Shown one piece after another: positions 1 through 64,000 of a stretch of DNA of 64,000 nt. Below the pieces are notes generated by a model. That model saw only the letters and a list, made by a program, of their open reading frames with translations. It was not told the DNA's origin and ran no database searches. The position numbers and the translations under genes are program-made. Source of the DNA: an uncultured delta proteobacterium (GTDB lineage: Bacteria > Desulfobacterota > Binatia > Binatales > Binataceae); the NCBI GenBank assembly GCA_963808235.1, contig CAWEEQ010000004.1, forward strand, positions 2,560,001 through 2,624,000, in the 5' to 3' direction. The stretch's first letter is position 1, and every line of letters starts with the position of its first letter.

Positions 1-2033
1 GTAGCGACCGCGCTCGTCATCATGGATTTCGCCAACGACGGCGCCTCCGCGAGGAGGTCGTTCGACGCTTTCGTGTAGCTGTCCTCGCCCGTCAACGATC
101 CGAGCTTGTCCATCGCGATCGCCATCGTCGCTTGCACCGACGGCATCGGCATGTCGAGGAACGCCTGAGCATTTGCCTCGGACTCGGCAATCACGGTCCC
201 CTTGTCGGCGTTGCTAACACTCACAAGCAGACTCGAGCCGGGCGGGTGGAAGTTCTTTTGAATGATCGCGGCAAGCGCGCGCGCCTCGTTCAAATACTTT
301 GCGTCGGCGGAGAATTGGTACGCGTCGATGAGCGCGTCGAGCAGATAAACCTGGTCTGCAACGAGCCCGGCGACTTGCGCACGCCCGTCGGACCACACAT
401 GGTAGACGCTTCCATCGGGCGCACGCAGATGGGCGAGAATGAAGTCCAGGTCATCCAGCGCGATGCGTTTCAGGCTTTGATCGCCGAGCGCCGCTGACGC
501 GGTCAGGTACGCATCCGCCATCAGTGCGTTCCGATCCGTCATCACAGCATGATCCACCTGCGGCGTCTTGCGATGCTGCCGCGCGACCATCATCGTCGCG
601 CTGGCCTTCGCTACGGTGTCGCGCGCCCGCTCGGTAGAAATCTTGAGCGCCGACGCTATCTGCTTCGCCGTCATCGCGCGTCTCAACACGATTCGCCCGT
701 CGGGTGCGAGCGCGGGAGAATCCTCCATCCCAAAATAAAGTTCCGCGACCCGGGCCTGATCGGCCGGCAGCGTGCGCCTGACCTCCTCGATGGTCCAGGT
801 GTAATAACTGCCGTCGTCGCCTTTGAAGGAATCCGCGTCCTGATGGGAGTAGAACGTGTGCGTTTTCGGATCGAGCAACTCACGATTCACGTATCCGGCG
901 ATCGCTCTCGCATCTTGCGCGAACTCCTGGTCGCCGCTCACCTCGTACGCCTCGCAGTACGCTCGCAAGCCCATCGCATTGTCGTAGCCGAGCTTCTCGA
1001 AATGCGGCACGCGCCACTCAGGATCGGTCGAGTAGCGGTGAAAGCCGCCTCCCAGTTGATCGAACACTCCACCGGCCGCAATTTTCCTGAGCGTGTCGAG
1101 CGCCATCGCCGTGTATTCCGGATGCCCGTAGAATCCATGCGCGAGCGCCAGCTCGAGGGCCGTAAAATCGTAGAATCGCGGCCCCGGTCCGGTCGCGAAA
1201 CCGCCCGACGCGCGATCGTAAGAAGCGGCAAGACCGGCAATCGTTTGCGCGCGGATCGCGTCGAGGCCGCCGGGCGCCGGCTGGTCGGCTTTGTTGGCGG
1301 ATTTGAGCTTTGCAGCGGTCGCGTCCGCGTCGTGCTCAATCGCCGGGCGGCTGGTCGCATACACGTGCGCAATCCGAGCGAGCAGGGGCGCCATCGAAGA
1401 AGTCTCCCCACCGCTCCCGTTCGGCCCGGTGCCGGGCTGCGGCGGCAGATATCCAGCGGCGAAAAACAGCGCGCCATCTGCGGTCGTGAAACAGGTGAGC
1501 GGCCACCCGCCGGCGCCGGTCAGATGCGCGGCGGCGTTCTGGTAGTAGCCGTCGATATCGGGACGTTCATCGGTATCGACCTTCACTGGCACGAAATTTC
1601 GATTGAGCTCGGCCACGACCTCCGGGTCGGCATACGTCGTCTGGTCCATCACGTGACACCAGTGACACCACACGGCGCCAATATCTATAAGGATCGGACG
1701 ATTGAGCGTACGCGCGAGTGCAAACGTCTCTGGGCCCCAGCGCTGCCATCGGATGGCGCTCGAAGCGGCCTCGCGAAGGTAGAGACTCGCCGACGACTTG
1801 AGCGCATGCGCGGGCAAAGCGTCCGCCGACTGGTCCGAGGCGGGCGCCGGTGAGGGTGCGCCAGGCGCCGGCCGGCCTACGATGCAGACGATCGCAATTG
1901 AAGCAAGAATCGTTTTCGTTGACTTCCACCAGCCGCCGCGAGAAATTGGAACTCGACGTTGTGGAGCGCCGGGTAAATCATCGAGAGTAGCCGAAATCAA
2001 TTTTTGCGTTGGATTCAAGTATGGCTGCCACAT
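1..2033 (-). CDS. Thioredoxin-domain protein, YyaL/DUF255 (SSP411) family; 3' end runs off the window
   Basis: Not in the ORF track. Manual translation gives ...SSASLYLREAASSAIRWQRWGPETFALARTLNRPILIDIGAVWCHWCHVMDQTTYADPEV...VKVDTDERPDID...GGWPLTCF, the DUF255 signature. Frame read at both ends; start (ATG 2033) uncertain. Confidence 0.9.
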   Translation of the reverse strand, partial: MWQPYLNPTQKLISATLDDLPGAPQRRVPISRGGWWKSTKTILASIAIVCIVGRPAPGAPSPAPASDQSADALPAHALKSSASLYLREAASSAIRWQRWGPETFALARTLNRPILIDIGAVWCHWCHVMDQTTYADPEVVAELNRNFVPVKVDTDERPDIDGYYQNAAAHLTGAGGWPLTCFTTADGALFFAAGYLPPQPGTGPNGSGGETSSMAPLLARIAHVYATSRPAIEHDADATAAKLKSANKADQPAPGGLDAIRAQTIAGLAASYDRASGGFATGPGPRFYDFTALELALAHGFYGHPEYTAMALDTLRKIAAGGVFDQLGGGFHRYSTDPEWRVPHFEKLGYDNAMGLRAYCEAYEVSGDQEFAQDARAIAGYVNRELLDPKTHTFYSHQDADSFKGDDGSYYTWTIEEVRRTLPADQARVAELYFGMEDSPALAPDGRIVLRRAMTAKQIASALKISTERARDTVAKASATMMVARQHRKTPQVDHAVMTDRNALMADAYLTASAALGDQSLKRIALDDLDFILAHLRAPDGSVYHVWSDGRAQVAGLVADQVYLLDALIDAYQFSADAKYLNEARALAAIIQKNFHPPGSSLLVSVSNADKGTVIAESEANAQAFLDMPMPSVQATMAIAMDKLGSLTGEDSYTKASNDLLAEAPSLAKSMMTSAVA

Positions 2034-2142
2034 CAAACAACCCGGACCATCGCCGCTCGGTTCCGTCATGAGTGGAAGATCCGCAACTCGATCTCGCCGC
2101 CGCCCTCCGAAATTGCAAAACCGTCCTGCGAAAGTCATCAGG

Positions 2143-2682
2143 ATGCCGACTCCAAGAGTGGTACGGCGTCGCCGGGCGATCAAGGCTGGACTCGGATTGC
2201 TGGTGCTCTCGTTGATCGGCGCGATAATCGCGCGGCTTTACTTGATGCGAACCGCGCCGCCCTCGCCGGAAAAAGTGTCCGGGCAGACCGAGCAGGAAAC
2301 CGAAATCATCGGGCTCGAGAATCAGGAACGAAGCCGGGCCGGGCTTAAGCCGCTCAAGTTTTCGCCCCGGCTCGCCGTGATTGCGCGCGGCCACAGCTAC
2401 GATATGGCGATGCGCCACTACTTGGCGCACAGCAGCCCCGAAGGCGTCGCGCCCGCCGATCGTATCGGTGGGGTCGGTATCGACTACCAGGTCGTGGGCG
2501 AAAATATCTACATGGACTACTACACCGACCCGCGCGAGATGCCGCAGCGTGCGATGGATGGATGGCGCAAGAGCCCGGCACATCACGCCAACATCGTGTC
2601 CGCGCAGTTTACCGAAACCGGCGTCGGAATCGCGCGTTCCGCCGACGGCAACACCTACGTCACGCAGGATTTCGTCCGCTAG
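2143..2682 (+). CDS. CAP/SCP domain protein with N-terminal TM helix
   Basis: NQER...GLKPL...ARGHSYDM...H...GENI...W.KSPAHHANI...ETGVG...YVTQDF motifs. Confidence 0.9.
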   Translation: MPTPRVVRRRRAIKAGLGLLVLSLIGAIIARLYLMRTAPPSPEKVSGQTEQETEIIGLENQERSRAGLKPLKFSPRLAVIARGHSYDMAMRHYLAHSSPEGVAPADRIGGVGIDYQVVGENIYMDYYTDPREMPQRAMDGWRKSPAHHANIVSAQFTETGVGIARSADGNTYVTQDFVR

Positions 2683-2696
2683 CAGGACGCGCAAAG

Positions 2697-3695
2697 ATGG
2701 ATTTCTCCGAACTCGCCGCGCTCGCGGGAGGTCACGCGGAAGCGCGCGCGATTCAGACTGCGCTCAAGCTTGGAATTTTCGATACCCTCGAGCGCGCCAC
2801 ACTCGACGCCGAGGCTCTTTCCAAAGCAACCGGGACCAATCGCCGCGCCGTGGCGATCCTCGCTGACGCGATGGTGTCGCTGGGTCTGCTCGAGAAACGC
2901 GCGAGCCGGTACGATCTGACCGCCGTATCGCGGAACTTCATGCTCAAGTCGTCCGCCGAATACCTGGGCGGATTGATCCTTTTCGACGAAGCGATCTTCG
3001 AAAACTGGGTCCATCTGGATCAAACGATTCGGACCGGCGCTCCGGCGCGCAGGCCCGACATGTTTCAGAACCGCGCCGAGGAGACCGAGCGCTTCATCCG
3101 CGCCATGGACAGCCTGACTCGCGCACGCGGTGATCCGCGCTACGTTGCGGAGCGGCTCGATCTCAGCCGCGTCTCGAAGGTCGCCGACGTTGGCGGCGGT
3201 CCCGGAACCTATTGCGCCGCGATGCTCCAGCGATGGCCCCATCTGCACGCTGCAATCTACGATCTACCTGCTACACTGGAAGTCGCCCGCCGCATCCTCG
3301 CCGAACGCGAGCCGCGAGTCTCGTCGCGAATCGACCTGGTGCGCGTCGATTACCTGTACGACGAGATTCCAGGACCATGCGGAGCGCTCTTCATGTCGAA
3401 TATACTTCACAACGAAGATGAGACGACCAACGCCGAACTGTTGCGCAAATGTTTTCGTGCACTCGAATCCGGCGGCTTGATAGTCATCAAGGACCACATC
3501 ATGAATGCCGATCTGACTGCGCCGCGTGCGGGAGCGATTTTCGCTCTCTACCTGCTGCTGACGACGCGCGGCCGCGACTATTCGTTCGACGAAGTCTCGC
3601 AGTGGCTGGGCGATGCCGGTTTTATCGATATCCGGCTCGAAGCGCTGCCCAGTCCGCCGTTCACTTCGTCGATGGTGCTCGCGCGAAAGCCGTGA
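2697..3695 (+). CDS. O-methyltransferase, family 2 (dimerisation + SAM domain)
   Basis: ALKLGIFD N-terminal dimerisation motif, DVGGGPG SAM motif, YDLP, SNILH. Confidence 0.88.
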   Translation: MDFSELAALAGGHAEARAIQTALKLGIFDTLERATLDAEALSKATGTNRRAVAILADAMVSLGLLEKRASRYDLTAVSRNFMLKSSAEYLGGLILFDEAIFENWVHLDQTIRTGAPARRPDMFQNRAEETERFIRAMDSLTRARGDPRYVAERLDLSRVSKVADVGGGPGTYCAAMLQRWPHLHAAIYDLPATLEVARRILAEREPRVSSRIDLVRVDYLYDEIPGPCGALFMSNILHNEDETTNAELLRKCFRALESGGLIVIKDHIMNADLTAPRAGAIFALYLLLTTRGRDYSFDEVSQWLGDAGFIDIRLEALPSPPFTSSMVLARKP

Positions 3696-3699
3696 ACGC

Positions 3700-4314
3700 G
3701 TGAAATATAGTTTCGGATTCAAAGCCCTGCTGGCGGCGATATTGTCCGCGCTTGCGATCGAGTGCTCGGGATGCGCGGCGGGCGCGGTCAGCATGGTGAG
3801 CACCGTGGCCCCAATGGTTGCCGCCGGCAGCGCGCAGGTCATCGGCTCTCAAGTCGCGATGAGAGAGGGTGGCGGAACCGGAATCCCAAAAGAGGACGAG
3901 GCCGATCGGTGCGATCAACTTTTGCGCGTTCCACCTGGCACCGAAGAAGTGCGCAAAACCAAGGACGGGGTGATCGAATCGCGCCAGTGGAAGGTCACTG
4001 AGAATGGCGGCAATCCGGTTTGGATGCTGGTCGCGGAGAAAAGCGCACCGGAGGACTCGTGGAAGCCGAAGCCCGAGATTGCGCGGCTCAATTTCAATCC
4101 GCCTCTTTACCAGATGCTGGAGCCCGACAAACCGCAGTTCCTGGCTTACGCTCCGGCGGACGTCGTCAACCCAACTGACAGCGAGCAGTTTGACTCGATG
4201 ACCGCGGCATTCGGCGCCGGGGTCGGCACGTTCGAGTGGCGGGGGCGAACATATAGTTACGTGACCGTGAAAGAACTGCCGTGCTTCAAGCCGGACCACA
4301 AAAGTGAAAAGTGA
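3700..4314 (+). CDS. Hypothetical exported protein/lipoprotein
   Basis: GTG start after the OMT stop, hydrophobic N-terminus ending in CSGC, stop overlaps next start. Confidence 0.6.
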   Translation: MKYSFGFKALLAAILSALAIECSGCAAGAVSMVSTVAPMVAAGSAQVIGSQVAMREGGGTGIPKEDEADRCDQLLRVPPGTEEVRKTKDGVIESRQWKVTENGGNPVWMLVAEKSAPEDSWKPKPEIARLNFNPPLYQMLEPDKPQFLAYAPADVVNPTDSEQFDSMTAAFGAGVGTFEWRGRTYSYVTVKELPCFKPDHKSEK

Positions 4315-5300
4315 AAATGGTCTCGCTCCACGGCCGGCGTTCGATTCGATCGCTTGAGATTGTCATCACGCTGGCAATTATTTTTTCGCTGGCGCTAATT
4401 GGCTTGAGGTCGTACGCTCAGACCATGACCGCGAACCATCTGCATCCTGATCTCGATCCCGCGTCGTGGCCGGACACCGCTCTGACAATTTCCAACCTGG
4501 GCCATGCCGCTTTGCTGATGAATTATTTCGGGACCCGCGTCATCACCGACCCGAGCCTTTTTTCCCGCGTGGGCCTGTCGATTGATTCTATAGTGACGAT
4601 TGGGCCGAAACGATTCATCGATCCGCCGCTCGCTCCAGCCGAGTTGCAGCAGCTCGATTTGATTCTGATCACCCACGCGCACATGGATCATCTCGACATC
4701 CCCTCGCTAAAGTCATTGCCAAAGACGGCGGTGGTCGTCGCGTGTGAGAACTGCTCGAAGATCATCGCGCCGCTGGGTTTCAAGGATGTCCGCGAACTCA
4801 AGTGGGGCGAGGCCACGACTGTGAAGGGACTCACGATTCGTGCGATGGGCGCGCGTCATTGGGGACGCCGATGGCCTCCGTTCGGCGGAGATTACGGCTT
4901 CAACAGCTACGTGCTCGAAAAAAACGGCCACCGGATGCTGCTCGCGTGCGACAGCGCCGAGACCGATCTGTTCGCGGCCGTTGCGAGCAATCCTCCCGAG
5001 GTCGCGGCGTTCTCAATCGGCGCGTACGACCCGTGGATCTACAATCACGCGAATCCGGAACAAGTCTGGGCGATGTTTAAGCAGACCGGCGCTCGCTACC
5101 TGCTCCCGATTCACTGGGGCACGTTCAAACTGTCGAAGGAACCGATGGAAGAACCGTTGCAAAGGCTGATAGCCGCGGCCGGCGATCAGCAGGACCGGAT
5201 CGTGCTGCGCAAAATCGGCGGAACATGGACGCTGCCCGAATCTGGGGCAGCATCCGAGCAGGCAGAGGCGCCGCGCGCGTCCAGCGCCGCGAGTCGTTAG
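4311..5300 (+). CDS. MBL-fold metallo-hydrolase (NAPE-PLD/UlaG-like)
   Basis: LGHA, TDP, THAHMDHLD (HxHxDH), ARHW, IGAY, PIHWGTF motifs. Confidence 0.9.
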   Translation: MKMVSLHGRRSIRSLEIVITLAIIFSLALIGLRSYAQTMTANHLHPDLDPASWPDTALTISNLGHAALLMNYFGTRVITDPSLFSRVGLSIDSIVTIGPKRFIDPPLAPAELQQLDLILITHAHMDHLDIPSLKSLPKTAVVVACENCSKIIAPLGFKDVRELKWGEATTVKGLTIRAMGARHWGRRWPPFGGDYGFNSYVLEKNGHRMLLACDSAETDLFAAVASNPPEVAAFSIGAYDPWIYNHANPEQVWAMFKQTGARYLLPIHWGTFKLSKEPMEEPLQRLIAAAGDQQDRIVLRKIGGTWTLPESGAASEQAEAPRASSAASR

Positions 5301-5308
5301 CCAAACTG

Positions 5309-6163
5309 ATGGCTGCAGTCGCGCCGTTGATGGCGTATCGGGTGAAGCCCCCTCTCAAGTGGGCTGGCGGAAAACGGTGGCTCGTCCCTTATCTCGAAGA
5401 TCTCCACCAGCCTTACCGGTCTCAGCGTTTCGTAGAGCCGCTCTGCGGAGGGCTCGCGATTGCGCTGGGACTGACTCCCGAACGCACCGTCATAAACGAC
5501 ATCAATCCGCATGCCATAAGCTTTTACCGTTGGTTGAAGAAAGGCTTACGCATCAAGCTCAAGATGCGGAATGACCCGACCTACTTCTATTCGCGAAGGG
5601 CCAGGTTCAATCAGCTCATCCGCAAGGGCGAAGCCGAGAGCAAGGAAGCCGCAAGCATTTTCTATTATCTGAATCGCACTTGTTACAACGGCTTGTGCCG
5701 GTTCAATAGCAAGGGTGTCTTCAACGTGCCCTTCGGACGACATACGAACATCAATTACAAGACTGACTTCGCCGAGTATGTATCAACCTTTGCCGCGTGG
5801 GAGTTTATTTGCGGAGACTTTGAGAGAGTCGACCTGAAGCCCGATGATTTTATATACGCAGATCCACCGTACGACGTGGAGTTTACGCAGTATTCGAAGG
5901 AAAACTTCGATTGGCGGGACCAGGTTAGACTGGCGAATTGGCTGGCACGTCACACGGGCCCAGTAGTGTTGTCGAATCAGGCTACTAAGCGAATACGGCG
6001 GCTATACGCCGAACTCGGATTCAAGCTGATCGTCCTAAGTGCTCCTCGTTTTATCAGTTGCAGGGGAGATCGCTCTCGAGCGGAGGAAGTCCTGGCTATC
6101 AGGAATCTCCGCATGTCCGAGGCAATGGAAGCCTTGGTCCAGCGATCTGCGGCGGCGGATTAA
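5309..6163 (+). CDS. Dam-family (D12 class) DNA adenine methyltransferase
   Basis: LKWAGGK, EPLCGG, NDIN, YLNRTCYNGL.RFN..G.FNVPFG, DPPY motifs. Confidence 0.92.
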   Translation: MAAVAPLMAYRVKPPLKWAGGKRWLVPYLEDLHQPYRSQRFVEPLCGGLAIALGLTPERTVINDINPHAISFYRWLKKGLRIKLKMRNDPTYFYSRRARFNQLIRKGEAESKEAASIFYYLNRTCYNGLCRFNSKGVFNVPFGRHTNINYKTDFAEYVSTFAAWEFICGDFERVDLKPDDFIYADPPYDVEFTQYSKENFDWRDQVRLANWLARHTGPVVLSNQATKRIRRLYAELGFKLIVLSAPRFISCRGDRSRAEEVLAIRNLRMSEAMEALVQRSAAAD

Positions 6164-6194
6164 ATCCGACGATTTTCCGATGAGGTACCGGTGC

Positions 6195-6222
6195 TTGACA
6201 AGATGATCTAAGATGCTACCAT
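6195..6222 (+). promoter_or_regulatory. Sigma70-type promoter for ORF 6251
   Basis: TTGACA (6195) - 16 nt - TG-n-TACCAT (6217); RBS CAGGAG near 6238. Confidence 0.6.
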
Positions 6223-6250
6223 TGTCGTATCATCCTACAGGAGATCGTCG

Positions 6251-7057
6251 ATGTCTGATTTTACCGTACAAATTGAAGGCCCGGGCCTAACTCTGAAACG
6301 TGAGGTTGAGGAGGCGGTGGTTCTACGCGTTCTCGGAGTCCTACTTGGCTCAAAGGCACCGTCTATGTTCACACAAGCTTCGGGTTTGCCGTCATCGGTT
6401 GCTCCACCTGTCGTGGTAGCGAATTTGGGCGAATCACCTCGCGAGTATCTGGACCGCTCGGGCGCAAAGTCAAACCCGGAGAAGATTACCGCACTGGGTC
6501 TCTACCTTCGCGCCCAGGGAAGCGAGTCGTTCACCGCCCGAAGCCTTAGAGACCTCTTCGTCGCGGCTGGCGAAGCCACTCCACAGAATTTACCGCGAGA
6601 CATCAAACGTACGGTCCGAGCTGGATTTCTATCCGCACGCCCCGATCAGCCAGATAACTATTATGTTACGAATCGAGGGGAGACGTCGGCAGAAAGTGGA
6701 TTCGCGGAGCGGCCGTCAGTAACTCGGCGATCAAGTCGCTCGAAGGGAACAAACGGCCCGAATGCAGAAGAGGGCTTACCATCGACCCAGCGCGTTACCA
6801 AAAACGGTGGGGGGGCTCGATCGGTACTGGACGAACTGCTTGTCGAACGTTTCTTCAAGGAACCTCGAACCTACCACGATATTGTTCATACCGCGTCCGA
6901 AAAAGGTCACCGACTGGTTCGCACGGATCTCACGCAACCTCTGTTGAATTTGGTTCAAGCACGACCGCCTAGGCTCAAGCGCCAGAAGGTCAAAATCGCT
7001 GGGACTCCACGACCCGTCTGGGCGTATACGGAGCCTCAACGCGGAGACGCGGCATGA
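6251..7057 (+). CDS. Hypothetical protein, probably two winged-helix-like modules
   Basis: Good RBS and promoter; segments ending YYVTNRGE and FFKEPRT...LKRQK...WAY resemble wHTH wings (inference). Confidence 0.7.
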   Translation: MSDFTVQIEGPGLTLKREVEEAVVLRVLGVLLGSKAPSMFTQASGLPSSVAPPVVVANLGESPREYLDRSGAKSNPEKITALGLYLRAQGSESFTARSLRDLFVAAGEATPQNLPRDIKRTVRAGFLSARPDQPDNYYVTNRGETSAESGFAERPSVTRRSSRSKGTNGPNAEEGLPSTQRVTKNGGGARSVLDELLVERFFKEPRTYHDIVHTASEKGHRLVRTDLTQPLLNLVQARPPRLKRQKVKIAGTPRPVWAYTEPQRGDAA

Positions 7058-7118
7058 GGTTGCGCCTCATAGTTCGGGAAATATGGGAACCGAGGGTATC
7101 TTTGCGACCGGCGCGCGG

Positions 7119-8711
7119 TCAGACACGCTTGCGCTTCTTGGAGAGATAATCGACCAGCATGTATTCGCCGAGATGATCCGGGCGCGTGAACAGCGCACGG
7201 CCGCGATTGATCTGCGTCATCTTGTCGACGAAAGCGCGTAGACTCGGCGAATCGTCGAGCATGAAGGTGTTGATCGTGATGTCCTTGCGCGTGATCCGCT
7301 CGACTTCCTTCAAAGTCTCCTGCGCCGCGCGCATGCTGATTCCGCCGAGCGACAGCGGCCATTCGCAGTAGAGCCGCTTGTTCAGAAAGTAGGCGGTCGG
7401 CTGTCCGTCCGTGATCACGATGATGTGCTGATTGCGCGACGGATGCCGCGCCAGCAAATCGGATGCGAGCCGCAGGCCATCTTGCAGGTTGGTGAACGGA
7501 TCGCCCATGTTCCACGACGCTTCGGGCAGATCTTTGAGCTTCAGTTCCACCGCACGGGTATAGAAGCCGACGATCGAGAAATAGTCGCGCGGGAATTTCG
7601 ATCGAATCAGCGTCTCCATCGCCATAGCGACTTTCTTGGCCGCCGCGAACCGCCCTTCCCAGCTCATTGACCACGACATGTCGAGACAGAGCACCGTGGA
7701 CGAGGAACTCGCGTAATCGTTTTCGTAAATCTCGAAGTCTTCCGGACGCAGCTCGAGTGGCACCCCCGGCTTGCGCGCCAACGCATGCTTCAGGGTCGCG
7801 ACCAGGTTCAGATTCAACGGATCGCCGAATGCGTATGGCTTGGTCTGCTCGGGGCGCATCTCGGTGATTCCGCGATGGTCGGTTGCATGCCCGCCTGCGC
7901 GATCTTTGAGCAGGTTCTGGTAGATGTCGCGCAGCGCGAGCTGGCCTATTCGCCGCACACCCTTGGGCGAGAGCTGGAAATGGTCGCCCTTGGGCACCAT
8001 GTATCCGGACTGCGTCAGCAGGACCATGACCTGCTTAAGATTCTGGAAATCCTTGCTCGCCTGCTGGCCGAGAATCTGCTGCAGGTCTTCCATCGAGATA
8101 GTTTCGAAATTGCCCGACATCAGATCCTGTTCGAGCTGGCGCATCCGTTCCATCTCGCGCATCAGCTCGAGCGCCTCGTCGTAGCTGAGGCTCTTGGGAC
8201 CGTGGAACATGTGCTGATTGCGATCGCGGAAATTCTCGAGGTCGCGGATATTCTCGTATTCCTCGAGCAGCGCGTCGAAGTCCGCTTTCGCATCCGCGTC
8301 CTCGAACTCGTAACCCTCGAGCTTGCGCATCGCCTCTGAGAGCCGTCGCGGCATCCGCGACAATTCGCGCTGCTTTTCCTCGGCGCCGGGCTTTTCGCCC
8401 TTGAGCGACTCGAGCTTCGCGCGCTCGCGATTCAAAATATCTTCGAGCTTCTGCTCCATCTCGGACAGAGCGTTCTTGAGATTGAAATCGCGATAGCGCT
8501 GGCGCATCTCCTGGCGCAGCTGCTCGATAAACTCCTCCAGCCCCATCACCTTCACGCCGTCGAAGTCCATCCCCTGGCGCATCATCCAGTCCATCGCCTG
8601 GCGAACGTCGTCCGTATACGAGAGGTACTCGGCCAGCTTCTCGAACACCTTGTCGGCGTTGAGCTTGAGCTGCTGGGTGCCGTCCCACTGGGTGTAGCGG
8701 GTGGTGACCAT
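7119..8711 (-). CDS. VWA domain protein (partner of adjacent AAA ATPase)
   Basis: MIDAS DMSWSM, TNLQDGL, VITDGQP. Confidence 0.9.
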   Translation of the reverse strand: MVTTRYTQWDGTQQLKLNADKVFEKLAEYLSYTDDVRQAMDWMMRQGMDFDGVKVMGLEEFIEQLRQEMRQRYRDFNLKNALSEMEQKLEDILNRERAKLESLKGEKPGAEEKQRELSRMPRRLSEAMRKLEGYEFEDADAKADFDALLEEYENIRDLENFRDRNQHMFHGPKSLSYDEALELMREMERMRQLEQDLMSGNFETISMEDLQQILGQQASKDFQNLKQVMVLLTQSGYMVPKGDHFQLSPKGVRRIGQLALRDIYQNLLKDRAGGHATDHRGITEMRPEQTKPYAFGDPLNLNLVATLKHALARKPGVPLELRPEDFEIYENDYASSSSTVLCLDMSWSMSWEGRFAAAKKVAMAMETLIRSKFPRDYFSIVGFYTRAVELKLKDLPEASWNMGDPFTNLQDGLRLASDLLARHPSRNQHIIVITDGQPTAYFLNKRLYCEWPLSLGGISMRAAQETLKEVERITRKDITINTFMLDDSPSLRAFVDKMTQINRGRALFTRPDHLGEYMLVDYLSKKRKRV

Positions 8712-8728
8712 GCCGAGTCCTCTGCGCA

Positions 8729-10138
8729 TCATGCGTGATAGGCGAAGCGGCCGCCCTGGCGATCCTTGTTGAGCTTCTGATGCAGATGGAGTCCCTCAAA
8801 GATGAACTCGCTCGCCGCCGCCATCAGGCCCGGCGTTTCGAACGGCCCGAGCATCGAGATCACCTCGCGCAGCCCGATCACTTCGCGCAACGGCTCCATG
8901 TATTCCGATGACGGCGCGCTGTCCGAAACCTCGACGCCCCAGCCTCCTTCGAAGTAGCTCGCGACTTTTTTCAGATCGTCGAGTTTCAGGTAGCGGTCGA
9001 ATACTTTGAGCACCGCGCGGTTGATCAGCCGTTCGATCAGATCGTCTTCCTTCTTGTCCTCGCCTACGTACTCGAGCTCTATTTTGCCGGCGGTCGACGC
9101 ATACAGCGAATGCAGATCAGAGATGCGCGGGACGATCTCGTTCTCGCCATTTCGCACTGCGCGCTTTTCGGCATTCGAAATCGCGGACTCGTAGTTGTTA
9201 ATCGTCACCCGGACCGAAACGCCCGACGATTGGTTGATCTCGTTCGACGCGCGCGCCTCGAACGTGATCTGCGCCAGGATGTCCTTCATGAACTGCGGAA
9301 TCCGCACATCGACGCCGGACCTCGGCGGATGCATCGCTTCCTGCTCCATGATCGCAACTTCGTGCTCGAGCGTCTTCGGATAATGAGTGCGAATCTGGAT
9401 GTCGAAGCGATCTTTCAGCGGAGTGATGATCCGTCCTCGCGACGTGTAATCCTCTGGATTCGCGCTCGCGACGAACACCACGTCGACCGCAAGCCGAATC
9501 TTGTAGCCCTTGATCTGAACGTCCTTCTCTTCCATCAGGTTGAACAGTCCCACCTGAACTTTCTCGGTCAGGTCGGGCAACTCGTTGATGGCGAAAATTC
9601 CGCGATTGGTGCGCGGGATGAGTCCGTAGTGGATCGTTTCTTCGTCGGCGAGGTAGCGCCCCTCGGCGACTTTGATCGGATCGATCTCGCCAATCAGGTC
9701 CGCCACCGATACATCGGGGGTCGCGAGCTTTTCCGCGTAGCGGCTATCGCGATGGACCCACGCGATCTCGGTCGCGTCACCCTTCTCCGCTATGAGCTTC
9801 ACGCATCGACGGCATATCGGCGCGAACGGATCGTCGTTGATCTCGCAGCCCGCGATCGTCGGCGCGTATTCGTCGAGCAAACCGGTCAGCGCGCGGATGA
9901 TCCGCGACTTCGCCTGCCCGCGCTCGCCGAGGAAAATCATATGATGTCCCGCGAGCACGCCGTTTTCGATCTCGGGAATTACGGTTTCTTCGTAGCCGAC
10001 GATACCCGGCAGTATTTGCTCGCCCGAGCGCAAGCGCGCGAGCAGATTGTTGCGCATCTCCATCCGCACCGGCAGGACCTGGTAGTTCGCGCTCTTGAGT
10101 TCGCCAAGGGTCCGGATGTTCTGTGATTTTTCATTCAT
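8729..10138 (-). CDS. AAA+ ATPase, Mg-chelatase ChlI/MoxR-like
   Basis: Walker A GERGQAKS, INELPDL, SANPEDYTSRGRIITPLKDRF. Confidence 0.9.
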   Translation of the reverse strand: MNEKSQNIRTLGELKSANYQVLPVRMEMRNNLLARLRSGEQILPGIVGYEETVIPEIENGVLAGHHMIFLGERGQAKSRIIRALTGLLDEYAPTIAGCEINDDPFAPICRRCVKLIAEKGDATEIAWVHRDSRYAEKLATPDVSVADLIGEIDPIKVAEGRYLADEETIHYGLIPRTNRGIFAINELPDLTEKVQVGLFNLMEEKDVQIKGYKIRLAVDVVFVASANPEDYTSRGRIITPLKDRFDIQIRTHYPKTLEHEVAIMEQEAMHPPRSGVDVRIPQFMKDILAQITFEARASNEINQSSGVSVRVTINNYESAISNAEKRAVRNGENEIVPRISDLHSLYASTAGKIELEYVGEDKKEDDLIERLINRAVLKVFDRYLKLDDLKKVASYFEGGWGVEVSDSAPSSEYMEPLREVIGLREVISMLGPFETPGLMAAASEFIFEGLHLHQKLNKDRQGGRFAYHA

Positions 10139-10165
10139 TGGGAATCCCGCGGAATATTTCTGCTT

Positions 10166-10726
10166 CTAGAATAAATCAGCGCCGGCAGTTTTGAAAAGCG
10201 GTCGCAGCTGCTTGAAACTGTCTTCCAGACTCTGCGACAGCACGCGCGTCGAGGCAAGCACCGAGATGAAATTTCCGTCGCCGTCCCATCGCGGCACGAT
10301 GTGCCAATGCATGTGATCGGCAAATCCTGCGCCCGCCGCGCGGCCGAGGTTCGTGCCGATATTGAATCCGTCCGGCTTCAGCTCCGGACGCATCAGCTTG
10401 ACCGACGCCGCGATCAAAGTGTCGATCACGGACCGTTCGTTCGCGCTCAGCAACTCCGGCGACGCCAGATGGCGACGCGGCGCGATCATGATGTGTCCAT
10501 TGATGTACGGGTAACGGTTGAGCATCACCGCCGCTTGGCGATTTTCGAACAGCACCAGCCGCTCTACGCGCTCGGATTCATTGAGCCTGCCGAAACAGAA
10601 GATGCAGACCTTGGGCCCGGCAATCGCGCGCTGCAAATATGCGTAGCGCCACGGCGCCCATAGCCGAGCCTCCTCCGGCCTTGCCGCGGACTCGCGCAGC
10701 TTATCGCCCCGCTTCCTCGGCGCCAT
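10166..10726 (-). CDS. HIT-family protein (Ap4A phosphorylase/hydrolase-like)
   Basis: LWAPWR, CIFC, LNRYPY..GH, HMHWHIVPRW. Confidence 0.92.
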   Translation of the reverse strand: MAPRKRGDKLRESAARPEEARLWAPWRYAYLQRAIAGPKVCIFCFGRLNESERVERLVLFENRQAAVMLNRYPYINGHIMIAPRRHLASPELLSANERSVIDTLIAASVKLMRPELKPDGFNIGTNLGRAAGAGFADHMHWHIVPRWDGDGNFISVLASTRVLSQSLEDSFKQLRPLFKTAGADLF

Positions 10727-10997
10727 TAACTTCGATTCGGAGTTCCTTGCCGGCGCGAAAAAACGGGATCTGCTTGGCGTCAACCTTGACCAACTGCCCG
10801 GTTTTGGGATTGCGGCCTTGCCGCGCGCGACGCTGCTTCACCGCGAAACTGCCGAAGCCGCGAATCTCGATCCGCTCGCCGCGCATCAGCGAATTAGCCA
10901 TCGCGTCGAACATCGCATTGACGATGGTCTCGCTCTCACGATGCGTGAATGTGCTCCGCCGCGCCAGCAGTTCTTCGATGATTTCGCGCTTGGTCAC
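10701..10997 (-). CDS. ihfB: Integration host factor beta subunit
   Basis: MTKREI...IEIRGFGSF...GRNPKTG...PFFRAGKELR; follows rpsA. Confidence 0.93.
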   Translation of the reverse strand: MTKREIIEELLARRSTFTHRESETIVNAMFDAMANSLMRGERIEIRGFGSFAVKQRRARQGRNPKTGQLVKVDAKQIPFFRAGKELRIEVNGAEEAGR

Positions 10998-11048
10998 CGA
11001 TCTCTCCGCCGTCCGCGCTTGAGCATTGATCGAAGCGGGTCCGCCCGC

Positions 11049-12791
11049 CTAGCTGTTTTTGCCGCCGCGCACCGCGCGCCGCTCGCCGTCGTCGCGATCG
11101 AGCTTGAGCTCTTCCTTCAGGATATCTTCCATCGAGAATCGCGCCGCCTCGTGCTCGCGCTTCAGGTAGGCCTGCATTTCCTCGCGCTCTTCGTGCTGCT
11201 TGACCGCCTTGATCGACAGCCCGATCCGCCGCTCCTTGGGATCGACCTGCACCACCAGGGCGTCCAGCTCGTCATCAACCTTGTACAGCGACGACGGCTT
11301 GTCGACTCGCTCGTTGCTCAGTTGCGAGATGTGGATCAACCCCTCGATACCTTCTTCGATCTCAACGAACACGCCGAAGTCCGCTACCGAGCTGACCTTG
11401 CCGTGAACTCTGGTGTTCAGCGGATAGCGCTCCGCGACCGTATTCCACGGGTCGGTCGTGAGTTGCTTCACCCCGAGGCTGACCCGCTCGTTCTCGACGT
11501 CGATGCCGAGTACTGTCGCCTCGAGCTCGTCGCCTTTCTTGACCATTTCCGACGGATGCCTGATCTTCTTGGTCCACGACAGATCCGAAATGTGCACCAA
11601 GCCGTCGATCCCCGGCTCGATCTCGACGAATACGCCGAAGTCGGTGATCGATTTGACTTTGCCCTTCACCTGGCTGCCGATCGGATGCTTCAGCCCGAGT
11701 TCCTCCCATGGGTTCGCTTCGGTCTGCTTCAGCCCGAGTGAAATTCTGCGGTTCGCCTCATCGACGCCGAGCACCTGCACTTCCACGAAGTCGTTGGCGT
11801 TGACCACTTTCGACGGATGAACCGCGCGCTTGCTCCAGCTCATCTCGGAAACGTGGATCAGTCCCTCGACGCCTTTTTCGATTTCCACGAAGGCGCCGTA
11901 ATCGGTGACACTGACGACCTTGCCCTTGATTCGCGTTCCCGGCGGATAAGCTTCCGCCACCTTGGTCCACGGGTCCGGCATGATCTGCTTCATTCCGAGC
12001 GACACGCGTTCGCGCTCGGGATCGTACTTCAACACCACGACTTTGACTTTTTCGCCGACCTTCAGCACTTCCGAGGGATGCTGCAAGCGTCCCCACGCCA
12101 TGTCCGTGATATGCAGCAGGCCGTCGATTCCGCCCAGATCGATGAACGCGCCGTAGTCGGTAATATTCTTGACCGTGCCTTCGAGGATCACGCCCTCTTC
12201 GAGCACCTTGAGCGTCTGTTCTTTCAACGATGCGCGCTCGCGCTCGAGCACGCTGCGCCGCGAGACCACCACGTTGCCGCGCGCGCGGTTGAATTTCAGA
12301 ATCTGAAATCGCCCGCGCTGCCCCACATATCGATCGAGATTGCGCGCCGGACGAATATCTACATGCGACCCCGGCAGGAACGCCGGAACCCCGATGTCGA
12401 CTTTGAGTCCGCCTTTGACTTTGCCGAGCACAACGCCTTCGACCGGCGTCTCAGCCTGGAACGCTTTGTCGAGTTCGCGCCAGACTTTGAATTTCTCGGC
12501 CTTCGCGTGCGAGAGCATCACCGTACCGTTTTCGGTCTCGGTGCCTTCAAAGTACACGTCAACCTCTTCGCCTTCCTTGACCGTGGGATGGCCCTCGTGG
12601 TCAAGAAATTCTTCGAGGGGAACCTGCCCTTCGCACTTGTAGTTGATATCGATGATGACGCTGTCGCGCGTGATCAGAAGAACTCTTCCGACCAGCACAT
12701 CGCCAGGCCGGGGAGCCTTCAGGCTCTCTTCCATCAGCGACTCAAAATCATTTTCTCCTCCGCTCATCTGTTCAGGCAACGCTTTCTCCAT
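11049..12791 (-). CDS. rpsA: 30S ribosomal protein S1
   Basis: Six S1 repeats (TDYGAF, DGLLHITD, EGLIHVSE, RISLGLKQ). Confidence 0.98.
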   Translation of the reverse strand: MEKALPEQMSGGENDFESLMEESLKAPRPGDVLVGRVLLITRDSVIIDINYKCEGQVPLEEFLDHEGHPTVKEGEEVDVYFEGTETENGTVMLSHAKAEKFKVWRELDKAFQAETPVEGVVLGKVKGGLKVDIGVPAFLPGSHVDIRPARNLDRYVGQRGRFQILKFNRARGNVVVSRRSVLERERASLKEQTLKVLEEGVILEGTVKNITDYGAFIDLGGIDGLLHITDMAWGRLQHPSEVLKVGEKVKVVVLKYDPERERVSLGMKQIMPDPWTKVAEAYPPGTRIKGKVVSVTDYGAFVEIEKGVEGLIHVSEMSWSKRAVHPSKVVNANDFVEVQVLGVDEANRRISLGLKQTEANPWEELGLKHPIGSQVKGKVKSITDFGVFVEIEPGIDGLVHISDLSWTKKIRHPSEMVKKGDELEATVLGIDVENERVSLGVKQLTTDPWNTVAERYPLNTRVHGKVSSVADFGVFVEIEEGIEGLIHISQLSNERVDKPSSLYKVDDELDALVVQVDPKERRIGLSIKAVKQHEEREEMQAYLKREHEAARFSMEDILKEELKLDRDDGERRAVRGGKNS

Positions 12792-12840
12792 TTAATGGGA
12801 CCTTCGGGACTTCGATGCTGCTGCAATCCTTACAACCGGA

Positions 12841-13539
12841 CTAGGCTCGTTTCAAGTCCTTGCCGGCGTTGATTCGAGCGTTAATCTTCGCTTTCATCGC
12901 CGCGAGCACCGCTTTGATTGAAAGTTTGGTTGAATCGATCGCGATCGCGTCGTCGGCACGTTTAAGTGGCGCGAGCTCGCGGCCGCTGTCGCGGCGGTCG
13001 CGCTCGATCAACTGATCGAGCACTTCCCGCTCCGTAATCGACGCACCTTTTTTCTTGAGCTCCTCGTAACGGCGCGCCGCGCGAACTTTTACGTCGGCCT
13101 CGAGAAAAAATTTGAACTCGGCATCGGGAAATATCGCGGTGCCGATATCGCGTCCTTCCATCACCACGCCACCGCCCGCGCCGGCCGCGCGCTGCAACTC
13201 GCGCATCCGCTCGCGCACCGTGCGTAGCGCCGAGAAGCGCGAGGCCAAGTCGCCGATTTCGGGCTCGACGATCGTCGCGCTGATATCGCGGCCGTTCAAA
13301 TAGATCTTCTCGCCGTCAAATTTAATCTTGATCGCCGCGAGCACCGGCTCGAGCCGCTTCTCCACATTCGCATCGTCGGGACTGACACCCGCTTCTCGCG
13401 CCGCAACCGCAACCGCGCGATACATCGCACCTGTGTTCAGGTAGGAGTACCCAAGCGCCCGCGCGAGCTCGCGCGCGGCGACCGACTTTCCCGCACCGAC
13501 CGGCCCGTCAATCGCGATTATTGGCCGCGCGCGTTTCAT
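12841..13539 (-). CDS. cmk: Cytidylate kinase
   Basis: IAIDGPVGAGKS, TGAMYRA, EGRDIGT, RDRRDS.R..APL. Confidence 0.96.
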   Translation of the reverse strand: MKRARPIIAIDGPVGAGKSVAARELARALGYSYLNTGAMYRAVAVAAREAGVSPDDANVEKRLEPVLAAIKIKFDGEKIYLNGRDISATIVEPEIGDLASRFSALRTVRERMRELQRAAGAGGGVVMEGRDIGTAIFPDAEFKFFLEADVKVRAARRYEELKKKGASITEREVLDQLIERDRRDSGRELAPLKRADDAIAIDSTKLSIKAVLAAMKAKINARINAGKDLKRA

Positions 13540-14395
13540 CTGATTCGCCCGCGCATGCTCTTTCCGCGCTCGAAAATTTTCTCGACTCCCGCGATATCGC
13601 CGCTTCCAGAATGCGCTGAAACTCCGCGAACGTCGCCCCGTAGAGTTTCAGCGCCGCCGCGATCGCTTCGCGATTGGTCATAAAGATGTCGCGCCACATC
13701 TCCCACGACGACGATGCCAGCCGGGTCGTGTCGCGCAGTCCACTCGCGCCGTATTCCGCGGCGAGCTTGTCTCCGACCTTCTCGCCGTCGAGCGCCGCGC
13801 CAAGCACGCTCGATACTATCTGCGGCAGATGACTCGCGCGCGCGAGTAACTCATCGTGCGTCGCAGGATCCATCATCTCGACGCACGCGCCAGTCTCGCT
13901 CCAGAGCTGTTCGATCCTGTTGATCGCGTCAGGCGTGCTCTTCGCCGAGGGCGTGAGTATCACCCGCCGGTCGCGAAACAGCGCCGGGTCAGCAGCGCCC
14001 GCGCCGACGGTTTCCTTTCCGGCCACCGGATGAGCCGCAACCAGCGATCGCTTGCCCGTGATCAACGGCTCCAGCTCGCGGACCACATATCCCTTTACGC
14101 TTCCGACGTCGGTCACCACCGCATCAGGCGCCGCATGCTCGATCATTTTCTGAAGCGTCGCGCGCATCGTCAGGATAGGCACCGCAAGAACAATCAGGTC
14201 CGCGCCTCGCGCGGCTTCGACCGGATCGCGCGTCGCGACGTCAAGCATCCCGCGTGCGACCGCCACGTCGAGGTTAGCCTGGGTGCGTCCGAGCCCGACG
14301 ACTCTGCCAACCACACCCGCACGCCGGGCAATCAGCGCAAGCGAGCCTCCGATAAGGCCCACCCCGCAAACGGTCATTTGTTTAAAGAGTTGCAT
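13508..14395 (-). CDS. tyrA: Prephenate/arogenate dehydrogenase (C-terminus probably frameshifted)
   Basis: GVGLIGGS, TDVGSVK, HPVAGKE, HD...SHLP, GLRDTTRLA. Confidence 0.93.
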   Translation of the reverse strand: MQLFKQMTVCGVGLIGGSLALIARRAGVVGRVVGLGRTQANLDVAVARGMLDVATRDPVEAARGADLIVLAVPILTMRATLQKMIEHAAPDAVVTDVGSVKGYVVRELEPLITGKRSLVAAHPVAGKETVGAGAADPALFRDRRVILTPSAKSTPDAINRIEQLWSETGACVEMMDPATHDELLARASHLPQIVSSVLGAALDGEKVGDKLAAEYGASGLRDTTRLASSSWEMWRDIFMTNREAIAAALKLYGATFAEFQRILEAAISRESRKFSSAERACAGESDETRAANNRD

Positions 14396-15496
14396 CTACC
14401 CGCGAATCACCTCGCCCAGCGCCGCGACGAGCCGTCGATTCTCCTCCGGCAGTCCCACGCTGATTCGCACGTGATGCGGATACCCATAACCATTCATCGC
14501 GCGCACGATCACGCCCTTTCGCAGCAGCTGGTCGTAAACCGCGCGCCCTTCGCCCACATCGACCAGGAAAAAATTTGCGTGACTCGGCACGAACGCCAGT
14601 TTCAGGCGCGCGAACTCACGCTCGAGATAGTCCATCCCCTCCGCATTGACCTGCAGCGTGCGCGCGATATGCGCCTTGTCGTCCATCCCTGCAATCGCAG
14701 CGACCTGCGCGAGCGAGGTCACGTTGAACGGCTGCCGCACGTTGTGGAGCATCTGGATTATGTCCGGCCGCGCGACCGCGTAACCGACCCGCATTCCCGC
14801 AAGGCCGAAGATTTTCGAAAACGTCCGAAGCGTGATTATCAGCCGCCGATCGTCGTGGTCGTCGAGCGAGTCGGGATATTCCGGATCCCGCACGAACTCG
14901 AAGTAGGCCTCATCGGCGACGATCACTACATGCTCAGGCACCCGCGCGAGGAATCGCTTCCATTCAGAACGCCGGTAAATCGTACCGGTCGGATTATTCG
15001 GATTGCCGAGGAATACGAGCCGTGTGTTCGCATCGATCAGCGCCGCAATCGCGTCGAGATCGTGCGCATAACCGTCGAGAGTTTTGGCGACTCGATGCTC
15101 CCCGCCGGCCGCCGCCGTCGCCAGCGGATAAATCGCGAACGAATGCTCCGCGTAGACCGCATTCAGCCCGGGACGGAGAAACAGGAAGGTGAGCAGGTTG
15201 AGCACTTCTACCGATCCCGACGCCGCGAACACCCGCTCCGGTCCGACCTTGTGGAAGTCAGCGATTTTTTTTCGCAGCTCGTAGCTCGCGCCGTCCGGAT
15301 AGCGGTTCAGCTCCGGCAGCGCCGCCTTGATCGCCTCGATCGCGCGCGGCGAGGGCCCGAGTGGATTCTCGTTCGAGGCGAGCTTCACCGGCTCGACGAT
15401 TCCGAGTTCGCGTTGCAACTCCTCGATTGGCTTGCCCGGCTCGTACGGAGCAAGCGCCGCAACCGACGGGAGTACGAGATCTTGTGCTTTGATCAA
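14396..15496 (-). CDS. hisC: Histidinol-phosphate aminotransferase
   Basis: YEPGKP, KLASNENPLG, NPNNPTG, DEAY, RTFSKIFGLAGMRVGY. Confidence 0.96.
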   Translation of the reverse strand: MIKAQDLVLPSVAALAPYEPGKPIEELQRELGIVEPVKLASNENPLGPSPRAIEAIKAALPELNRYPDGASYELRKKIADFHKVGPERVFAASGSVEVLNLLTFLFLRPGLNAVYAEHSFAIYPLATAAAGGEHRVAKTLDGYAHDLDAIAALIDANTRLVFLGNPNNPTGTIYRRSEWKRFLARVPEHVVIVADEAYFEFVRDPEYPDSLDDHDDRRLIITLRTFSKIFGLAGMRVGYAVARPDIIQMLHNVRQPFNVTSLAQVAAIAGMDDKAHIARTLQVNAEGMDYLEREFARLKLAFVPSHANFFLVDVGEGRAVYDQLLRKGVIVRAMNGYGYPHHVRISVGLPEENRRLVAALGEVIRG

Positions 15497-15514
15497 GAGA
15501 AGTGAAATGACCTG

Positions 15515-16636
15515 TCAGGCAGCGGGCGACCTACCTTCAGGATACGATCCTAAGACCTTCAAGAATAGGGCCTTGCCTTCGAGCGCTTTGAGCGCCTTCG
15601 CCAGTTTCGGGTCCTCGCGATGCCCCATCAAGTCCACGAAGAACAAATATTCCCACGGCCGCGAGCGCAGCGGGCGCGATTCGATCTTCGAAATGTTGAT
15701 CGCATTGCGCGCAAACAAGCTGAGCGCCTGGTTAAGCGCGCCGACTCTGTCCGCCACCGCGAACAGCGCAGTCGTCTTGTCCCGTCCTGAGCGCTCGACC
15801 GGCCGCGTGGCCATCACTAGAAACCGGGTCGTGTTGGTCGCGAGATCCTGCACGTTGGCCGCAATCGTCTTGAGTCCGTACGCATTGCCCGCCGCCGCAG
15901 ACGCTATCGCCGCGAGCGACGGATCGTCGTGCGCGAGCTGCGCCGCCAAAGCGTTCGACGCGACCGCTTCGGTCTCGCAATGCGGAAAATTCGCGGTCAA
16001 GTACCCGCGGCATTGCGCGAGCGATTGTTGATGCGACACGATTTTCTTCACCAGCGCCGGGTCGCCGTCGCGGGAAAGAATCGAATGACGCACCGGCGCC
16101 AGGATCTCGCCGATTATCACCAGCTTCGTGTCGATCAGCAGATCGAGCGTCAGCCCGACCGATCCTTCGGTGGAATTTTCGACCGGCACCACGCCGAAGT
16201 CGGCGCGTCCGTTTTCAATTTCATTGAAGACCGCGGCGAACGACGGCTGCGGCGCGAAGTCGACGCTCGATCCGAACCGCATCTTCGCCGCCTCGTGCGA
16301 ATAAGTATGCTCGGGGCCAAGGAACGCGACCCGAGGCTCATGCTCGAGCGCGCGGCACGCCGAAATTATTTCGATATAGATTCGCTTGACCTGGTCGTCG
16401 GTAAGCGGCCCCTGGTTCTCCGCGATCATCTTCTCGATAATCGCGCGCTCGCGCACCGGCTGATAAACCTCACCGCCGTTACTATGCTTCAAGCGTCCGA
16501 TCTCGGTCGCAATGCTGGCGCGCATCGATACCAGGCGCAGAATTTTGAGATTTATCTCATCCATCCGCGCGCGCAACGTCTCAATCGACGGCGGCTCTGG
16601 CACCGCAGCAGACTTCTTGGCAACTCGTGATGACAT
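15515..16636 (-). CDS. pheA: Chorismate mutase/prephenate dehydratase (P-protein)
   Basis: N-terminal CM domain, VAFLGP, VVPVENSTEG, NTTRFLV, ACT domain IESRP. Confidence 0.95.
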   Translation of the reverse strand: MSSRVAKKSAAVPEPPSIETLRARMDEINLKILRLVSMRASIATEIGRLKHSNGGEVYQPVRERAIIEKMIAENQGPLTDDQVKRIYIEIISACRALEHEPRVAFLGPEHTYSHEAAKMRFGSSVDFAPQPSFAAVFNEIENGRADFGVVPVENSTEGSVGLTLDLLIDTKLVIIGEILAPVRHSILSRDGDPALVKKIVSHQQSLAQCRGYLTANFPHCETEAVASNALAAQLAHDDPSLAAIASAAAGNAYGLKTIAANVQDLATNTTRFLVMATRPVERSGRDKTTALFAVADRVGALNQALSLFARNAINISKIESRPLRSRPWEYLFFVDLMGHREDPKLAKALKALEGKALFLKVLGSYPEGRSPAA

Positions 16637-16726
16637 CGAACAAGAATGGCTAACCGATCGAACGCCCCTTTTCAACGCACCCGATTGTACTCGTTCCCGC
16701 GCGTCCGCGATCACCGAGGAAAGGAG

Positions 16727-17161
16727 TCAGGGGTTAGGTTGCCACGGATCGTACGTGCCAAAGCTCCAGATGTGGCCCTCCAAATCACGGCAGGTATAGC
16801 CTCTGCCGCCATAGTCCTCGTCCTGGACATCTCTTAGCATCACGGCGCCATGGGCTTTGGCCCGCGCGTAGTGTGCGTCGCAGTCGGGAACAATCACATA
16901 AGCACTCTGCGTCTCTGCCCCTCCGATTTCATCCGGATGCTTCATCAAACGGCCGAAGTCGCCGCCCCCGACCGACGACAACATGATCATCCCATTGTCG
17001 AACGTAAGCTGCGCGTGAACGATCTTGCCCTCCTCACCTGGCACGACGAGATGCTTCTCGAAGCCGAATGCTTTACACAGCCATTCGATCGCTGCCGGTG
17101 CGTTTCGATACCGCATTCCCGGAATGATTCGCGCGCGCTTGCTCTGCGGGTCCATGTGCAC
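16727..17161 (-). CDS. VOC/glyoxalase family protein
   Basis: AAIEWLCKAFGF, HAQL, DEDYGGRGYTCRDLEGHIWSFGTY. Confidence 0.9.
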   Translation of the reverse strand: MHMDPQSKRARIIPGMRYRNAPAAIEWLCKAFGFEKHLVVPGEEGKIVHAQLTFDNGMIMLSSVGGGDFGRLMKHPDEIGGAETQSAYVIVPDCDAHYARAKAHGAVMLRDVQDEDYGGRGYTCRDLEGHIWSFGTYDPWQPNP

Positions 17162-17257
17162 GACCTCCTGTAGAGATTAACCTCTAATTAGAGAAACCGT
17201 CGCGCCGCGAAAAGGTCACGGTCACGCAGATCTTTGTGTCCCCTGAGCGCAGGATCG

Positions 17258-18184
17258 CTAGCCAGTCGGCTCGTCGCCTTCGGCTTTGAGGCGCGTGATA
17301 AACGCCGAGCCCATCGCGGCAAACTTACGCTCTCGCGCGCGGCGCAACTCGACCGGGTTCAGCTTCACCAATGACTCCAGATGCCGCGCCAGTGCTGCGC
17401 CGAGCAGATGCGCTGCTTCCGCCGGCGCCGTATGCGCTCCGCCAGTCGGTTCGGGCACGATTTCGTCGATTAGTCCGAGTTCCAGCAAATCGGGCGCCGA
17501 GAGCTTCATCGCAGTGGCCGCCGCTGCAACGTTTTCCTCGCCGCCCGCGCGCCACAAAATCGCCGCGCATCCTTCCGGCGTGATTACCGAGTAACACGCG
17601 TTCTCCTGCATCAGCACCACGTTCGCAACTCCGAGCGCGATCGCTCCTCCCGAACCGCCCTCGCCGATCGCGCACGCGACGATCGGCACCGTGAGACGCG
17701 CCATCAGTTCCAAGTTGCGCGCGATCGCCTCGATTTGCCCGCGCTCCTCCGCGCCGACTCCCGACTCCGCTCCCTGCGTGTCTATAAAGGTGACGATCGG
17801 CAGCGCGAACCGTTCCGCCAGTTCATAGACGCGCGCCGCCTTCCGGTAGCCCTCGGGATGCGGCTTGCCGAAATTGCGTTTGATCCGTTCCGTCGTCGAG
17901 CGCCCGCGCTGATGACCAACCACCGCGACCGCGCGCCGTCCGAAATAGGCGAGTCCCGCCACGATCGCGCCGTCGTCCGCAAAGCGCCGATCGCCGTGCA
18001 CCTCGAAGAAGTCGCGCATCAGCAAATCGATGTAATCGAGCGTCTGCGGCCGGTTCGGATGCCGTGCCAGGCGCACCCGCTCAATCGCGCTCAGCGACTC
18101 GGGATGCGCCGCGCCTTGCGCTGCGCTATCTTTTGAGCGGCTCCTTGCGCCCCGCCCTCTATGTCCGTTCGAATTAGCTTTCAT
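17258..18184 (-). CDS. accA: Acetyl-CoA carboxylase carboxyltransferase alpha
   Basis: LARHPNRP, HGDR.F.DD, RNFG.P.PEGYRKA, AEERGQ, IGEGGSGGA, YSVITPEGCA. Confidence 0.95.
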   Translation of the reverse strand: MKANSNGHRGRGARSRSKDSAAQGAAHPESLSAIERVRLARHPNRPQTLDYIDLLMRDFFEVHGDRRFADDGAIVAGLAYFGRRAVAVVGHQRGRSTTERIKRNFGKPHPEGYRKAARVYELAERFALPIVTFIDTQGAESGVGAEERGQIEAIARNLELMARLTVPIVACAIGEGGSGGAIALGVANVVLMQENACYSVITPEGCAAILWRAGGEENVAAAATAMKLSAPDLLELGLIDEIVPEPTGGAHTAPAEAAHLLGAALARHLESLVKLNPVELRRARERKFAAMGSAFITRLKAEGDEPTG

Positions 18185-18196
18185 TGACGCTTCCGC

Positions 18197-19192
18197 TCAT
18201 GCACCACCCGCGAAAAATTTCTCGAACAATGCAAGAGCATCCTGAGCGGCGCGCTCGGGGTCAAGCCAGACTATCTCCGGCTCGCGCCGAAACCAGGTCA
18301 GTTGCCGCTTGGCAAGGCGACGCGAGTCGCGCTTCGCAACTGAGATCGCATCGGCGAGCGTCATCTCGCCTCGCAAATACGCGGCGATCTGCTTGTACCC
18401 AATCGTGCTGAGCGGCGGTTTCTCAGGCGAATATCCGGCGCTCATCAGCGCGCGAACTTCCTCTGCGAACCCGGCCGCGATCATCGCGTCGAAGCGCCCG
18501 TCGATCGTCGCGTAGAGTTTCTTCCGATCGATCGCGATTCCCACCGTCAACGCGTCGTATCCGCCCTGATCGGTAAATCGATGCCGCCCCTGATGCACCG
18601 AGATCGGCTCGCCGGTCAGCTCGAAGACCTCCAGCGCGCGAATGATTCGGTACCGATCGTTGACGCCAATTCGGTTCGATCCCTCAGGATCCACTTCGCG
18701 CAGGCGCTCGTGCAGATATTCGACGCCCCACTCGTCCGCAAGCGCCGCCAATCGCCTTCGAACTTCGATTGACCCGCGCGGCCCCTGAAAGATCCCGCCG
18801 CGAAGCACGCGCAGGTAAAGCCCGCTCCCGCCGACCACCATCGGGATTCGCCCGCGCGCGACTACACTCGAGATCGCGTCGCGCGCCAACTTCACGAACT
18901 CAGCCACGTCGAGCGGATCATCGGGATCGCGCACATCTATAAGATGATGCGGCGCGCGGCGTCGATCCTCGATCGAGGGTTTCGCCGTACCGATATCCAT
19001 CCCGCGATAGAACTGCCGCGAATCGGCATTCACGATCTCAATCGCGCCCGCAAATCCATCCGCGATTTCCATCGCGAGCTGCGACTTGCCCGTACCGGTC
19101 GGTCCAACTATGAAGCCGATCCGAATTCTCTGCGCCGGCTCAGTCCCCTGCGGCGGACTCCCGGTGGCCTGCTCTGCGTCGACCATCTTCAT
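18197..19192 (-). CDS. miaA: tRNA dimethylallyltransferase
   Basis: GPTGTGKS, DSRQFYRGMDIGTAKP, VGGSGLY, AKRQLTWFR; follows mutL. Confidence 0.96.
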   Translation of the reverse strand: MKMVDAEQATGSPPQGTEPAQRIRIGFIVGPTGTGKSQLAMEIADGFAGAIEIVNADSRQFYRGMDIGTAKPSIEDRRRAPHHLIDVRDPDDPLDVAEFVKLARDAISSVVARGRIPMVVGGSGLYLRVLRGGIFQGPRGSIEVRRRLAALADEWGVEYLHERLREVDPEGSNRIGVNDRYRIIRALEVFELTGEPISVHQGRHRFTDQGGYDALTVGIAIDRKKLYATIDGRFDAMIAAGFAEEVRALMSAGYSPEKPPLSTIGYKQIAAYLRGEMTLADAISVAKRDSRRLAKRQLTWFRREPEIVWLDPERAAQDALALFEKFFAGGA

Positions 19193-19200
19193 CTGAAAAT

Positions 19201-21039
19201 TTATCGGCGGAACATGCGTTCGATCTGCCCGCGTCCGAAGTGAATATGTACCGGACGGCCGTGCGGGCAATTGGTCTTGAATTCAGTCCGATCCAAATCC
19301 GCGAGCAGCGAATGGATTTCCGCCATCTCGAGCACGCGCCCCACACGAACTGAGCCGTGACAGGCGAGTTGCTTCAGCCAGTTCTCGAACGCCGATTCGC
19401 CGCCGCCGCGAAAGCCCGCGTCGCCCATGCTGTCGATCATTTCCGCGAGCAGCTTGGCTCCGCCTTCGGGTCCGAACACGGCGGGCGCGCCCTTCAGCAG
19501 GATCGTCATCGGGCCGAACGGCTCAACGTCGAATCCCATCGCGCGAAGCTCGCCGATCGCGGCCTGCACTTGCGATGCACGCGCGGGATTCAGCTCGACC
19601 GACACCGGCGTCAGCATCGCTTGCGTGCGGATTCCGCCCTCGCGCAGCTCCGCGCGCAGCTTCTCGAAGGTGACGCGTTCGTGCGCCGCATGTTGATCGA
19701 TCAGTAGCAGCCCGTCTTCGGCCTCGAGCGCGATATAGCCAGCAAAAATTTGCCCGATAACTCTAAGCTGCGAGTACATCGGGATCGGCTGAGCGGGATG
19801 CGTCGTCGCGCTGCGCGCGTCGCGATCGTAGGCAAGGCTGAGCGGCCGCTGAAACGCCGCCGGGTTGGTTGCATCGGGAACCAGTCTGAGCGGTGAGTCG
19901 GATCGGGTTGAACTCTGGGCCGGCGGCTGCTCGCGCGTTTCAGACATCGTGATCAGGCCCATCGCGGTGTCGTCGCCACTCGGCTCCGGAACTCTGTCTC
20001 GTACTCCGGGTTTCTCGACCAGCGAGATTACGGGCGCGCTATAAGTCTGGTCGGCGAGACGTTCGCGAATCGCGTGGTGTACGACTTCGAAAATGGCGCC
20101 TCCGTTGCGAAATCGGACTTCGGTCTTCATCGGATGCACGTTGACGTCAACGTCCTCGTGCCGCATATCGACGAACAAGACCGCCGCCGGATGACGCCCG
20201 CGCGGAATCAACGTCTGGTAGGCCTGTTCGATTGCGCGTATCAGCATCCGGTCACGCACCGAGCGGCCGTTGACGAAGGTGAAAAGCATCCGGCCGGTCG
20301 CGAACGACTCCTGGCTGGTGGCGACCAGTCCTCGTGCGCGAATTCCTGGACGGTCCAGATCGAACGGGAGCATCTTTGCCGCAAGCTTCGGCCCGAATAG
20401 CTGGCGCACGCGCTCGAGCGCCGAGGTCGCCCGCGGCAGCTCGAACATCGTGCGGCCGTCGGCAACAAGCGTGAAAGCTATATGATGATTGGCGAGCGCG
20501 ACGCGCTGAAACGCCTCGCCGATCGCGCCCTGCTCGGTCGCGAGCGTTTTGAGGAACTTGAGTCGCGCCGGCGTATTGAAAAAAAGCTTGCGCACTTCGA
20601 TTCGCGTTCCGGCCGCGATCGCGCACGCGCGAGAATCCTCTATGTTGCCGCCCTCGGCCGCGATCTCGATTCCGTCTGAGTCGATCGCGCGCCGGGTAAG
20701 CATCCGCAGATGCGACACGCTGGCGATCGAGGCGAGCGCCTCGCCGCGAAACCCGAGCGTCCGAATGGCGCCCAAGTCCGCAGCACTGCGAATCTTCGAG
20801 GTCGCATGCCGGCGCATCGAGAGGATCGCATCCTCGCGCGTCATCCCGCATCCGTCGTCGGCAACCACGATCAGCGCCGAACCGCCGCCGAGTATCTCGA
20901 CGCTTATCGCGCGTGCGCCCGCGTCAAGGGAGTTTTCTATTAGCTCCTTGACCGCCGATGCGGGCCGCTCGACAACTTCACCCGCCGCGATCTGGCTCGC
21001 GACCTGCTCGGGGAGGATATGAACTATGTGCTCGGGCAT
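19201..21039 (-). CDS. mutL: DNA mismatch repair endonuclease MutL
   Basis: IAAGEVVERP, KELIENSLDAGA, GFRGEAL, DQHAAHER, CPHGRP. Confidence 0.98.
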   Translation of the reverse strand: MPEHIVHILPEQVASQIAAGEVVERPASAVKELIENSLDAGARAISVEILGGGSALIVVADDGCGMTREDAILSMRRHATSKIRSAADLGAIRTLGFRGEALASIASVSHLRMLTRRAIDSDGIEIAAEGGNIEDSRACAIAAGTRIEVRKLFFNTPARLKFLKTLATEQGAIGEAFQRVALANHHIAFTLVADGRTMFELPRATSALERVRQLFGPKLAAKMLPFDLDRPGIRARGLVATSQESFATGRMLFTFVNGRSVRDRMLIRAIEQAYQTLIPRGRHPAAVLFVDMRHEDVDVNVHPMKTEVRFRNGGAIFEVVHHAIRERLADQTYSAPVISLVEKPGVRDRVPEPSGDDTAMGLITMSETREQPPAQSSTRSDSPLRLVPDATNPAAFQRPLSLAYDRDARSATTHPAQPIPMYSQLRVIGQIFAGYIALEAEDGLLLIDQHAAHERVTFEKLRAELREGGIRTQAMLTPVSVELNPARASQVQAAIGELRAMGFDVEPFGPMTILLKGAPAVFGPEGGAKLLAEMIDSMGDAGFRGGGESAFENWLKQLACHGSVRVGRVLEMAEIHSLLADLDRTEFKTNCPHGRPVHIHFGRGQIERMFRR

Positions 21040-21043
21040 CGGG

Positions 21044-21077
21044 AACTTAATTGTAGTGAAACCAGCCGTGGGTTTCA
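21044..21077. repeat. REP-like palindromic repeat, copy 1
   Basis: aacttaattGTAGtgaaaccagccgtgggtttca; 32/34 identical to 21516-21549. Confidence 0.75.
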
Positions 21078-21086
21078 CACTTCCTT

Positions 21087-21110
21087 GGGCAGGGGCCAGC
21101 CCCTGCCCCT
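21087..21110. repeat. GC-rich inverted repeat (REP-like or terminator of the NIPSNAP gene)
   Basis: gggcagggg-ccag-cccctgccc. Confidence 0.6.
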
Positions 21111-21151
21111 AAGCGAGGAATGAAGATGCGGCGCGGAGCGCCTGTTCGCAC

Positions 21152-21478
21152 TTACTTCAGCGCGGAAAACGAGGTCGGCATCAGGATGCTGTTGGTGATC
21201 GAAGTGAGGATCGGGCCGTCGGCCTCGCTCCTGGCGCGCGCCTCGATCCATTCGGGATCGGCAGCGAAAGCGGCAAACTTCTTGTCACGATCGGCTAACG
21301 ACTCCCATTGCAGCATGTAAACCAGGTCGGAACTCGACTCACCGATCGCGACCGTCCAGAATCCGACCTGCTTGATTCCGTGCTTTTCGAACAACCGGCA
21401 GGTGACGGTGTCGAAGCGTTTGAGGATCGCGGGCAAGCGTCCCGGGACACAGTGATATACGCGCAGCTCATAAACCAT
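21152..21478 (-). CDS. NIPSNAP family protein
   Basis: YELRVY...PG...RF...HGI..VGFW...L.YML.W.SLADR...F.ADPEW...ILMPTSFS. Confidence 0.92.
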   Translation of the reverse strand: MVYELRVYHCVPGRLPAILKRFDTVTCRLFEKHGIKQVGFWTVAIGESSSDLVYMLQWESLADRDKKFAAFAADPEWIEARARSEADGPILTSITNSILMPTSFSALK

Positions 21479-21515
21479 CTCGTCTACTCCTCAAGATAGC
21501 GATCGATGAAGGACC

Positions 21516-21549
21516 AACTTGATTGTAGTGAAACCCGCCGTGGGTTTCA
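21516..21549. repeat. REP-like palindromic repeat, copy 2
   Basis: aacttgattGTAGtgaaacccgccgtgggtttca with TGAAACCC/GGGTTTCA stem. Confidence 0.75.
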
Positions 21550-21723
21550 TCTTTGACGTTTGATCGCGGACGGATCGGCGCAGGGTTGCTCCGCGCGCCT
21601 AGACATCTGAGGTTTTGGACCGGATACTCTAGCCGGTCGCGATCGGGGGGCTTTTGCGGCGGTTGAAGATTGGGGCGGGGTTTGAAAAGCTCCGCGCGGC
21701 AAACTCGCGGGGGTGTTCAATCG

Positions 21724-22959
21724 ATGAGAAAAATTAGTGCGATGCTGCTGCTCGGCGCGACGATAGTTGCGGTTGGAGCCGCGCGCGCCGGGGCGGCGCA
21801 AGTCAAGATTGGGGTCGGGGTGATTGGACCGATCTCGCCGCAGACCGAGGCTGATATCGACAGTATCGTCGGCACCCTGCCCAACGTGAAGGTAGTGCCT
21901 ATACAGCCGCCCGGCGATATCGACGCATGCGTCAAACGATTCGTCGCCGGCGAGCCCGACGACCGCGTCGACGCGGTGATGACCGTCGGCTTGCCGCCCG
22001 ACTCGTTTCAGACTCAGCGCGACGCCAACGAAGCTCGCTTCACGGGCGCATATGAAATCTGGACGCTCAACCTGTCGACGCTGGCCGAGGATCGGCATCG
22101 ATTCACCTTCACTGACAGCGAGCCGGTGATCGGCGGCGCGGCCGCAATCCTCGCGATGCCGGCGCAGTTGTTCGCCGAGCGCGCCACCGGGAAACAACTT
22201 ATTTCGAGCAATCAATGGCAGGCGTTCGAGGCGGTGCAGACGCGCGTCGAGGCAAAGCTGGTCGCGGCGACCAAGCTCTACCTGGCGACCGCGTCGATTC
22301 GCGACACCGCGCCGTTGAACCCGCTCGACACCGCGAAAAACCTGCTTGATCGCGGTGACGGCGAGGCTGCGATGATGGTTTTCAAATCTGCCGGACTCAA
22401 CAATCCTGAAGTTCAGCAGATGATCGCGGCCGCCCAGGGTCAGCTACGCCGCGGTGCTGCCGAGGCGCTGCTCGGACGGACGCTCGGCGCGATGGCCGGG
22501 GGGAACGCGACTGAGGCGCGCACCATTCTGGCCGAATATGAGAAAGCGCCCGCCGCGGAGAGCACTCGCGCCGATTCGATTCGCCGGGTGCTGGCCAACG
22601 CGCCCGAACGCCGCGCCGATTCAGCCTACGACGGTGTAATCAAAAGCGATGTGCCAGGTCTCAACCACAGCGCATTCGTCGCGATGATCAAGCAGATGTT
22701 CGGCGAGCAGACCGGCTCGGTGCCGGGCGAGGTGATCGTGACCGCTAAGGACATCACCGTCGAAGACAAGAGTGCGGTCGCGGGCCTGAAGGAGTCGCTC
22801 GACAGCTACGCCGATGCGATCGGCCGCGCGTCGTGGCTGATGAGTCTCAAGTGCGGATGCGACGCGGGCGCTGTACTGACCTCGGAAGCGGGCGGTGCGG
22901 CGCTGCTCAAGGCCAAGTACGCGCCTTCGTTCAAGCGTCCGCACGTCGGCCTGCCGTGA
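21724..22959 (+). CDS. Hypothetical exported protein with helical (TPR-like) middle region
   Basis: Signal peptide MRKISAMLLLGATIVAVGAARAGA; typical codon usage; no family recognised. Confidence 0.75.
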   Translation: MRKISAMLLLGATIVAVGAARAGAAQVKIGVGVIGPISPQTEADIDSIVGTLPNVKVVPIQPPGDIDACVKRFVAGEPDDRVDAVMTVGLPPDSFQTQRDANEARFTGAYEIWTLNLSTLAEDRHRFTFTDSEPVIGGAAAILAMPAQLFAERATGKQLISSNQWQAFEAVQTRVEAKLVAATKLYLATASIRDTAPLNPLDTAKNLLDRGDGEAAMMVFKSAGLNNPEVQQMIAAAQGQLRRGAAEALLGRTLGAMAGGNATEARTILAEYEKAPAAESTRADSIRRVLANAPERRADSAYDGVIKSDVPGLNHSAFVAMIKQMFGEQTGSVPGEVIVTAKDITVEDKSAVAGLKESLDSYADAIGRASWLMSLKCGCDAGAVLTSEAGGAALLKAKYAPSFKRPHVGLP

Positions 22960-22996
22960 CCATCTTTGACGGGAATCGGGGCACTGGCGTCATGGC

Positions 22997-23269
22997 CTAA
23001 TCTGAAATTGCGCGAGCCGGGGATAGTATCTCGGACCACTCGCTCAAAAGCCTCAGACTAGTCCGAGCGGCAAATGCAGCCCAGGGAAACATGAAGACAG
23101 GGAAGAAACCGCCGGCCACAACGCCCTCACCCTGGCCTCCGAGCGCAATTTCTATCTGGAAATAGCAAAGCACCGCGGCAATGCCCCACAGTCCTCCGAC
23201 AGCTATGATGCATATGTAAATCCCTAGCGTGGCTGCGAGATTGGCGCACACGCTGCGCTCAACACTCAC
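22997..23269 (-). CDS. Possible small membrane protein
   Basis: Two hydrophobic segments; atypical composition. Confidence 0.3.
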   Translation of the reverse strand: MSVERSVCANLAATLGIYICIIAVGGLWGIAAVLCYFQIEIALGGQGEGVVAGGFFPVFMFPWAAFAARTSLRLLSEWSEILSPARAISD

Positions 23270-23419
23270 TGCGAGCGGTTATCGTCGTAGCTTCAAGCAA
23301 TTCTTCGATCGACCATAGCCCATTGCCGGCCTCTTCCACAGCGGCGGTGGGCGGGCTAATCTGACTGGCTAATCCTGTACGAAATCGCAAATTAATCGCG
23401 AGAATTAATCAGAAGACCA

Positions 23420-23608
23420 ATGAGACATTGCGCATACTGCAAGAAGCACCCGTCAGTCGGCAACAACGTCAGCCACGCCAACAACAAGACCAAGCGGCGA
23501 TGGAACCCCAACCTGCAGGAAGTCCGCGCCGAGATTGACGGAAACGTGCGCAGAATTCTCGTCTGCACGCGATGTATCCGCAGCGGCAAGGTCAAGAAAA
23601 GCGCCTGA
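23420..23608 (+). CDS. rpmB: 50S ribosomal protein L28 (Zn-ribbon type)
   Basis: C..C.K....[20 protein letters not shown]...[10 protein letters not shown]. Confidence 0.97.
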
Positions 23609-23638
23609 CGCCTGTCGCCTCTCCCAACCCTGCACTCT

Positions 23639-23989
23639 TCATAACAACGCGGCGAGCTTCTCCGGCGGACGCGCAATGATCGCGCGCTTGCCGCGAATCA
23701 CGATCGGGCGCTGCATAAGCTCCGGATGCTCGAGCAGGAGCGCGACCACCGCCTTCTTCTGCACATAGTCATCGGTATTCAAACCCAACTCCTTGAAGCG
23801 TTTGTCCTTGCGGACCAGGTCGGCCGGCGGAACGTCGAGCATGTCGATGATCTTCTCCAGCGTGTCGCGGCTCGGATGGTTCTTCAGATATTCGACGATG
23901 TCGAACTCGACATCTCGCGCGCGGAGCATCTCGAGCGCGCCTTTTGAGTTTCCTCAGCCGGGGTTGTGATAGAGGGTAATCCGTTCCAT
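23639..23989 (-). CDS. arsC: ArsC/Spx-family reductase with in-frame TGA at catalytic codon 12 (probable selenoprotein, 116 aa)
   Basis: RBS GAGG + ATG 23989; MERITLYHNPG-[TGA 23956-23954]-GNSKGALEMLRARD... in frame with the track ORF; ends HPELMQRPIV...ARPPE. Confidence 0.85.
23917..23940 (-). promoter_or_regulatory. Candidate bacterial SECIS hairpin
   Basis: GCGCGCUCGAGAUGCUCCGCGCGC stem-loop starting 13 nt after the UGA, G in the apical region. Confidence 0.5.
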
Positions 23990-24135
23990 GGTTGCCTCGC
24001 TGCGCAATCTTTCAATCAGCATAGGCTTCATCGCGAGGCTGCATCAAATGCGGTTTCAACGCATGCGCGGCCCTTTGATGAATGGGCGCGGTGCGGATAG
24101 AATCACCGCGCGACAATTGTGCGAAGGAGTGGGTC

Positions 24136-24708
24136 GTGAGCAACAAGTCGAATTTCCGCGGTAACGGCACGCTTCGTTTTGCGGCCATCGCTCTCTCGAT
24201 CGCGTTCGCGGCCGCGACTATGGGACGCAGCGCCGGTGCGGCAAACGTAAGCGGAACCATGTCGTATCCAAACGGCAGCCCCGCTCAAAAGCGCCAGTTG
24301 CATTACGAGGATCGCACCACCGGCGACATCTATGTTGCGCCGACTGAGCCCGACGGTTCATTCAGCGTTGACCTGCCGCCCGGGCTCTACGATCTGCGCG
24401 CGGAACGCGGCTTGATTTTGCGTTACAAGATTAACGTGGGCAACGAAGACTTGAACGTCGGCCATGTCGTCGAGCCTGCGCCGCTCGACGTACTGCGCCC
24501 ATTCCAGCGTGAAGGGGTAGCCGATACGATCGTCGAAAACCCCGCGCCCGCGACCACGAATCTGAGCGGCAGGGCTGTTGAAGCGATGCGCGTGGGGCAT
24601 GAGGCTATCGCGCCGCTGGGCGCGCCAGGCACGCCGGTGCCGCAATCCACGCCGCTGGCTGAAATCCCCTACGAGGATCCGGCGCCGTCGGCGACGATGA
24701 TGAAGTAA
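24136..24708 (+). CDS. Exported carboxypeptidase-regulatory-like (prealbumin-fold) domain protein
   Basis: Signal peptide, VSGT...G.P...T.PDGSFSV.LPPG.Y.L. Confidence 0.75.
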   Translation: MSNKSNFRGNGTLRFAAIALSIAFAAATMGRSAGAANVSGTMSYPNGSPAQKRQLHYEDRTTGDIYVAPTEPDGSFSVDLPPGLYDLRAERGLILRYKINVGNEDLNVGHVVEPAPLDVLRPFQREGVADTIVENPAPATTNLSGRAVEAMRVGHEAIAPLGAPGTPVPQSTPLAEIPYEDPAPSATMMK

Positions 24709-24747
24709 GCCTGGAATTCGCCTGCCGATTGCGGCGGGCGAATTGTC

Positions 24748-25143
24748 TCAGCTCGCGGTGCGCTCGACAAATTCGAGCCGATTGCCCCAAGGATCGCGGA
24801 CGAAGAATCGCTCCTGTCCCGGAAATCGATTGCCCGCGATTATCTCGACGCCGGCCGTCTTCAGCCGCGCGCGCATCGCCTCGAGACTCGCAACCCGAAA
24901 TGCCGGATGCCTGCGCGATGCTTTGTTTACGGACGACGCGTCCTTCTCGGTGGTGAGATGAAGCTGTTGCAAGCCGCATTGATACCATGCGCCCGCACGC
25001 CCGCTGTCGGTGTTAGCCGGACGCTCGAGCGGTTCAAGTCCTAAAAGCTGCTCATAGAATGCGCGAGCTTTGACGAGCGAATCGTCGCCCTCGTCGATTA
25101 GCAGGTTCACGTGATCCAGTCCGACAATCAGGCTCATCAGCAA
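24748..25143 (-). CDS. VOC/glyoxalase family protein
   Basis: LDHVNL, ARAFYEQLLGL, QLHL, HPAFRV, RFFVRDPWGNRLE. Confidence 0.9.
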   Translation of the reverse strand: MLMSLIVGLDHVNLLIDEGDDSLVKARAFYEQLLGLEPLERPANTDSGRAGAWYQCGLQQLHLTTEKDASSVNKASRRHPAFRVASLEAMRARLKTAGVEIIAGNRFPGQERFFVRDPWGNRLEFVERTAS

Positions 25144-25254
25144 TCCTCTTTCGCGCTGGGTTCGTCGACTCGATCTTTTGCGAGCGACTGCCGCGAGTCA
25201 ATTGGCTAAGTAGGTGGACGAGTTCTCAGCGAATCGCCTCAAATAGTCCGCACC

Positions 25255-25292
25255 AAAAAAATGCCCCGCGAGCGGTAAGAACTCGCGGGGCA
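25255..25292 (-). terminator. Rho-independent terminator after FecR gene 1
   Basis: TGCCCCGCGAG/CTCGCGGGGCA stem followed by a T-run on the minus strand. Confidence 0.8.
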
Positions 25293-25327
25293 CTGTTGCA
25301 AAATGCAATCGGGGACTTCAGTAAGCC

Positions 25328-26098
25328 TCACTTGCTCGAAGTTCCTGGCTTCTGATTGTTCCCGCCGCCATCGAACTCTCCGGTCGCCGCCAATCCTCCG
25401 ACTACTCCGCCAGCGACGATTCCGAGCCCAATCGCGGTGCCGAGGACAGGGCCAAGAAGCTCGCCATCGACCAAAAACGCGCCGCATGCGACGGTCGTGT
25501 GATGGCCGGCGTGTACGTCTTCTGAGCCGGCGGCGGGATTCAGCGGGTTAATGACGTTCACGGTGCCGTCCTGCACATCGACGTCCGTGAACTGACGGCA
25601 GTCCTTGTATTTTTCCTTGGTCTTGTCGTTCTGTGGAAAGCTCGACTGCTCTCCATAGAAGGTTGTGAACTCAGTCCCGCGCACCGCTCCGATCGCGTTG
25701 GGAGTATGCACTTCGAATGTCGTGGTGCTGCCGCGCATCGCGCCGACGATCAGCGAATGGAGCCTGCCGCCAAGCAAGCCGACCTTGCTCGGCGCTCCAA
25801 CTCCGTTGACCAGCACGCTTTCATCGATCGTGAGAGTCGCACTTTCACCAAGCTGGAGAGAGCTGTTGTCGACCAGCCCGACGGTCAGCGACGCGCCCGG
25901 CTGAGTGACAAGTTTGTCATGCAGGAGAACCGGTATATTGGGGGTGACCACGATATTTTGAGCGCCGCGCTGAATATTCGCTACGCCCTGAATTTGGGTG
26001 ATCGTACCGACGGCGTTCTGCGCTCGGGCCGTCGAAACTGTCGCGAGCATCGCCAGTGCGAGCATCGCGATCATAATTGCAGTCCTGGGATATCTCAT
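25328..26098 (-). CDS. Secreted FecR-domain protein with C-terminal Gly-rich TM (paralog 1)
   Basis: Signal peptide, D...T......DNS.L.LGES..L, FEVHTPNA..AVRGTEF, V.V.DG.V.V. Confidence 0.85.
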   Translation of the reverse strand: MRYPRTAIMIAMLALAMLATVSTARAQNAVGTITQIQGVANIQRGAQNIVVTPNIPVLLHDKLVTQPGASLTVGLVDNSSLQLGESATLTIDESVLVNGVGAPSKVGLLGGRLHSLIVGAMRGSTTTFEVHTPNAIGAVRGTEFTTFYGEQSSFPQNDKTKEKYKDCRQFTDVDVQDGTVNVINPLNPAAGSEDVHAGHHTTVACGAFLVDGELLGPVLGTAIGLGIVAGGVVGGLAATGEFDGGGNNQKPGTSSK

Positions 26099-26291
26099 AT
26101 CGCTTGCCTTCGAATGTACTCGCGCACCTCTTTGGAATGCCTGCTACTGACCGTGATCGCCCGCAGTCTGACAGACTGCCACGCTTGTGGAAAACCGAAC
26201 ATTACGGCTCTGCTAAAGCCATAGGGCACGATGTAGAGGTGCAATATGGTGCGAAACCGACAAATTATCAAGCGAAAAACTTTTACTGCTC

Positions 26292-26328
26292 AAAAACAAA
26301 TCCCGCGGCGCCTGATGGCGCCGCGAGA
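26292..26328 (-). terminator. Probable terminator after FecR gene 2
   Basis: CGCGGCGCC/GGCGCCGCG stem followed by TTTGTTTTT on the minus strand. Confidence 0.65.
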
Positions 26329-26372
26329 TCGCTACAGTCGAATTCAGACTTAATCGCGCGTCAGGCCATCGA

Positions 26373-27143
26373 TTATCTGTGCGAAGTGACAGGACCCTGG
26401 TTCTCGTTGCTTCCTGAGCACCAGTCCCACGTTTCGGTCGCGCACAGGATGCCTGTGGTCAGGCCGCCGATGACGAGGACTCCGAGTCCGATGTATTCCA
26501 CATCGTGATCAACCAGCGCTCCGGCTCCGCAACACGCGACCGTCTTGTGGCCGCCGGCGTTTACATTTTCGGAGGCGCCGCCCGTGTGTGGGCAAATGGT
26601 CACGTCCACCTTTCCGTCCTGGACGTCCACGTCCGTGAACTGGCGGCAATCGGCGAATCCGCTGCGCGAGTCTTCACTGTAGGCCGTGGTCCATTCGGTT
26701 CCGGCCACGACCGCCGATGCGTTGGGCGTATCAACTTCGAAGGCGGGCGAATTCTGGCGCATCGCACCAACAATCGTCGAGTGGACACTTCCACCAAGCA
26801 GTCCAACTTTGCTGGGCGCGCCAACTCCGTTGACGGCGATGCCCTCGTCCATCGAGAGCGTAGAAGAGGGTCCCACTTGCAGCGAGCTGCCATCGACCAG
26901 CCCGATGGTTGCGGATCCTCCTGGCCCAGTGGCAATTTTGTCGTGCAGTTCGACCGGCATATTCACCGCAGCGGGGAGGTTCGATGCGCCACGCTCGATG
27001 TTCGCAACTCCCTGAACTTGCGTGATCGCGCCGACTGTGCTTTGCGCGTTGGCGGCCGGAACCGACATCATGATGATTGTCAGAATCGTCAGAAAAGCTG
27101 ACGAGACTAACTTTGAGTGAATTAAGCGACTCTGAATATGCAT
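26373..27143 (-). CDS. Secreted FecR-domain protein with C-terminal TM (paralog 2)
   Basis: Shares VNGVGAPSKVGLLGG, IVGAMR and DCRQFTDVDVQDG with paralog 1. Confidence 0.85.
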   Translation of the reverse strand: MHIQSRLIHSKLVSSAFLTILTIIMMSVPAANAQSTVGAITQVQGVANIERGASNLPAAVNMPVELHDKIATGPGGSATIGLVDGSSLQVGPSSTLSMDEGIAVNGVGAPSKVGLLGGSVHSTIVGAMRQNSPAFEVDTPNASAVVAGTEWTTAYSEDSRSGFADCRQFTDVDVQDGKVDVTICPHTGGASENVNAGGHKTVACCGAGALVDHDVEYIGLGVLVIGGLTTGILCATETWDWCSGSNENQGPVTSHR

Positions 27144-27656
27144 GGGTTTCCTCCCCGATCCACGTTCTCAGCTGCGAACCATACTGTGCTTTCGCGCATC
27201 AAGGCTCTTGTCGAATGAGCATAGCAACGGTCGCGACTAGCGCCAAGCGAAGTGAACTTCTAACAAATATGGTATATGAAGGTCAACTCTACGACGCGTC
27301 GATACCAATTAACAAACATAAGCGAATCCCGCTTCTTTTTCCCAATCGCAAAAGCCTGAGGTCCACGATTCCGTCTAAAACTGACCGCACGACCTCCAAA
27401 TGTCTCCAATCGGATGTGAACATCCGATCCATCGCAGTATGACAGCGATGCGGCCCTTTGCCCAGATAATGTTCTGGCACGAACAAAAAATAAATCAAAG
27501 TAAAGATCTGAGAGAACATAGCGTGGCGACGAATCGTCGACGGCATGACGATCGCGCCGCGTTCGCAACGCTCCGCTCTCCGTACGAGAGAAGGGGAAAG
27601 TGGGCCGACGCGCAATACTTGCCGGCGCACTTTCCCCTTTCTCGCGCTAGCAGACG

Positions 27657-36577: not shown

Positions 36578-37738
36578 TCAGGCGGTCAGAGTTCGACGCG
36601 ATGCCAACTCCGGAGCGAAATCCGCGCCGCTCATCGTGGTCTCATACAGATCGCGAGTCCGCTGGACCATCGCATCGATCGTAAATTCACTTTGCACGCG
36701 GCGGCGTGCTGCTTCGCCGTAGCTGGTTCGGAGTTCAACGTTGCCAAGAAGGCGATTGATGCCGCCGGCAAGGGCGTCGGCGTTGGCCGGCTCAACTGTG
36801 ATCCCGGTGACGCCATCGAGCGAGGCAAACGGAACACCCGAATTGAGATTTGTGTTGACGACCGCTTTGCCGCACGCCATCGCCTCGAGCTGAACGATCC
36901 CGAAGGCTTCGCTTCGCGCTATGGAAGGAAGCACGAATAGATCCGCTGCGTGATAATACGGCACGATTTCGCGCGGCTGCATCTCGCCGAGAAATTCGAC
37001 GCGGCTCGCGACGCCGAGCTCGCGCGCCAGGCGCCCGAGCGGGTTGCGTAGCGGGCCGTCGCCGACCAGCATCAAGGTTGCGTCAATCCGCGTCATCGCG
37101 CGGATCAAATACTCGAAGCCCTTGTAGTAGACGAGCCGCCCGACGGCCAGCAGCAGCGGCGTTGAGCGGCCGCGCCGAATCTTCTCGACGCTTGCGGCGG
37201 ACGGATCGAGAAATTCCTCGACTCCGATTCCGTACGGGATGACGACGGTGCGGTTTTTCAGACGGGAAAGATCCGGCGAGCTTTCGACGTAGTTGGGCGA
37301 GGTCGCGATGAGCGCGTCGCAGTTGGCGAGAAATCGGCGTTGGATCGGCTCGAACATCTTCGCCAAGCGGCGCTGGCGGACAACATCGCTATGCCAAGTG
37401 GCGATCAGAGGTCCGCGGTAGCCGCTCGCGAGGATAGCCAGCATGCCTGCCGGATTGGGCAGATGGAGATGAACGAGGTCGGCGCGGGCGCGTCGAATCT
37501 TCAGTGGCATCGTGAGGCAGATCGGGGCGCCTGCAATCTGGAACTGGGCACCGAGCCGATGAATCGCGACGCCGTCCACGATCGAGTCCTCATCGCGGCG
37601 CCGATCGCCGGCGACTATCACATGCACGTCGTGCGATTCCTTGAGTCCTTTGCACAGAGCCTGCAAATGAGTCTCTATACCGCCGACATGAGGCGGATAG
37701 TATTTGCCGACCTGCAGTACTTTGAGGCGATTAGCCAT
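36578..37738 (-). CDS. Glycosyltransferase family 4
   Basis: KYYPP..GGIE, VGRLVYYKG, EAFGIVQLEAMACG. Confidence 0.93.
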   Translation of the reverse strand: MANRLKVLQVGKYYPPHVGGIETHLQALCKGLKESHDVHVIVAGDRRRDEDSIVDGVAIHRLGAQFQIAGAPICLTMPLKIRRARADLVHLHLPNPAGMLAILASGYRGPLIATWHSDVVRQRRLAKMFEPIQRRFLANCDALIATSPNYVESSPDLSRLKNRTVVIPYGIGVEEFLDPSAASVEKIRRGRSTPLLLAVGRLVYYKGFEYLIRAMTRIDATLMLVGDGPLRNPLGRLARELGVASRVEFLGEMQPREIVPYYHAADLFVLPSIARSEAFGIVQLEAMACGKAVVNTNLNSGVPFASLDGVTGITVEPANADALAGGINRLLGNVELRTSYGEAARRRVQSEFTIDAMVQRTRDLYETTMSGADFAPELASRRTLTA

Positions 37739-37802
37739 TTGATTCAAACAACAATACTATGATCGTGCGCTGATGACTCTTCGGTCATTAGCCACTTATC
37801 TT

Positions 37803-38858
37803 TCACGAAGCCATCTTGGCCATTACCGCCTGGCAGGCCGCTTCGCATTCGGCGCGGTTTGCCAATATCCAGTTGCGGACGAGTTCAACACCGCGACGCC
37901 ATGGCACTCGAGGCTCCCAGTCGAAGTCGTTTCTCGCCCGTCTGATATCGCTGACATAGATTCGTTGATCGCCAAGTCGCCACGCGCCGTGGCGGTACGG
38001 CGGTTTTTTTCCGCTGAGCGTGCCCATATGGTCGATTAATTCCAGCAGTGAAACCGCGTTGGCGGGGCCGCCGCCGATATTGTAAACGCGCCCGCGGGCT
38101 GCATCGATATTGTTGGCCGCCGCGTCATAAGCGCCGAGAAGGTCATCGACGAATAGTACGTCACGTACCTGTTTGCCATCGCCGTAGATAGTCAGTGGCC
38201 GCCCCAGTTCCGCGGCGATCAAGAACCACGCGATCCATCCCTGATCTTCCATCCCAAACTGACGGGTGCCATAGATGCACGACTGTCTGAACACGACAGT
38301 ATTCAGTCCGAATATACGATGATAGTCGCGGACATATTGATCGGCGGACCCCTTGGAACATCCGTACGGGGAATGAAAGTCGAGGCCGATTTCCTCGCTC
38401 ACACCATTGGGCAAATGCGAATATTCGTAGCGCGCGGGAGCCTCGGCGATTTGCAGATGCGTCAGATCGCCATAAACCTTGTTGGTCGAGGAGTAGATGA
38501 GCGTCGAGGTGATTTTGTTTTTGCGCATCGCCTCCAGAACGTTAAGGGTGCCAAGCGCGTTCATCTCGAAATCCGAGCGAGGATCGGCGACGGACGTGGT
38601 AACCGCGACCTGCCCGGCCAGATGGAGCACAAGTGAGGCATCGCGACAGTCGCGAAATGCCGCCTCGACCGCCTTGCCGTCGCGCAGATCGATTTGCTGG
38701 AACTTGACCGCACCCTGGCGCTGGAGCCAATTCAAATTGGCCTGGGTTCCCGGCCTCGACAGGTTATCGAACACGATGACTTGGTCGCCGCGGGCGAGGT
38801 AACGACTCGCCGCGTTGACACCGATGAATCCCGCGCCGCCGGTAATCAGTACTTTCAT
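37803..38858 (-). CDS. NAD-dependent epimerase, CDP-paratose 2-epimerase (RfbE)-like
   Basis: GGAGFIG, LAGQVAVTTS, SSTNKVYG, FHSPYGCSKG, FRQSCIYG, EDQGW. Confidence 0.9.
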   Translation of the reverse strand: MKVLITGGAGFIGVNAASRYLARGDQVIVFDNLSRPGTQANLNWLQRQGAVKFQQIDLRDGKAVEAAFRDCRDASLVLHLAGQVAVTTSVADPRSDFEMNALGTLNVLEAMRKNKITSTLIYSSTNKVYGDLTHLQIAEAPARYEYSHLPNGVSEEIGLDFHSPYGCSKGSADQYVRDYHRIFGLNTVVFRQSCIYGTRQFGMEDQGWIAWFLIAAELGRPLTIYGDGKQVRDVLFVDDLLGAYDAAANNIDAARGRVYNIGGGPANAVSLLELIDHMGTLSGKKPPYRHGAWRLGDQRIYVSDIRRARNDFDWEPRVPWRRGVELVRNWILANRAECEAACQAVMAKMAS

Positions 38859-39017
38859 AGCAAGCTGCCCTGCACCCACCTTTCGCTAAAGTTTTTATTT
38901 CTCAGGACTGTAATGACATCATGATTTCGCGATAAGTGTCCGCGGTTCGCATCGCGTTCACTGTCCAACTATCGAAAGATTCTCATCGCCGGCCGCGCGC
39001 CAAAATGGTGCATCCGG

Positions 39018-40160
39018 TCAGCGTCGGTAAGTCCCCATCGGGGCGCTATATTGATCTAGCGATCGGGCGGTAGCTTGCTCTGCGTTCTCAGTTCTGAACG
39101 TCACCGCCGAAGCCAACAATTCAGTCGCGGCCGACAACACTTCCTCGACCGTGATGGAGGTTATGCACTTTTTGGCGTACGCCGTGCACACTGAGAGCCC
39201 GCATCCGAAGCACTCGGTCTGATGGTAAATTACCTTGTTTCGATTACCCCATGGAAACCAGACCCCGGGCTTGGCACGCGCGCAGAAGACTGCGACGCAG
39301 GGTACTCCGACCGCGGCCGCAAGATGCATCGGACCGCTGTCATGTCCAAGGAACAGGGTCGCGCTGCTCATAACGGCAGCGCTTTCGCGGGGTGTCAGGG
39401 CTCCGCAAAGGTTCAACCTTGGCCCGGGCCATTGCCGGCACAGTTCGTCGCTGCGATCGAACTCGTCCGTGGCTCCAATCAGGAGCAGGCCGTAATCGGG
39501 CCATCTCGAGCCCAAGTGACCGATCAGACGCAGCCAGTTATCCCTGCCCCACTCTTGAACTTCAGACTTGCCTCCGACGGCGCATACTATGAAGTGCGGC
39601 GGTGCCGGCCACGCTGCGAGAATTTGGCGGGCACGTTCGTGTTCATTCCAGGTGAGCCGAAGATCCCAGCTAGCGGGCTCATTCAAGCGGGCATCGCCAA
39701 GGGAGGTCAGGCATCGGGCAAGACGCTCGGCCTCGGTCTCGTAGCGGCGTTTGTCGGACAGCCAGAGATTCTGGCGCTGATCCCGGCGGTAGGTTACACC
39801 GATCAATTGCTTGATTCCGCAGGCCTTGAAAAAAAGCACGTCGCGCCAGGTCCTCAGTCGGTTTCTAAGACCCGGTAGGTAAATCAATGCCCGCGGACGG
39901 AGTTGCATTATCTGCCGCCTAAGCGCCAGGACTTCTTTAATGCCGAGCGAACCTACGGGGTACTCCAGGTAACCGCGTATGAGTCCCGAGCCGTCGAGTA
40001 CGGTCCCAAGTGGGGGAGCTTTGCGACTTACAGGAAAATTGGTGCATACCCATAGGTCCGCCCGCGGAAAGGCGCGTGCCACAAGGTGGAAGCAAGGTAA
40101 GGCGACAACTGTGTCACCCAAGCTTCCGAGACGAAAAATCAAAATGTTTTCCGAGCCCAT
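39018..40160 (-). CDS. Glycosyltransferase family 9 (heptosyltransferase-like)
   Basis: RLGSLGD, NLCG.LT, GHDSGPMHLAAAVG.P.V. Confidence 0.9.
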   Translation of the reverse strand: MGSENILIFRLGSLGDTVVALPCFHLVARAFPRADLWVCTNFPVSRKAPPLGTVLDGSGLIRGYLEYPVGSLGIKEVLALRRQIMQLRPRALIYLPGLRNRLRTWRDVLFFKACGIKQLIGVTYRRDQRQNLWLSDKRRYETEAERLARCLTSLGDARLNEPASWDLRLTWNEHERARQILAAWPAPPHFIVCAVGGKSEVQEWGRDNWLRLIGHLGSRWPDYGLLLIGATDEFDRSDELCRQWPGPRLNLCGALTPRESAAVMSSATLFLGHDSGPMHLAAAVGVPCVAVFCARAKPGVWFPWGNRNKVIYHQTECFGCGLSVCTAYAKKCITSITVEEVLSAATELLASAVTFRTENAEQATARSLDQYSAPMGTYRR

Positions 40161-40202
40161 GCCAGGTGGTTGGCCGCTTGACTGACCGGCCTGCCACAAC
40201 GA

Positions 40203-41420
40203 TCAGTCATCGCGGTGAGCATAGAAATCGTGGGCAATCACGGCTTCAAGACGATCGAACGCGTCGCGATGATCGTATCGCTGACGGACCATCCGGAGCG
40301 CTTCCGCAGACCGGCGTTCAGCCTCGGCAGGATTGTCGAGTATATCCTCGATGCACTTCGCGAGCCGGTTCGCATCGCCAACCGGATATGACCAGCCGGT
40401 GCGGCCGTTTATGACAGTCTCTTTCAAACCGCCGACTGCGGAGGCGACCACCGGGACTCCGCACGCCATCGCCTCGATCGGCGAGAACCCGAGGCCTTCT
40501 TCGCGGCTGGCCTGAACGCAGATGTCGCTTGCCTGATAGTCCAGCGGAAGTTCGCGATGAGGATGCACGGCGTCGGTCGCGAGCAAGCGATGTGCGACTC
40601 CGACTCGCTCGGCCTCGGCGCTAAATGCGACATAGCCTCCGCTACGATGCAGCAGCCATAGGTCTCGTCCTCGCTCGAGCAGAATTTTGAGTGCCGCGAG
40701 CATCGTATCGCTGTCTTTTTCGGGGGCGATCCGGCTGCTGAAAAAGATGAGCTGGCCGGACTCGGGAAGACCGCGCTCTTTTTTGAGCATGCTCTGGGGA
40801 CGCGTGCGCGGCTTAAAGAGCGAAAGATCCACGCCGTAGATCGGAACGAGATCTACGGAAGCTTTGGTGCCGTGAGCGCGGACGGTGTCACCAAGATGAT
40901 CGCTCGGGACCAGATAGCGGCGCGCCAGTTTTGCGTTGAGCCGCGCGAACACCTCAAACAACTTGAGCTCCCAGACGCGATACGGCTTGCCGGGCTGAAC
41001 ATTGGTCTTGCGGCACCGATAGTAAGCCTCAACCGGACTGACAATTACCATCGCGGTAGGAATCGCAGTGATTGTACTCATTATGTTGCCGACCAGTGCC
41101 GTCAATCCGTAACCCTGAACAAGTATGTAATCGAACTGACTATTACCTTTACGGAGAAAATTCGCGACGAAGAGTGCAAAGCGAGCGCGCGAGGAAGGTC
41201 CGAGAACGAAATTGAACTCGCAATCAGGCGGATGGCTCACCTCGGCGCCGCCGAGGATCCGACGGGCGACCAGGGTCAAGTCGAATCGCGCCGCGAGGCC
41301 CTCCACCGTGCGAACGTCGGTGCCGCTTTCGATTACGTAGCATACGCGCAGCCGCGGCGCCGCCGGTTCGGATCCAGGCGCGGTTGCGGGTGCAGTCTCG
41401 ATGGTGGAACTGAGGTTCAC
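40203..41420 (-). CDS. Glycosyltransferase family 4
   Basis: SSRIAPEK, EGLGFSPIEAMACG.PVV; GTG start inferred. Confidence 0.9.
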   Translation of the reverse strand: MNLSSTIETAPATAPGSEPAAPRLRVCYVIESGTDVRTVEGLAARFDLTLVARRILGGAEVSHPPDCEFNFVLGPSSRARFALFVANFLRKGNSQFDYILVQGYGLTALVGNIMSTITAIPTAMVIVSPVEAYYRCRKTNVQPGKPYRVWELKLFEVFARLNAKLARRYLVPSDHLGDTVRAHGTKASVDLVPIYGVDLSLFKPRTRPQSMLKKERGLPESGQLIFFSSRIAPEKDSDTMLAALKILLERGRDLWLLHRSGGYVAFSAEAERVGVAHRLLATDAVHPHRELPLDYQASDICVQASREEGLGFSPIEAMACGVPVVASAVGGLKETVINGRTGWSYPVGDANRLAKCIEDILDNPAEAERRSAEALRMVRQRYDHRDAFDRLEAVIAHDFYAHRDD

Positions 41421-41433
41421 GGCGAATTTCCAG

Positions 41434-42564
41434 CTATCCGGCGCGCAAGGTATCGATGGTGTGACGGATATCGAACTTGTCAGCGTAGAGCCTCGCGCCC
41501 GACTTTGCCAATTGGTCGCGGCGCTCGTTGTCGGCGAGAAGATCTCGTGCGAGCGCGGCGCCTGCGGCAACATCGCGCTCCGCCACGATCGCGACCGCAC
41601 CCCGCTCGGACCATATTGGCTCGGTCAGGTGGCCGCTATTTGTGACGACAGCGCGGCGATGCGCCAGCGGCGGCATCGCGCTGCTCCGCCTGGTTGCGAT
41701 TCCGCCGGGATACGGCTGCACAAGGAGATCGCACGCGCTGATACACATCGAGACTTCGCACGGCGGCAAAAAGCCCGAAGCGTGGATCTGTCTCGCGAGC
41801 TCGGGATGCTCGCGGGTAATCGCGGCTGCGTATCGTTCACTGTTGCGGCCGATCAGAATTGCGTGAGCGGCGGGAACATCGTCGAGCAGCGCTGGCAGAA
41901 TCTTGTCGAGCATGCCGGTAATGTCGCTGCCGAAAGTTCCGAAATGGCCGACCAGCGGGCCCATTGCCGGCGAGAAGTTGCGCCGAACCGCCGCGATACC
42001 CTGGCAATCTTTCACGACCGGAATACTGCTTGGAATCGGCAGCGATACCAGCCGCGTACCTGGCCGCACGAGGCTGCGCAGCGGCTTTTCCCACGAGGCG
42101 GTAGAGACGAAAATTCGCCGCGCCGCGCGCGCCGCGATCGCCGCCATCGCGCGATGGGCCGCGCTGAGCAGGTTGAGTCTCGGCGCCTGCGAGCGGGCGA
42201 AAGGGAAGGTAACCTCATGGAACATCACCGCGATGTCCATTTTGCGCCGCGCATATAGCCATAATACGAATGGAATGTTCATCGCCTTCATTCCGAAGCC
42301 ATGCGGGACGTATTGGACCAGGACACGCCCGGGCGCCGCGCGAAGTGCGCGATCGAGAATCCAGAGCGCACTCGGGCCAAAGCGGCCGGGAAGACGATGC
42401 AGCATAATTCCTTCTTCGATCGAATCCGACGCGTCCAGGCCGGGCGCCCACACATTGACCACGTCACCGGCGCGCGCCAATTCAATTGCAACCAGCCGCG
42501 TGTAATCGCTAACTCCTCCCGAGTCAGGCGGATATTCGCCGGTAATCAGATGCCATGTACTCAA
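41434..42564 (-). CDS. Glycosyltransferase family 4-like
   Basis: GEYPP..GGVSDYT, QYVPHGFG, QPYPGGIATRRSS. Confidence 0.85.
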   Translation of the reverse strand: MSTWHLITGEYPPDSGGVSDYTRLVAIELARAGDVVNVWAPGLDASDSIEEGIMLHRLPGRFGPSALWILDRALRAAPGRVLVQYVPHGFGMKAMNIPFVLWLYARRKMDIAVMFHEVTFPFARSQAPRLNLLSAAHRAMAAIAARAARRIFVSTASWEKPLRSLVRPGTRLVSLPIPSSIPVVKDCQGIAAVRRNFSPAMGPLVGHFGTFGSDITGMLDKILPALLDDVPAAHAILIGRNSERYAAAITREHPELARQIHASGFLPPCEVSMCISACDLLVQPYPGGIATRRSSAMPPLAHRRAVVTNSGHLTEPIWSERGAVAIVAERDVAAGAALARDLLADNERRDQLAKSGARLYADKFDIRHTIDTLRAG

Positions 42565-42606
42565 TTTTGAAATTCGTGCGTCGATATCGTTTCCACTATG
42601 AATAGC

Positions 42607-44229
42607 TCAGCGGATCGCGCCGCGAGAGCCGCGACCGGTGCGCAATGCGCTCGCGCGTATCCGCCACGCCGCTCGATCCTCGCCGCGCAGCACGACGAAC
42701 CACGCGTAAGCCGTGGTGACAATCATCGCCGCGGCGAATCCACCCGCGAAGCTAAACCATCCTGCGAACAAGCTTGAGCGAGCGATCATCCACCAGATCA
42801 GTGCGGCCCACGGCGCCGCGAGCGCGATCGATCGAACGGTCTCCCACACTACCAGCCGTCCGCTAACTCCATATCGAGTGCAGAACAGGTACGGCGAATA
42901 CCACGCCTCTCCGACCAGGTAGGCGATGACCGTCGCGAGGGTCACTCCGTAGAGCCCGAGCCATTTCCCGAGAAGCGCGCTTAAGACCACGTTGAGAATC
43001 GCGCCGGGAAGGGTCACGACGACTCTGTGCCTGCTGTCGCCGGACATATCGATAGTCCAGCCGAAGAACATGAAGTATGCGACCACCGCGGTCTGGATCG
43101 CGGTCAATAACGTGAGCGCGTCGCCGCCGTAGTAGGGAAGACCCACCCACAGGCGCACGAAATGCTGATTGAACGCCGCCAGCGTCGCGAGCAGGCACAG
43201 TCCCGCGCCGAGAAATATTCTGATCACCTCGAGCACTCTGCGTTCGAACAGCTCCGACTGGCCCGCGGCGCGCAGTTCCGCAAGGCCTGCCCAACTGACT
43301 TCGCTGAACGACGAAACAAATCCGCCCAGCACGGTCATCAGACGCTGCGTGATTGAGAATGTGACGACCGCCGCGGGGTCCGCGACGAGGCTTACTATTA
43401 TGTAGTCGGTAGCGAGGTTCATCTGTCCGCCGATGCCGGTCAGGAACATTGGCCAGCGCAGCGCCCATAGCTCCGTGTGGTCGACCTCGACCGGGCGACT
43501 GCGCATGTATCCCGACAAATGACGCGCGGCAAAATACGCCGAAACCGCCGAGAAGGCGGCGATTCCGATCACGTTCGCGACGAACTGGCCCGGCAAGCCC
43601 CATCCGCGCCACGCGAGCCATACCGCGAGCGCGGAAATCGTAACGGCTTGCACTGAGAGACCGACATTGACCAACGCGCCCAACTGCCTGCATGCGAGCA
43701 CGGATCTGAATACGTCCAATGGCGCAAGCAGGAACGCCGCCAATCCGAGCAACGTTCCCCACCGAAGCTCGTTGCTGAGCGAAGCCGATACGCCGACCAG
43801 CGCAGGCATGAACCAGGTGATCGCGATTCCCGCCGGCAACACCAGCCACAAAGTCTGCCGCATCGTGATCCGCATTCCCGATTTCAGCACGCCCACGGTG
43901 CCGGCAAGATCGCCTCTGCTCGCAGGCCTCAGCAGCAGCACGAGGAGAGTCGGCCCAAGTCCGACATAAAGAAAAGTCAGGTAGCTGGTCCACTGTTGCG
44001 ATGCTCGAAACGCGCCGAGCCGTTCGGCGCCCAAAAATCGCAATAGGTAGGGCGTCGTGACGAAGCCCGCGGCCATGGTGATAACGCTGCGCGCGACGAG
44101 CGTGAGCCATGAGAACGCCGCAAGCGCACTGCGGCTGCGCGCAGGCGCGGATTCGGTCTCGCCGATCTCAGGAGGGCAATCCGCGGAGCCGGCGACGGGG
44201 CTTTCAGCCAGTGCGCTAATTTCTTTCAC
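42607..44229 (-). CDS. wzx: Polysaccharide flippase (Wzx/MOP family)
   Basis: About 12-14 TM, TPYLLRFLG.E..G, D..IVS......V..F; within EPS operon. Confidence 0.85.
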   Translation of the reverse strand: MKEISALAESPVAGSADCPPEIGETESAPARSRSALAAFSWLTLVARSVITMAAGFVTTPYLLRFLGAERLGAFRASQQWTSYLTFLYVGLGPTLLVLLLRPASRGDLAGTVGVLKSGMRITMRQTLWLVLPAGIAITWFMPALVGVSASLSNELRWGTLLGLAAFLLAPLDVFRSVLACRQLGALVNVGLSVQAVTISALAVWLAWRGWGLPGQFVANVIGIAAFSAVSAYFAARHLSGYMRSRPVEVDHTELWALRWPMFLTGIGGQMNLATDYIIVSLVADPAAVVTFSITQRLMTVLGGFVSSFSEVSWAGLAELRAAGQSELFERRVLEVIRIFLGAGLCLLATLAAFNQHFVRLWVGLPYYGGDALTLLTAIQTAVVAYFMFFGWTIDMSGDSRHRVVVTLPGAILNVVLSALLGKWLGLYGVTLATVIAYLVGEAWYSPYLFCTRYGVSGRLVVWETVRSIALAAPWAALIWWMIARSSLFAGWFSFAGGFAAAMIVTTAYAWFVVLRGEDRAAWRIRASALRTGRGSRGAIR

Positions 44230-44239
44230 TCTTTACGGC

Positions 44240-45430
44240 TTAGCTTGGTTGATTTATGCGGCCGATCGCCGGCTGCGGATCCTCGACCGTTGCGACGAAA
44301 TCGCGCGCCATGTCTCGCCAACTATGCGCGCACAACTCGGCGGACAGCGGCTTTACAGACTCCTTCCAGGCCGGCATCGCGGCTCGCCAGCCAAGCAGAC
44401 GTTCGGCGAGTTCATCGACGCTCGAGGGATCGCGCAATATCAATCCGGATAGTGAAGCCGGGTAACGCTCCGAGATTCCGGCGGTCGCACTGACTATTGC
44501 TGGAACGCCCAGGCATAGCGCCTCCTGTACGTTCAATCCGTACGCCTCGTAGCGAACCGGGCTCACCAGAACGTCGGACGCGGTTAGCAAGTCTGTGATT
44601 CGATCGGAGAAACCAAGCATCGTCATTCGCGATGAAATCCCTGCCTGCTCGATCCGCCGCCGCCACGATTCGACACCGCGACCGCCACCGGCCACGACCA
44701 GGTCAACGTCCCAATCGGGAAGCGAGCAGAGTCGGCGCCACGCCGCAAACAGCGTGTCGATTCCCTTGTTGGTGTCGTAACCCAACGCGCCCACAAACGC
44801 CGCAAGAGGACGCTCCGAGTTTCTGCCGAGCCACGCGCGCGCAGCCATTCGGTTGGCGTCTGCGATCGGGCGCGGCGGAGAGTCGGCGCCCAGATATATC
44901 GTGTGGATTTTCTCCGCGGGCACGCCGAGCGTCGTAATAAGATCATGCCGGGTGCGTTCCGAGTTCGCGATGACGATCCTGGAGTTACCGAGCGTCAATC
45001 GTTCGCGTCGGCGCGCGAACGATTTATCAATCCGGTTCTTCAGTTTGAACCACCACGGCGCGTAGTCGTCGCACGATGGCCACGCGTGATGCACCGAATG
45101 AACCCAGTTGATATCGCGCCCGTCGCAGTTTCCCCCGTTAACCACGACTCGAGCGCGCGGAAAATGCGCGCTTACCGCCCGCGCAACCATCTTTCCGCGA
45201 ATACCGAGAAGCCAGTTGCCGAGGAAATAAGAACCCGCCGGCCTGCCAACCCGAGTGACCGTGATCTGCGGATGCGCGGCAAGGCACGATGCGACATCAT
45301 GGGCAACCAGATGAACCGGATGCCCCCGCGATATGAGGAAGTCCGCGAGCGCCGCGTTCGCCTTGTCCATCCCGCCATGCTGATGGAACCCGCCCGCGAC
45401 CAGCACCCAGGGTTCGGACCCTTTGACCAT
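44240..45430 (-). CDS. Glycosyltransferase family 4
   Basis: FVGALG...KG, YEAYGLNVQEAL..G.P. Confidence 0.9.
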   Translation of the reverse strand: MVKGSEPWVLVAGGFHQHGGMDKANAALADFLISRGHPVHLVAHDVASCLAAHPQITVTRVGRPAGSYFLGNWLLGIRGKMVARAVSAHFPRARVVVNGGNCDGRDINWVHSVHHAWPSCDDYAPWWFKLKNRIDKSFARRRERLTLGNSRIVIANSERTRHDLITTLGVPAEKIHTIYLGADSPPRPIADANRMAARAWLGRNSERPLAAFVGALGYDTNKGIDTLFAAWRRLCSLPDWDVDLVVAGGGRGVESWRRRIEQAGISSRMTMLGFSDRITDLLTASDVLVSPVRYEAYGLNVQEALCLGVPAIVSATAGISERYPASLSGLILRDPSSVDELAERLLGWRAAMPAWKESVKPLSAELCAHSWRDMARDFVATVEDPQPAIGRINQPS

Positions 45431-45463
45431 TACGCCTAGCTTTCGGATGCCTGTTGGTCACCC

Positions 45464-46810
45464 TCACATCATATTCCCGGCGAGCCGGGCGTGTGCGACC
45501 CGGCCGGGTTGCGCGGTTCTCTGCCCGGCCATCGAAAATCGCGCCGTCGATACCCATCCAACCAGCATCAGCAGAACCGCCGTTGCGGGAGTCGAATTCA
45601 GCATTCCAGTCCCGGTAAATGCGGTGCCGAACGAAATCAGCAGATAGATCCGGGCCAGCCGAAGGGCGAGATTCCACGGATTGTTGCCGCGCGGCAGCGG
45701 GCTGAGCATCGCCCAGAGAATAAACGCTATCCAGATGAGCAGCCCCGGGATGCCCTGTTCAAGCATGATTCGGGAGTACTCATTTTCCATTGCGACTCCA
45801 TCTTTAATCCGATCCTGGAGGAAGTAAGGGAGGCTGGTCCCTCCGCCGCCAAGACCATTGCCCATCGGATATTTGATCGCGTAGTCGAGGAATGTGTTAC
45901 CGGCGCCGTTATAGGTGAAAAGGCGCGCCTCGACGTAGTCGGTATCGGAGAGACTGGTAAATCTCTGCAAGCGCGGATTGTTTCCGACCACCCAGCCCAC
46001 GATCGCAACTACCACTGCCACCCGGAGGAGGACTTTCAGCGAGATTTGCCCCATCATGAACGTCAGTCCCAGCATCAGGAAAAGTATCATCGCCTGGGTT
46101 CTCGACGCGCCCATGAAGACGCCCAGTACACTCGCAAAGATCGCGGCGGACAGCAGCCAGAAATCGAGTTTGTTTCCGCGTCGCTGCACCCACGCGCCGA
46201 GCAGCAGGACCATGGTTGAGACCATCATCCCGCAGTACGCGGCGGCGTTGATGAAGGTGGCAGGAATTCGATATGCCGAGTGGCCCACCACGTCTCTGGA
46301 AGTGTAGATGATCTGCGTCATCACATTTCTGGGATAGAACCTCGGGACACCCCCGATGTATTCGCCGAGGGCGAAGGCGAACGCGATCAGGTTAAGAACG
46401 GCGAACCATCTCGCCAGAAAATACCAATCGTCGCGTTCCAGCATCGCGCCGATCACAATGAAAGGAATGAAAAATATCTGCCCGCGCAATCCGACCAGCT
46501 GGATCAACGGATCCTGAACGGGAAAGAAGAACAGCAACAGCGGCCATCCAACCAGCAACGCGATCCACGGCTGCAACCGGACGATCCGTGGCCGTTGCTC
46601 GGGATTCACGCCACGCGAAATTAGCGAGAGATAAAAACCGACCGCGCCAGCGTCGAACAGAAAGTGCATTATAGGCGTCGGCAGGTTGGCGCGCATGATT
46701 CCGTACCCGTAGCCAATCGTCATCACCACCCCGAGGCCCAATGCGATCGAGCGCCTGCCCGCAACAAAACATGCGAGCATCGCTGCTGTACAGAGTCCTA
46801 TTCCTTCCAT
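45464..46810 (-). CDS. Putative polysaccharide polymerase (Wzy-like)
   Basis: Multi-TM, RIPATF, SRT, P.G.GLG, ENEY.RI..EQGIPG (Wzy_C-like). Confidence 0.7.
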   Translation of the reverse strand: MEGIGLCTAAMLACFVAGRRSIALGLGVVMTIGYGYGIMRANLPTPIMHFLFDAGAVGFYLSLISRGVNPEQRPRIVRLQPWIALLVGWPLLLFFFPVQDPLIQLVGLRGQIFFIPFIVIGAMLERDDWYFLARWFAVLNLIAFAFALGEYIGGVPRFYPRNVMTQIIYTSRDVVGHSAYRIPATFINAAAYCGMMVSTMVLLLGAWVQRRGNKLDFWLLSAAIFASVLGVFMGASRTQAMILFLMLGLTFMMGQISLKVLLRVAVVVAIVGWVVGNNPRLQRFTSLSDTDYVEARLFTYNGAGNTFLDYAIKYPMGNGLGGGGTSLPYFLQDRIKDGVAMENEYSRIMLEQGIPGLLIWIAFILWAMLSPLPRGNNPWNLALRLARIYLLISFGTAFTGTGMLNSTPATAVLLMLVGWVSTARFSMAGQRTAQPGRVAHARLAGNMM

Positions 46811-46864
46811 TCGCTACCGGTCCAAATAAGTGATTTCATCCCAGGCGGGTCCCGAGCCCGCGGC

Positions 46865-48028
46865 TCACGCGATACCTACCGATCGACGTTCGCTCCCAAC
46901 CGCTCCTCGTGACGAGATCGCCTCCAATGAGCCGTGTAAGCGCGAGAGCTGAACCGCGGGATCGGTAAGTTGTTTCGCGCGCGCCGGGCCGCCCGCGCCG
47001 AGCCTGCTTCTCAAATCGCGATCGTTTATCAACCGCCCGAGCGCTTCGGCGACCGCCTCGGGCCTACCGGGCGGGACCAGGATTCCGCAACTCGAATCCA
47101 CTATTTCCAGACTGCCGCCGAGCCGTGAGGTGACCACCGGAAGGGCGGCGTAAAGCGCCTCGATGAACGTGATCCCGAATCCCTCCGGCGCGATATTCGG
47201 CTGACAGAAGATATCCGACGCCGCCAGGATCTTCGCGATGTCGGTTCGCTCGCCGACGAAGCGGACCCGATCCGAGATTCCCAATGCGCTCGCCGCCCGC
47301 TTGAGCTCAGCTGCATAGGCGACTTCATCGGGACGCTGCGCGCCTCCGACCATCCACGCGGTCCATCCCGATCCGCCTGACGACTCGCGCAATTGCGAGA
47401 GCGCCTCAAGATGAACCAGGTGGCCCTTCAGACTCTCGAGACGGCTCACTTGCACGATCACGGTTGCATCGGCCGGCGTATCAAATTCGCGCCTTACCTC
47501 GGCGCGATAATCCAATGGGTGATTCAGATCGGAGGGTGCGACCGGTGTGTAAATTACCTCATGCGGTATTCCGGGAAAAATCGTCGGCAGGGAATCCGCG
47601 GTGCATTTGCTGTTGCAAATGGCCGAATCGGGGCGAGTCAGCGCGGCCCATCGATCGAGCCATCCGCGGCCGTCCGCAACCCCGTGCATCCAGAAGACGA
47701 GCGGAACGCCGGATGCTCGAACGGCCGGGCCCAGGATTGCCTGCGTCCACGGCAGATGACACACGGCGACGTCAACGCTGCAGGCATTGAGCACTTCGCG
47801 CAGGCGCCGCCTGACCCGCAGCACCGAAAGAGGATTGCGCGCGCGAACCTCTCCGAGCAGATGGACGGCGACTCCGGTCGCCGCCAGTTCTTCGCTGAGC
47901 CGTCCGGGATAGCAGAGCGCAAATTCCGGCTCCATCCCGGCGGATAGCTTGCGGCTGCGCGCGAGCGTCATCAGCAGTGTCTCGACGCCGCCGTAGAGAC
48001 GGCCACTCACGATGTGCATCACGCGCAT
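46865..48028 (-). CDS. Glycosyltransferase family 4
   Basis: YGGVE, VSRL...KGH, EGFGITFIEAL. Confidence 0.9.
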   Translation of the reverse strand: MRVMHIVSGRLYGGVETLLMTLARSRKLSAGMEPEFALCYPGRLSEELAATGVAVHLLGEVRARNPLSVLRVRRRLREVLNACSVDVAVCHLPWTQAILGPAVRASGVPLVFWMHGVADGRGWLDRWAALTRPDSAICNSKCTADSLPTIFPGIPHEVIYTPVAPSDLNHPLDYRAEVRREFDTPADATVIVQVSRLESLKGHLVHLEALSQLRESSGGSGWTAWMVGGAQRPDEVAYAAELKRAASALGISDRVRFVGERTDIAKILAASDIFCQPNIAPEGFGITFIEALYAALPVVTSRLGGSLEIVDSSCGILVPPGRPEAVAEALGRLINDRDLRSRLGAGGPARAKQLTDPAVQLSRLHGSLEAISSRGAVGSERRSVGIA

Positions 48029-49320
48029 CAGGGTTTCCTGCCGGCCACGCGTTCGAAGATGGGAATCATCTGGGCGGCGAGGCGGCTGCGCGCAAATGAT
48101 TTTTCCGCCGATGCGCGGCCCGCCGCGCCCAGACTCGCGCGCTCCGATGGATCGCAGACGAGCCGTTCGATACATCTTGCAAGTCCCGCGCTGTCGCCGG
48201 GCTGATGCGTCAGCACGCCGCCGGATAGCTGTACGATCTCCGCCGCGCCTCCGGCTGCGCTTGCGATCACGGGTTTCCCGCACGCCATCGCTTCGATTAT
48301 CGCAAGTCCAAACGGTTCGGGTTCCGTGCTTGCATGCACCACGATATCGAGCGCGCGGATCGCGGAGGGTACGTCATCGACAAATCCTGTGAACCCTACT
48401 CGATCTGAAATTCCAAGCCGCGCGGCTGTCGCCCGCAACTCAGCCGCCGACAACTGGCTCCCGCGAGTCGGATAAATCGCGCCGCCGATCACGTAAGCCC
48501 TCACCCGCGAGCGCGAGCTGTCGCTCAAGCCGGCGATCGCGCGGAGGAACACCTCGTGACCCTTCCATCTCGCCATCGTAGCTACGAGTCCCACCCGAAC
48601 CGTGCCCTGAGGCGCTGAGAGCATCCCTGCCAGCGCGTCGAGGTCGAGCGCCGCACCGGCGGGCGCAAATTGATCGAGGTCAACCGCGTTGTAGACGGTA
48701 GTGGTCTCGATTCGATCCCCGCAGACTCTGCCGAACTCATCGCGCACGCTGTCGGAATTCGCGATTGCAGCGGCGCATCGGTTCGCTTGCATCCGCATCA
48801 GGCGCGACATCACCGGACGCGCGCCGACGTAATCGTGTATGTGCCAAATGACCGGCGTCTTGCGTCGAGCCGCCCACGCGCCGATCACGTGCATCTTGAA
48901 GCCGTTGGTGTGAATCAGCGTCGGCGCGAACTGTTCGATCGTTTGGGCGAGCATCTGTGTGTATCGATTGGTGGCGATTGCGGCGCCCAGCATGCTGGTA
49001 GCTATCGACAAACGCACCAGCGGCGCGCCCGCCGAACCGCGCATCGCGGAGTCTCCGATTCGCGCCAGCGATTGTGGCATCGGCAATACGGTCGCTGCGA
49101 TATTCATCGCGCGCGCACGGCGAACCAGTGGTCCGTCGCTGCCGGCTATCAGGCGTATCTCCCAATTCGGCCGCGCAGCCGCGACGCTTGCGATGATATC
49201 GATTAAGCTTCGCTCGGCGCCGCCGAACAGTCCCGACGGGTTAAGGAAAAGAATCCTCATCGGCGAAGCCAATCCGGCGCCTGCATCGGAGACACTGGCA
49301 AGCGGCGCAACCGCGCTCAC
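48028..49320 (-). CDS. Glycosyltransferase family 4
   Basis: GGAERSL, WKGHEVF, EPFGLAIIEAMACG. Confidence 0.92.
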   Translation of the reverse strand: MSAVAPLASVSDAGAGLASPMRILFLNPSGLFGGAERSLIDIIASVAAARPNWEIRLIAGSDGPLVRRARAMNIAATVLPMPQSLARIGDSAMRGSAGAPLVRLSIATSMLGAAIATNRYTQMLAQTIEQFAPTLIHTNGFKMHVIGAWAARRKTPVIWHIHDYVGARPVMSRLMRMQANRCAAAIANSDSVRDEFGRVCGDRIETTTVYNAVDLDQFAPAGAALDLDALAGMLSAPQGTVRVGLVATMARWKGHEVFLRAIAGLSDSSRSRVRAYVIGGAIYPTRGSQLSAAELRATAARLGISDRVGFTGFVDDVPSAIRALDIVVHASTEPEPFGLAIIEAMACGKPVIASAAGGAAEIVQLSGGVLTHQPGDSAGLARCIERLVCDPSERASLGAAGRASAEKSFARSRLAAQMIPIFERVAGRKP

Positions 49321-52166
49321 CGAACGACCTCGCTCGCGTCGGCGGCGGATGCGGCCTTCAGCTTGCGCTCGAACTCCGCCAGGTGATCGCGGTACCTCGA
49401 ATTGTCCGGTGACAGCGCCACGGCGCGCTTATAGGCCCGCTCGGCATTGTAATATTGGTAGCGATCCTCTTCGATGCTTCCGATTGCAAAGTAGGTCGAA
49501 GGCGAATTGGGTTCGACTTCTAGTGCACGGTTGAGCGTCAGGAGCGCGCGATCCGGCCTGCTATCGGCGGCATACAAATCGCCCAATTGTACCAGCAGCC
49601 GGCCCGAATTCGGTTCGATTTTGAGCGCCTGCTCCATCGCGTCTTCGGCCGCATGGCGGTCGCCGGCGACCAGGTCCGCGTTGGCGAGTGCTTCAGTCAG
49701 CTCGAACGAGTCGGCGCCGTTCTCGATTCCGAGATCGATCACGCGGCGCGCGCCGTCCACGTCGTGCCGCGGTCCATAGACCATCACCGCCATGTCCGCA
49801 TAGATGCTTGAATCGTCGGGTGCCGAATCGCTGGCCTCCTGAAACGTGACGAGCGCGGTCCCCAACGCGCCGGCGCGGGCGAAGGCTTCCCCGGATTTCT
49901 GCAGGTACTTCGCACGCATCGCCGGATCATCCTGGAGGCGCGCCGCGCGCTCGAATGCGTGCGCCTCGTCACTGAACTGCCCGACGGTCTCATAGTATTC
50001 GCCGAGAGTTTCGGGCGCATGGTCGTAGCCACGGTCCACCGCTTCGTTGAGTCCTTCTTCGACCGCCTTTTTCAGCTCCGGCGGCAGCCACGCGATCAAT
50101 CGCGGCACCAGGTAGCGATGCTCCTGGAACCTGGGGTAATTGAGCACCGACGCCTTGACCTGCGCGAACGCGTCGGCATTCCGCTTGTCGCCGACCAGCG
50201 TCTGCGCATACAAATCGCGAGTGTTTGGATCGAGCGGGCTCAGCCAGACCGATCTCCTGAATTCAGCGTCCAGAACGTCCGGCGGCATCGTGTCTGCATC
50301 GAGCTTGATCAGCGCCAGGTGCGGAAACACGTCGGCTGGGTAGGTGACCAGCAGAGCGCGCGCCTGGGTCAGATCGACCGGTTGGGTAAGATTGTAGGGA
50401 AAAACTGTCGCGTCCTGCGTCAATGCGGCGCCTACCAGGACCAGCACCACCATCGCGACGGCGACCGCTCGCGCGCGAATTGCCCACGGCCGCGCGGCGA
50501 CCTCTTGAGCTGGACCCGTCGTCGTCAGCCGCACCAGCAATCCGGCGAAAACCGAAAACAGAAGTGCTATCGCCGGGATGCGCAGGTCGAAGTCGAAGAT
50601 TTCGACCACGCAGGCCGCCGCGATTCCGGCGATGATCGCCGCGAAGATTGGACCCGCCGATGCTTCCATCGTGCGCGCTCCCGAAATGACCCTTCGGACG
50701 ATCCGGACCGCCAGCCATGCGAACAGCGCGATACCGATGATTCCGGTTTCGGCGAGCAATTGCAGGTAGTCGTTGTGCGCCTCGGAGAAGAACAGCAATT
50801 GCCACGGCGGTAGCTGGTAGCGCTCGAAGATCTCCGGCCATCCGCCAAGCCCAACTCCGAAGATCGGGAAGTCCCGGATGAGCGAGAGGCCTCCCTTCCA
50901 CGCCGAGATTCGTCCGACGATAGTCCCCATTTCGGTCGCAGACTCATTGACCCGGCTGACCGTATCAACCCGCGCTTCGGGTCCGATAAAGATCATCGAG
51001 GCGCCGAGCAGGATCACGATACCAACGATTGCGAGGCGAACGCCGCCGAATCTCGCCAAGCCCGACGAATGCTCGTCGTTCCTTTGGCCGCGCGGCGCCG
51101 CCAGCAGGCACATCACGATCGTGCCCAGGATCAGGGCAAGCCATCCGCCCCGCGACAGGCTCAGCAGGATCGCAAGGAAGATCACGAAACTGGCGACCCC
51201 GCACTGAATCCTGAATGCCAGCGTCGCGCGGCGCGGCGAAAGCAAATTCGGAAACGCAGCACACGCCAGCGCAAGCGGAAAGACCATCGCAAGATATCCA
51301 GCAAAGTGATCGGGATCGATAAAAGGCCCGCGCGCGCGCAGCACCGGCTCAAACAGCGGCGCGCGCCAGTCATATGGAATGAAAAACCACAGCATCTTTC
51401 CATTCCAGGTCGCGCGCTCGATCAAGCCAACGAAAGCAACCGCGAATCCGGTCAGCAGGATCACCCGGAGCGAAACCCGGATGAACTTGAGCGTCGATTC
51501 CGCGTCGTCGCCGTAAGCGAGCGGATAAAAAGCAGTCACCAGGAACGCGCAGGCGCACGACAAAAGCGCGAGCAAACTCGATAGCGTCAGCAATGGCGCC
51601 AGTGCCAGCGGGCGCCAGCGTCCGCCGTAAATTTGCGTCGCCAGCGTCGAGACAGGGGAGGCCGTTTGACCAGTCGATACCCTGGCCGCCTTTGCGCCAG
51701 GCGGTAGGAACGGGATCGGAACGCCCTTTTTTACTTCGTCGAGGCTGGGCAGAATCACCGGCGCGGAGGCAGCGGCGGGATTTGTAGCTGGCGCTTTCCT
51801 ATTCGCCGCGAAGTTGTCGTAGGGACGCGAAGCGGGCCATCCCTCGAGCGCGTGCGAGTACACTTCGAAGGTGCTCGGCGACAGCGCGCGCACGACCGAA
51901 GGCGGAAGCGGAGTTATCTGGAAAATGACAAATGCGGCGAAGACAACGAACGGGATCGCAATCGTTCGCGCATTCGACTCGTCCTCACCGGCCGTCGATC
52001 CGGATCCCGCCAGCGCCGCCACCTTGACCATCCATAAGATCCCTAGTCCGAACAGCGCCGCTTCAAGGGGCCGATACGCCCACGGATGAACGCTGCCGAA
52101 GGCGAAGGGGCTGAGCACGATCAGAGTCAGCAACGCACCGACGACAAATTGATCGATCTTTCGCAA
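49317..52166 (-). CDS. O-antigen ligase family protein with C-terminal TPRs
   Basis: RGPF..PDHFAGYL, SLSRGG, R...W......P.FGVG.G, AHNDYLQ...ETG; TPR repeats. Confidence 0.88.
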   Translation of the reverse strand: MRKIDQFVVGALLTLIVLSPFAFGSVHPWAYRPLEAALFGLGILWMVKVAALAGSGSTAGEDESNARTIAIPFVVFAAFVIFQITPLPPSVVRALSPSTFEVYSHALEGWPASRPYDNFAANRKAPATNPAAASAPVILPSLDEVKKGVPIPFLPPGAKAARVSTGQTASPVSTLATQIYGGRWRPLALAPLLTLSSLLALLSCACAFLVTAFYPLAYGDDAESTLKFIRVSLRVILLTGFAVAFVGLIERATWNGKMLWFFIPYDWRAPLFEPVLRARGPFIDPDHFAGYLAMVFPLALACAAFPNLLSPRRATLAFRIQCGVASFVIFLAILLSLSRGGWLALILGTIVMCLLAAPRGQRNDEHSSGLARFGGVRLAIVGIVILLGASMIFIGPEARVDTVSRVNESATEMGTIVGRISAWKGGLSLIRDFPIFGVGLGGWPEIFERYQLPPWQLLFFSEAHNDYLQLLAETGIIGIALFAWLAVRIVRRVISGARTMEASAGPIFAAIIAGIAAACVVEIFDFDLRIPAIALLFSVFAGLLVRLTTTGPAQEVAARPWAIRARAVAVAMVVLVLVGAALTQDATVFPYNLTQPVDLTQARALLVTYPADVFPHLALIKLDADTMPPDVLDAEFRRSVWLSPLDPNTRDLYAQTLVGDKRNADAFAQVKASVLNYPRFQEHRYLVPRLIAWLPPELKKAVEEGLNEAVDRGYDHAPETLGEYYETVGQFSDEAHAFERAARLQDDPAMRAKYLQKSGEAFARAGALGTALVTFQEASDSAPDDSSIYADMAVMVYGPRHDVDGARRVIDLGIENGADSFELTEALANADLVAGDRHAAEDAMEQALKIEPNSGRLLVQLGDLYAADSRPDRALLTLNRALEVEPNSPSTYFAIGSIEEDRYQYYNAERAYKRAVALSPDNSRYRDHLAEFERKLKAASAADASEVVR

Positions 52167-52253
52167 TACTCACCTTGCTCGTTTCGGAGTCGGAACGAGA
52201 ACCGTCGGGAGCTGATACGATCGCGGGCGCAATCGCTCCGGCGGCGCGCCGCC

Positions 52254-54617
52254 CTAGATCTTGTCGCTCGGACCTTCGTCAGCCTCGTACGATTCCGCGG
52301 CGTCCGGAGCGTAAGGACCGTAGGTGTCGTATCCACCGTAGTAGCGGCGATAGTACTGATAGTGCTGGCTGTTGACGTCGACCTGGTTGAGCAGGACGCC
52401 GAAGACTTTGGCCCGCGCGAACTCGAGCCGCGCATAGGCCGCCTTAACGTGCTGCTTGGAGGTTTTCGAGGAGTTCACCACCAGCACCACGCCGTCGACC
52501 ATCGTCGATAGCAGCATCGCGTCGGTCACCGGCAAAATAGGCGGCGAATCGATCACCACAACGTCGAACTCGCTGGTGAGCTGCGCCAGCGTGTCGCGCA
52601 TCTTGTCCGAGCCCACCAGTTCCGACGGATTCGGAGGTATCGAGCCCGCGCTGAGGAACGACAGACTGTCGATATCGGTGCTGCGGATCAGGTCGCTCAC
52701 GTTGCACGCGCCCGCCAGCACCTCGGTCAAGCCGGCCTGATTCTCGAGCGCGAGAACCTTGTGGCATCGCGGCCGTCTCAGATCAACGTCGATCAGCAAG
52801 ACCCGCACGCCCGTATGCGCGAACACCACGGCCGTGTTCAGCGCGCTGACGGTCTTCCCTTCGGAGTTCGACGCGCTGGTAAAGAGTATCGTCTTGGGCG
52901 GAGCGCCGGCCCGCGACAGCATCAATGCGGTGCGCAGCGATCGATACGCTTCGCCAACGACCGAGTACTGGTTCATCGAGCCCGCAAGCTCGCGACTACT
53001 CGCGAGCGTCGGCACGCGGTCGTTTCCGTTGCGCTTGGCCAGCGCCCGCGTTTCCTGCCGCGTGAATGCCGGCACTGCGGCCAGGTTGGGCAGCCTCAGG
53101 TATTGCTCGACTTGTTCAGGTGTCTTGAGCGTCTTGTCCTGGTATTCAATCAGGAAGGCAAGACCAATTCCGAGCGCCAGTCCGAACGCGATCGCTTGTA
53201 GGAGCGACATCGTGCGATGCGGTCCCGAGGGCCCACCCGGCACAGACGCATCGTCGACGACCACGGTATTCGACGATTGGCTCTCGGCCGCCAGGCCGAG
53301 ATCCTTTATTCGCTGCAGGACGGCGTTGTAAAGCTCGCGGTTGGTATCCACCTCGCGCTGAAGGATCGCGTATCCGACGGAAGCATCGTTAACGCTGAGC
53401 GCTTGCGACCGCTGGCGGCCCATCTCCTCCTGGAGGTCCGCTTCCTTGGTTTTGGCGGCATTGAAGGAGGCGATGACGCTCGCGGAGTAAGCCTTAAGCT
53501 CCTGGTTGTAGGTCTCCTGGAGCTGATCGATGCGCGCCTTGGCACGGACCATCGGCGGATAGTCGGGCTTGAATTGCTTCGCCATCGCGACGTAATCGCT
53601 CATCGCGGTATCGAGTTGCGTTTTGACCGACGGCGTCGAGGAACCGGAGTTGGAATTGCCGCTGGAGGGAAGCTCCGGTACCTGATTCTTGCGAATCTGA
53701 TCGACCTCCGCTTCGAGCCCGATCCGCGCGACCTGCGCGTTGGTGAGTTCCCTGCTCAAATCCGAGAGGCGCGCGATGACCACCGTTTCCTTGCCGTCAA
53801 CCGACATAAGGCCCGGCACGATTCCCTTGTCGCGGCGATAATTGTTCAGCGCCAGTTCCGATTTCTCGAGCTTCTCTTTCAGCTCCACCAGCTTGTCGCG
53901 CAGAAACCGCTCGGCTTCCGCGTTGGCCTGCGTGCGCAGCTCGATCCCTTCGCGGATGTACGCATGCGCGTGCGCGTTGGCGAGCCGTGCCGACAGGAGC
54001 GCATTCGGAGTCGTGAAAACTATCTTCACCAGGTTGGTATCGGGGATCGGCCTGATCTCCAGAGAACCCAGGTAGCTGCCGACCGCGTTGTCGACCGAAG
54101 TCGCACTCGCCGGCGCCGGTTTCGCCACCGCCGCCTTTGACCCGAACCAGCTCGCGAAAAATCCTCTGCTCGGCTTTCTACTCTTGCCGAGAAATAACGG
54201 GTCGGTTGCGAGGCCCTCCGCCGTGACCACGTTGGTGGCCAGCGTGCGGCTCTTCAGGATTTCGCATTGCGTCTTGAGAAAGTCTTCGACCGAATCCCAA
54301 TCGTTGCCCCCGGTCGAAGCGTCACCCTGCGCTCCCTGGTGACCTTCGAGGAGCTGCGGGTTACCCGGCTTCAGTAGAATCGTCGAATCCGCAGTGTAGA
54401 GCGGCGTCATCATCGACACCCGGATCGCAACGATTACCAGCGCCGCGAGCGTGATCGACACGATCATCCAGCGATGCTTCTTTACGGTGATCCAGTAGCT
54501 CAGCAGGTCGAGCGATCGCTCGTCTTCTTCGTGCAGTTTCCCGCCGAACGAGCCGTCCATGACTTCAGTGTCGATCGGTTGCGCGCGCCGGATGAAATAT
54601 GGCGATGGTTGGGTCAT
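52254..54617 (-). CDS. wzc: Wzc/GumC polysaccharide co-polymerase tyrosine autokinase
   Basis: EAYRSLRT, SEGKT, DVDLRRP, IDSPP, C-terminal Tyr cluster. Confidence 0.93.
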   Translation of the reverse strand: MTQPSPYFIRRAQPIDTEVMDGSFGGKLHEEDERSLDLLSYWITVKKHRWMIVSITLAALVIVAIRVSMMTPLYTADSTILLKPGNPQLLEGHQGAQGDASTGGNDWDSVEDFLKTQCEILKSRTLATNVVTAEGLATDPLFLGKSRKPSRGFFASWFGSKAAVAKPAPASATSVDNAVGSYLGSLEIRPIPDTNLVKIVFTTPNALLSARLANAHAHAYIREGIELRTQANAEAERFLRDKLVELKEKLEKSELALNNYRRDKGIVPGLMSVDGKETVVIARLSDLSRELTNAQVARIGLEAEVDQIRKNQVPELPSSGNSNSGSSTPSVKTQLDTAMSDYVAMAKQFKPDYPPMVRAKARIDQLQETYNQELKAYSASVIASFNAAKTKEADLQEEMGRQRSQALSVNDASVGYAILQREVDTNRELYNAVLQRIKDLGLAAESQSSNTVVVDDASVPGGPSGPHRTMSLLQAIAFGLALGIGLAFLIEYQDKTLKTPEQVEQYLRLPNLAAVPAFTRQETRALAKRNGNDRVPTLASSRELAGSMNQYSVVGEAYRSLRTALMLSRAGAPPKTILFTSASNSEGKTVSALNTAVVFAHTGVRVLLIDVDLRRPRCHKVLALENQAGLTEVLAGACNVSDLIRSTDIDSLSFLSAGSIPPNPSELVGSDKMRDTLAQLTSEFDVVVIDSPPILPVTDAMLLSTMVDGVVLVVNSSKTSKQHVKAAYARLEFARAKVFGVLLNQVDVNSQHYQYYRRYYGGYDTYGPYAPDAAESYEADEGPSDKI

Positions 54618-54632
54618 TTTACTCTTTTCGTC

Positions 54633-55919
54633 TCAGAAGGTCGGCAGCGGTACCGCCATGCGTGTCAGGATGTTATAAACCACGTACGGACCTATCCTGA
54701 GGTCCGAATACGGTACATCGATTACATCGTTGGCGCGAACCGGGATGTCCGGGTCGGCGCCGGTCGCAATCTTGTCCAGGTTCACCGGGATCGACACCTT
54801 GTTGCCGGCCGCGTCGCTGCGAATCAGCGTCGCCGCAGAAGGCGCAGCCGCATACATCGCTCCTCCCGCCGACCCCACCGCGCCCAATACCGTCAGACCC
54901 GAACCAACCTGGAAGAATCCGGGCTTGTATACCCATCCCGTCACCATCACGTTGCCGCCGCCGGGAACGATCAGCACGTCGCCCGGCCGTACCGGCATGT
55001 TGATGTAGCGAGCGCTGCCGTTGAGCGCGCTGCTCTTGAGCGGGATCACGATCGCCGGCCCGTTGCTGATATTCGTCTGCAGGGAGGCCATCGTCAGTTC
55101 CGTTTTATCTGGACCCGAATGGTCGGGCTGCGCATTCTGCGGGATGTCGGCCTCGGCCACCTTGTGCTGCGGTTCGTTTTCTTCGCTTAGCGAGGCGGCC
55201 AAACGCGCGAGCTGCTTTTGCCCGCCCTTCACCTCGGGAAGAATCACAATCTCGTCGGCCGCTTCCGCGGTCATTCCGCCCGCCTGTGTGATCGCATCGA
55301 GAATCGATACGTCAGAGCTCGTCAACGTGATCAGACCCGGCGTGCGCACCGCGCCCACCACCGCGACCTGCCGGCTGCGATATTCCCGGATAAAAACGTC
55401 GACCTGCGGACTATACATGTACTTGGTGAGCGCCGTTTTCAGCTCGTCGGAAAGTTGCGGCTCGGTCAGGCCGCCGGCCTGTATGTTCCCGATAAGCGGC
55501 AGCTCGATCTTTCCGTCGCCGCCCACTCGAACCGTGCGCTCTTTCAAATCTTCCACGCCCGGAACCGTGATTTCGATCACGTCTCCAGGGCCGATTGGAT
55601 AGTCCAGACTTTCACGCGCCTGCGATCTCTTTTCGAAGAGCGCCTTTAGCCGGTCCTGATTCGCCTGGGAGTTTGCGGCGCTCGGCACCCGCGGATCGGC
55701 AGCCAAACCAGGCGACGGCGGCGATTCCGATCCGAGTGCAGGTTGCGCTGCTGGTGCAGCCGCGGGCGCAGCGTCGGGTGCGGGCGCGGCAGTTTCCGCC
55801 GTTGGCGCGGAATCCGGCGCAGGCTCGGGTTGCGATGACGAGCACGCGACCAGCGATGTAGCTACGATCGCCGCGATGCCCACCGTTCTAAAACGAAATC
55901 CTGTTGTCGTCCGTCTCAT
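54633..55919 (-). CDS. wza: Polysaccharide export lipoprotein (Wza-like, SLBB domains)
   Basis: Lipobox LVAC, Y.IGPGD, DG.I.LPLIG...AGGLT, VVGAV..PG, AGG. Confidence 0.9.
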   Translation of the reverse strand: MRRTTTGFRFRTVGIAAIVATSLVACSSSQPEPAPDSAPTAETAAPAPDAAPAAAPAAQPALGSESPPSPGLAADPRVPSAANSQANQDRLKALFEKRSQARESLDYPIGPGDVIEITVPGVEDLKERTVRVGGDGKIELPLIGNIQAGGLTEPQLSDELKTALTKYMYSPQVDVFIREYRSRQVAVVGAVRTPGLITLTSSDVSILDAITQAGGMTAEAADEIVILPEVKGGQKQLARLAASLSEENEPQHKVAEADIPQNAQPDHSGPDKTELTMASLQTNISNGPAIVIPLKSSALNGSARYINMPVRPGDVLIVPGGGNVMVTGWVYKPGFFQVGSGLTVLGAVGSAGGAMYAAAPSAATLIRSDAAGNKVSIPVNLDKIATGADPDIPVRANDVIDVPYSDLRIGPYVVYNILTRMAVPLPTF

Positions 55920-55961
55920 ACGCAAATTCAAAGGAAAAAATCCATCGGAGTTTGTTTCTGC

Positions 55962-56393
55962 CTAATTCTTGTTGGCTCCCGATCCATTGCCGGAGCTGCC
56001 CGTATTTGTCCGCACCGGCGAGATTTTGGCCGCTGACGCACTCGTCGCCGAGTTATCAACAGCCGTACCCAGCGTCGCGACTGCGACCGGCGGTGCATGC
56101 TGCGTAAACCCCCAATTCACCGTCAGCCCCTGGTCTCCGATGTACGACATCACCCACTGACCCATCGCGCCGAGCTTGTATATCCCCGGTTTCAGATTCG
56201 AAATCGCATACGCGCCGTTGGCGTCGGAGACCGCTTTTCCCGCCTCGAGGTTCGCCGAGTTCTCGACAAAAACGGTGACGCCGGATACCGGCTGGCCGCG
56301 ATTATTTAACATCCTGCCCACCAGCTCGGCGCACGATGCCGGCGTATTGCCGATCAGTACGAGCAACGTCAGCACGACAATCCACGACGCCAT
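55962..56393 (-). CDS. Small exported carboxypeptidase-regulatory-like domain protein
   Basis: RBS GGGAG, signal peptide, G.PVSGVTV...SDANG.Y.I.NL.PG.Y. Confidence 0.75.
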   Translation of the reverse strand: MASWIVVLTLLVLIGNTPASCAELVGRMLNNRGQPVSGVTVFVENSANLEAGKAVSDANGAYAISNLKPGIYKLGAMGQWVMSYIGDQGLTVNWGFTQHAPPVAVATLGTAVDNSATSASAAKISPVRTNTGSSGNGSGANKN

Positions 56394-56642
56394 CGATACT
56401 CCCGCGATGTTTTCCGTTCTCGTCGTATGTTTCCCCAGGTAGCTGATATCGGCGGGCATGCGTCCGCCATCCCTTAGGACCCTTTTGTTGGCATCTCTAA
56501 GCTTTAACGGGCGCGCTTTGCGCACTTCCCCCGTGATCACTGCCGTCGTCCTTTCGCTTGCCCGATTGGACGATAAACTACGGCCAGGCCGAATCACGAA
56601 TCCTCGACCACACGCCGAACAATCCGATACAAATCACGGCCT

Positions 56643-56659
56643 TGCGTCGATCGTGCCGA
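56643..56659 (-). promoter_or_regulatory. Possible sigma54 (-24/-12) promoter for the EPS operon
   Basis: TCGGCACGATCGACGCA = GG-N10-GC with GGCACG core. Confidence 0.3.
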
Positions 56660-57201
56660 TACAACGCCGATGATGTCCATGAGCCCGAGAGCTTGCGATC
56701 TTCTTCTCAACGAAATTCGTCCAGCCCGTGAATTGTTACATCGGATTCGGAGTTCGAGGATCCGCGCCGCTGCCGTTTGACACCGTGAAAAGTGAACAGT
56801 GAAAAAGTAAAAAAAGCGCGCGATTATTTCTAGAGCCCTCCACCCGGCGACGCTAATGGGAGTCTAGTCATCGGCAGCCGCAAACACAAGCTAGCGTAAA
56901 CATCAACAAACTACATTGGCCTTATTGAAACGGCTGTTACCTTGCGTTTCCGCAGGCTATTTCTGCCATGGATTGTCTTGCTCCCGCAGCCGAAATATTT
57001 TCTGATGCGGATTGAATCGCAAACATCTCGATCTCGGCTCGCGGTGCATCTGGTTCGCGCCGCACCCGATCATCGCCCCCTTCAAACCGGATCCATTTGA
57101 TGTGTACAGTGAACGTGAAACGTGACGAGTGAAAAAGCGGGGATCGGCGCAAAGTCTGATACTTGTTGACTCGTCGTTAGCGAATTCGAGAGAGCATTGC
57201 C

Positions 57202-57447
57202 TTGACTCCAGATATTGAGCATCGCGTCCGCAAGACAATCATCCGCACCTTCAACCTGTCGGCCGAAGATGGAACCGGAGAGCTCCGCATGGGCAGTTTG
57301 CCCGGATGGGACTCGCTCGGACACATGCGCCTGGTCGTGGAACTGGAAGAGGAGTTCGGAGTAAGTTTCCCCACCTACCTCCTGCCCGAAATTCTCGACG
57401 TCGATTCGATCGTTCGCGAAACTCTGAAGCTTCAAGCGGAGCAATAG
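57202..57447 (+). CDS. Acyl/aminoacyl carrier protein
   Basis: WDSLGHMRLV.ELEEEFGV phosphopantetheine-attachment motif. Confidence 0.9.
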   Translation: MTPDIEHRVRKTIIRTFNLSAEDGTGELRMGSLPGWDSLGHMRLVVELEEEFGVSFPTYLLPEILDVDSIVRETLKLQAEQ

Positions 57448-57461
57448 GGCGTCCCGGTTCA

Positions 57462-58646
57462 ATGACTCATTCGGTGCGGCTCGAACGAGACATTCCGGCT
57501 GACCTGGTCGAGGAGTTTCTCAAGAAACTGTCCTACATATCCGAGTCGCTATCCACCTATGATCTCGATCCGGCAGCGCGCGACAACGTCAGCTTCGAGC
57601 TTCGCCCTGGACATGACGCGCAATCGGAGTTGGTATCCAGTCGAATCCGCGAAGTCGCTGACAAGCTATGCAAGGGCCGCCGCCAGCCGAAGATTAAACT
57701 GCTAGTCAGTCGCAAGGATCGAGATATCTCGTTCAGCGCGGATCCTCATCCTCTGCTCGAGTCGATGGATGAGATTCGCAAGTACGGCGAAGGCCGCTTC
57801 GGCTTCGGTCCGCGGCTGGTCGAACTGATGAATCTGTTCGACCGCGACGTGTGCGCGATCGCCGATCGGATGCGCGCGGTTCCGCATCAGTTTCCGACTC
57901 TGATTGGCGCCGACGTTATGGACCGATGCCGCTATCTGCGCTCATTTCCCTCAGCGCTGACAATGGTTTCGCATCTGCGCGAGGACTTGGGCGCCATCCA
58001 GGACTTCGCAAACATCGCGGCGTGGGATGGCGAGAAGTTGGTCTGCGATCCGGCCACCTTGAGCACTATCCAATGCCTGCTCGCACCTTCGATATGCTTC
58101 CACTACTACGCGTGGCTGCAAAACCGCACCATCGATACGACAGTCGTCACCGCGATCGGAAAATGCTTCCGCTTCGAATCGAAGAGCATGGCCGGCCTGG
58201 AACGATTGTGGGACTTCACGATGCGTGAAGTGATATTCGCGGGGCCCGGCAAGTACGTACTCGACCAGAGACAAAGAGTAGTCGACGAAAGCGTCGCACT
58301 ACTCGACAAGTGGGAATTGGCCTACGAAATCAAAAGCGCGACCGACCCGTTTTTTATCGAAGACTACGCCGCGATGACCGCGTTTCAGTTGGCGTTCGAG
58401 TTGAAGTTCGAAATCCTCGCGCCGCTCCCCTACAAGCATAAGGACCTCGCGATCGGCTCCTTCAACTATCACCAGGATTTCTTCGGCCGCTCGTTCGCCA
58501 TCTCGGGGCAAAACAAAGAGCCCGTCCACACCAGTTGCGTCGGCTTCGGCCTCGAACGCGTCGCGCTGGCATTCCTTGCGCAACATGGCCTCAATCCGAA
58601 GCTATGGCCCGCCGCAATCGCAAATCAGATCCATAGCGCGTGGTAG
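57462..58646 (+). CDS. Amino acid--[carrier protein] ligase (class II aaRS / atypical SerRS homolog)
   Basis: LAPSICFHYY, CFRFE, R.WDFTMRE, ATDPFF, KFE, SFNYHQDFFG, HTSCVGFGLER; adjacent carrier protein. Confidence 0.85.
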   Translation: MTHSVRLERDIPADLVEEFLKKLSYISESLSTYDLDPAARDNVSFELRPGHDAQSELVSSRIREVADKLCKGRRQPKIKLLVSRKDRDISFSADPHPLLESMDEIRKYGEGRFGFGPRLVELMNLFDRDVCAIADRMRAVPHQFPTLIGADVMDRCRYLRSFPSALTMVSHLREDLGAIQDFANIAAWDGEKLVCDPATLSTIQCLLAPSICFHYYAWLQNRTIDTTVVTAIGKCFRFESKSMAGLERLWDFTMREVIFAGPGKYVLDQRQRVVDESVALLDKWELAYEIKSATDPFFIEDYAAMTAFQLAFELKFEILAPLPYKHKDLAIGSFNYHQDFFGRSFAISGQNKEPVHTSCVGFGLERVALAFLAQHGLNPKLWPAAIANQIHSAW

Positions 58647-58647
58647 C

Positions 58648-59148
58648 ATGATGGCAGATGATTCGACCGATACCAGCGTAGTCATTCGCGCCGCAAAGCC
58701 GGCCGACATCTATACAGTGGAGCCGCTTTGGATCGCCCTCTACAAGCACCAGAAGGACCACGGGATGCTGCTGGACTTGTCCGCATCGTCGTTCACTCAA
58801 TGGGCCGAAGCGATGAAGCCGGCGCTCGGACGTTTCACTTGTCTGTTCATTGCCGAGCACAGCGGAGGACCGATTGGATTTCTGGCCGGCAACCTTAAGA
58901 CCCTTCCTCCGTATTTCGGAGGCCACTTGATCGGTTTCGTAAGTGAAGTGTTCGTTGCCGATGCGCACCGCGGTAAGCAGGTCGGCCGCGATCTGGTCGA
59001 TACCGCGCTCCGATGGTTCAAGGCTCAGCGCGCGCATCGCGTCGAGCTGCAGGTGGTGATGAATAACTCGGGCGCTCGAAAGCTCTACAACAAGCTCGGC
59101 TGGAGCGAGGAGCTAGTTCAGATGGTCTGGAATTGGCCCGCGAAGTAG
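58648..59148 (+). CDS. GNAT family N-acetyltransferase
   Basis: VFV...HRGKQVGR.L acetyl-CoA motif, N..ARKLY.KLGW. Confidence 0.9.
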   Translation: MMADDSTDTSVVIRAAKPADIYTVEPLWIALYKHQKDHGMLLDLSASSFTQWAEAMKPALGRFTCLFIAEHSGGPIGFLAGNLKTLPPYFGGHLIGFVSEVFVADAHRGKQVGRDLVDTALRWFKAQRAHRVELQVVMNNSGARKLYNKLGWSEELVQMVWNWPAK

Positions 59149-60291
59149 CACATCCGTAATCTTGTTAGCCACGTACCAGCATAGGCATACGAAGACGTAG
59201 GTCCCCGCCGCACCCGCAATCTCCCGCATTCGATGTGAACCGATCGAATCCGCAAACGCGAAGCGCTCCTTGTGCGATCGATACCACACATAAACACAGA
59301 ACCCGATCCCATGCAGGATTCCCCACGTCGCCCAGTACAGGTTCATCCCGTGCCACAAGCCTACCGCGATAAATACCATCACCAGGTTGAAGTACGCATT
59401 TGCTTTCTTGAGTCCCCATCGATTGTAAAACAGGTAGTCGGTGCATATCCGGGTGACGGTCATGTTCCACCGCGCCCAGAAATCTCTTAGGTTCACTTGC
59501 CCGAATGGATAGTTGAAACTCGGCAATAATTTGATTCCCCAGAACAACGCCAGGCATTCCATAAGATGAAAGCCGCCGCTGGTGCTCAAGTAGAAACCCC
59601 ACGGACCGGTAACAAAAATTATGAACAGCTTCGGCCAGCGCGGCCCCGGATGATCTAACCCGACGGTTACTCGATTCAGGCCGGCGCCAATGATCATTTG
59701 TACGATCGCCAACGAAAGCTTTAGCCACCACTCTCGATTCACAACTTCAGTAGCCGTTCGCTTCGACTCGGCATTGCCGTATTGCGGAAAAAACTCGCTC
59801 GGGCGAATAAGCGGTCCAAGCAGCGTGAATGGAAACGTGATCCAGATCACGTAGTCGATAAAATCGAGCTTCTTCAAACGCCCCGATCCGAATTCCCACA
59901 AGAACGATATAGTTCGCAGCAGCAGCCACATGTCGTGGTCGGGCAGCGTCCATAAAACTCCAAATGCATGCACACTGAAGCGGTCCAGTAGATGCACGCT
60001 GCCGGCAAAGAAAATTGCGATCACCGCAATCATCGTGGCGCATGCGTACGTCCACCGCCGCTTCCCGAGTTTCGCCTCGAGAGGCGTGATCCTTTCGAGG
60101 AACCGCGCAAAACCGAACAGCAACAGTATCCAGAGCAGGTAGCCGAAGAACTGATTCCGATAAACGACAGTAGCGACTATCAAGCTGAGCGCTAGATAGC
60201 CATATCGGCGGCGAAGCAATGGCAGGCATATGACAGCCACTGCGCTTGCAATGACGGCGACTAGCGAGTACTCGGCTGCGATGAGCATCAT
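59113..60291 (-). CDS. MBOAT family O-acyltransferase (DltB/AlgI-like)
   Basis: FPFTLLGPL.R, FNYPF...NLRDFWARWNMT, GLWHG, WGILHG. Confidence 0.9.
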   Translation of the reverse strand: MMLIAAEYSLVAVIASAVAVICLPLLRRRYGYLALSLIVATVVYRNQFFGYLLWILLLFGFARFLERITPLEAKLGKRRWTYACATMIAVIAIFFAGSVHLLDRFSVHAFGVLWTLPDHDMWLLLRTISFLWEFGSGRLKKLDFIDYVIWITFPFTLLGPLIRPSEFFPQYGNAESKRTATEVVNREWWLKLSLAIVQMIIGAGLNRVTVGLDHPGPRWPKLFIIFVTGPWGFYLSTSGGFHLMECLALFWGIKLLPSFNYPFGQVNLRDFWARWNMTVTRICTDYLFYNRWGLKKANAYFNLVMVFIAVGLWHGMNLYWATWGILHGIGFCVYVWYRSHKERFAFADSIGSHRMREIAGAAGTYVFVCLCWYVANKITDVLLRGPIPDHLN

Positions 60292-60360
60292 CTGAGGTGG
60301 AAACTGTGGCTATATGGAGCCGAATCGCAAATCAAGATCTCCTCTAGACTCAAACCCTCG

Positions 60361-61542
60361 GTGAAGCGAGTAGCCCTAGTCTACGGGGCGCCTGCGGGAG
60401 TCGGTGGCCTTGGCGGTCAAGCTGCGAGCGCAATCCAGGCTTTGGCGATCGATGGCGTGGAACTCCATGCATTCGGCCCCGGCCACGCCGAGCGTTGGCC
60501 TCTCACCTGCGCTACACCTGGTATTTTCTGGCACGAAGCCCCCCGCCCGATTTCGCGCTGGAGAACGCAGTACACCCTGCTGCGATGGCGCCAGGGGCGG
60601 TTGGTATTCGAAAATAGTCGCGCGCTCGGACGCTGGGCGGCCGAGCAAATCGCGCGCCTCAAGCCGGATTGCTGCTACGTTTTCACACAAGTCGGCCTCG
60701 AGTCACTGAAGTGGGCCGCGCGCGCCTCGATTCCGACCGTGCTCGACAATCCGAATGGACATATCCGGAACTTCCGCCGGGTCTATGACCAGGAGTCCGC
60801 GCGATGGTGCGGCGCGTCATTTCATGGACACCCGACTGCGGCGATGGTCGAGCGGGTCGAGAATGAATACCTACTCGCCGGACGGATCCGCGTTTCCTCG
60901 CAATGGGCGAAGCGTTCGATGCTGTCTCATGGTGTGGCCGGCAAGGAGATCGGCGTGTTCGGCCAGCCAGTCGATCTGACCCGATACGCGCCGAACGCAA
61001 CCCCGGCGCAAGCCGAAGGCAGGCTCCGGGTCTGTTATGTGGGCGCTCTGGATCTCCGCAAAGGCTTCGTCTACCTCCTGCGCGCCGCAAAGATGCTCGG
61101 GGCGGATGCTATCGACCTGGAGATCGTCGGAGCAACCGGGGACCGCGCGAGCCGCATACTATTCGAGCACGAATCCGCCGGCGTTAACTTGCGGTGTGCT
61201 CCGGGCGATCCGATCCCGGCGTATCAGCGCGCCGAGCTGTTTGTATTGCCAACCCTCGAGGACGGTTTCGGCTTCGTCGTCGCGGAAGCAATGGCAAGCG
61301 GCCTGCCCGTCGTCGTGACCGACTGTTGCGGCGCGGCGGAGTGGGTGCGGCCGGGCGAGACCGGCTGGGTGGTGCCCGGCGGAGACGCCGAAGCATTGGC
61401 GGGGGCCTTCCGGGACGCGATACGTCGGCGCAAAGATCTTCGTGCGATGGGTCGGCGCGCTCGCTACGACGCGGAGAATCGCGGCGGCCTTCATTGTTCC
61501 GTTGCGCTGCGCCAATGGGTCTTCGGGGAAGCCCGGCACTGA
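60361..61542 (+). CDS. Glycosyltransferase family 4
   Basis: VGAL..RKG, EDGFGFVVAEAMASGLPV. Confidence 0.92.
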   Translation: MKRVALVYGAPAGVGGLGGQAASAIQALAIDGVELHAFGPGHAERWPLTCATPGIFWHEAPRPISRWRTQYTLLRWRQGRLVFENSRALGRWAAEQIARLKPDCCYVFTQVGLESLKWAARASIPTVLDNPNGHIRNFRRVYDQESARWCGASFHGHPTAAMVERVENEYLLAGRIRVSSQWAKRSMLSHGVAGKEIGVFGQPVDLTRYAPNATPAQAEGRLRVCYVGALDLRKGFVYLLRAAKMLGADAIDLEIVGATGDRASRILFEHESAGVNLRCAPGDPIPAYQRAELFVLPTLEDGFGFVVAEAMASGLPVVVTDCCGAAEWVRPGETGWVVPGGDAEALAGAFRDAIRRRKDLRAMGRRARYDAENRGGLHCSVALRQWVFGEARH

Positions 61543-61557
61543 GCCGGCGATTTCGCG

Positions 61558-62289
61558 ATGCCAACGCCAGCGTGGAAAAAGCTCGCGCGCATCGTCGCGT
61601 GGCCGCTGAGGTCGGGATGGCCCGACGAAGCGCGATGGGTAGTTCAGGGTCCGATATTCGGTCGCCTGATCAATAGCGCAACCCTCGGCGCGCCGCGCGG
61701 TTTGACGATTCTCAATGCAGGCGCCGGCGAAGGATCGTTTTCCCCGTTGCTGCTTGCGATCCCGGGCGCGGCGCATGTGGTCGAGATGGACTATTCATAC
61801 CGAACCGGTCCGCGCAGTGTCTCTGATACCCGCCAGCACGTGGTGGCCGCGTCGCTGACCAACATTCCGATCAAGTCCGCGTCTTTCGACTTCGTCTTGT
61901 GCAGCGAAGTCCTGGAGCACATCGACGACGACGCCTCGGCTCTCGATGAACTTTGCCGCGTGGTGGCTCCGGGCGGATGGCTGCTGATTTCTGTGCCTAC
62001 GCCGCCGGCGGTTTACGATCCCGACCATGCGCGCGAGGGTTACGCTGCGGCCGATCTGACCCGGATGCTGCGCGACCGCGGACTCGGCGTGGTCGAGGTC
62101 GCCTATTGCATGCACGGCGCTTTCAAACTGGTACTTCGCGGATGGCGCCGGTTCGGCCGTCTGCCGCGAGCTCTCTTGCTTGGCCTCGCGACCTTCGACC
62201 GGTTCTGCCGCATCGGCGCCCCCATGGACCTAATCGTGCTCTCGCGGCTTCCCAGCGGCGATGATCCACGACCCCTCACGAGTCAATAG
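61558..62289 (+). CDS. Class I SAM-dependent methyltransferase
   Basis: LNAGAGEG, FDFVLCSEVLEHI.DD, PGG.LLISVP. Confidence 0.9.
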   Translation: MPTPAWKKLARIVAWPLRSGWPDEARWVVQGPIFGRLINSATLGAPRGLTILNAGAGEGSFSPLLLAIPGAAHVVEMDYSYRTGPRSVSDTRQHVVAASLTNIPIKSASFDFVLCSEVLEHIDDDASALDELCRVVAPGGWLLISVPTPPAVYDPDHAREGYAAADLTRMLRDRGLGVVEVAYCMHGAFKLVLRGWRRFGRLPRALLLGLATFDRFCRIGAPMDLIVLSRLPSGDDPRPLTSQ

Positions 62290-64000
62290 CCTTCCACGAT
62301 TACCCAGCCCGTTTTCGTCGCGCTCATCGAGGCCGGTAGGGTCAGCGCCGTTGTCGAGGCGGTCGAGCCACCCGAGTCGTCGGCGGTGATCTTCGGCACG
62401 TTCGCGAATGCGATGGGATAGGTGATCGTCTGTGCTGTCGCGGTCGTGTTCTCATACCCGTTAAGAAAGACCACGACCTTCTTCACACTCGAGTCCATCG
62501 CCGGCTGGGACCATACCGCTGTCCCCGCCGTCGTTCCGTTGAGCGTCGTCTGGGTGCGGGTGCTGCCGCCAATCACCTGATATGGAACTCCCGCGCTGGT
62601 AAAGCTATTGCCGGATGGCGGCGTGGTAAGGTGAGCCTCGAAGGTCACGTTATCGAAAACCACCGCGCCGAAGATCGGCGGCGTACCGGTCAGGTTCGTG
62701 CCGTCAACGTAAGGGCCGGTGCCCGATACGTGCGTCATCTCGCCGTTGTGAATGCCAATTCCGCCAAGGATCTGACCGTCAAGCGTGATCACCGGGGCGT
62801 TGAAAGAGGCAAGCGAGCTATTCGACACTGACAGCCACGGCCCGGTAGGTTGGAGCATGTTCGGCACTTCGACAACTGTGAAGGTGCCGCCATTCTCGGA
62901 ATCGATCGAAGTCGAATCGACGTGCAGCCAACCAGGATCGATAATCGCCCACTTGGTGCTCGACGGGGTCAGAAAATATGAACCGCTGACGAGCGGGCCG
63001 TTGGTCTCGATACACGCACTGCCACAGGTGAAATTCAGATTGTAGAGCGGAGTCAGGCCGCCGTTTACCGACATGGCAATGGCAGCTCCGGGAGCTCCCG
63101 GGCCGCCGAACAGATTTCGCCCCGAGCCGCCGTAGTCGTTGATCTGATCGAGCATCAGACCGTATTGCGCGCCGTTAAAGCCGATGTTCTCCAGTTGCGG
63201 CGCGGTTACGTTGGCAATCAGGTTGAAGCTGCCGCCCGAGATCGTCAGGTCCTTGATATGCGGCTGATTGCCGCCCGCGTTACCCAGCCCGAAATTTCGC
63301 ATCATCATCCACGGCTGATCTTGCGCCGTCGACGCGAGGTTGCCACCGGCCAGGAAATATCCTTCCGGACTTACCAACGGCAGGCTGGTGTTACTCCAGT
63401 TTTCAAGCAGGACCGTGTTTGCATCGTTTGCCAGCTTCGAATTTGGCGCCGTGCAGCCACCAGAGTCGTTGGTGCATCGAGCGGAGTTGCTGAGTCGGAC
63501 CGAGTCCATCTTGCCCTGAAAATTCTCCTGCGGAACCAGCAGATGCCAATATTCCACGTCAGAGCCAAGCACCAGGTCCTCATCGACGCGCTGTGACACC
63601 GTGCCAGTCATCGCAATCTTGCCGTCTGAAGTGAGTGCCGCTCCGGGGATGGCGTGGTAGAACCGGGCATTGGAGCCGTCGTAGGAGAGTTGATAGTAGT
63701 AAGTCGTGTTCGCTGATAGTGCGGCGGCAGTCTTGAACGTGCTCGCGCCGACCCATCCCGTAGTGCTGGTATGAAAACGCGCTTTCAGCTTGCTGTCAGC
63801 GCCATCCCAGAACACTTCAAACGCACCCTTGCAACTTGGTGGACTTGCGCCGTCGCTCGGAAACTGACTGCATCCCGTCGCGACCGGCGCCACCGCTCCC
63901 AGGCTGCCGATCAGCATCTGCGTCGCACCAGCGTTCGTCGTCGTGAAGAAGCCCTCCGCCGTGAACGCTGCAAGACCGTTCAACGCGCGATTACCCAGCG
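62283..64000 (-). CDS. Large LamG-like + beta-helix-like protein (5' end outside window)
   Basis: Frame open to the window edge; LSYDGS...F.G.MDSVRLSN.AR (LamG), Gly/Asn/Ser-rich beta-helix-like middle, tail-fibre-like C-terminus. Confidence 0.7.
   Translation of the reverse strand, partial: LGNRALNGLAAFTAEGFFTTTNAGATQMLIGSLGAVAPVATGCSQFPSDGASPPSCKGAFEVFWDGADSKLKARFHTSTTGWVGASTFKTAAALSANTTYYYQLSYDGSNARFYHAIPGAALTSDGKIAMTGTVSQRVDEDLVLGSDVEYWHLLVPQENFQGKMDSVRLSNSARCTNDSGGCTAPNSKLANDANTVLLENWSNTSLPLVSPEGYFLAGGNLASTAQDQPWMMMRNFGLGNAGGNQPHIKDLTISGGSFNLIANVTAPQLENIGFNGAQYGLMLDQINDYGGSGRNLFGGPGAPGAAIAMSVNGGLTPLYNLNFTCGSACIETNGPLVSGSYFLTPSSTKWAIIDPGWLHVDSTSIDSENGGTFTVVEVPNMLQPTGPWLSVSNSSLASFNAPVITLDGQILGGIGIHNGEMTHVSGTGPYVDGTNLTGTPPIFGAVVFDNVTFEAHLTTPPSGNSFTSAGVPYQVIGGSTRTQTTLNGTTAGTAVWSQPAMDSSVKKVVVFLNGYENTTATAQTITYPIAFANVPKITADDSGGSTASTTALTLPASMSATKTGWVIVEGY

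Follow-up and report, generated by a model that had tools for sequence, protein, structure and literature searches.

In Gram-positive bacteria, teichoic acids are D-alanylated by the Dlt pathway, which comprises DltA, DltC, DltB, DltX and DltD. Aminoacyl groups are likewise carried to a sugar by a small carrier protein (CP) in butirosin side-chain transfer, with BtrI as CP and BtrH as acyltransferase, and in the AlmEFG system, which adds glycine to the lipid A of Vibrio cholerae; these systems employ ATP-grasp or ANL loaders together with soluble or LpxL-type transferases and are not known to involve an MBOAT. A further family, the amino acid:carrier-protein ligases, was reportedly described in 2010 by Mocibob and colleagues with Bll0957, Bll6282 and Atu2573, and is represented by several crystal structures. 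In a 2022 review their role is called unknown, and a note added in proof to Aravind et al. 2010 predicts that these ligases serve the aminoacylation of surface sugars (PMC2922099). According to a 2025 MBOAT-SGNH paper, pathways other than Dlt have neither a carrier protein nor a DltX-like microprotein (PMC12148441).

No description was found in the literature of a SerRS-derived ligase combined with a CP, a GNAT and a DltB-like MBOAT. With moderate confidence, we read this combination as a portable four-gene module that aminoacylates an envelope glycan, being built like a Dlt system but with a different loading enzyme.

The cassette and its polysaccharide locus

From the start of the CP gene to the start of the MBOAT gene, the cassette spans positions 57202-60291 of the window, i.e., of the whole 64,000-nucleotide stretch of DNA analysed, and it resides in a polysaccharide locus of the Wzx/Wzy type; the genome is Candidatus Binatus-like and belongs to a soil bacterium. 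In the preliminary description, a cassette of four genes flanked by wza/wzc and a GT4 had been proposed; open reading frames together with Pfam and NCBIfam profile matches place all four genes there, and Pfam scans agree with the flanks (Table 1). The upstream part of the locus codes for an initiating transferase, a methyltransferase, GT4s, a GT9, a dehydratase/epimerase, two Wzy_C proteins, a flippase-like protein, Wzc, Wza and a CarboxypepD_reg protein, and at the other side the locus runs on for about 11 kb past the window end. The region 5' of the CP gene presumably contains a promoter; a search of this region for an ORF family, a sigma-70 consensus or an Rfam match found none. The module has a lower G + C content (0.560) than its flanks (0.610 and 0.622) and is rare in the phylum, the ligase being found in one of 201 sampled genomes, namely the window's own; it was probably acquired horizontally. 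Three phosphopantetheinyl transferases are encoded in the genome.

Table 1. Features of the cassette and of the surrounding locus (positions in the window)
Feature	Position	Strand	Length and composition	Basis
Upstream part of polysaccharide locus	33855..56597			Pfam scans
wzc	52254-54617	-		Pfam scan
wza	54633-55931	-		Pfam scan
Intergenic region 5' of CP gene	56598..57201		604 nt, G + C 0.517	
CP	57202-57447	+	81 aa, TTG start	Pfam PP-binding, E 4.7e-4
Amino acid:carrier-protein ligase	57462..58646	+	394 aa	NF005479 and Bll0957 matches
Small cytoplasmic GNAT	58648..59148	+	166 aa	Pfam Acetyltransf_1, E 1.5e-15
Short DltB-like MBOAT	59113..60291	-	392 aa	Pfam MBOAT, E 6e-7
GT4	60361-61542	+		Pfam scan
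Downstream part of polysaccharide locus (GT4, methyltransferase, ConA-like protein)	60361..64000			Pfam scans

The PP-binding match of the CP sits exactly at the gathering score, and ACP models are matched with E = 1.5e-6 and weaker. Its S38, the phosphopantetheine serine of a GWDS motif, is invariant in 22 relatives, and the residues at S+1 and S+4 are hydrophobic, at the same offsets as Met36 and Val39, by which DltC makes contact when docking to DltB (PMC11035591). The window hence encodes a DltC-like carrier protein, as Dlt-type systems do; 14 nt separate the end of its gene from the start of the ligase.

For the ligase, the ATG at 57462 within the listed ORF (57306-58646) is the likely start. 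The protein consists of a class II SerRS-type catalytic core and an N-terminus of about 55 aa specific to the family. Matches to the solved ligase Bll0957 (3mey, E = 7e-30), to 3w3s (E = 3e-21) and 2cim (E = 7.5e-12), to Pfam tRNA-synt_2b (E = 2.5e-5) and to the methanogen-type SerRS model NF002120 (E = 2.6e-41, over model positions 159-506 of 518 only) place it in the class II aaRS core of the methanogen-type SerRS lineage. Since the N-terminal 158 positions of the latter model are unaligned, the ligase lacks a tRNA-binding domain, and it is a paralog of the canonical housekeeping serS found elsewhere in the genome (G000:C4:773511-774820). The Cys/Glu/Cys pattern that had been read from the motifs SIC, MRE and TSC is real: C212, E256 and C359 are matched by Cys, Glu and Cys in Bll0957, and all three are invariant across an alignment of 18 sequences. 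In line with what Mocibob 2010 reportedly describes, we take these residues to be the zinc ligands. Judged from sequence, ATP-dependent aminoacylation of the holo-CP is the predicted activity.

The window ligase thus shares with Bll0957, Bll6282 and Atu2573 (NF005479; PDB 3mey, 4h2s) a homologous catalytic core, the three Cys/Glu/Cys positions, a dedicated adjoining CP and the lack of a tRNA-binding domain. However, it is longer (394 aa compared to 318 model positions, the surplus being about 76 residues at the N-terminus), and its match to NF005479, 'amino acid--[acyl-carrier-protein] ligase', stays far below the curated cut-off of that family (E = 2.4e-47; 161.4 bits versus 357). Its neighbours also differ, being an MBOAT and a GNAT instead of a redox enzyme and an Atu2574-type ORF (PMC2922099). 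It is best treated as a member of a separate subfamily of about 394 aa, of which 381 clusters were found at E <= 1e-30.

The likely start of the GNAT in its listed ORF (58576-59148) lies one base past the ligase stop. Its AF2 model (pLDDT 93) best matches polyamine, RimI and aminoglycoside N-acetyltransferases in Foldseek, with E = 3e-11 to GNATs, and the modelled fold is that of a generic amine N-acetyltransferase. The R/Q-x-x-G-x-G/A pyrophosphate-binding motif is present, the family consensus being R-G-x-G-I-G and the window GNAT having a Q at the fourth position.

With respect to the MBOAT, DltB is both the closest family and the closest solved structure. Its sole NCBIfam match is the DltB model TIGR04091 (E = 3.3e-19; 69 bits, below the cut-off of 375), it aligns with DltB 6bug at E = 2e-9, and DltB is the top structural match in VIA-align (Z 29.9, 363-364 residues, rmsd 3.4-3.5 Å), followed by MBOAT7 (Z 24.8) and PORCN (Z 24.5), as well as being matched in Foldseek at E = 5e-9. 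H314, the predicted catalytic His, aligns with the WHG histidine of DltB and is invariant among relatives. No C-terminal FxYxxF motif was found in the window MBOAT. It has the catalytic His, the length of about 400 aa and the lack of a fused shuttle motif that mark a DltB-type enzyme; with 392 aa and no such motif, it does not fit the MBOAT-SGNH O-acetyltransferases, which have two extra helices, a C-terminal FxYxxF and an adjoining SGNH gene. In the alignment to DltB there is a 7-residue gap where DltB forms helix HC, which bears the DltC contacts (PMC11035591), and carrier docking may therefore differ from that of DltB. Being on the opposite strand, the MBOAT gene of the window is not co-transcribed with the other three; its 3' end converges with that of the GNAT gene, and the two share positions 59113-59148, i.e., the 36 nt of overlap noted before.

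Gene neighbourhood and extracytoplasmic partners

Neighbouring genes within 5 kb were compared in the 24 loci closest by ligase likeness and in a wider set of 80 related loci. In 76 of the 80 a CP is found within this distance, directly adjacent to the ligase in 73, in keeping with the dedicated neighbouring CP of amino acid:carrier-protein ligases. Conservation of ligase, CP and MBOAT, which the preliminary description had set as a test, turned out positive: 21 of the 24 closest loci have an MBOAT no further than 5 kb from the ligase (15 upstream and three downstream on the same strand, three convergent), and contig ends truncate the remaining three. The window belongs, in the ligase tree, to a clade of 22 rows (SH-aLRT 100), 21 of which have an MBOAT. 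This synteny holds across Acidobacteriota, Verrucomicrobiota and Binatota, where the genes mostly form a same-strand MBOAT-CP-ligase-GNAT array. A small GNAT is found within 5 kb in 19 of the 24 loci; in four clade-A loci with 10-kb flanks the ligase has no adjoining small GNAT, which in L010 lies 3.7 kb away and in L011, L012 and L019 is absent within 5 kb.

Two related ligase clades encode in addition a membrane-anchored SGNH protein and a micro-ORF of 36-42 aa ending in a DltX-type acyl-shuttle motif (hydrophobic-x-Y-x-x-F). The gene order is CP, micro-ORF (39-42 aa, ending in AYQQF), SGNH, MBOAT and ligase in L029-L031, and ligase, CP, GNAT, MBOAT, micro-ORF (36 aa, ending in FVYGGF) and SGNH-like protein in the Sphingopyxis loci L035 and L038. 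Between the latter two, the micro-ORF has 19 third-position changes compared to three and three at the other positions (16 synonymous and five non-synonymous codon changes), a pattern that marks these micro-ORFs as evolving coding sequence. Within clade A, the CP-ligase-GNAT unit is paired with an AlgX-type SGNH gene in L017, which also has a long MBOAT ending in FIYFQY, and probably in L005. Through its synteny with MBOATs and the SGNH and DltX-like partners of the related clades, the ligase family is thus tied into acyl-export systems of the Dlt type.

For the window variant, a partner of the DltD/AlgJ type had been reported as missing, and scans of the window ORFs indeed found none of the SGNH, DltD and AlgJ families; the DltD family PF04914 has no hit in the genome (93% complete), and no SGNH gene was found in the polysaccharide locus including the 11 kb past the window, the nearest GDSL-like ORF being about 18 kb off behind housekeeping genes. 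A DltX-like microprotein with a C-terminal FxYxxF was found neither in the window nor in the 22 clade-A loci. The DltD/SGNH transferase and DltX of a Dlt-type system are thus both lacking here. Nor was a DltA/AMP-binding (ANL) family member found in any window ORF scanned; the aaRS-like ligase takes the place of DltA.

Proposed pathway and alternative explanations

The core of the earlier reading, an aaRS paralog loading a CP that feeds an MBOAT, gains support from the synteny, the partners in related clades and the DltB-like MBOAT; as a whole that reading is partly supported, the identity of the amino acid, a possible N-acetylation of the aminoacyl-CP by the GNAT and the nature of the acceptor being inferred. 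By homology, the ligase would activate a small amino acid with ATP and load it as a thioester onto the phosphopantetheine arm of the CP, glycine, alanine or serine being expected by analogy. Rather tentatively, the GNAT may then act on the aminoacyl-CP in the cytoplasm, most likely by acetylating the alpha-amine with acetyl-CoA. The synteny and the likeness to DltB suggest that the loaded CP would dock to the cytoplasmic face of the MBOAT and that, by means of His314, the MBOAT would pass the (N-acetyl)aminoacyl group across the membrane; from the genomic context this group would end up as an ester on the polysaccharide of the surrounding Wzx/Wzy locus. With neither DltX nor SGNH nearby, the MBOAT might hand the group straight to the acceptor in the way of eukaryotic MBOATs; otherwise, a partner might be encoded elsewhere.

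Such a pathway would have in common with Dlt a small CP for an amino acid, loaded in the cytoplasm, and a short MBOAT. It would differ from it in that the loader is a class II aaRS paralog of the SerRS type and not the ANL-family DltA, in the extra GNAT, in its hosts, which belong to diderm or uncultured phyla, and in its acceptor, presumably a Wzx/Wzy polysaccharide instead of teichoic acid. With the MBOAT-SGNH pairs (PatA/PatB, AlgI/AlgJ/AlgX, WssH), the window MBOAT shares the fold, the catalytic His and the setting in a polysaccharide locus, but it is linked to a CP, whereas these pairs use acetyl-CoA.

Many clades of the ligase family have no MBOAT and encode different acyltransferases beside CP and ligase, i.e., a small GNAT and an AAC(3)-type Antibiotic_NAT together with NeuB genes (L022, L024, L025, L027) or a hexapeptide transferase and a GNAT of 320-356 aa (L052, L053, L063, L064, L072). 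Fusions of BtrH_N with the ligase (P0206) and of the ligase with a GNAT domain (P0184) also tie the family to acyl transfer from carrier proteins, which likewise agrees with the pathway proposed above, and amide ligation to a surface sugar was predicted for Atu2573-type ligases (Aravind et al. 2010, PMC2922099). All this would fit a cytoplasmic pathway of CP, ligase and GNAT, in which the GNAT uses the aminoacyl-CP as acyl donor and the amino acid ends up in amide linkage to the amino sugar of a precursor bound to a nucleotide or lipid. The MBOAT would then be either a further outlet or an O-acyltransferase with no relation to this pathway. For the window we consider this unlikely: no DegT-type aminotransferase or other amino-sugar pathway gene is found in the locus or the 11 kb beyond, the MBOAT is retained in the closest loci, usually directly upstream of the CP gene, and the likeness of the window GNAT to the fused or partner GNATs of other ligase clades, including the long ones, goes no further than the superfamily level (hhalign probability 53-82%).

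The MBOAT could also be an ordinary acetyl-CoA-dependent polysaccharide O-acetyltransferase that simply neighbours an unrelated CP-ligase-GNAT unit. Its opposite strand and shortened docking-helix region would agree with this, as would the use of acyl-CoA by bacterial MBOATs except DltB, as given in the 2025 paper (PMC12148441). Yet the synteny across three phyla, the closeness to DltB and the lack of both the fused FxYxxF and the SGNH partner that define acetyl-CoA systems, both of which the genome's other MBOAT has (475 aa, ending in FIYFQF and followed by a GDSL_2 (SGNH) gene), make this reading very improbable. Somewhat less improbable, though still quite unlikely, is that a membrane lipid or lipoglycan of the lipid A or glycolipid type is the acceptor instead of the exopolysaccharide of the locus. 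Lipids are frequent MBOAT substrates, an acceptor reaching the active site within the membrane would fit the lack of an encoded extracytoplasmic transferase, and the modules of L010, L012 and L018 (Verrucomicrobiota) and of L019 lie outside any evident glycan locus, with an apolipoprotein N-acyltransferase-like gene near the first two. However, glycosyltransferase, Wzc, AT3 or sugar-nucleotide genes occur within about 10 kb in some 15 of the 22 clade-A loci as well as in the window, and the SGNH proteins of related clades recall polymer-acylating systems.

Dlt-type systems outside Gram-positive bacteria

The loci found are Dlt-type systems outside the Gram-positives with another loading enzyme, and their conserved association of the ligase with DltB-like MBOATs, DltX-like micro-ORFs and SGNH proteins provides an orphan family with a concrete and testable pathway. 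Taken jointly, and with rather low confidence, the ligases of about 394 aa may be general aminoacyl donors for bacterial surface glycans, serving at least four kinds of transferases (DltB-like MBOATs with or without DltX/SGNH, AAC(3)-like enzymes, long GNATs and BtrH-like enzymes), and the window variant may be a minimal Dlt-like system, in which the short MBOAT by itself takes an N-acetyl-aminoacyl group from the CP across the membrane and directly onto the polysaccharide. How such a short MBOAT completes the transfer is a sharp mechanistic question posed by this variant, and a route to experiments is offered by the cultured Sphingopyxis bauzanensis DSM 22271, which carries a six-gene version of the module. 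Since surface polymers change in charge and stability once decorated with aminoacyl groups, such decoration could matter in soil biofilms of Acidobacteriota, Verrucomicrobiota and Binatia. If true, the minimal MBOAT system would represent both a novel kind of exopolysaccharide decoration and a mechanism new to bacterial MBOATs.

Gene content and polysaccharide context of the cassette

With respect to gene content, the four-gene cassette that the preliminary description had placed at 57202-60291 is real, since the carrier protein (CP), the amino acid:CP ligase, the GNAT and the MBOAT are each confirmed by Pfam or NCBIfam models. The likely ATG of the ligase lies 14 nt past the CP stop and gives a product matching the length of its relatives, the likely GNAT start lies one base beyond the ligase stop, and the 3' ends of MBOAT and GNAT, on opposite strands, overlap by 36 nt. 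In NCBIfam, the ligase matches NF005479 ('amino acid--[acyl-carrier-protein] ligase', E 2.4e-47) and the methanogen-type SerRS model (E 2.6e-41), and the sole match of the MBOAT is DltB TIGR04091 (E 3.3e-19). The curated cut-offs are missed by far (161 vs 357 bits for the ligase, 69 vs 375 bits for the MBOAT), and both proteins are relatives of these families rather than members in the NCBI sense. An Rfam search of 55900-60500 yielded nothing beyond a sub-threshold CRISPR-repeat match (E 0.24); no sigma-70 consensus was found in 56400-60500, and terminator-like sites there were no better than those in shuffled sequence.

Features of the window, of other contig regions of its own genome (G000, contigs C1 and C4) and of loci around ligase relatives in other genomes (L numbers)
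Feature	Coordinates	Strand	Description
CP	57202-57447	+	81 aa, TTG start; Pfam PP-binding E 4.7e-4
Ligase	ORF from 57306; likely start ATG 57462	+	394 aa; tRNA-synt_2b, NF005479
GNAT	likely start 58648	+	Acetyltransf_1 E 1.5e-15
MBOAT	59113-60291	-	392 aa; Pfam MBOAT E 6e-7
Two FecR-domain genes	25328-27143		
PqqD-like protein	29922-30461		
NTP_transf_5 protein	30573-31811		
Canonical serS	G000:C4:773511-774820		
Second MBOAT	C4:2197567-2198994		475 aa, C-terminal FIYFQF
Second MBOAT with GDSL_2 SGNH gene	G000:C4:2197567-2200139 (L089:7567-10139)		
Second ligase paralog	G000:C1:145432-146631 (L093:7432-8631)		31% identical to window ligase
DUF5989 micro-ORF	G000:C1:201999-202148 (L090:7999-8148)		49 aa, C-terminal FIYTLF
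Micro-ORFs between CP and SGNH genes	L029:2221-2349, L030:7415-7534, L031:7375-7494		39-42 aa, C-terminal AYQQF
Micro-ORFs between MBOAT and SGNH genes	L035:13205-13315, L038:13205-13315		36 aa, C-terminal FVYGGF
Transposase genes beside the module	L006:8217-9455, L012:5837-7351		

According to Pfam scans, the cassette resides in a large polysaccharide locus reaching from about 33.9 kb to the end of the window. Its upstream part comprises an initiating transferase, GT4s, a GT9, a dehydratase/epimerase, two Wzy_C proteins, a weak flippase match, wzc and wza, and its downstream part inside the window a GT4, a methyltransferase and a ConA-like protein; past the window, about 11 kb more encode a GT4, a methyltransferase, an RmlC-like epimerase, a dehydratase, a nucleotidyltransferase, a GT2 and a GT87. 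Housekeeping genes fill the first 24 kb of the window. The genes for the PqqD-like and NTP_transf_5 proteins lie just 5' of the polysaccharide locus and, together with the two FecR-domain genes, may form a peptide-maturation or regulatory unit.

The ligase matches the solved amino acid:CP ligase Bll0957 (E 7e-30) as well as two methanogen-type SerRS structures. The Cys/Glu/Cys pattern of a class II aaRS-like ligase, already noted in the preliminary description, is borne out by this alignment, in which C212 (SIC), E256 (MRE) and C359 (TSC) fall on the Cys, Glu and Cys of Bll0957; all three are invariant across an 18-sequence alignment of ligase relatives. We take these positions to be the zinc ligands of this ligase class, whose identification reportedly goes back to Mocibob et al. 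in 2010. The match to the SerRS model begins only at model position 159 of 518, and therefore the N-terminal tRNA-binding part has no counterpart in the ligase, where a family-specific conserved N-terminus of about 55 residues replaces it. A canonical serS is encoded elsewhere in the genome; it matches its model as three pieces in three different frames, which could be due to frameshifts or assembly indels.

Conservation of the neighbourhood and DltX-like micro-ORFs

A genome scan with one genome per species matched 158 stretches, 92 of which encode a ligase relative; the 80 best of these form the locus set L001-L080, whose ORFs were scanned with the window's own proteins and then with HMMs built from the matches and from Pfam-confirmed relatives. 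Of the 80 loci, 76 encode a CP within 5 kb of the ligase and 26 an MBOAT; a small GNAT is present at this distance in 27, to which Pfam alone adds L035 and L038, and five loci have an SGNH-type protein like that of L029. The synteny of MBOAT and ligase on which the earlier proposal depended is evident from the 24 closest loci (L001-L021, L032, L076 and L077; ligase at least about 43% identical to that of the window), 21 of which have an MBOAT within this distance. The other three are on cut contigs: that of L032 begins inside the ligase gene, that of L077 measures only 1.55 kb, and that of L005 stops at a point 2.0 kb past the ligase that falls within a convergent AlgX-type SGNH gene, followed in the sister locus L017 by an MBOAT. 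The MBOAT lies upstream on the same strand, as MBOAT-CP-ligase(-GNAT), in 15 loci (L002-4, L006-9, L013-16, L019-21, L076), downstream on the same strand in three (L010, L012, L018), and downstream and convergent, as in the window, in three more (L001, L011, L017); the MBOAT ORFs of L019 and L020 are fragmentary. In a quick IQ-TREE reconstruction (LG+G4, 77 rows, with the short or broken L032, L076, L077 and L079 left out), the window ligase belongs to a clade of 22 rows with an SH-aLRT of 100, and 21 of these rows have an MBOAT.

ORF clustering over the 24 loci revealed no general extra neighbour and no SGNH protein among the recurrent ones, which are a GT4, an FkbM methyltransferase, an epimerase/dehydratase, a nucleotidyltransferase, an AT3 protein and, in L008, L014 and L076, a polytopic protein of 525 aa that matches no Pfam family. 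Glycan genes (GT, Wzc, AT3 or sugar-nucleotide) are nearby in about 15 of the 22 loci of the clade, and none were found near the ligase in the Verrucomicrobiota loci L010, L012 and L018 or in L019.

In turn, an 11-row clade grouping near that of the window displays two further architectures. In gene order, one Vicinamibacteraceae and two Rhodospirillaceae MAGs (L029-L031) encode a CP, a membrane-anchored SGNH protein of about 400 aa with GDSL/ALGX matches, an MBOAT of about 410 aa and the ligase, and two Sphingopyxis loci (L035, L038) encode the ligase, a CP, a GNAT, a 391-aa MBOAT and a membrane-anchored protein of 361-367 aa. Because the latter matches the SGNH protein of L029-L031 weakly and only in a C-terminal D-x-x-H block, its assignment as an SGNH protein is tentative. 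All five loci contain a micro-ORF coding for a single hydrophobic helix with a C-terminal hydrophobic-x-Y-x-x-F motif; FxYxxF is described as the 'acyl shuttle' motif of DltX (PMC12148441), given elsewhere as FLYFGF (PMC11035591). Between L035 and L038, the micro-ORF differs at 19 third codon positions and at 3 each of the first and second ones, with 16 synonymous and 5 non-synonymous codon differences, and the start codons of the micro-ORFs overlap the stop codon of the gene before. By these features, the micro-ORFs behave as coding sequence that is under purifying selection and translationally coupled to its neighbours, and they are probably unannotated. With a CP, an MBOAT, an SGNH or SGNH-like protein, a DltX-like micro-ORF and a ligase at each of them, the five loci represent full Dlt-type sets, resembling the Dlt pathway in the first four components and differing from it in the loader, where an aaRS-derived ligase takes the place of DltA.

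The window MBOAT, its partners and the GNAT

The AF2 model of the window MBOAT (pLDDT 87.9) is closest to DltB (Foldseek E 5e-9), with which VIA-align superimposes 363-364 residues end to end at an rmsd of 3.4-3.5 A and a Z of 29.9, compared to 24.8 for MBOAT7 and 24.5 for PORCN. H314 aligns with the catalytic His of the DltB WHG motif and is invariant across 22 relatives, and the protein is an MBOAT of the DltB kind. Relative to DltB it has a 7-residue gap within the stretch forming the DltC-docking helix HC (contacts taken from PMC11035591), and the CP is hydrophobic at the offsets matching DltC Met36 and Val39. The FxYxxF motif is absent from the window MBOAT. The short MBOATs of its clade share T-Y365-x-x-V-C369 (residues 364-369), a motif of the last helix that lies some 25 residues before the C-terminus. 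Arg and Lys abound in the loop preceding it, pointing to a cytoplasmic position, and the motif may serve for carrier docking, form part of a tunnel or contain a fused shuttle tyrosine.

As to extracytoplasmic partners, the DltD family has no match in the window's own genome (93% complete), and no SGNH family member was found in the window's polysaccharide locus, the nearest GDSL-like ORF lying about 18 kb off, beyond housekeeping genes. Likewise, this genome yielded no tblastn match at E <= 1e-3 to the 525-aa polytopic protein or to the SGNH-type proteins encoded in L029-31 and L035. Neither the window nor the 22 clade loci contain a DltX-like micro-ORF, the sole motif matches in the clade being the tail of the long MBOAT of L017 itself and an irrelevant soluble ORF in L013. 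This long MBOAT (570 aa, C-terminal FIYFQY) is paired with the AlgX-type SGNH gene. The only other MBOAT of the window's own genome, which serves as an internal control, belongs to a second polysaccharide locus, where a GDSL_2 SGNH gene directly follows it and an FkbH_N/GDSL protein is encoded nearby. Genome-wide, the only DltX-like micro-ORF codes for a DUF5989 protein on another contig, C1, in another glycan locus between an SxtJ-family gene and a carbamoyltransferase gene, and this microprotein may be a shuttle for carbamoyl groups.

The GNAT is cytoplasmic and its model confidently folded (pLDDT 93); sequence and fold searches returned generic GNATs only, the likeness being to N-acetyltransferases that act on small-molecule amines (polyamine, RimI and AAC kinds). 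In 19 of the 24 closest loci the ligase has a small GNAT of the same family nearby, as it does in the MBOAT-less Anaerolineales and Phycisphaerae loci L022-L028, and the GNAT is therefore tied to ligase and CP and not to the MBOAT. The zinc site of this ligase class binds the free alpha-amine of the substrate; if this applies here, acetylation must come after loading, and the GNAT would N-acetylate the aminoacyl-CP. Such N-acetylation is the simplest role for the GNAT, to be regarded as a tentative assignment that falls somewhat short of even likelihood. An alternative that we keep alive assumes that the GNAT takes the aminoacyl-CP as acyl donor for a cytoplasmic acceptor. In favour of this scenario are the ligase-GNAT (P0184) and BtrH_N-ligase (P0206) fusion proteins elsewhere in the ligase family; however, neither the fused nor the long GNATs found in other ligase clades resemble the window GNAT in any specific way.

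The ligase family, the origin of the module and its reading

The family of ligases of about 394 aa is large, with 1375 of 7071 candidate proteins reaching E <= 1e-5 in a word-indexed search, and with 381, 1296 and 1853 clusters among 50%-identity representatives at E <= 1e-30, <= 1e-10 and <= 1e-3, respectively. Other clades adjoin a CP and different transferases. L022, L024, L025 and L027 encode an AAC(3)-type Antibiotic_NAT and a sulfotransferase as well as a DUF4910/M28-like protein, together with NeuB genes, and the neighbourhood of L036 and L041 is similar; L052, L053, L063, L064 and L072 have the order LbH-CP-ligase-GNAT, with a hexapeptide transferase and a GNAT of 320-356 aa. Glycan genes are the usual, not the universal, context of the ligase. 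The second ligase paralog of the window's own genome lies in an NRPS-type cluster, next to an A-PCP-C protein, a 3-hydroxyacyl-CoA dehydrogenase, a CP, a thioesterase, two acyl-CoA-dehydrogenase-like proteins, a MacB/HlyD exporter and an Sfp-type PPTase. Presumably this cassette supplies aminomalonyl- or hydroxymalonyl-CP extender units, the aaRS-like ligase being the loader.

The cassette has a G + C content of 0.560, compared to 0.610 and 0.622 in the flanking locus; at E <= 1e-30 the ligase occurs in one of 201 sampled genomes of the phylum, namely the window's own, and in the ligase tree the window and the Candidatus Binatus locus L001 (ligase 89% identical) nest among Acidobacteriota. Taken together, low G + C content, rarity in the phylum and tree position point to a horizontal acquisition of the module. 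Transposase genes adjoin it in two loci of the clade, which fits a mobile cassette.

The preliminary description had proposed a Dlt-like pathway in which the ligase loads an amino acid, the GNAT may N-acylate it and the MBOAT transfers it to the polysaccharide. By comparative genomics, the Dlt-like reading of the cassette is well supported; the amino acid, the GNAT step, the acceptor and the final transfer are what we infer, and the mechanism as a whole is one that we regard as somewhat favoured. The role of amino acid:CP ligases was called unknown in a 2022 review (PMC9437257), and no literature was found that connects ligases of the aaRS-like kind to an MBOAT or to Dlt-like systems, subscription journals being mostly outside the search. 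In a note added in proof in 2010, Aravind and co-workers predicted that the Atu2573-type system attaches an amino acid to an amino sugar of the cell surface (PMC2922099). Therefore, the idea of glycan aminoacylation is not new; the connection of this ligase family with MBOAT, DltX and SGNH proteins appears to be new.
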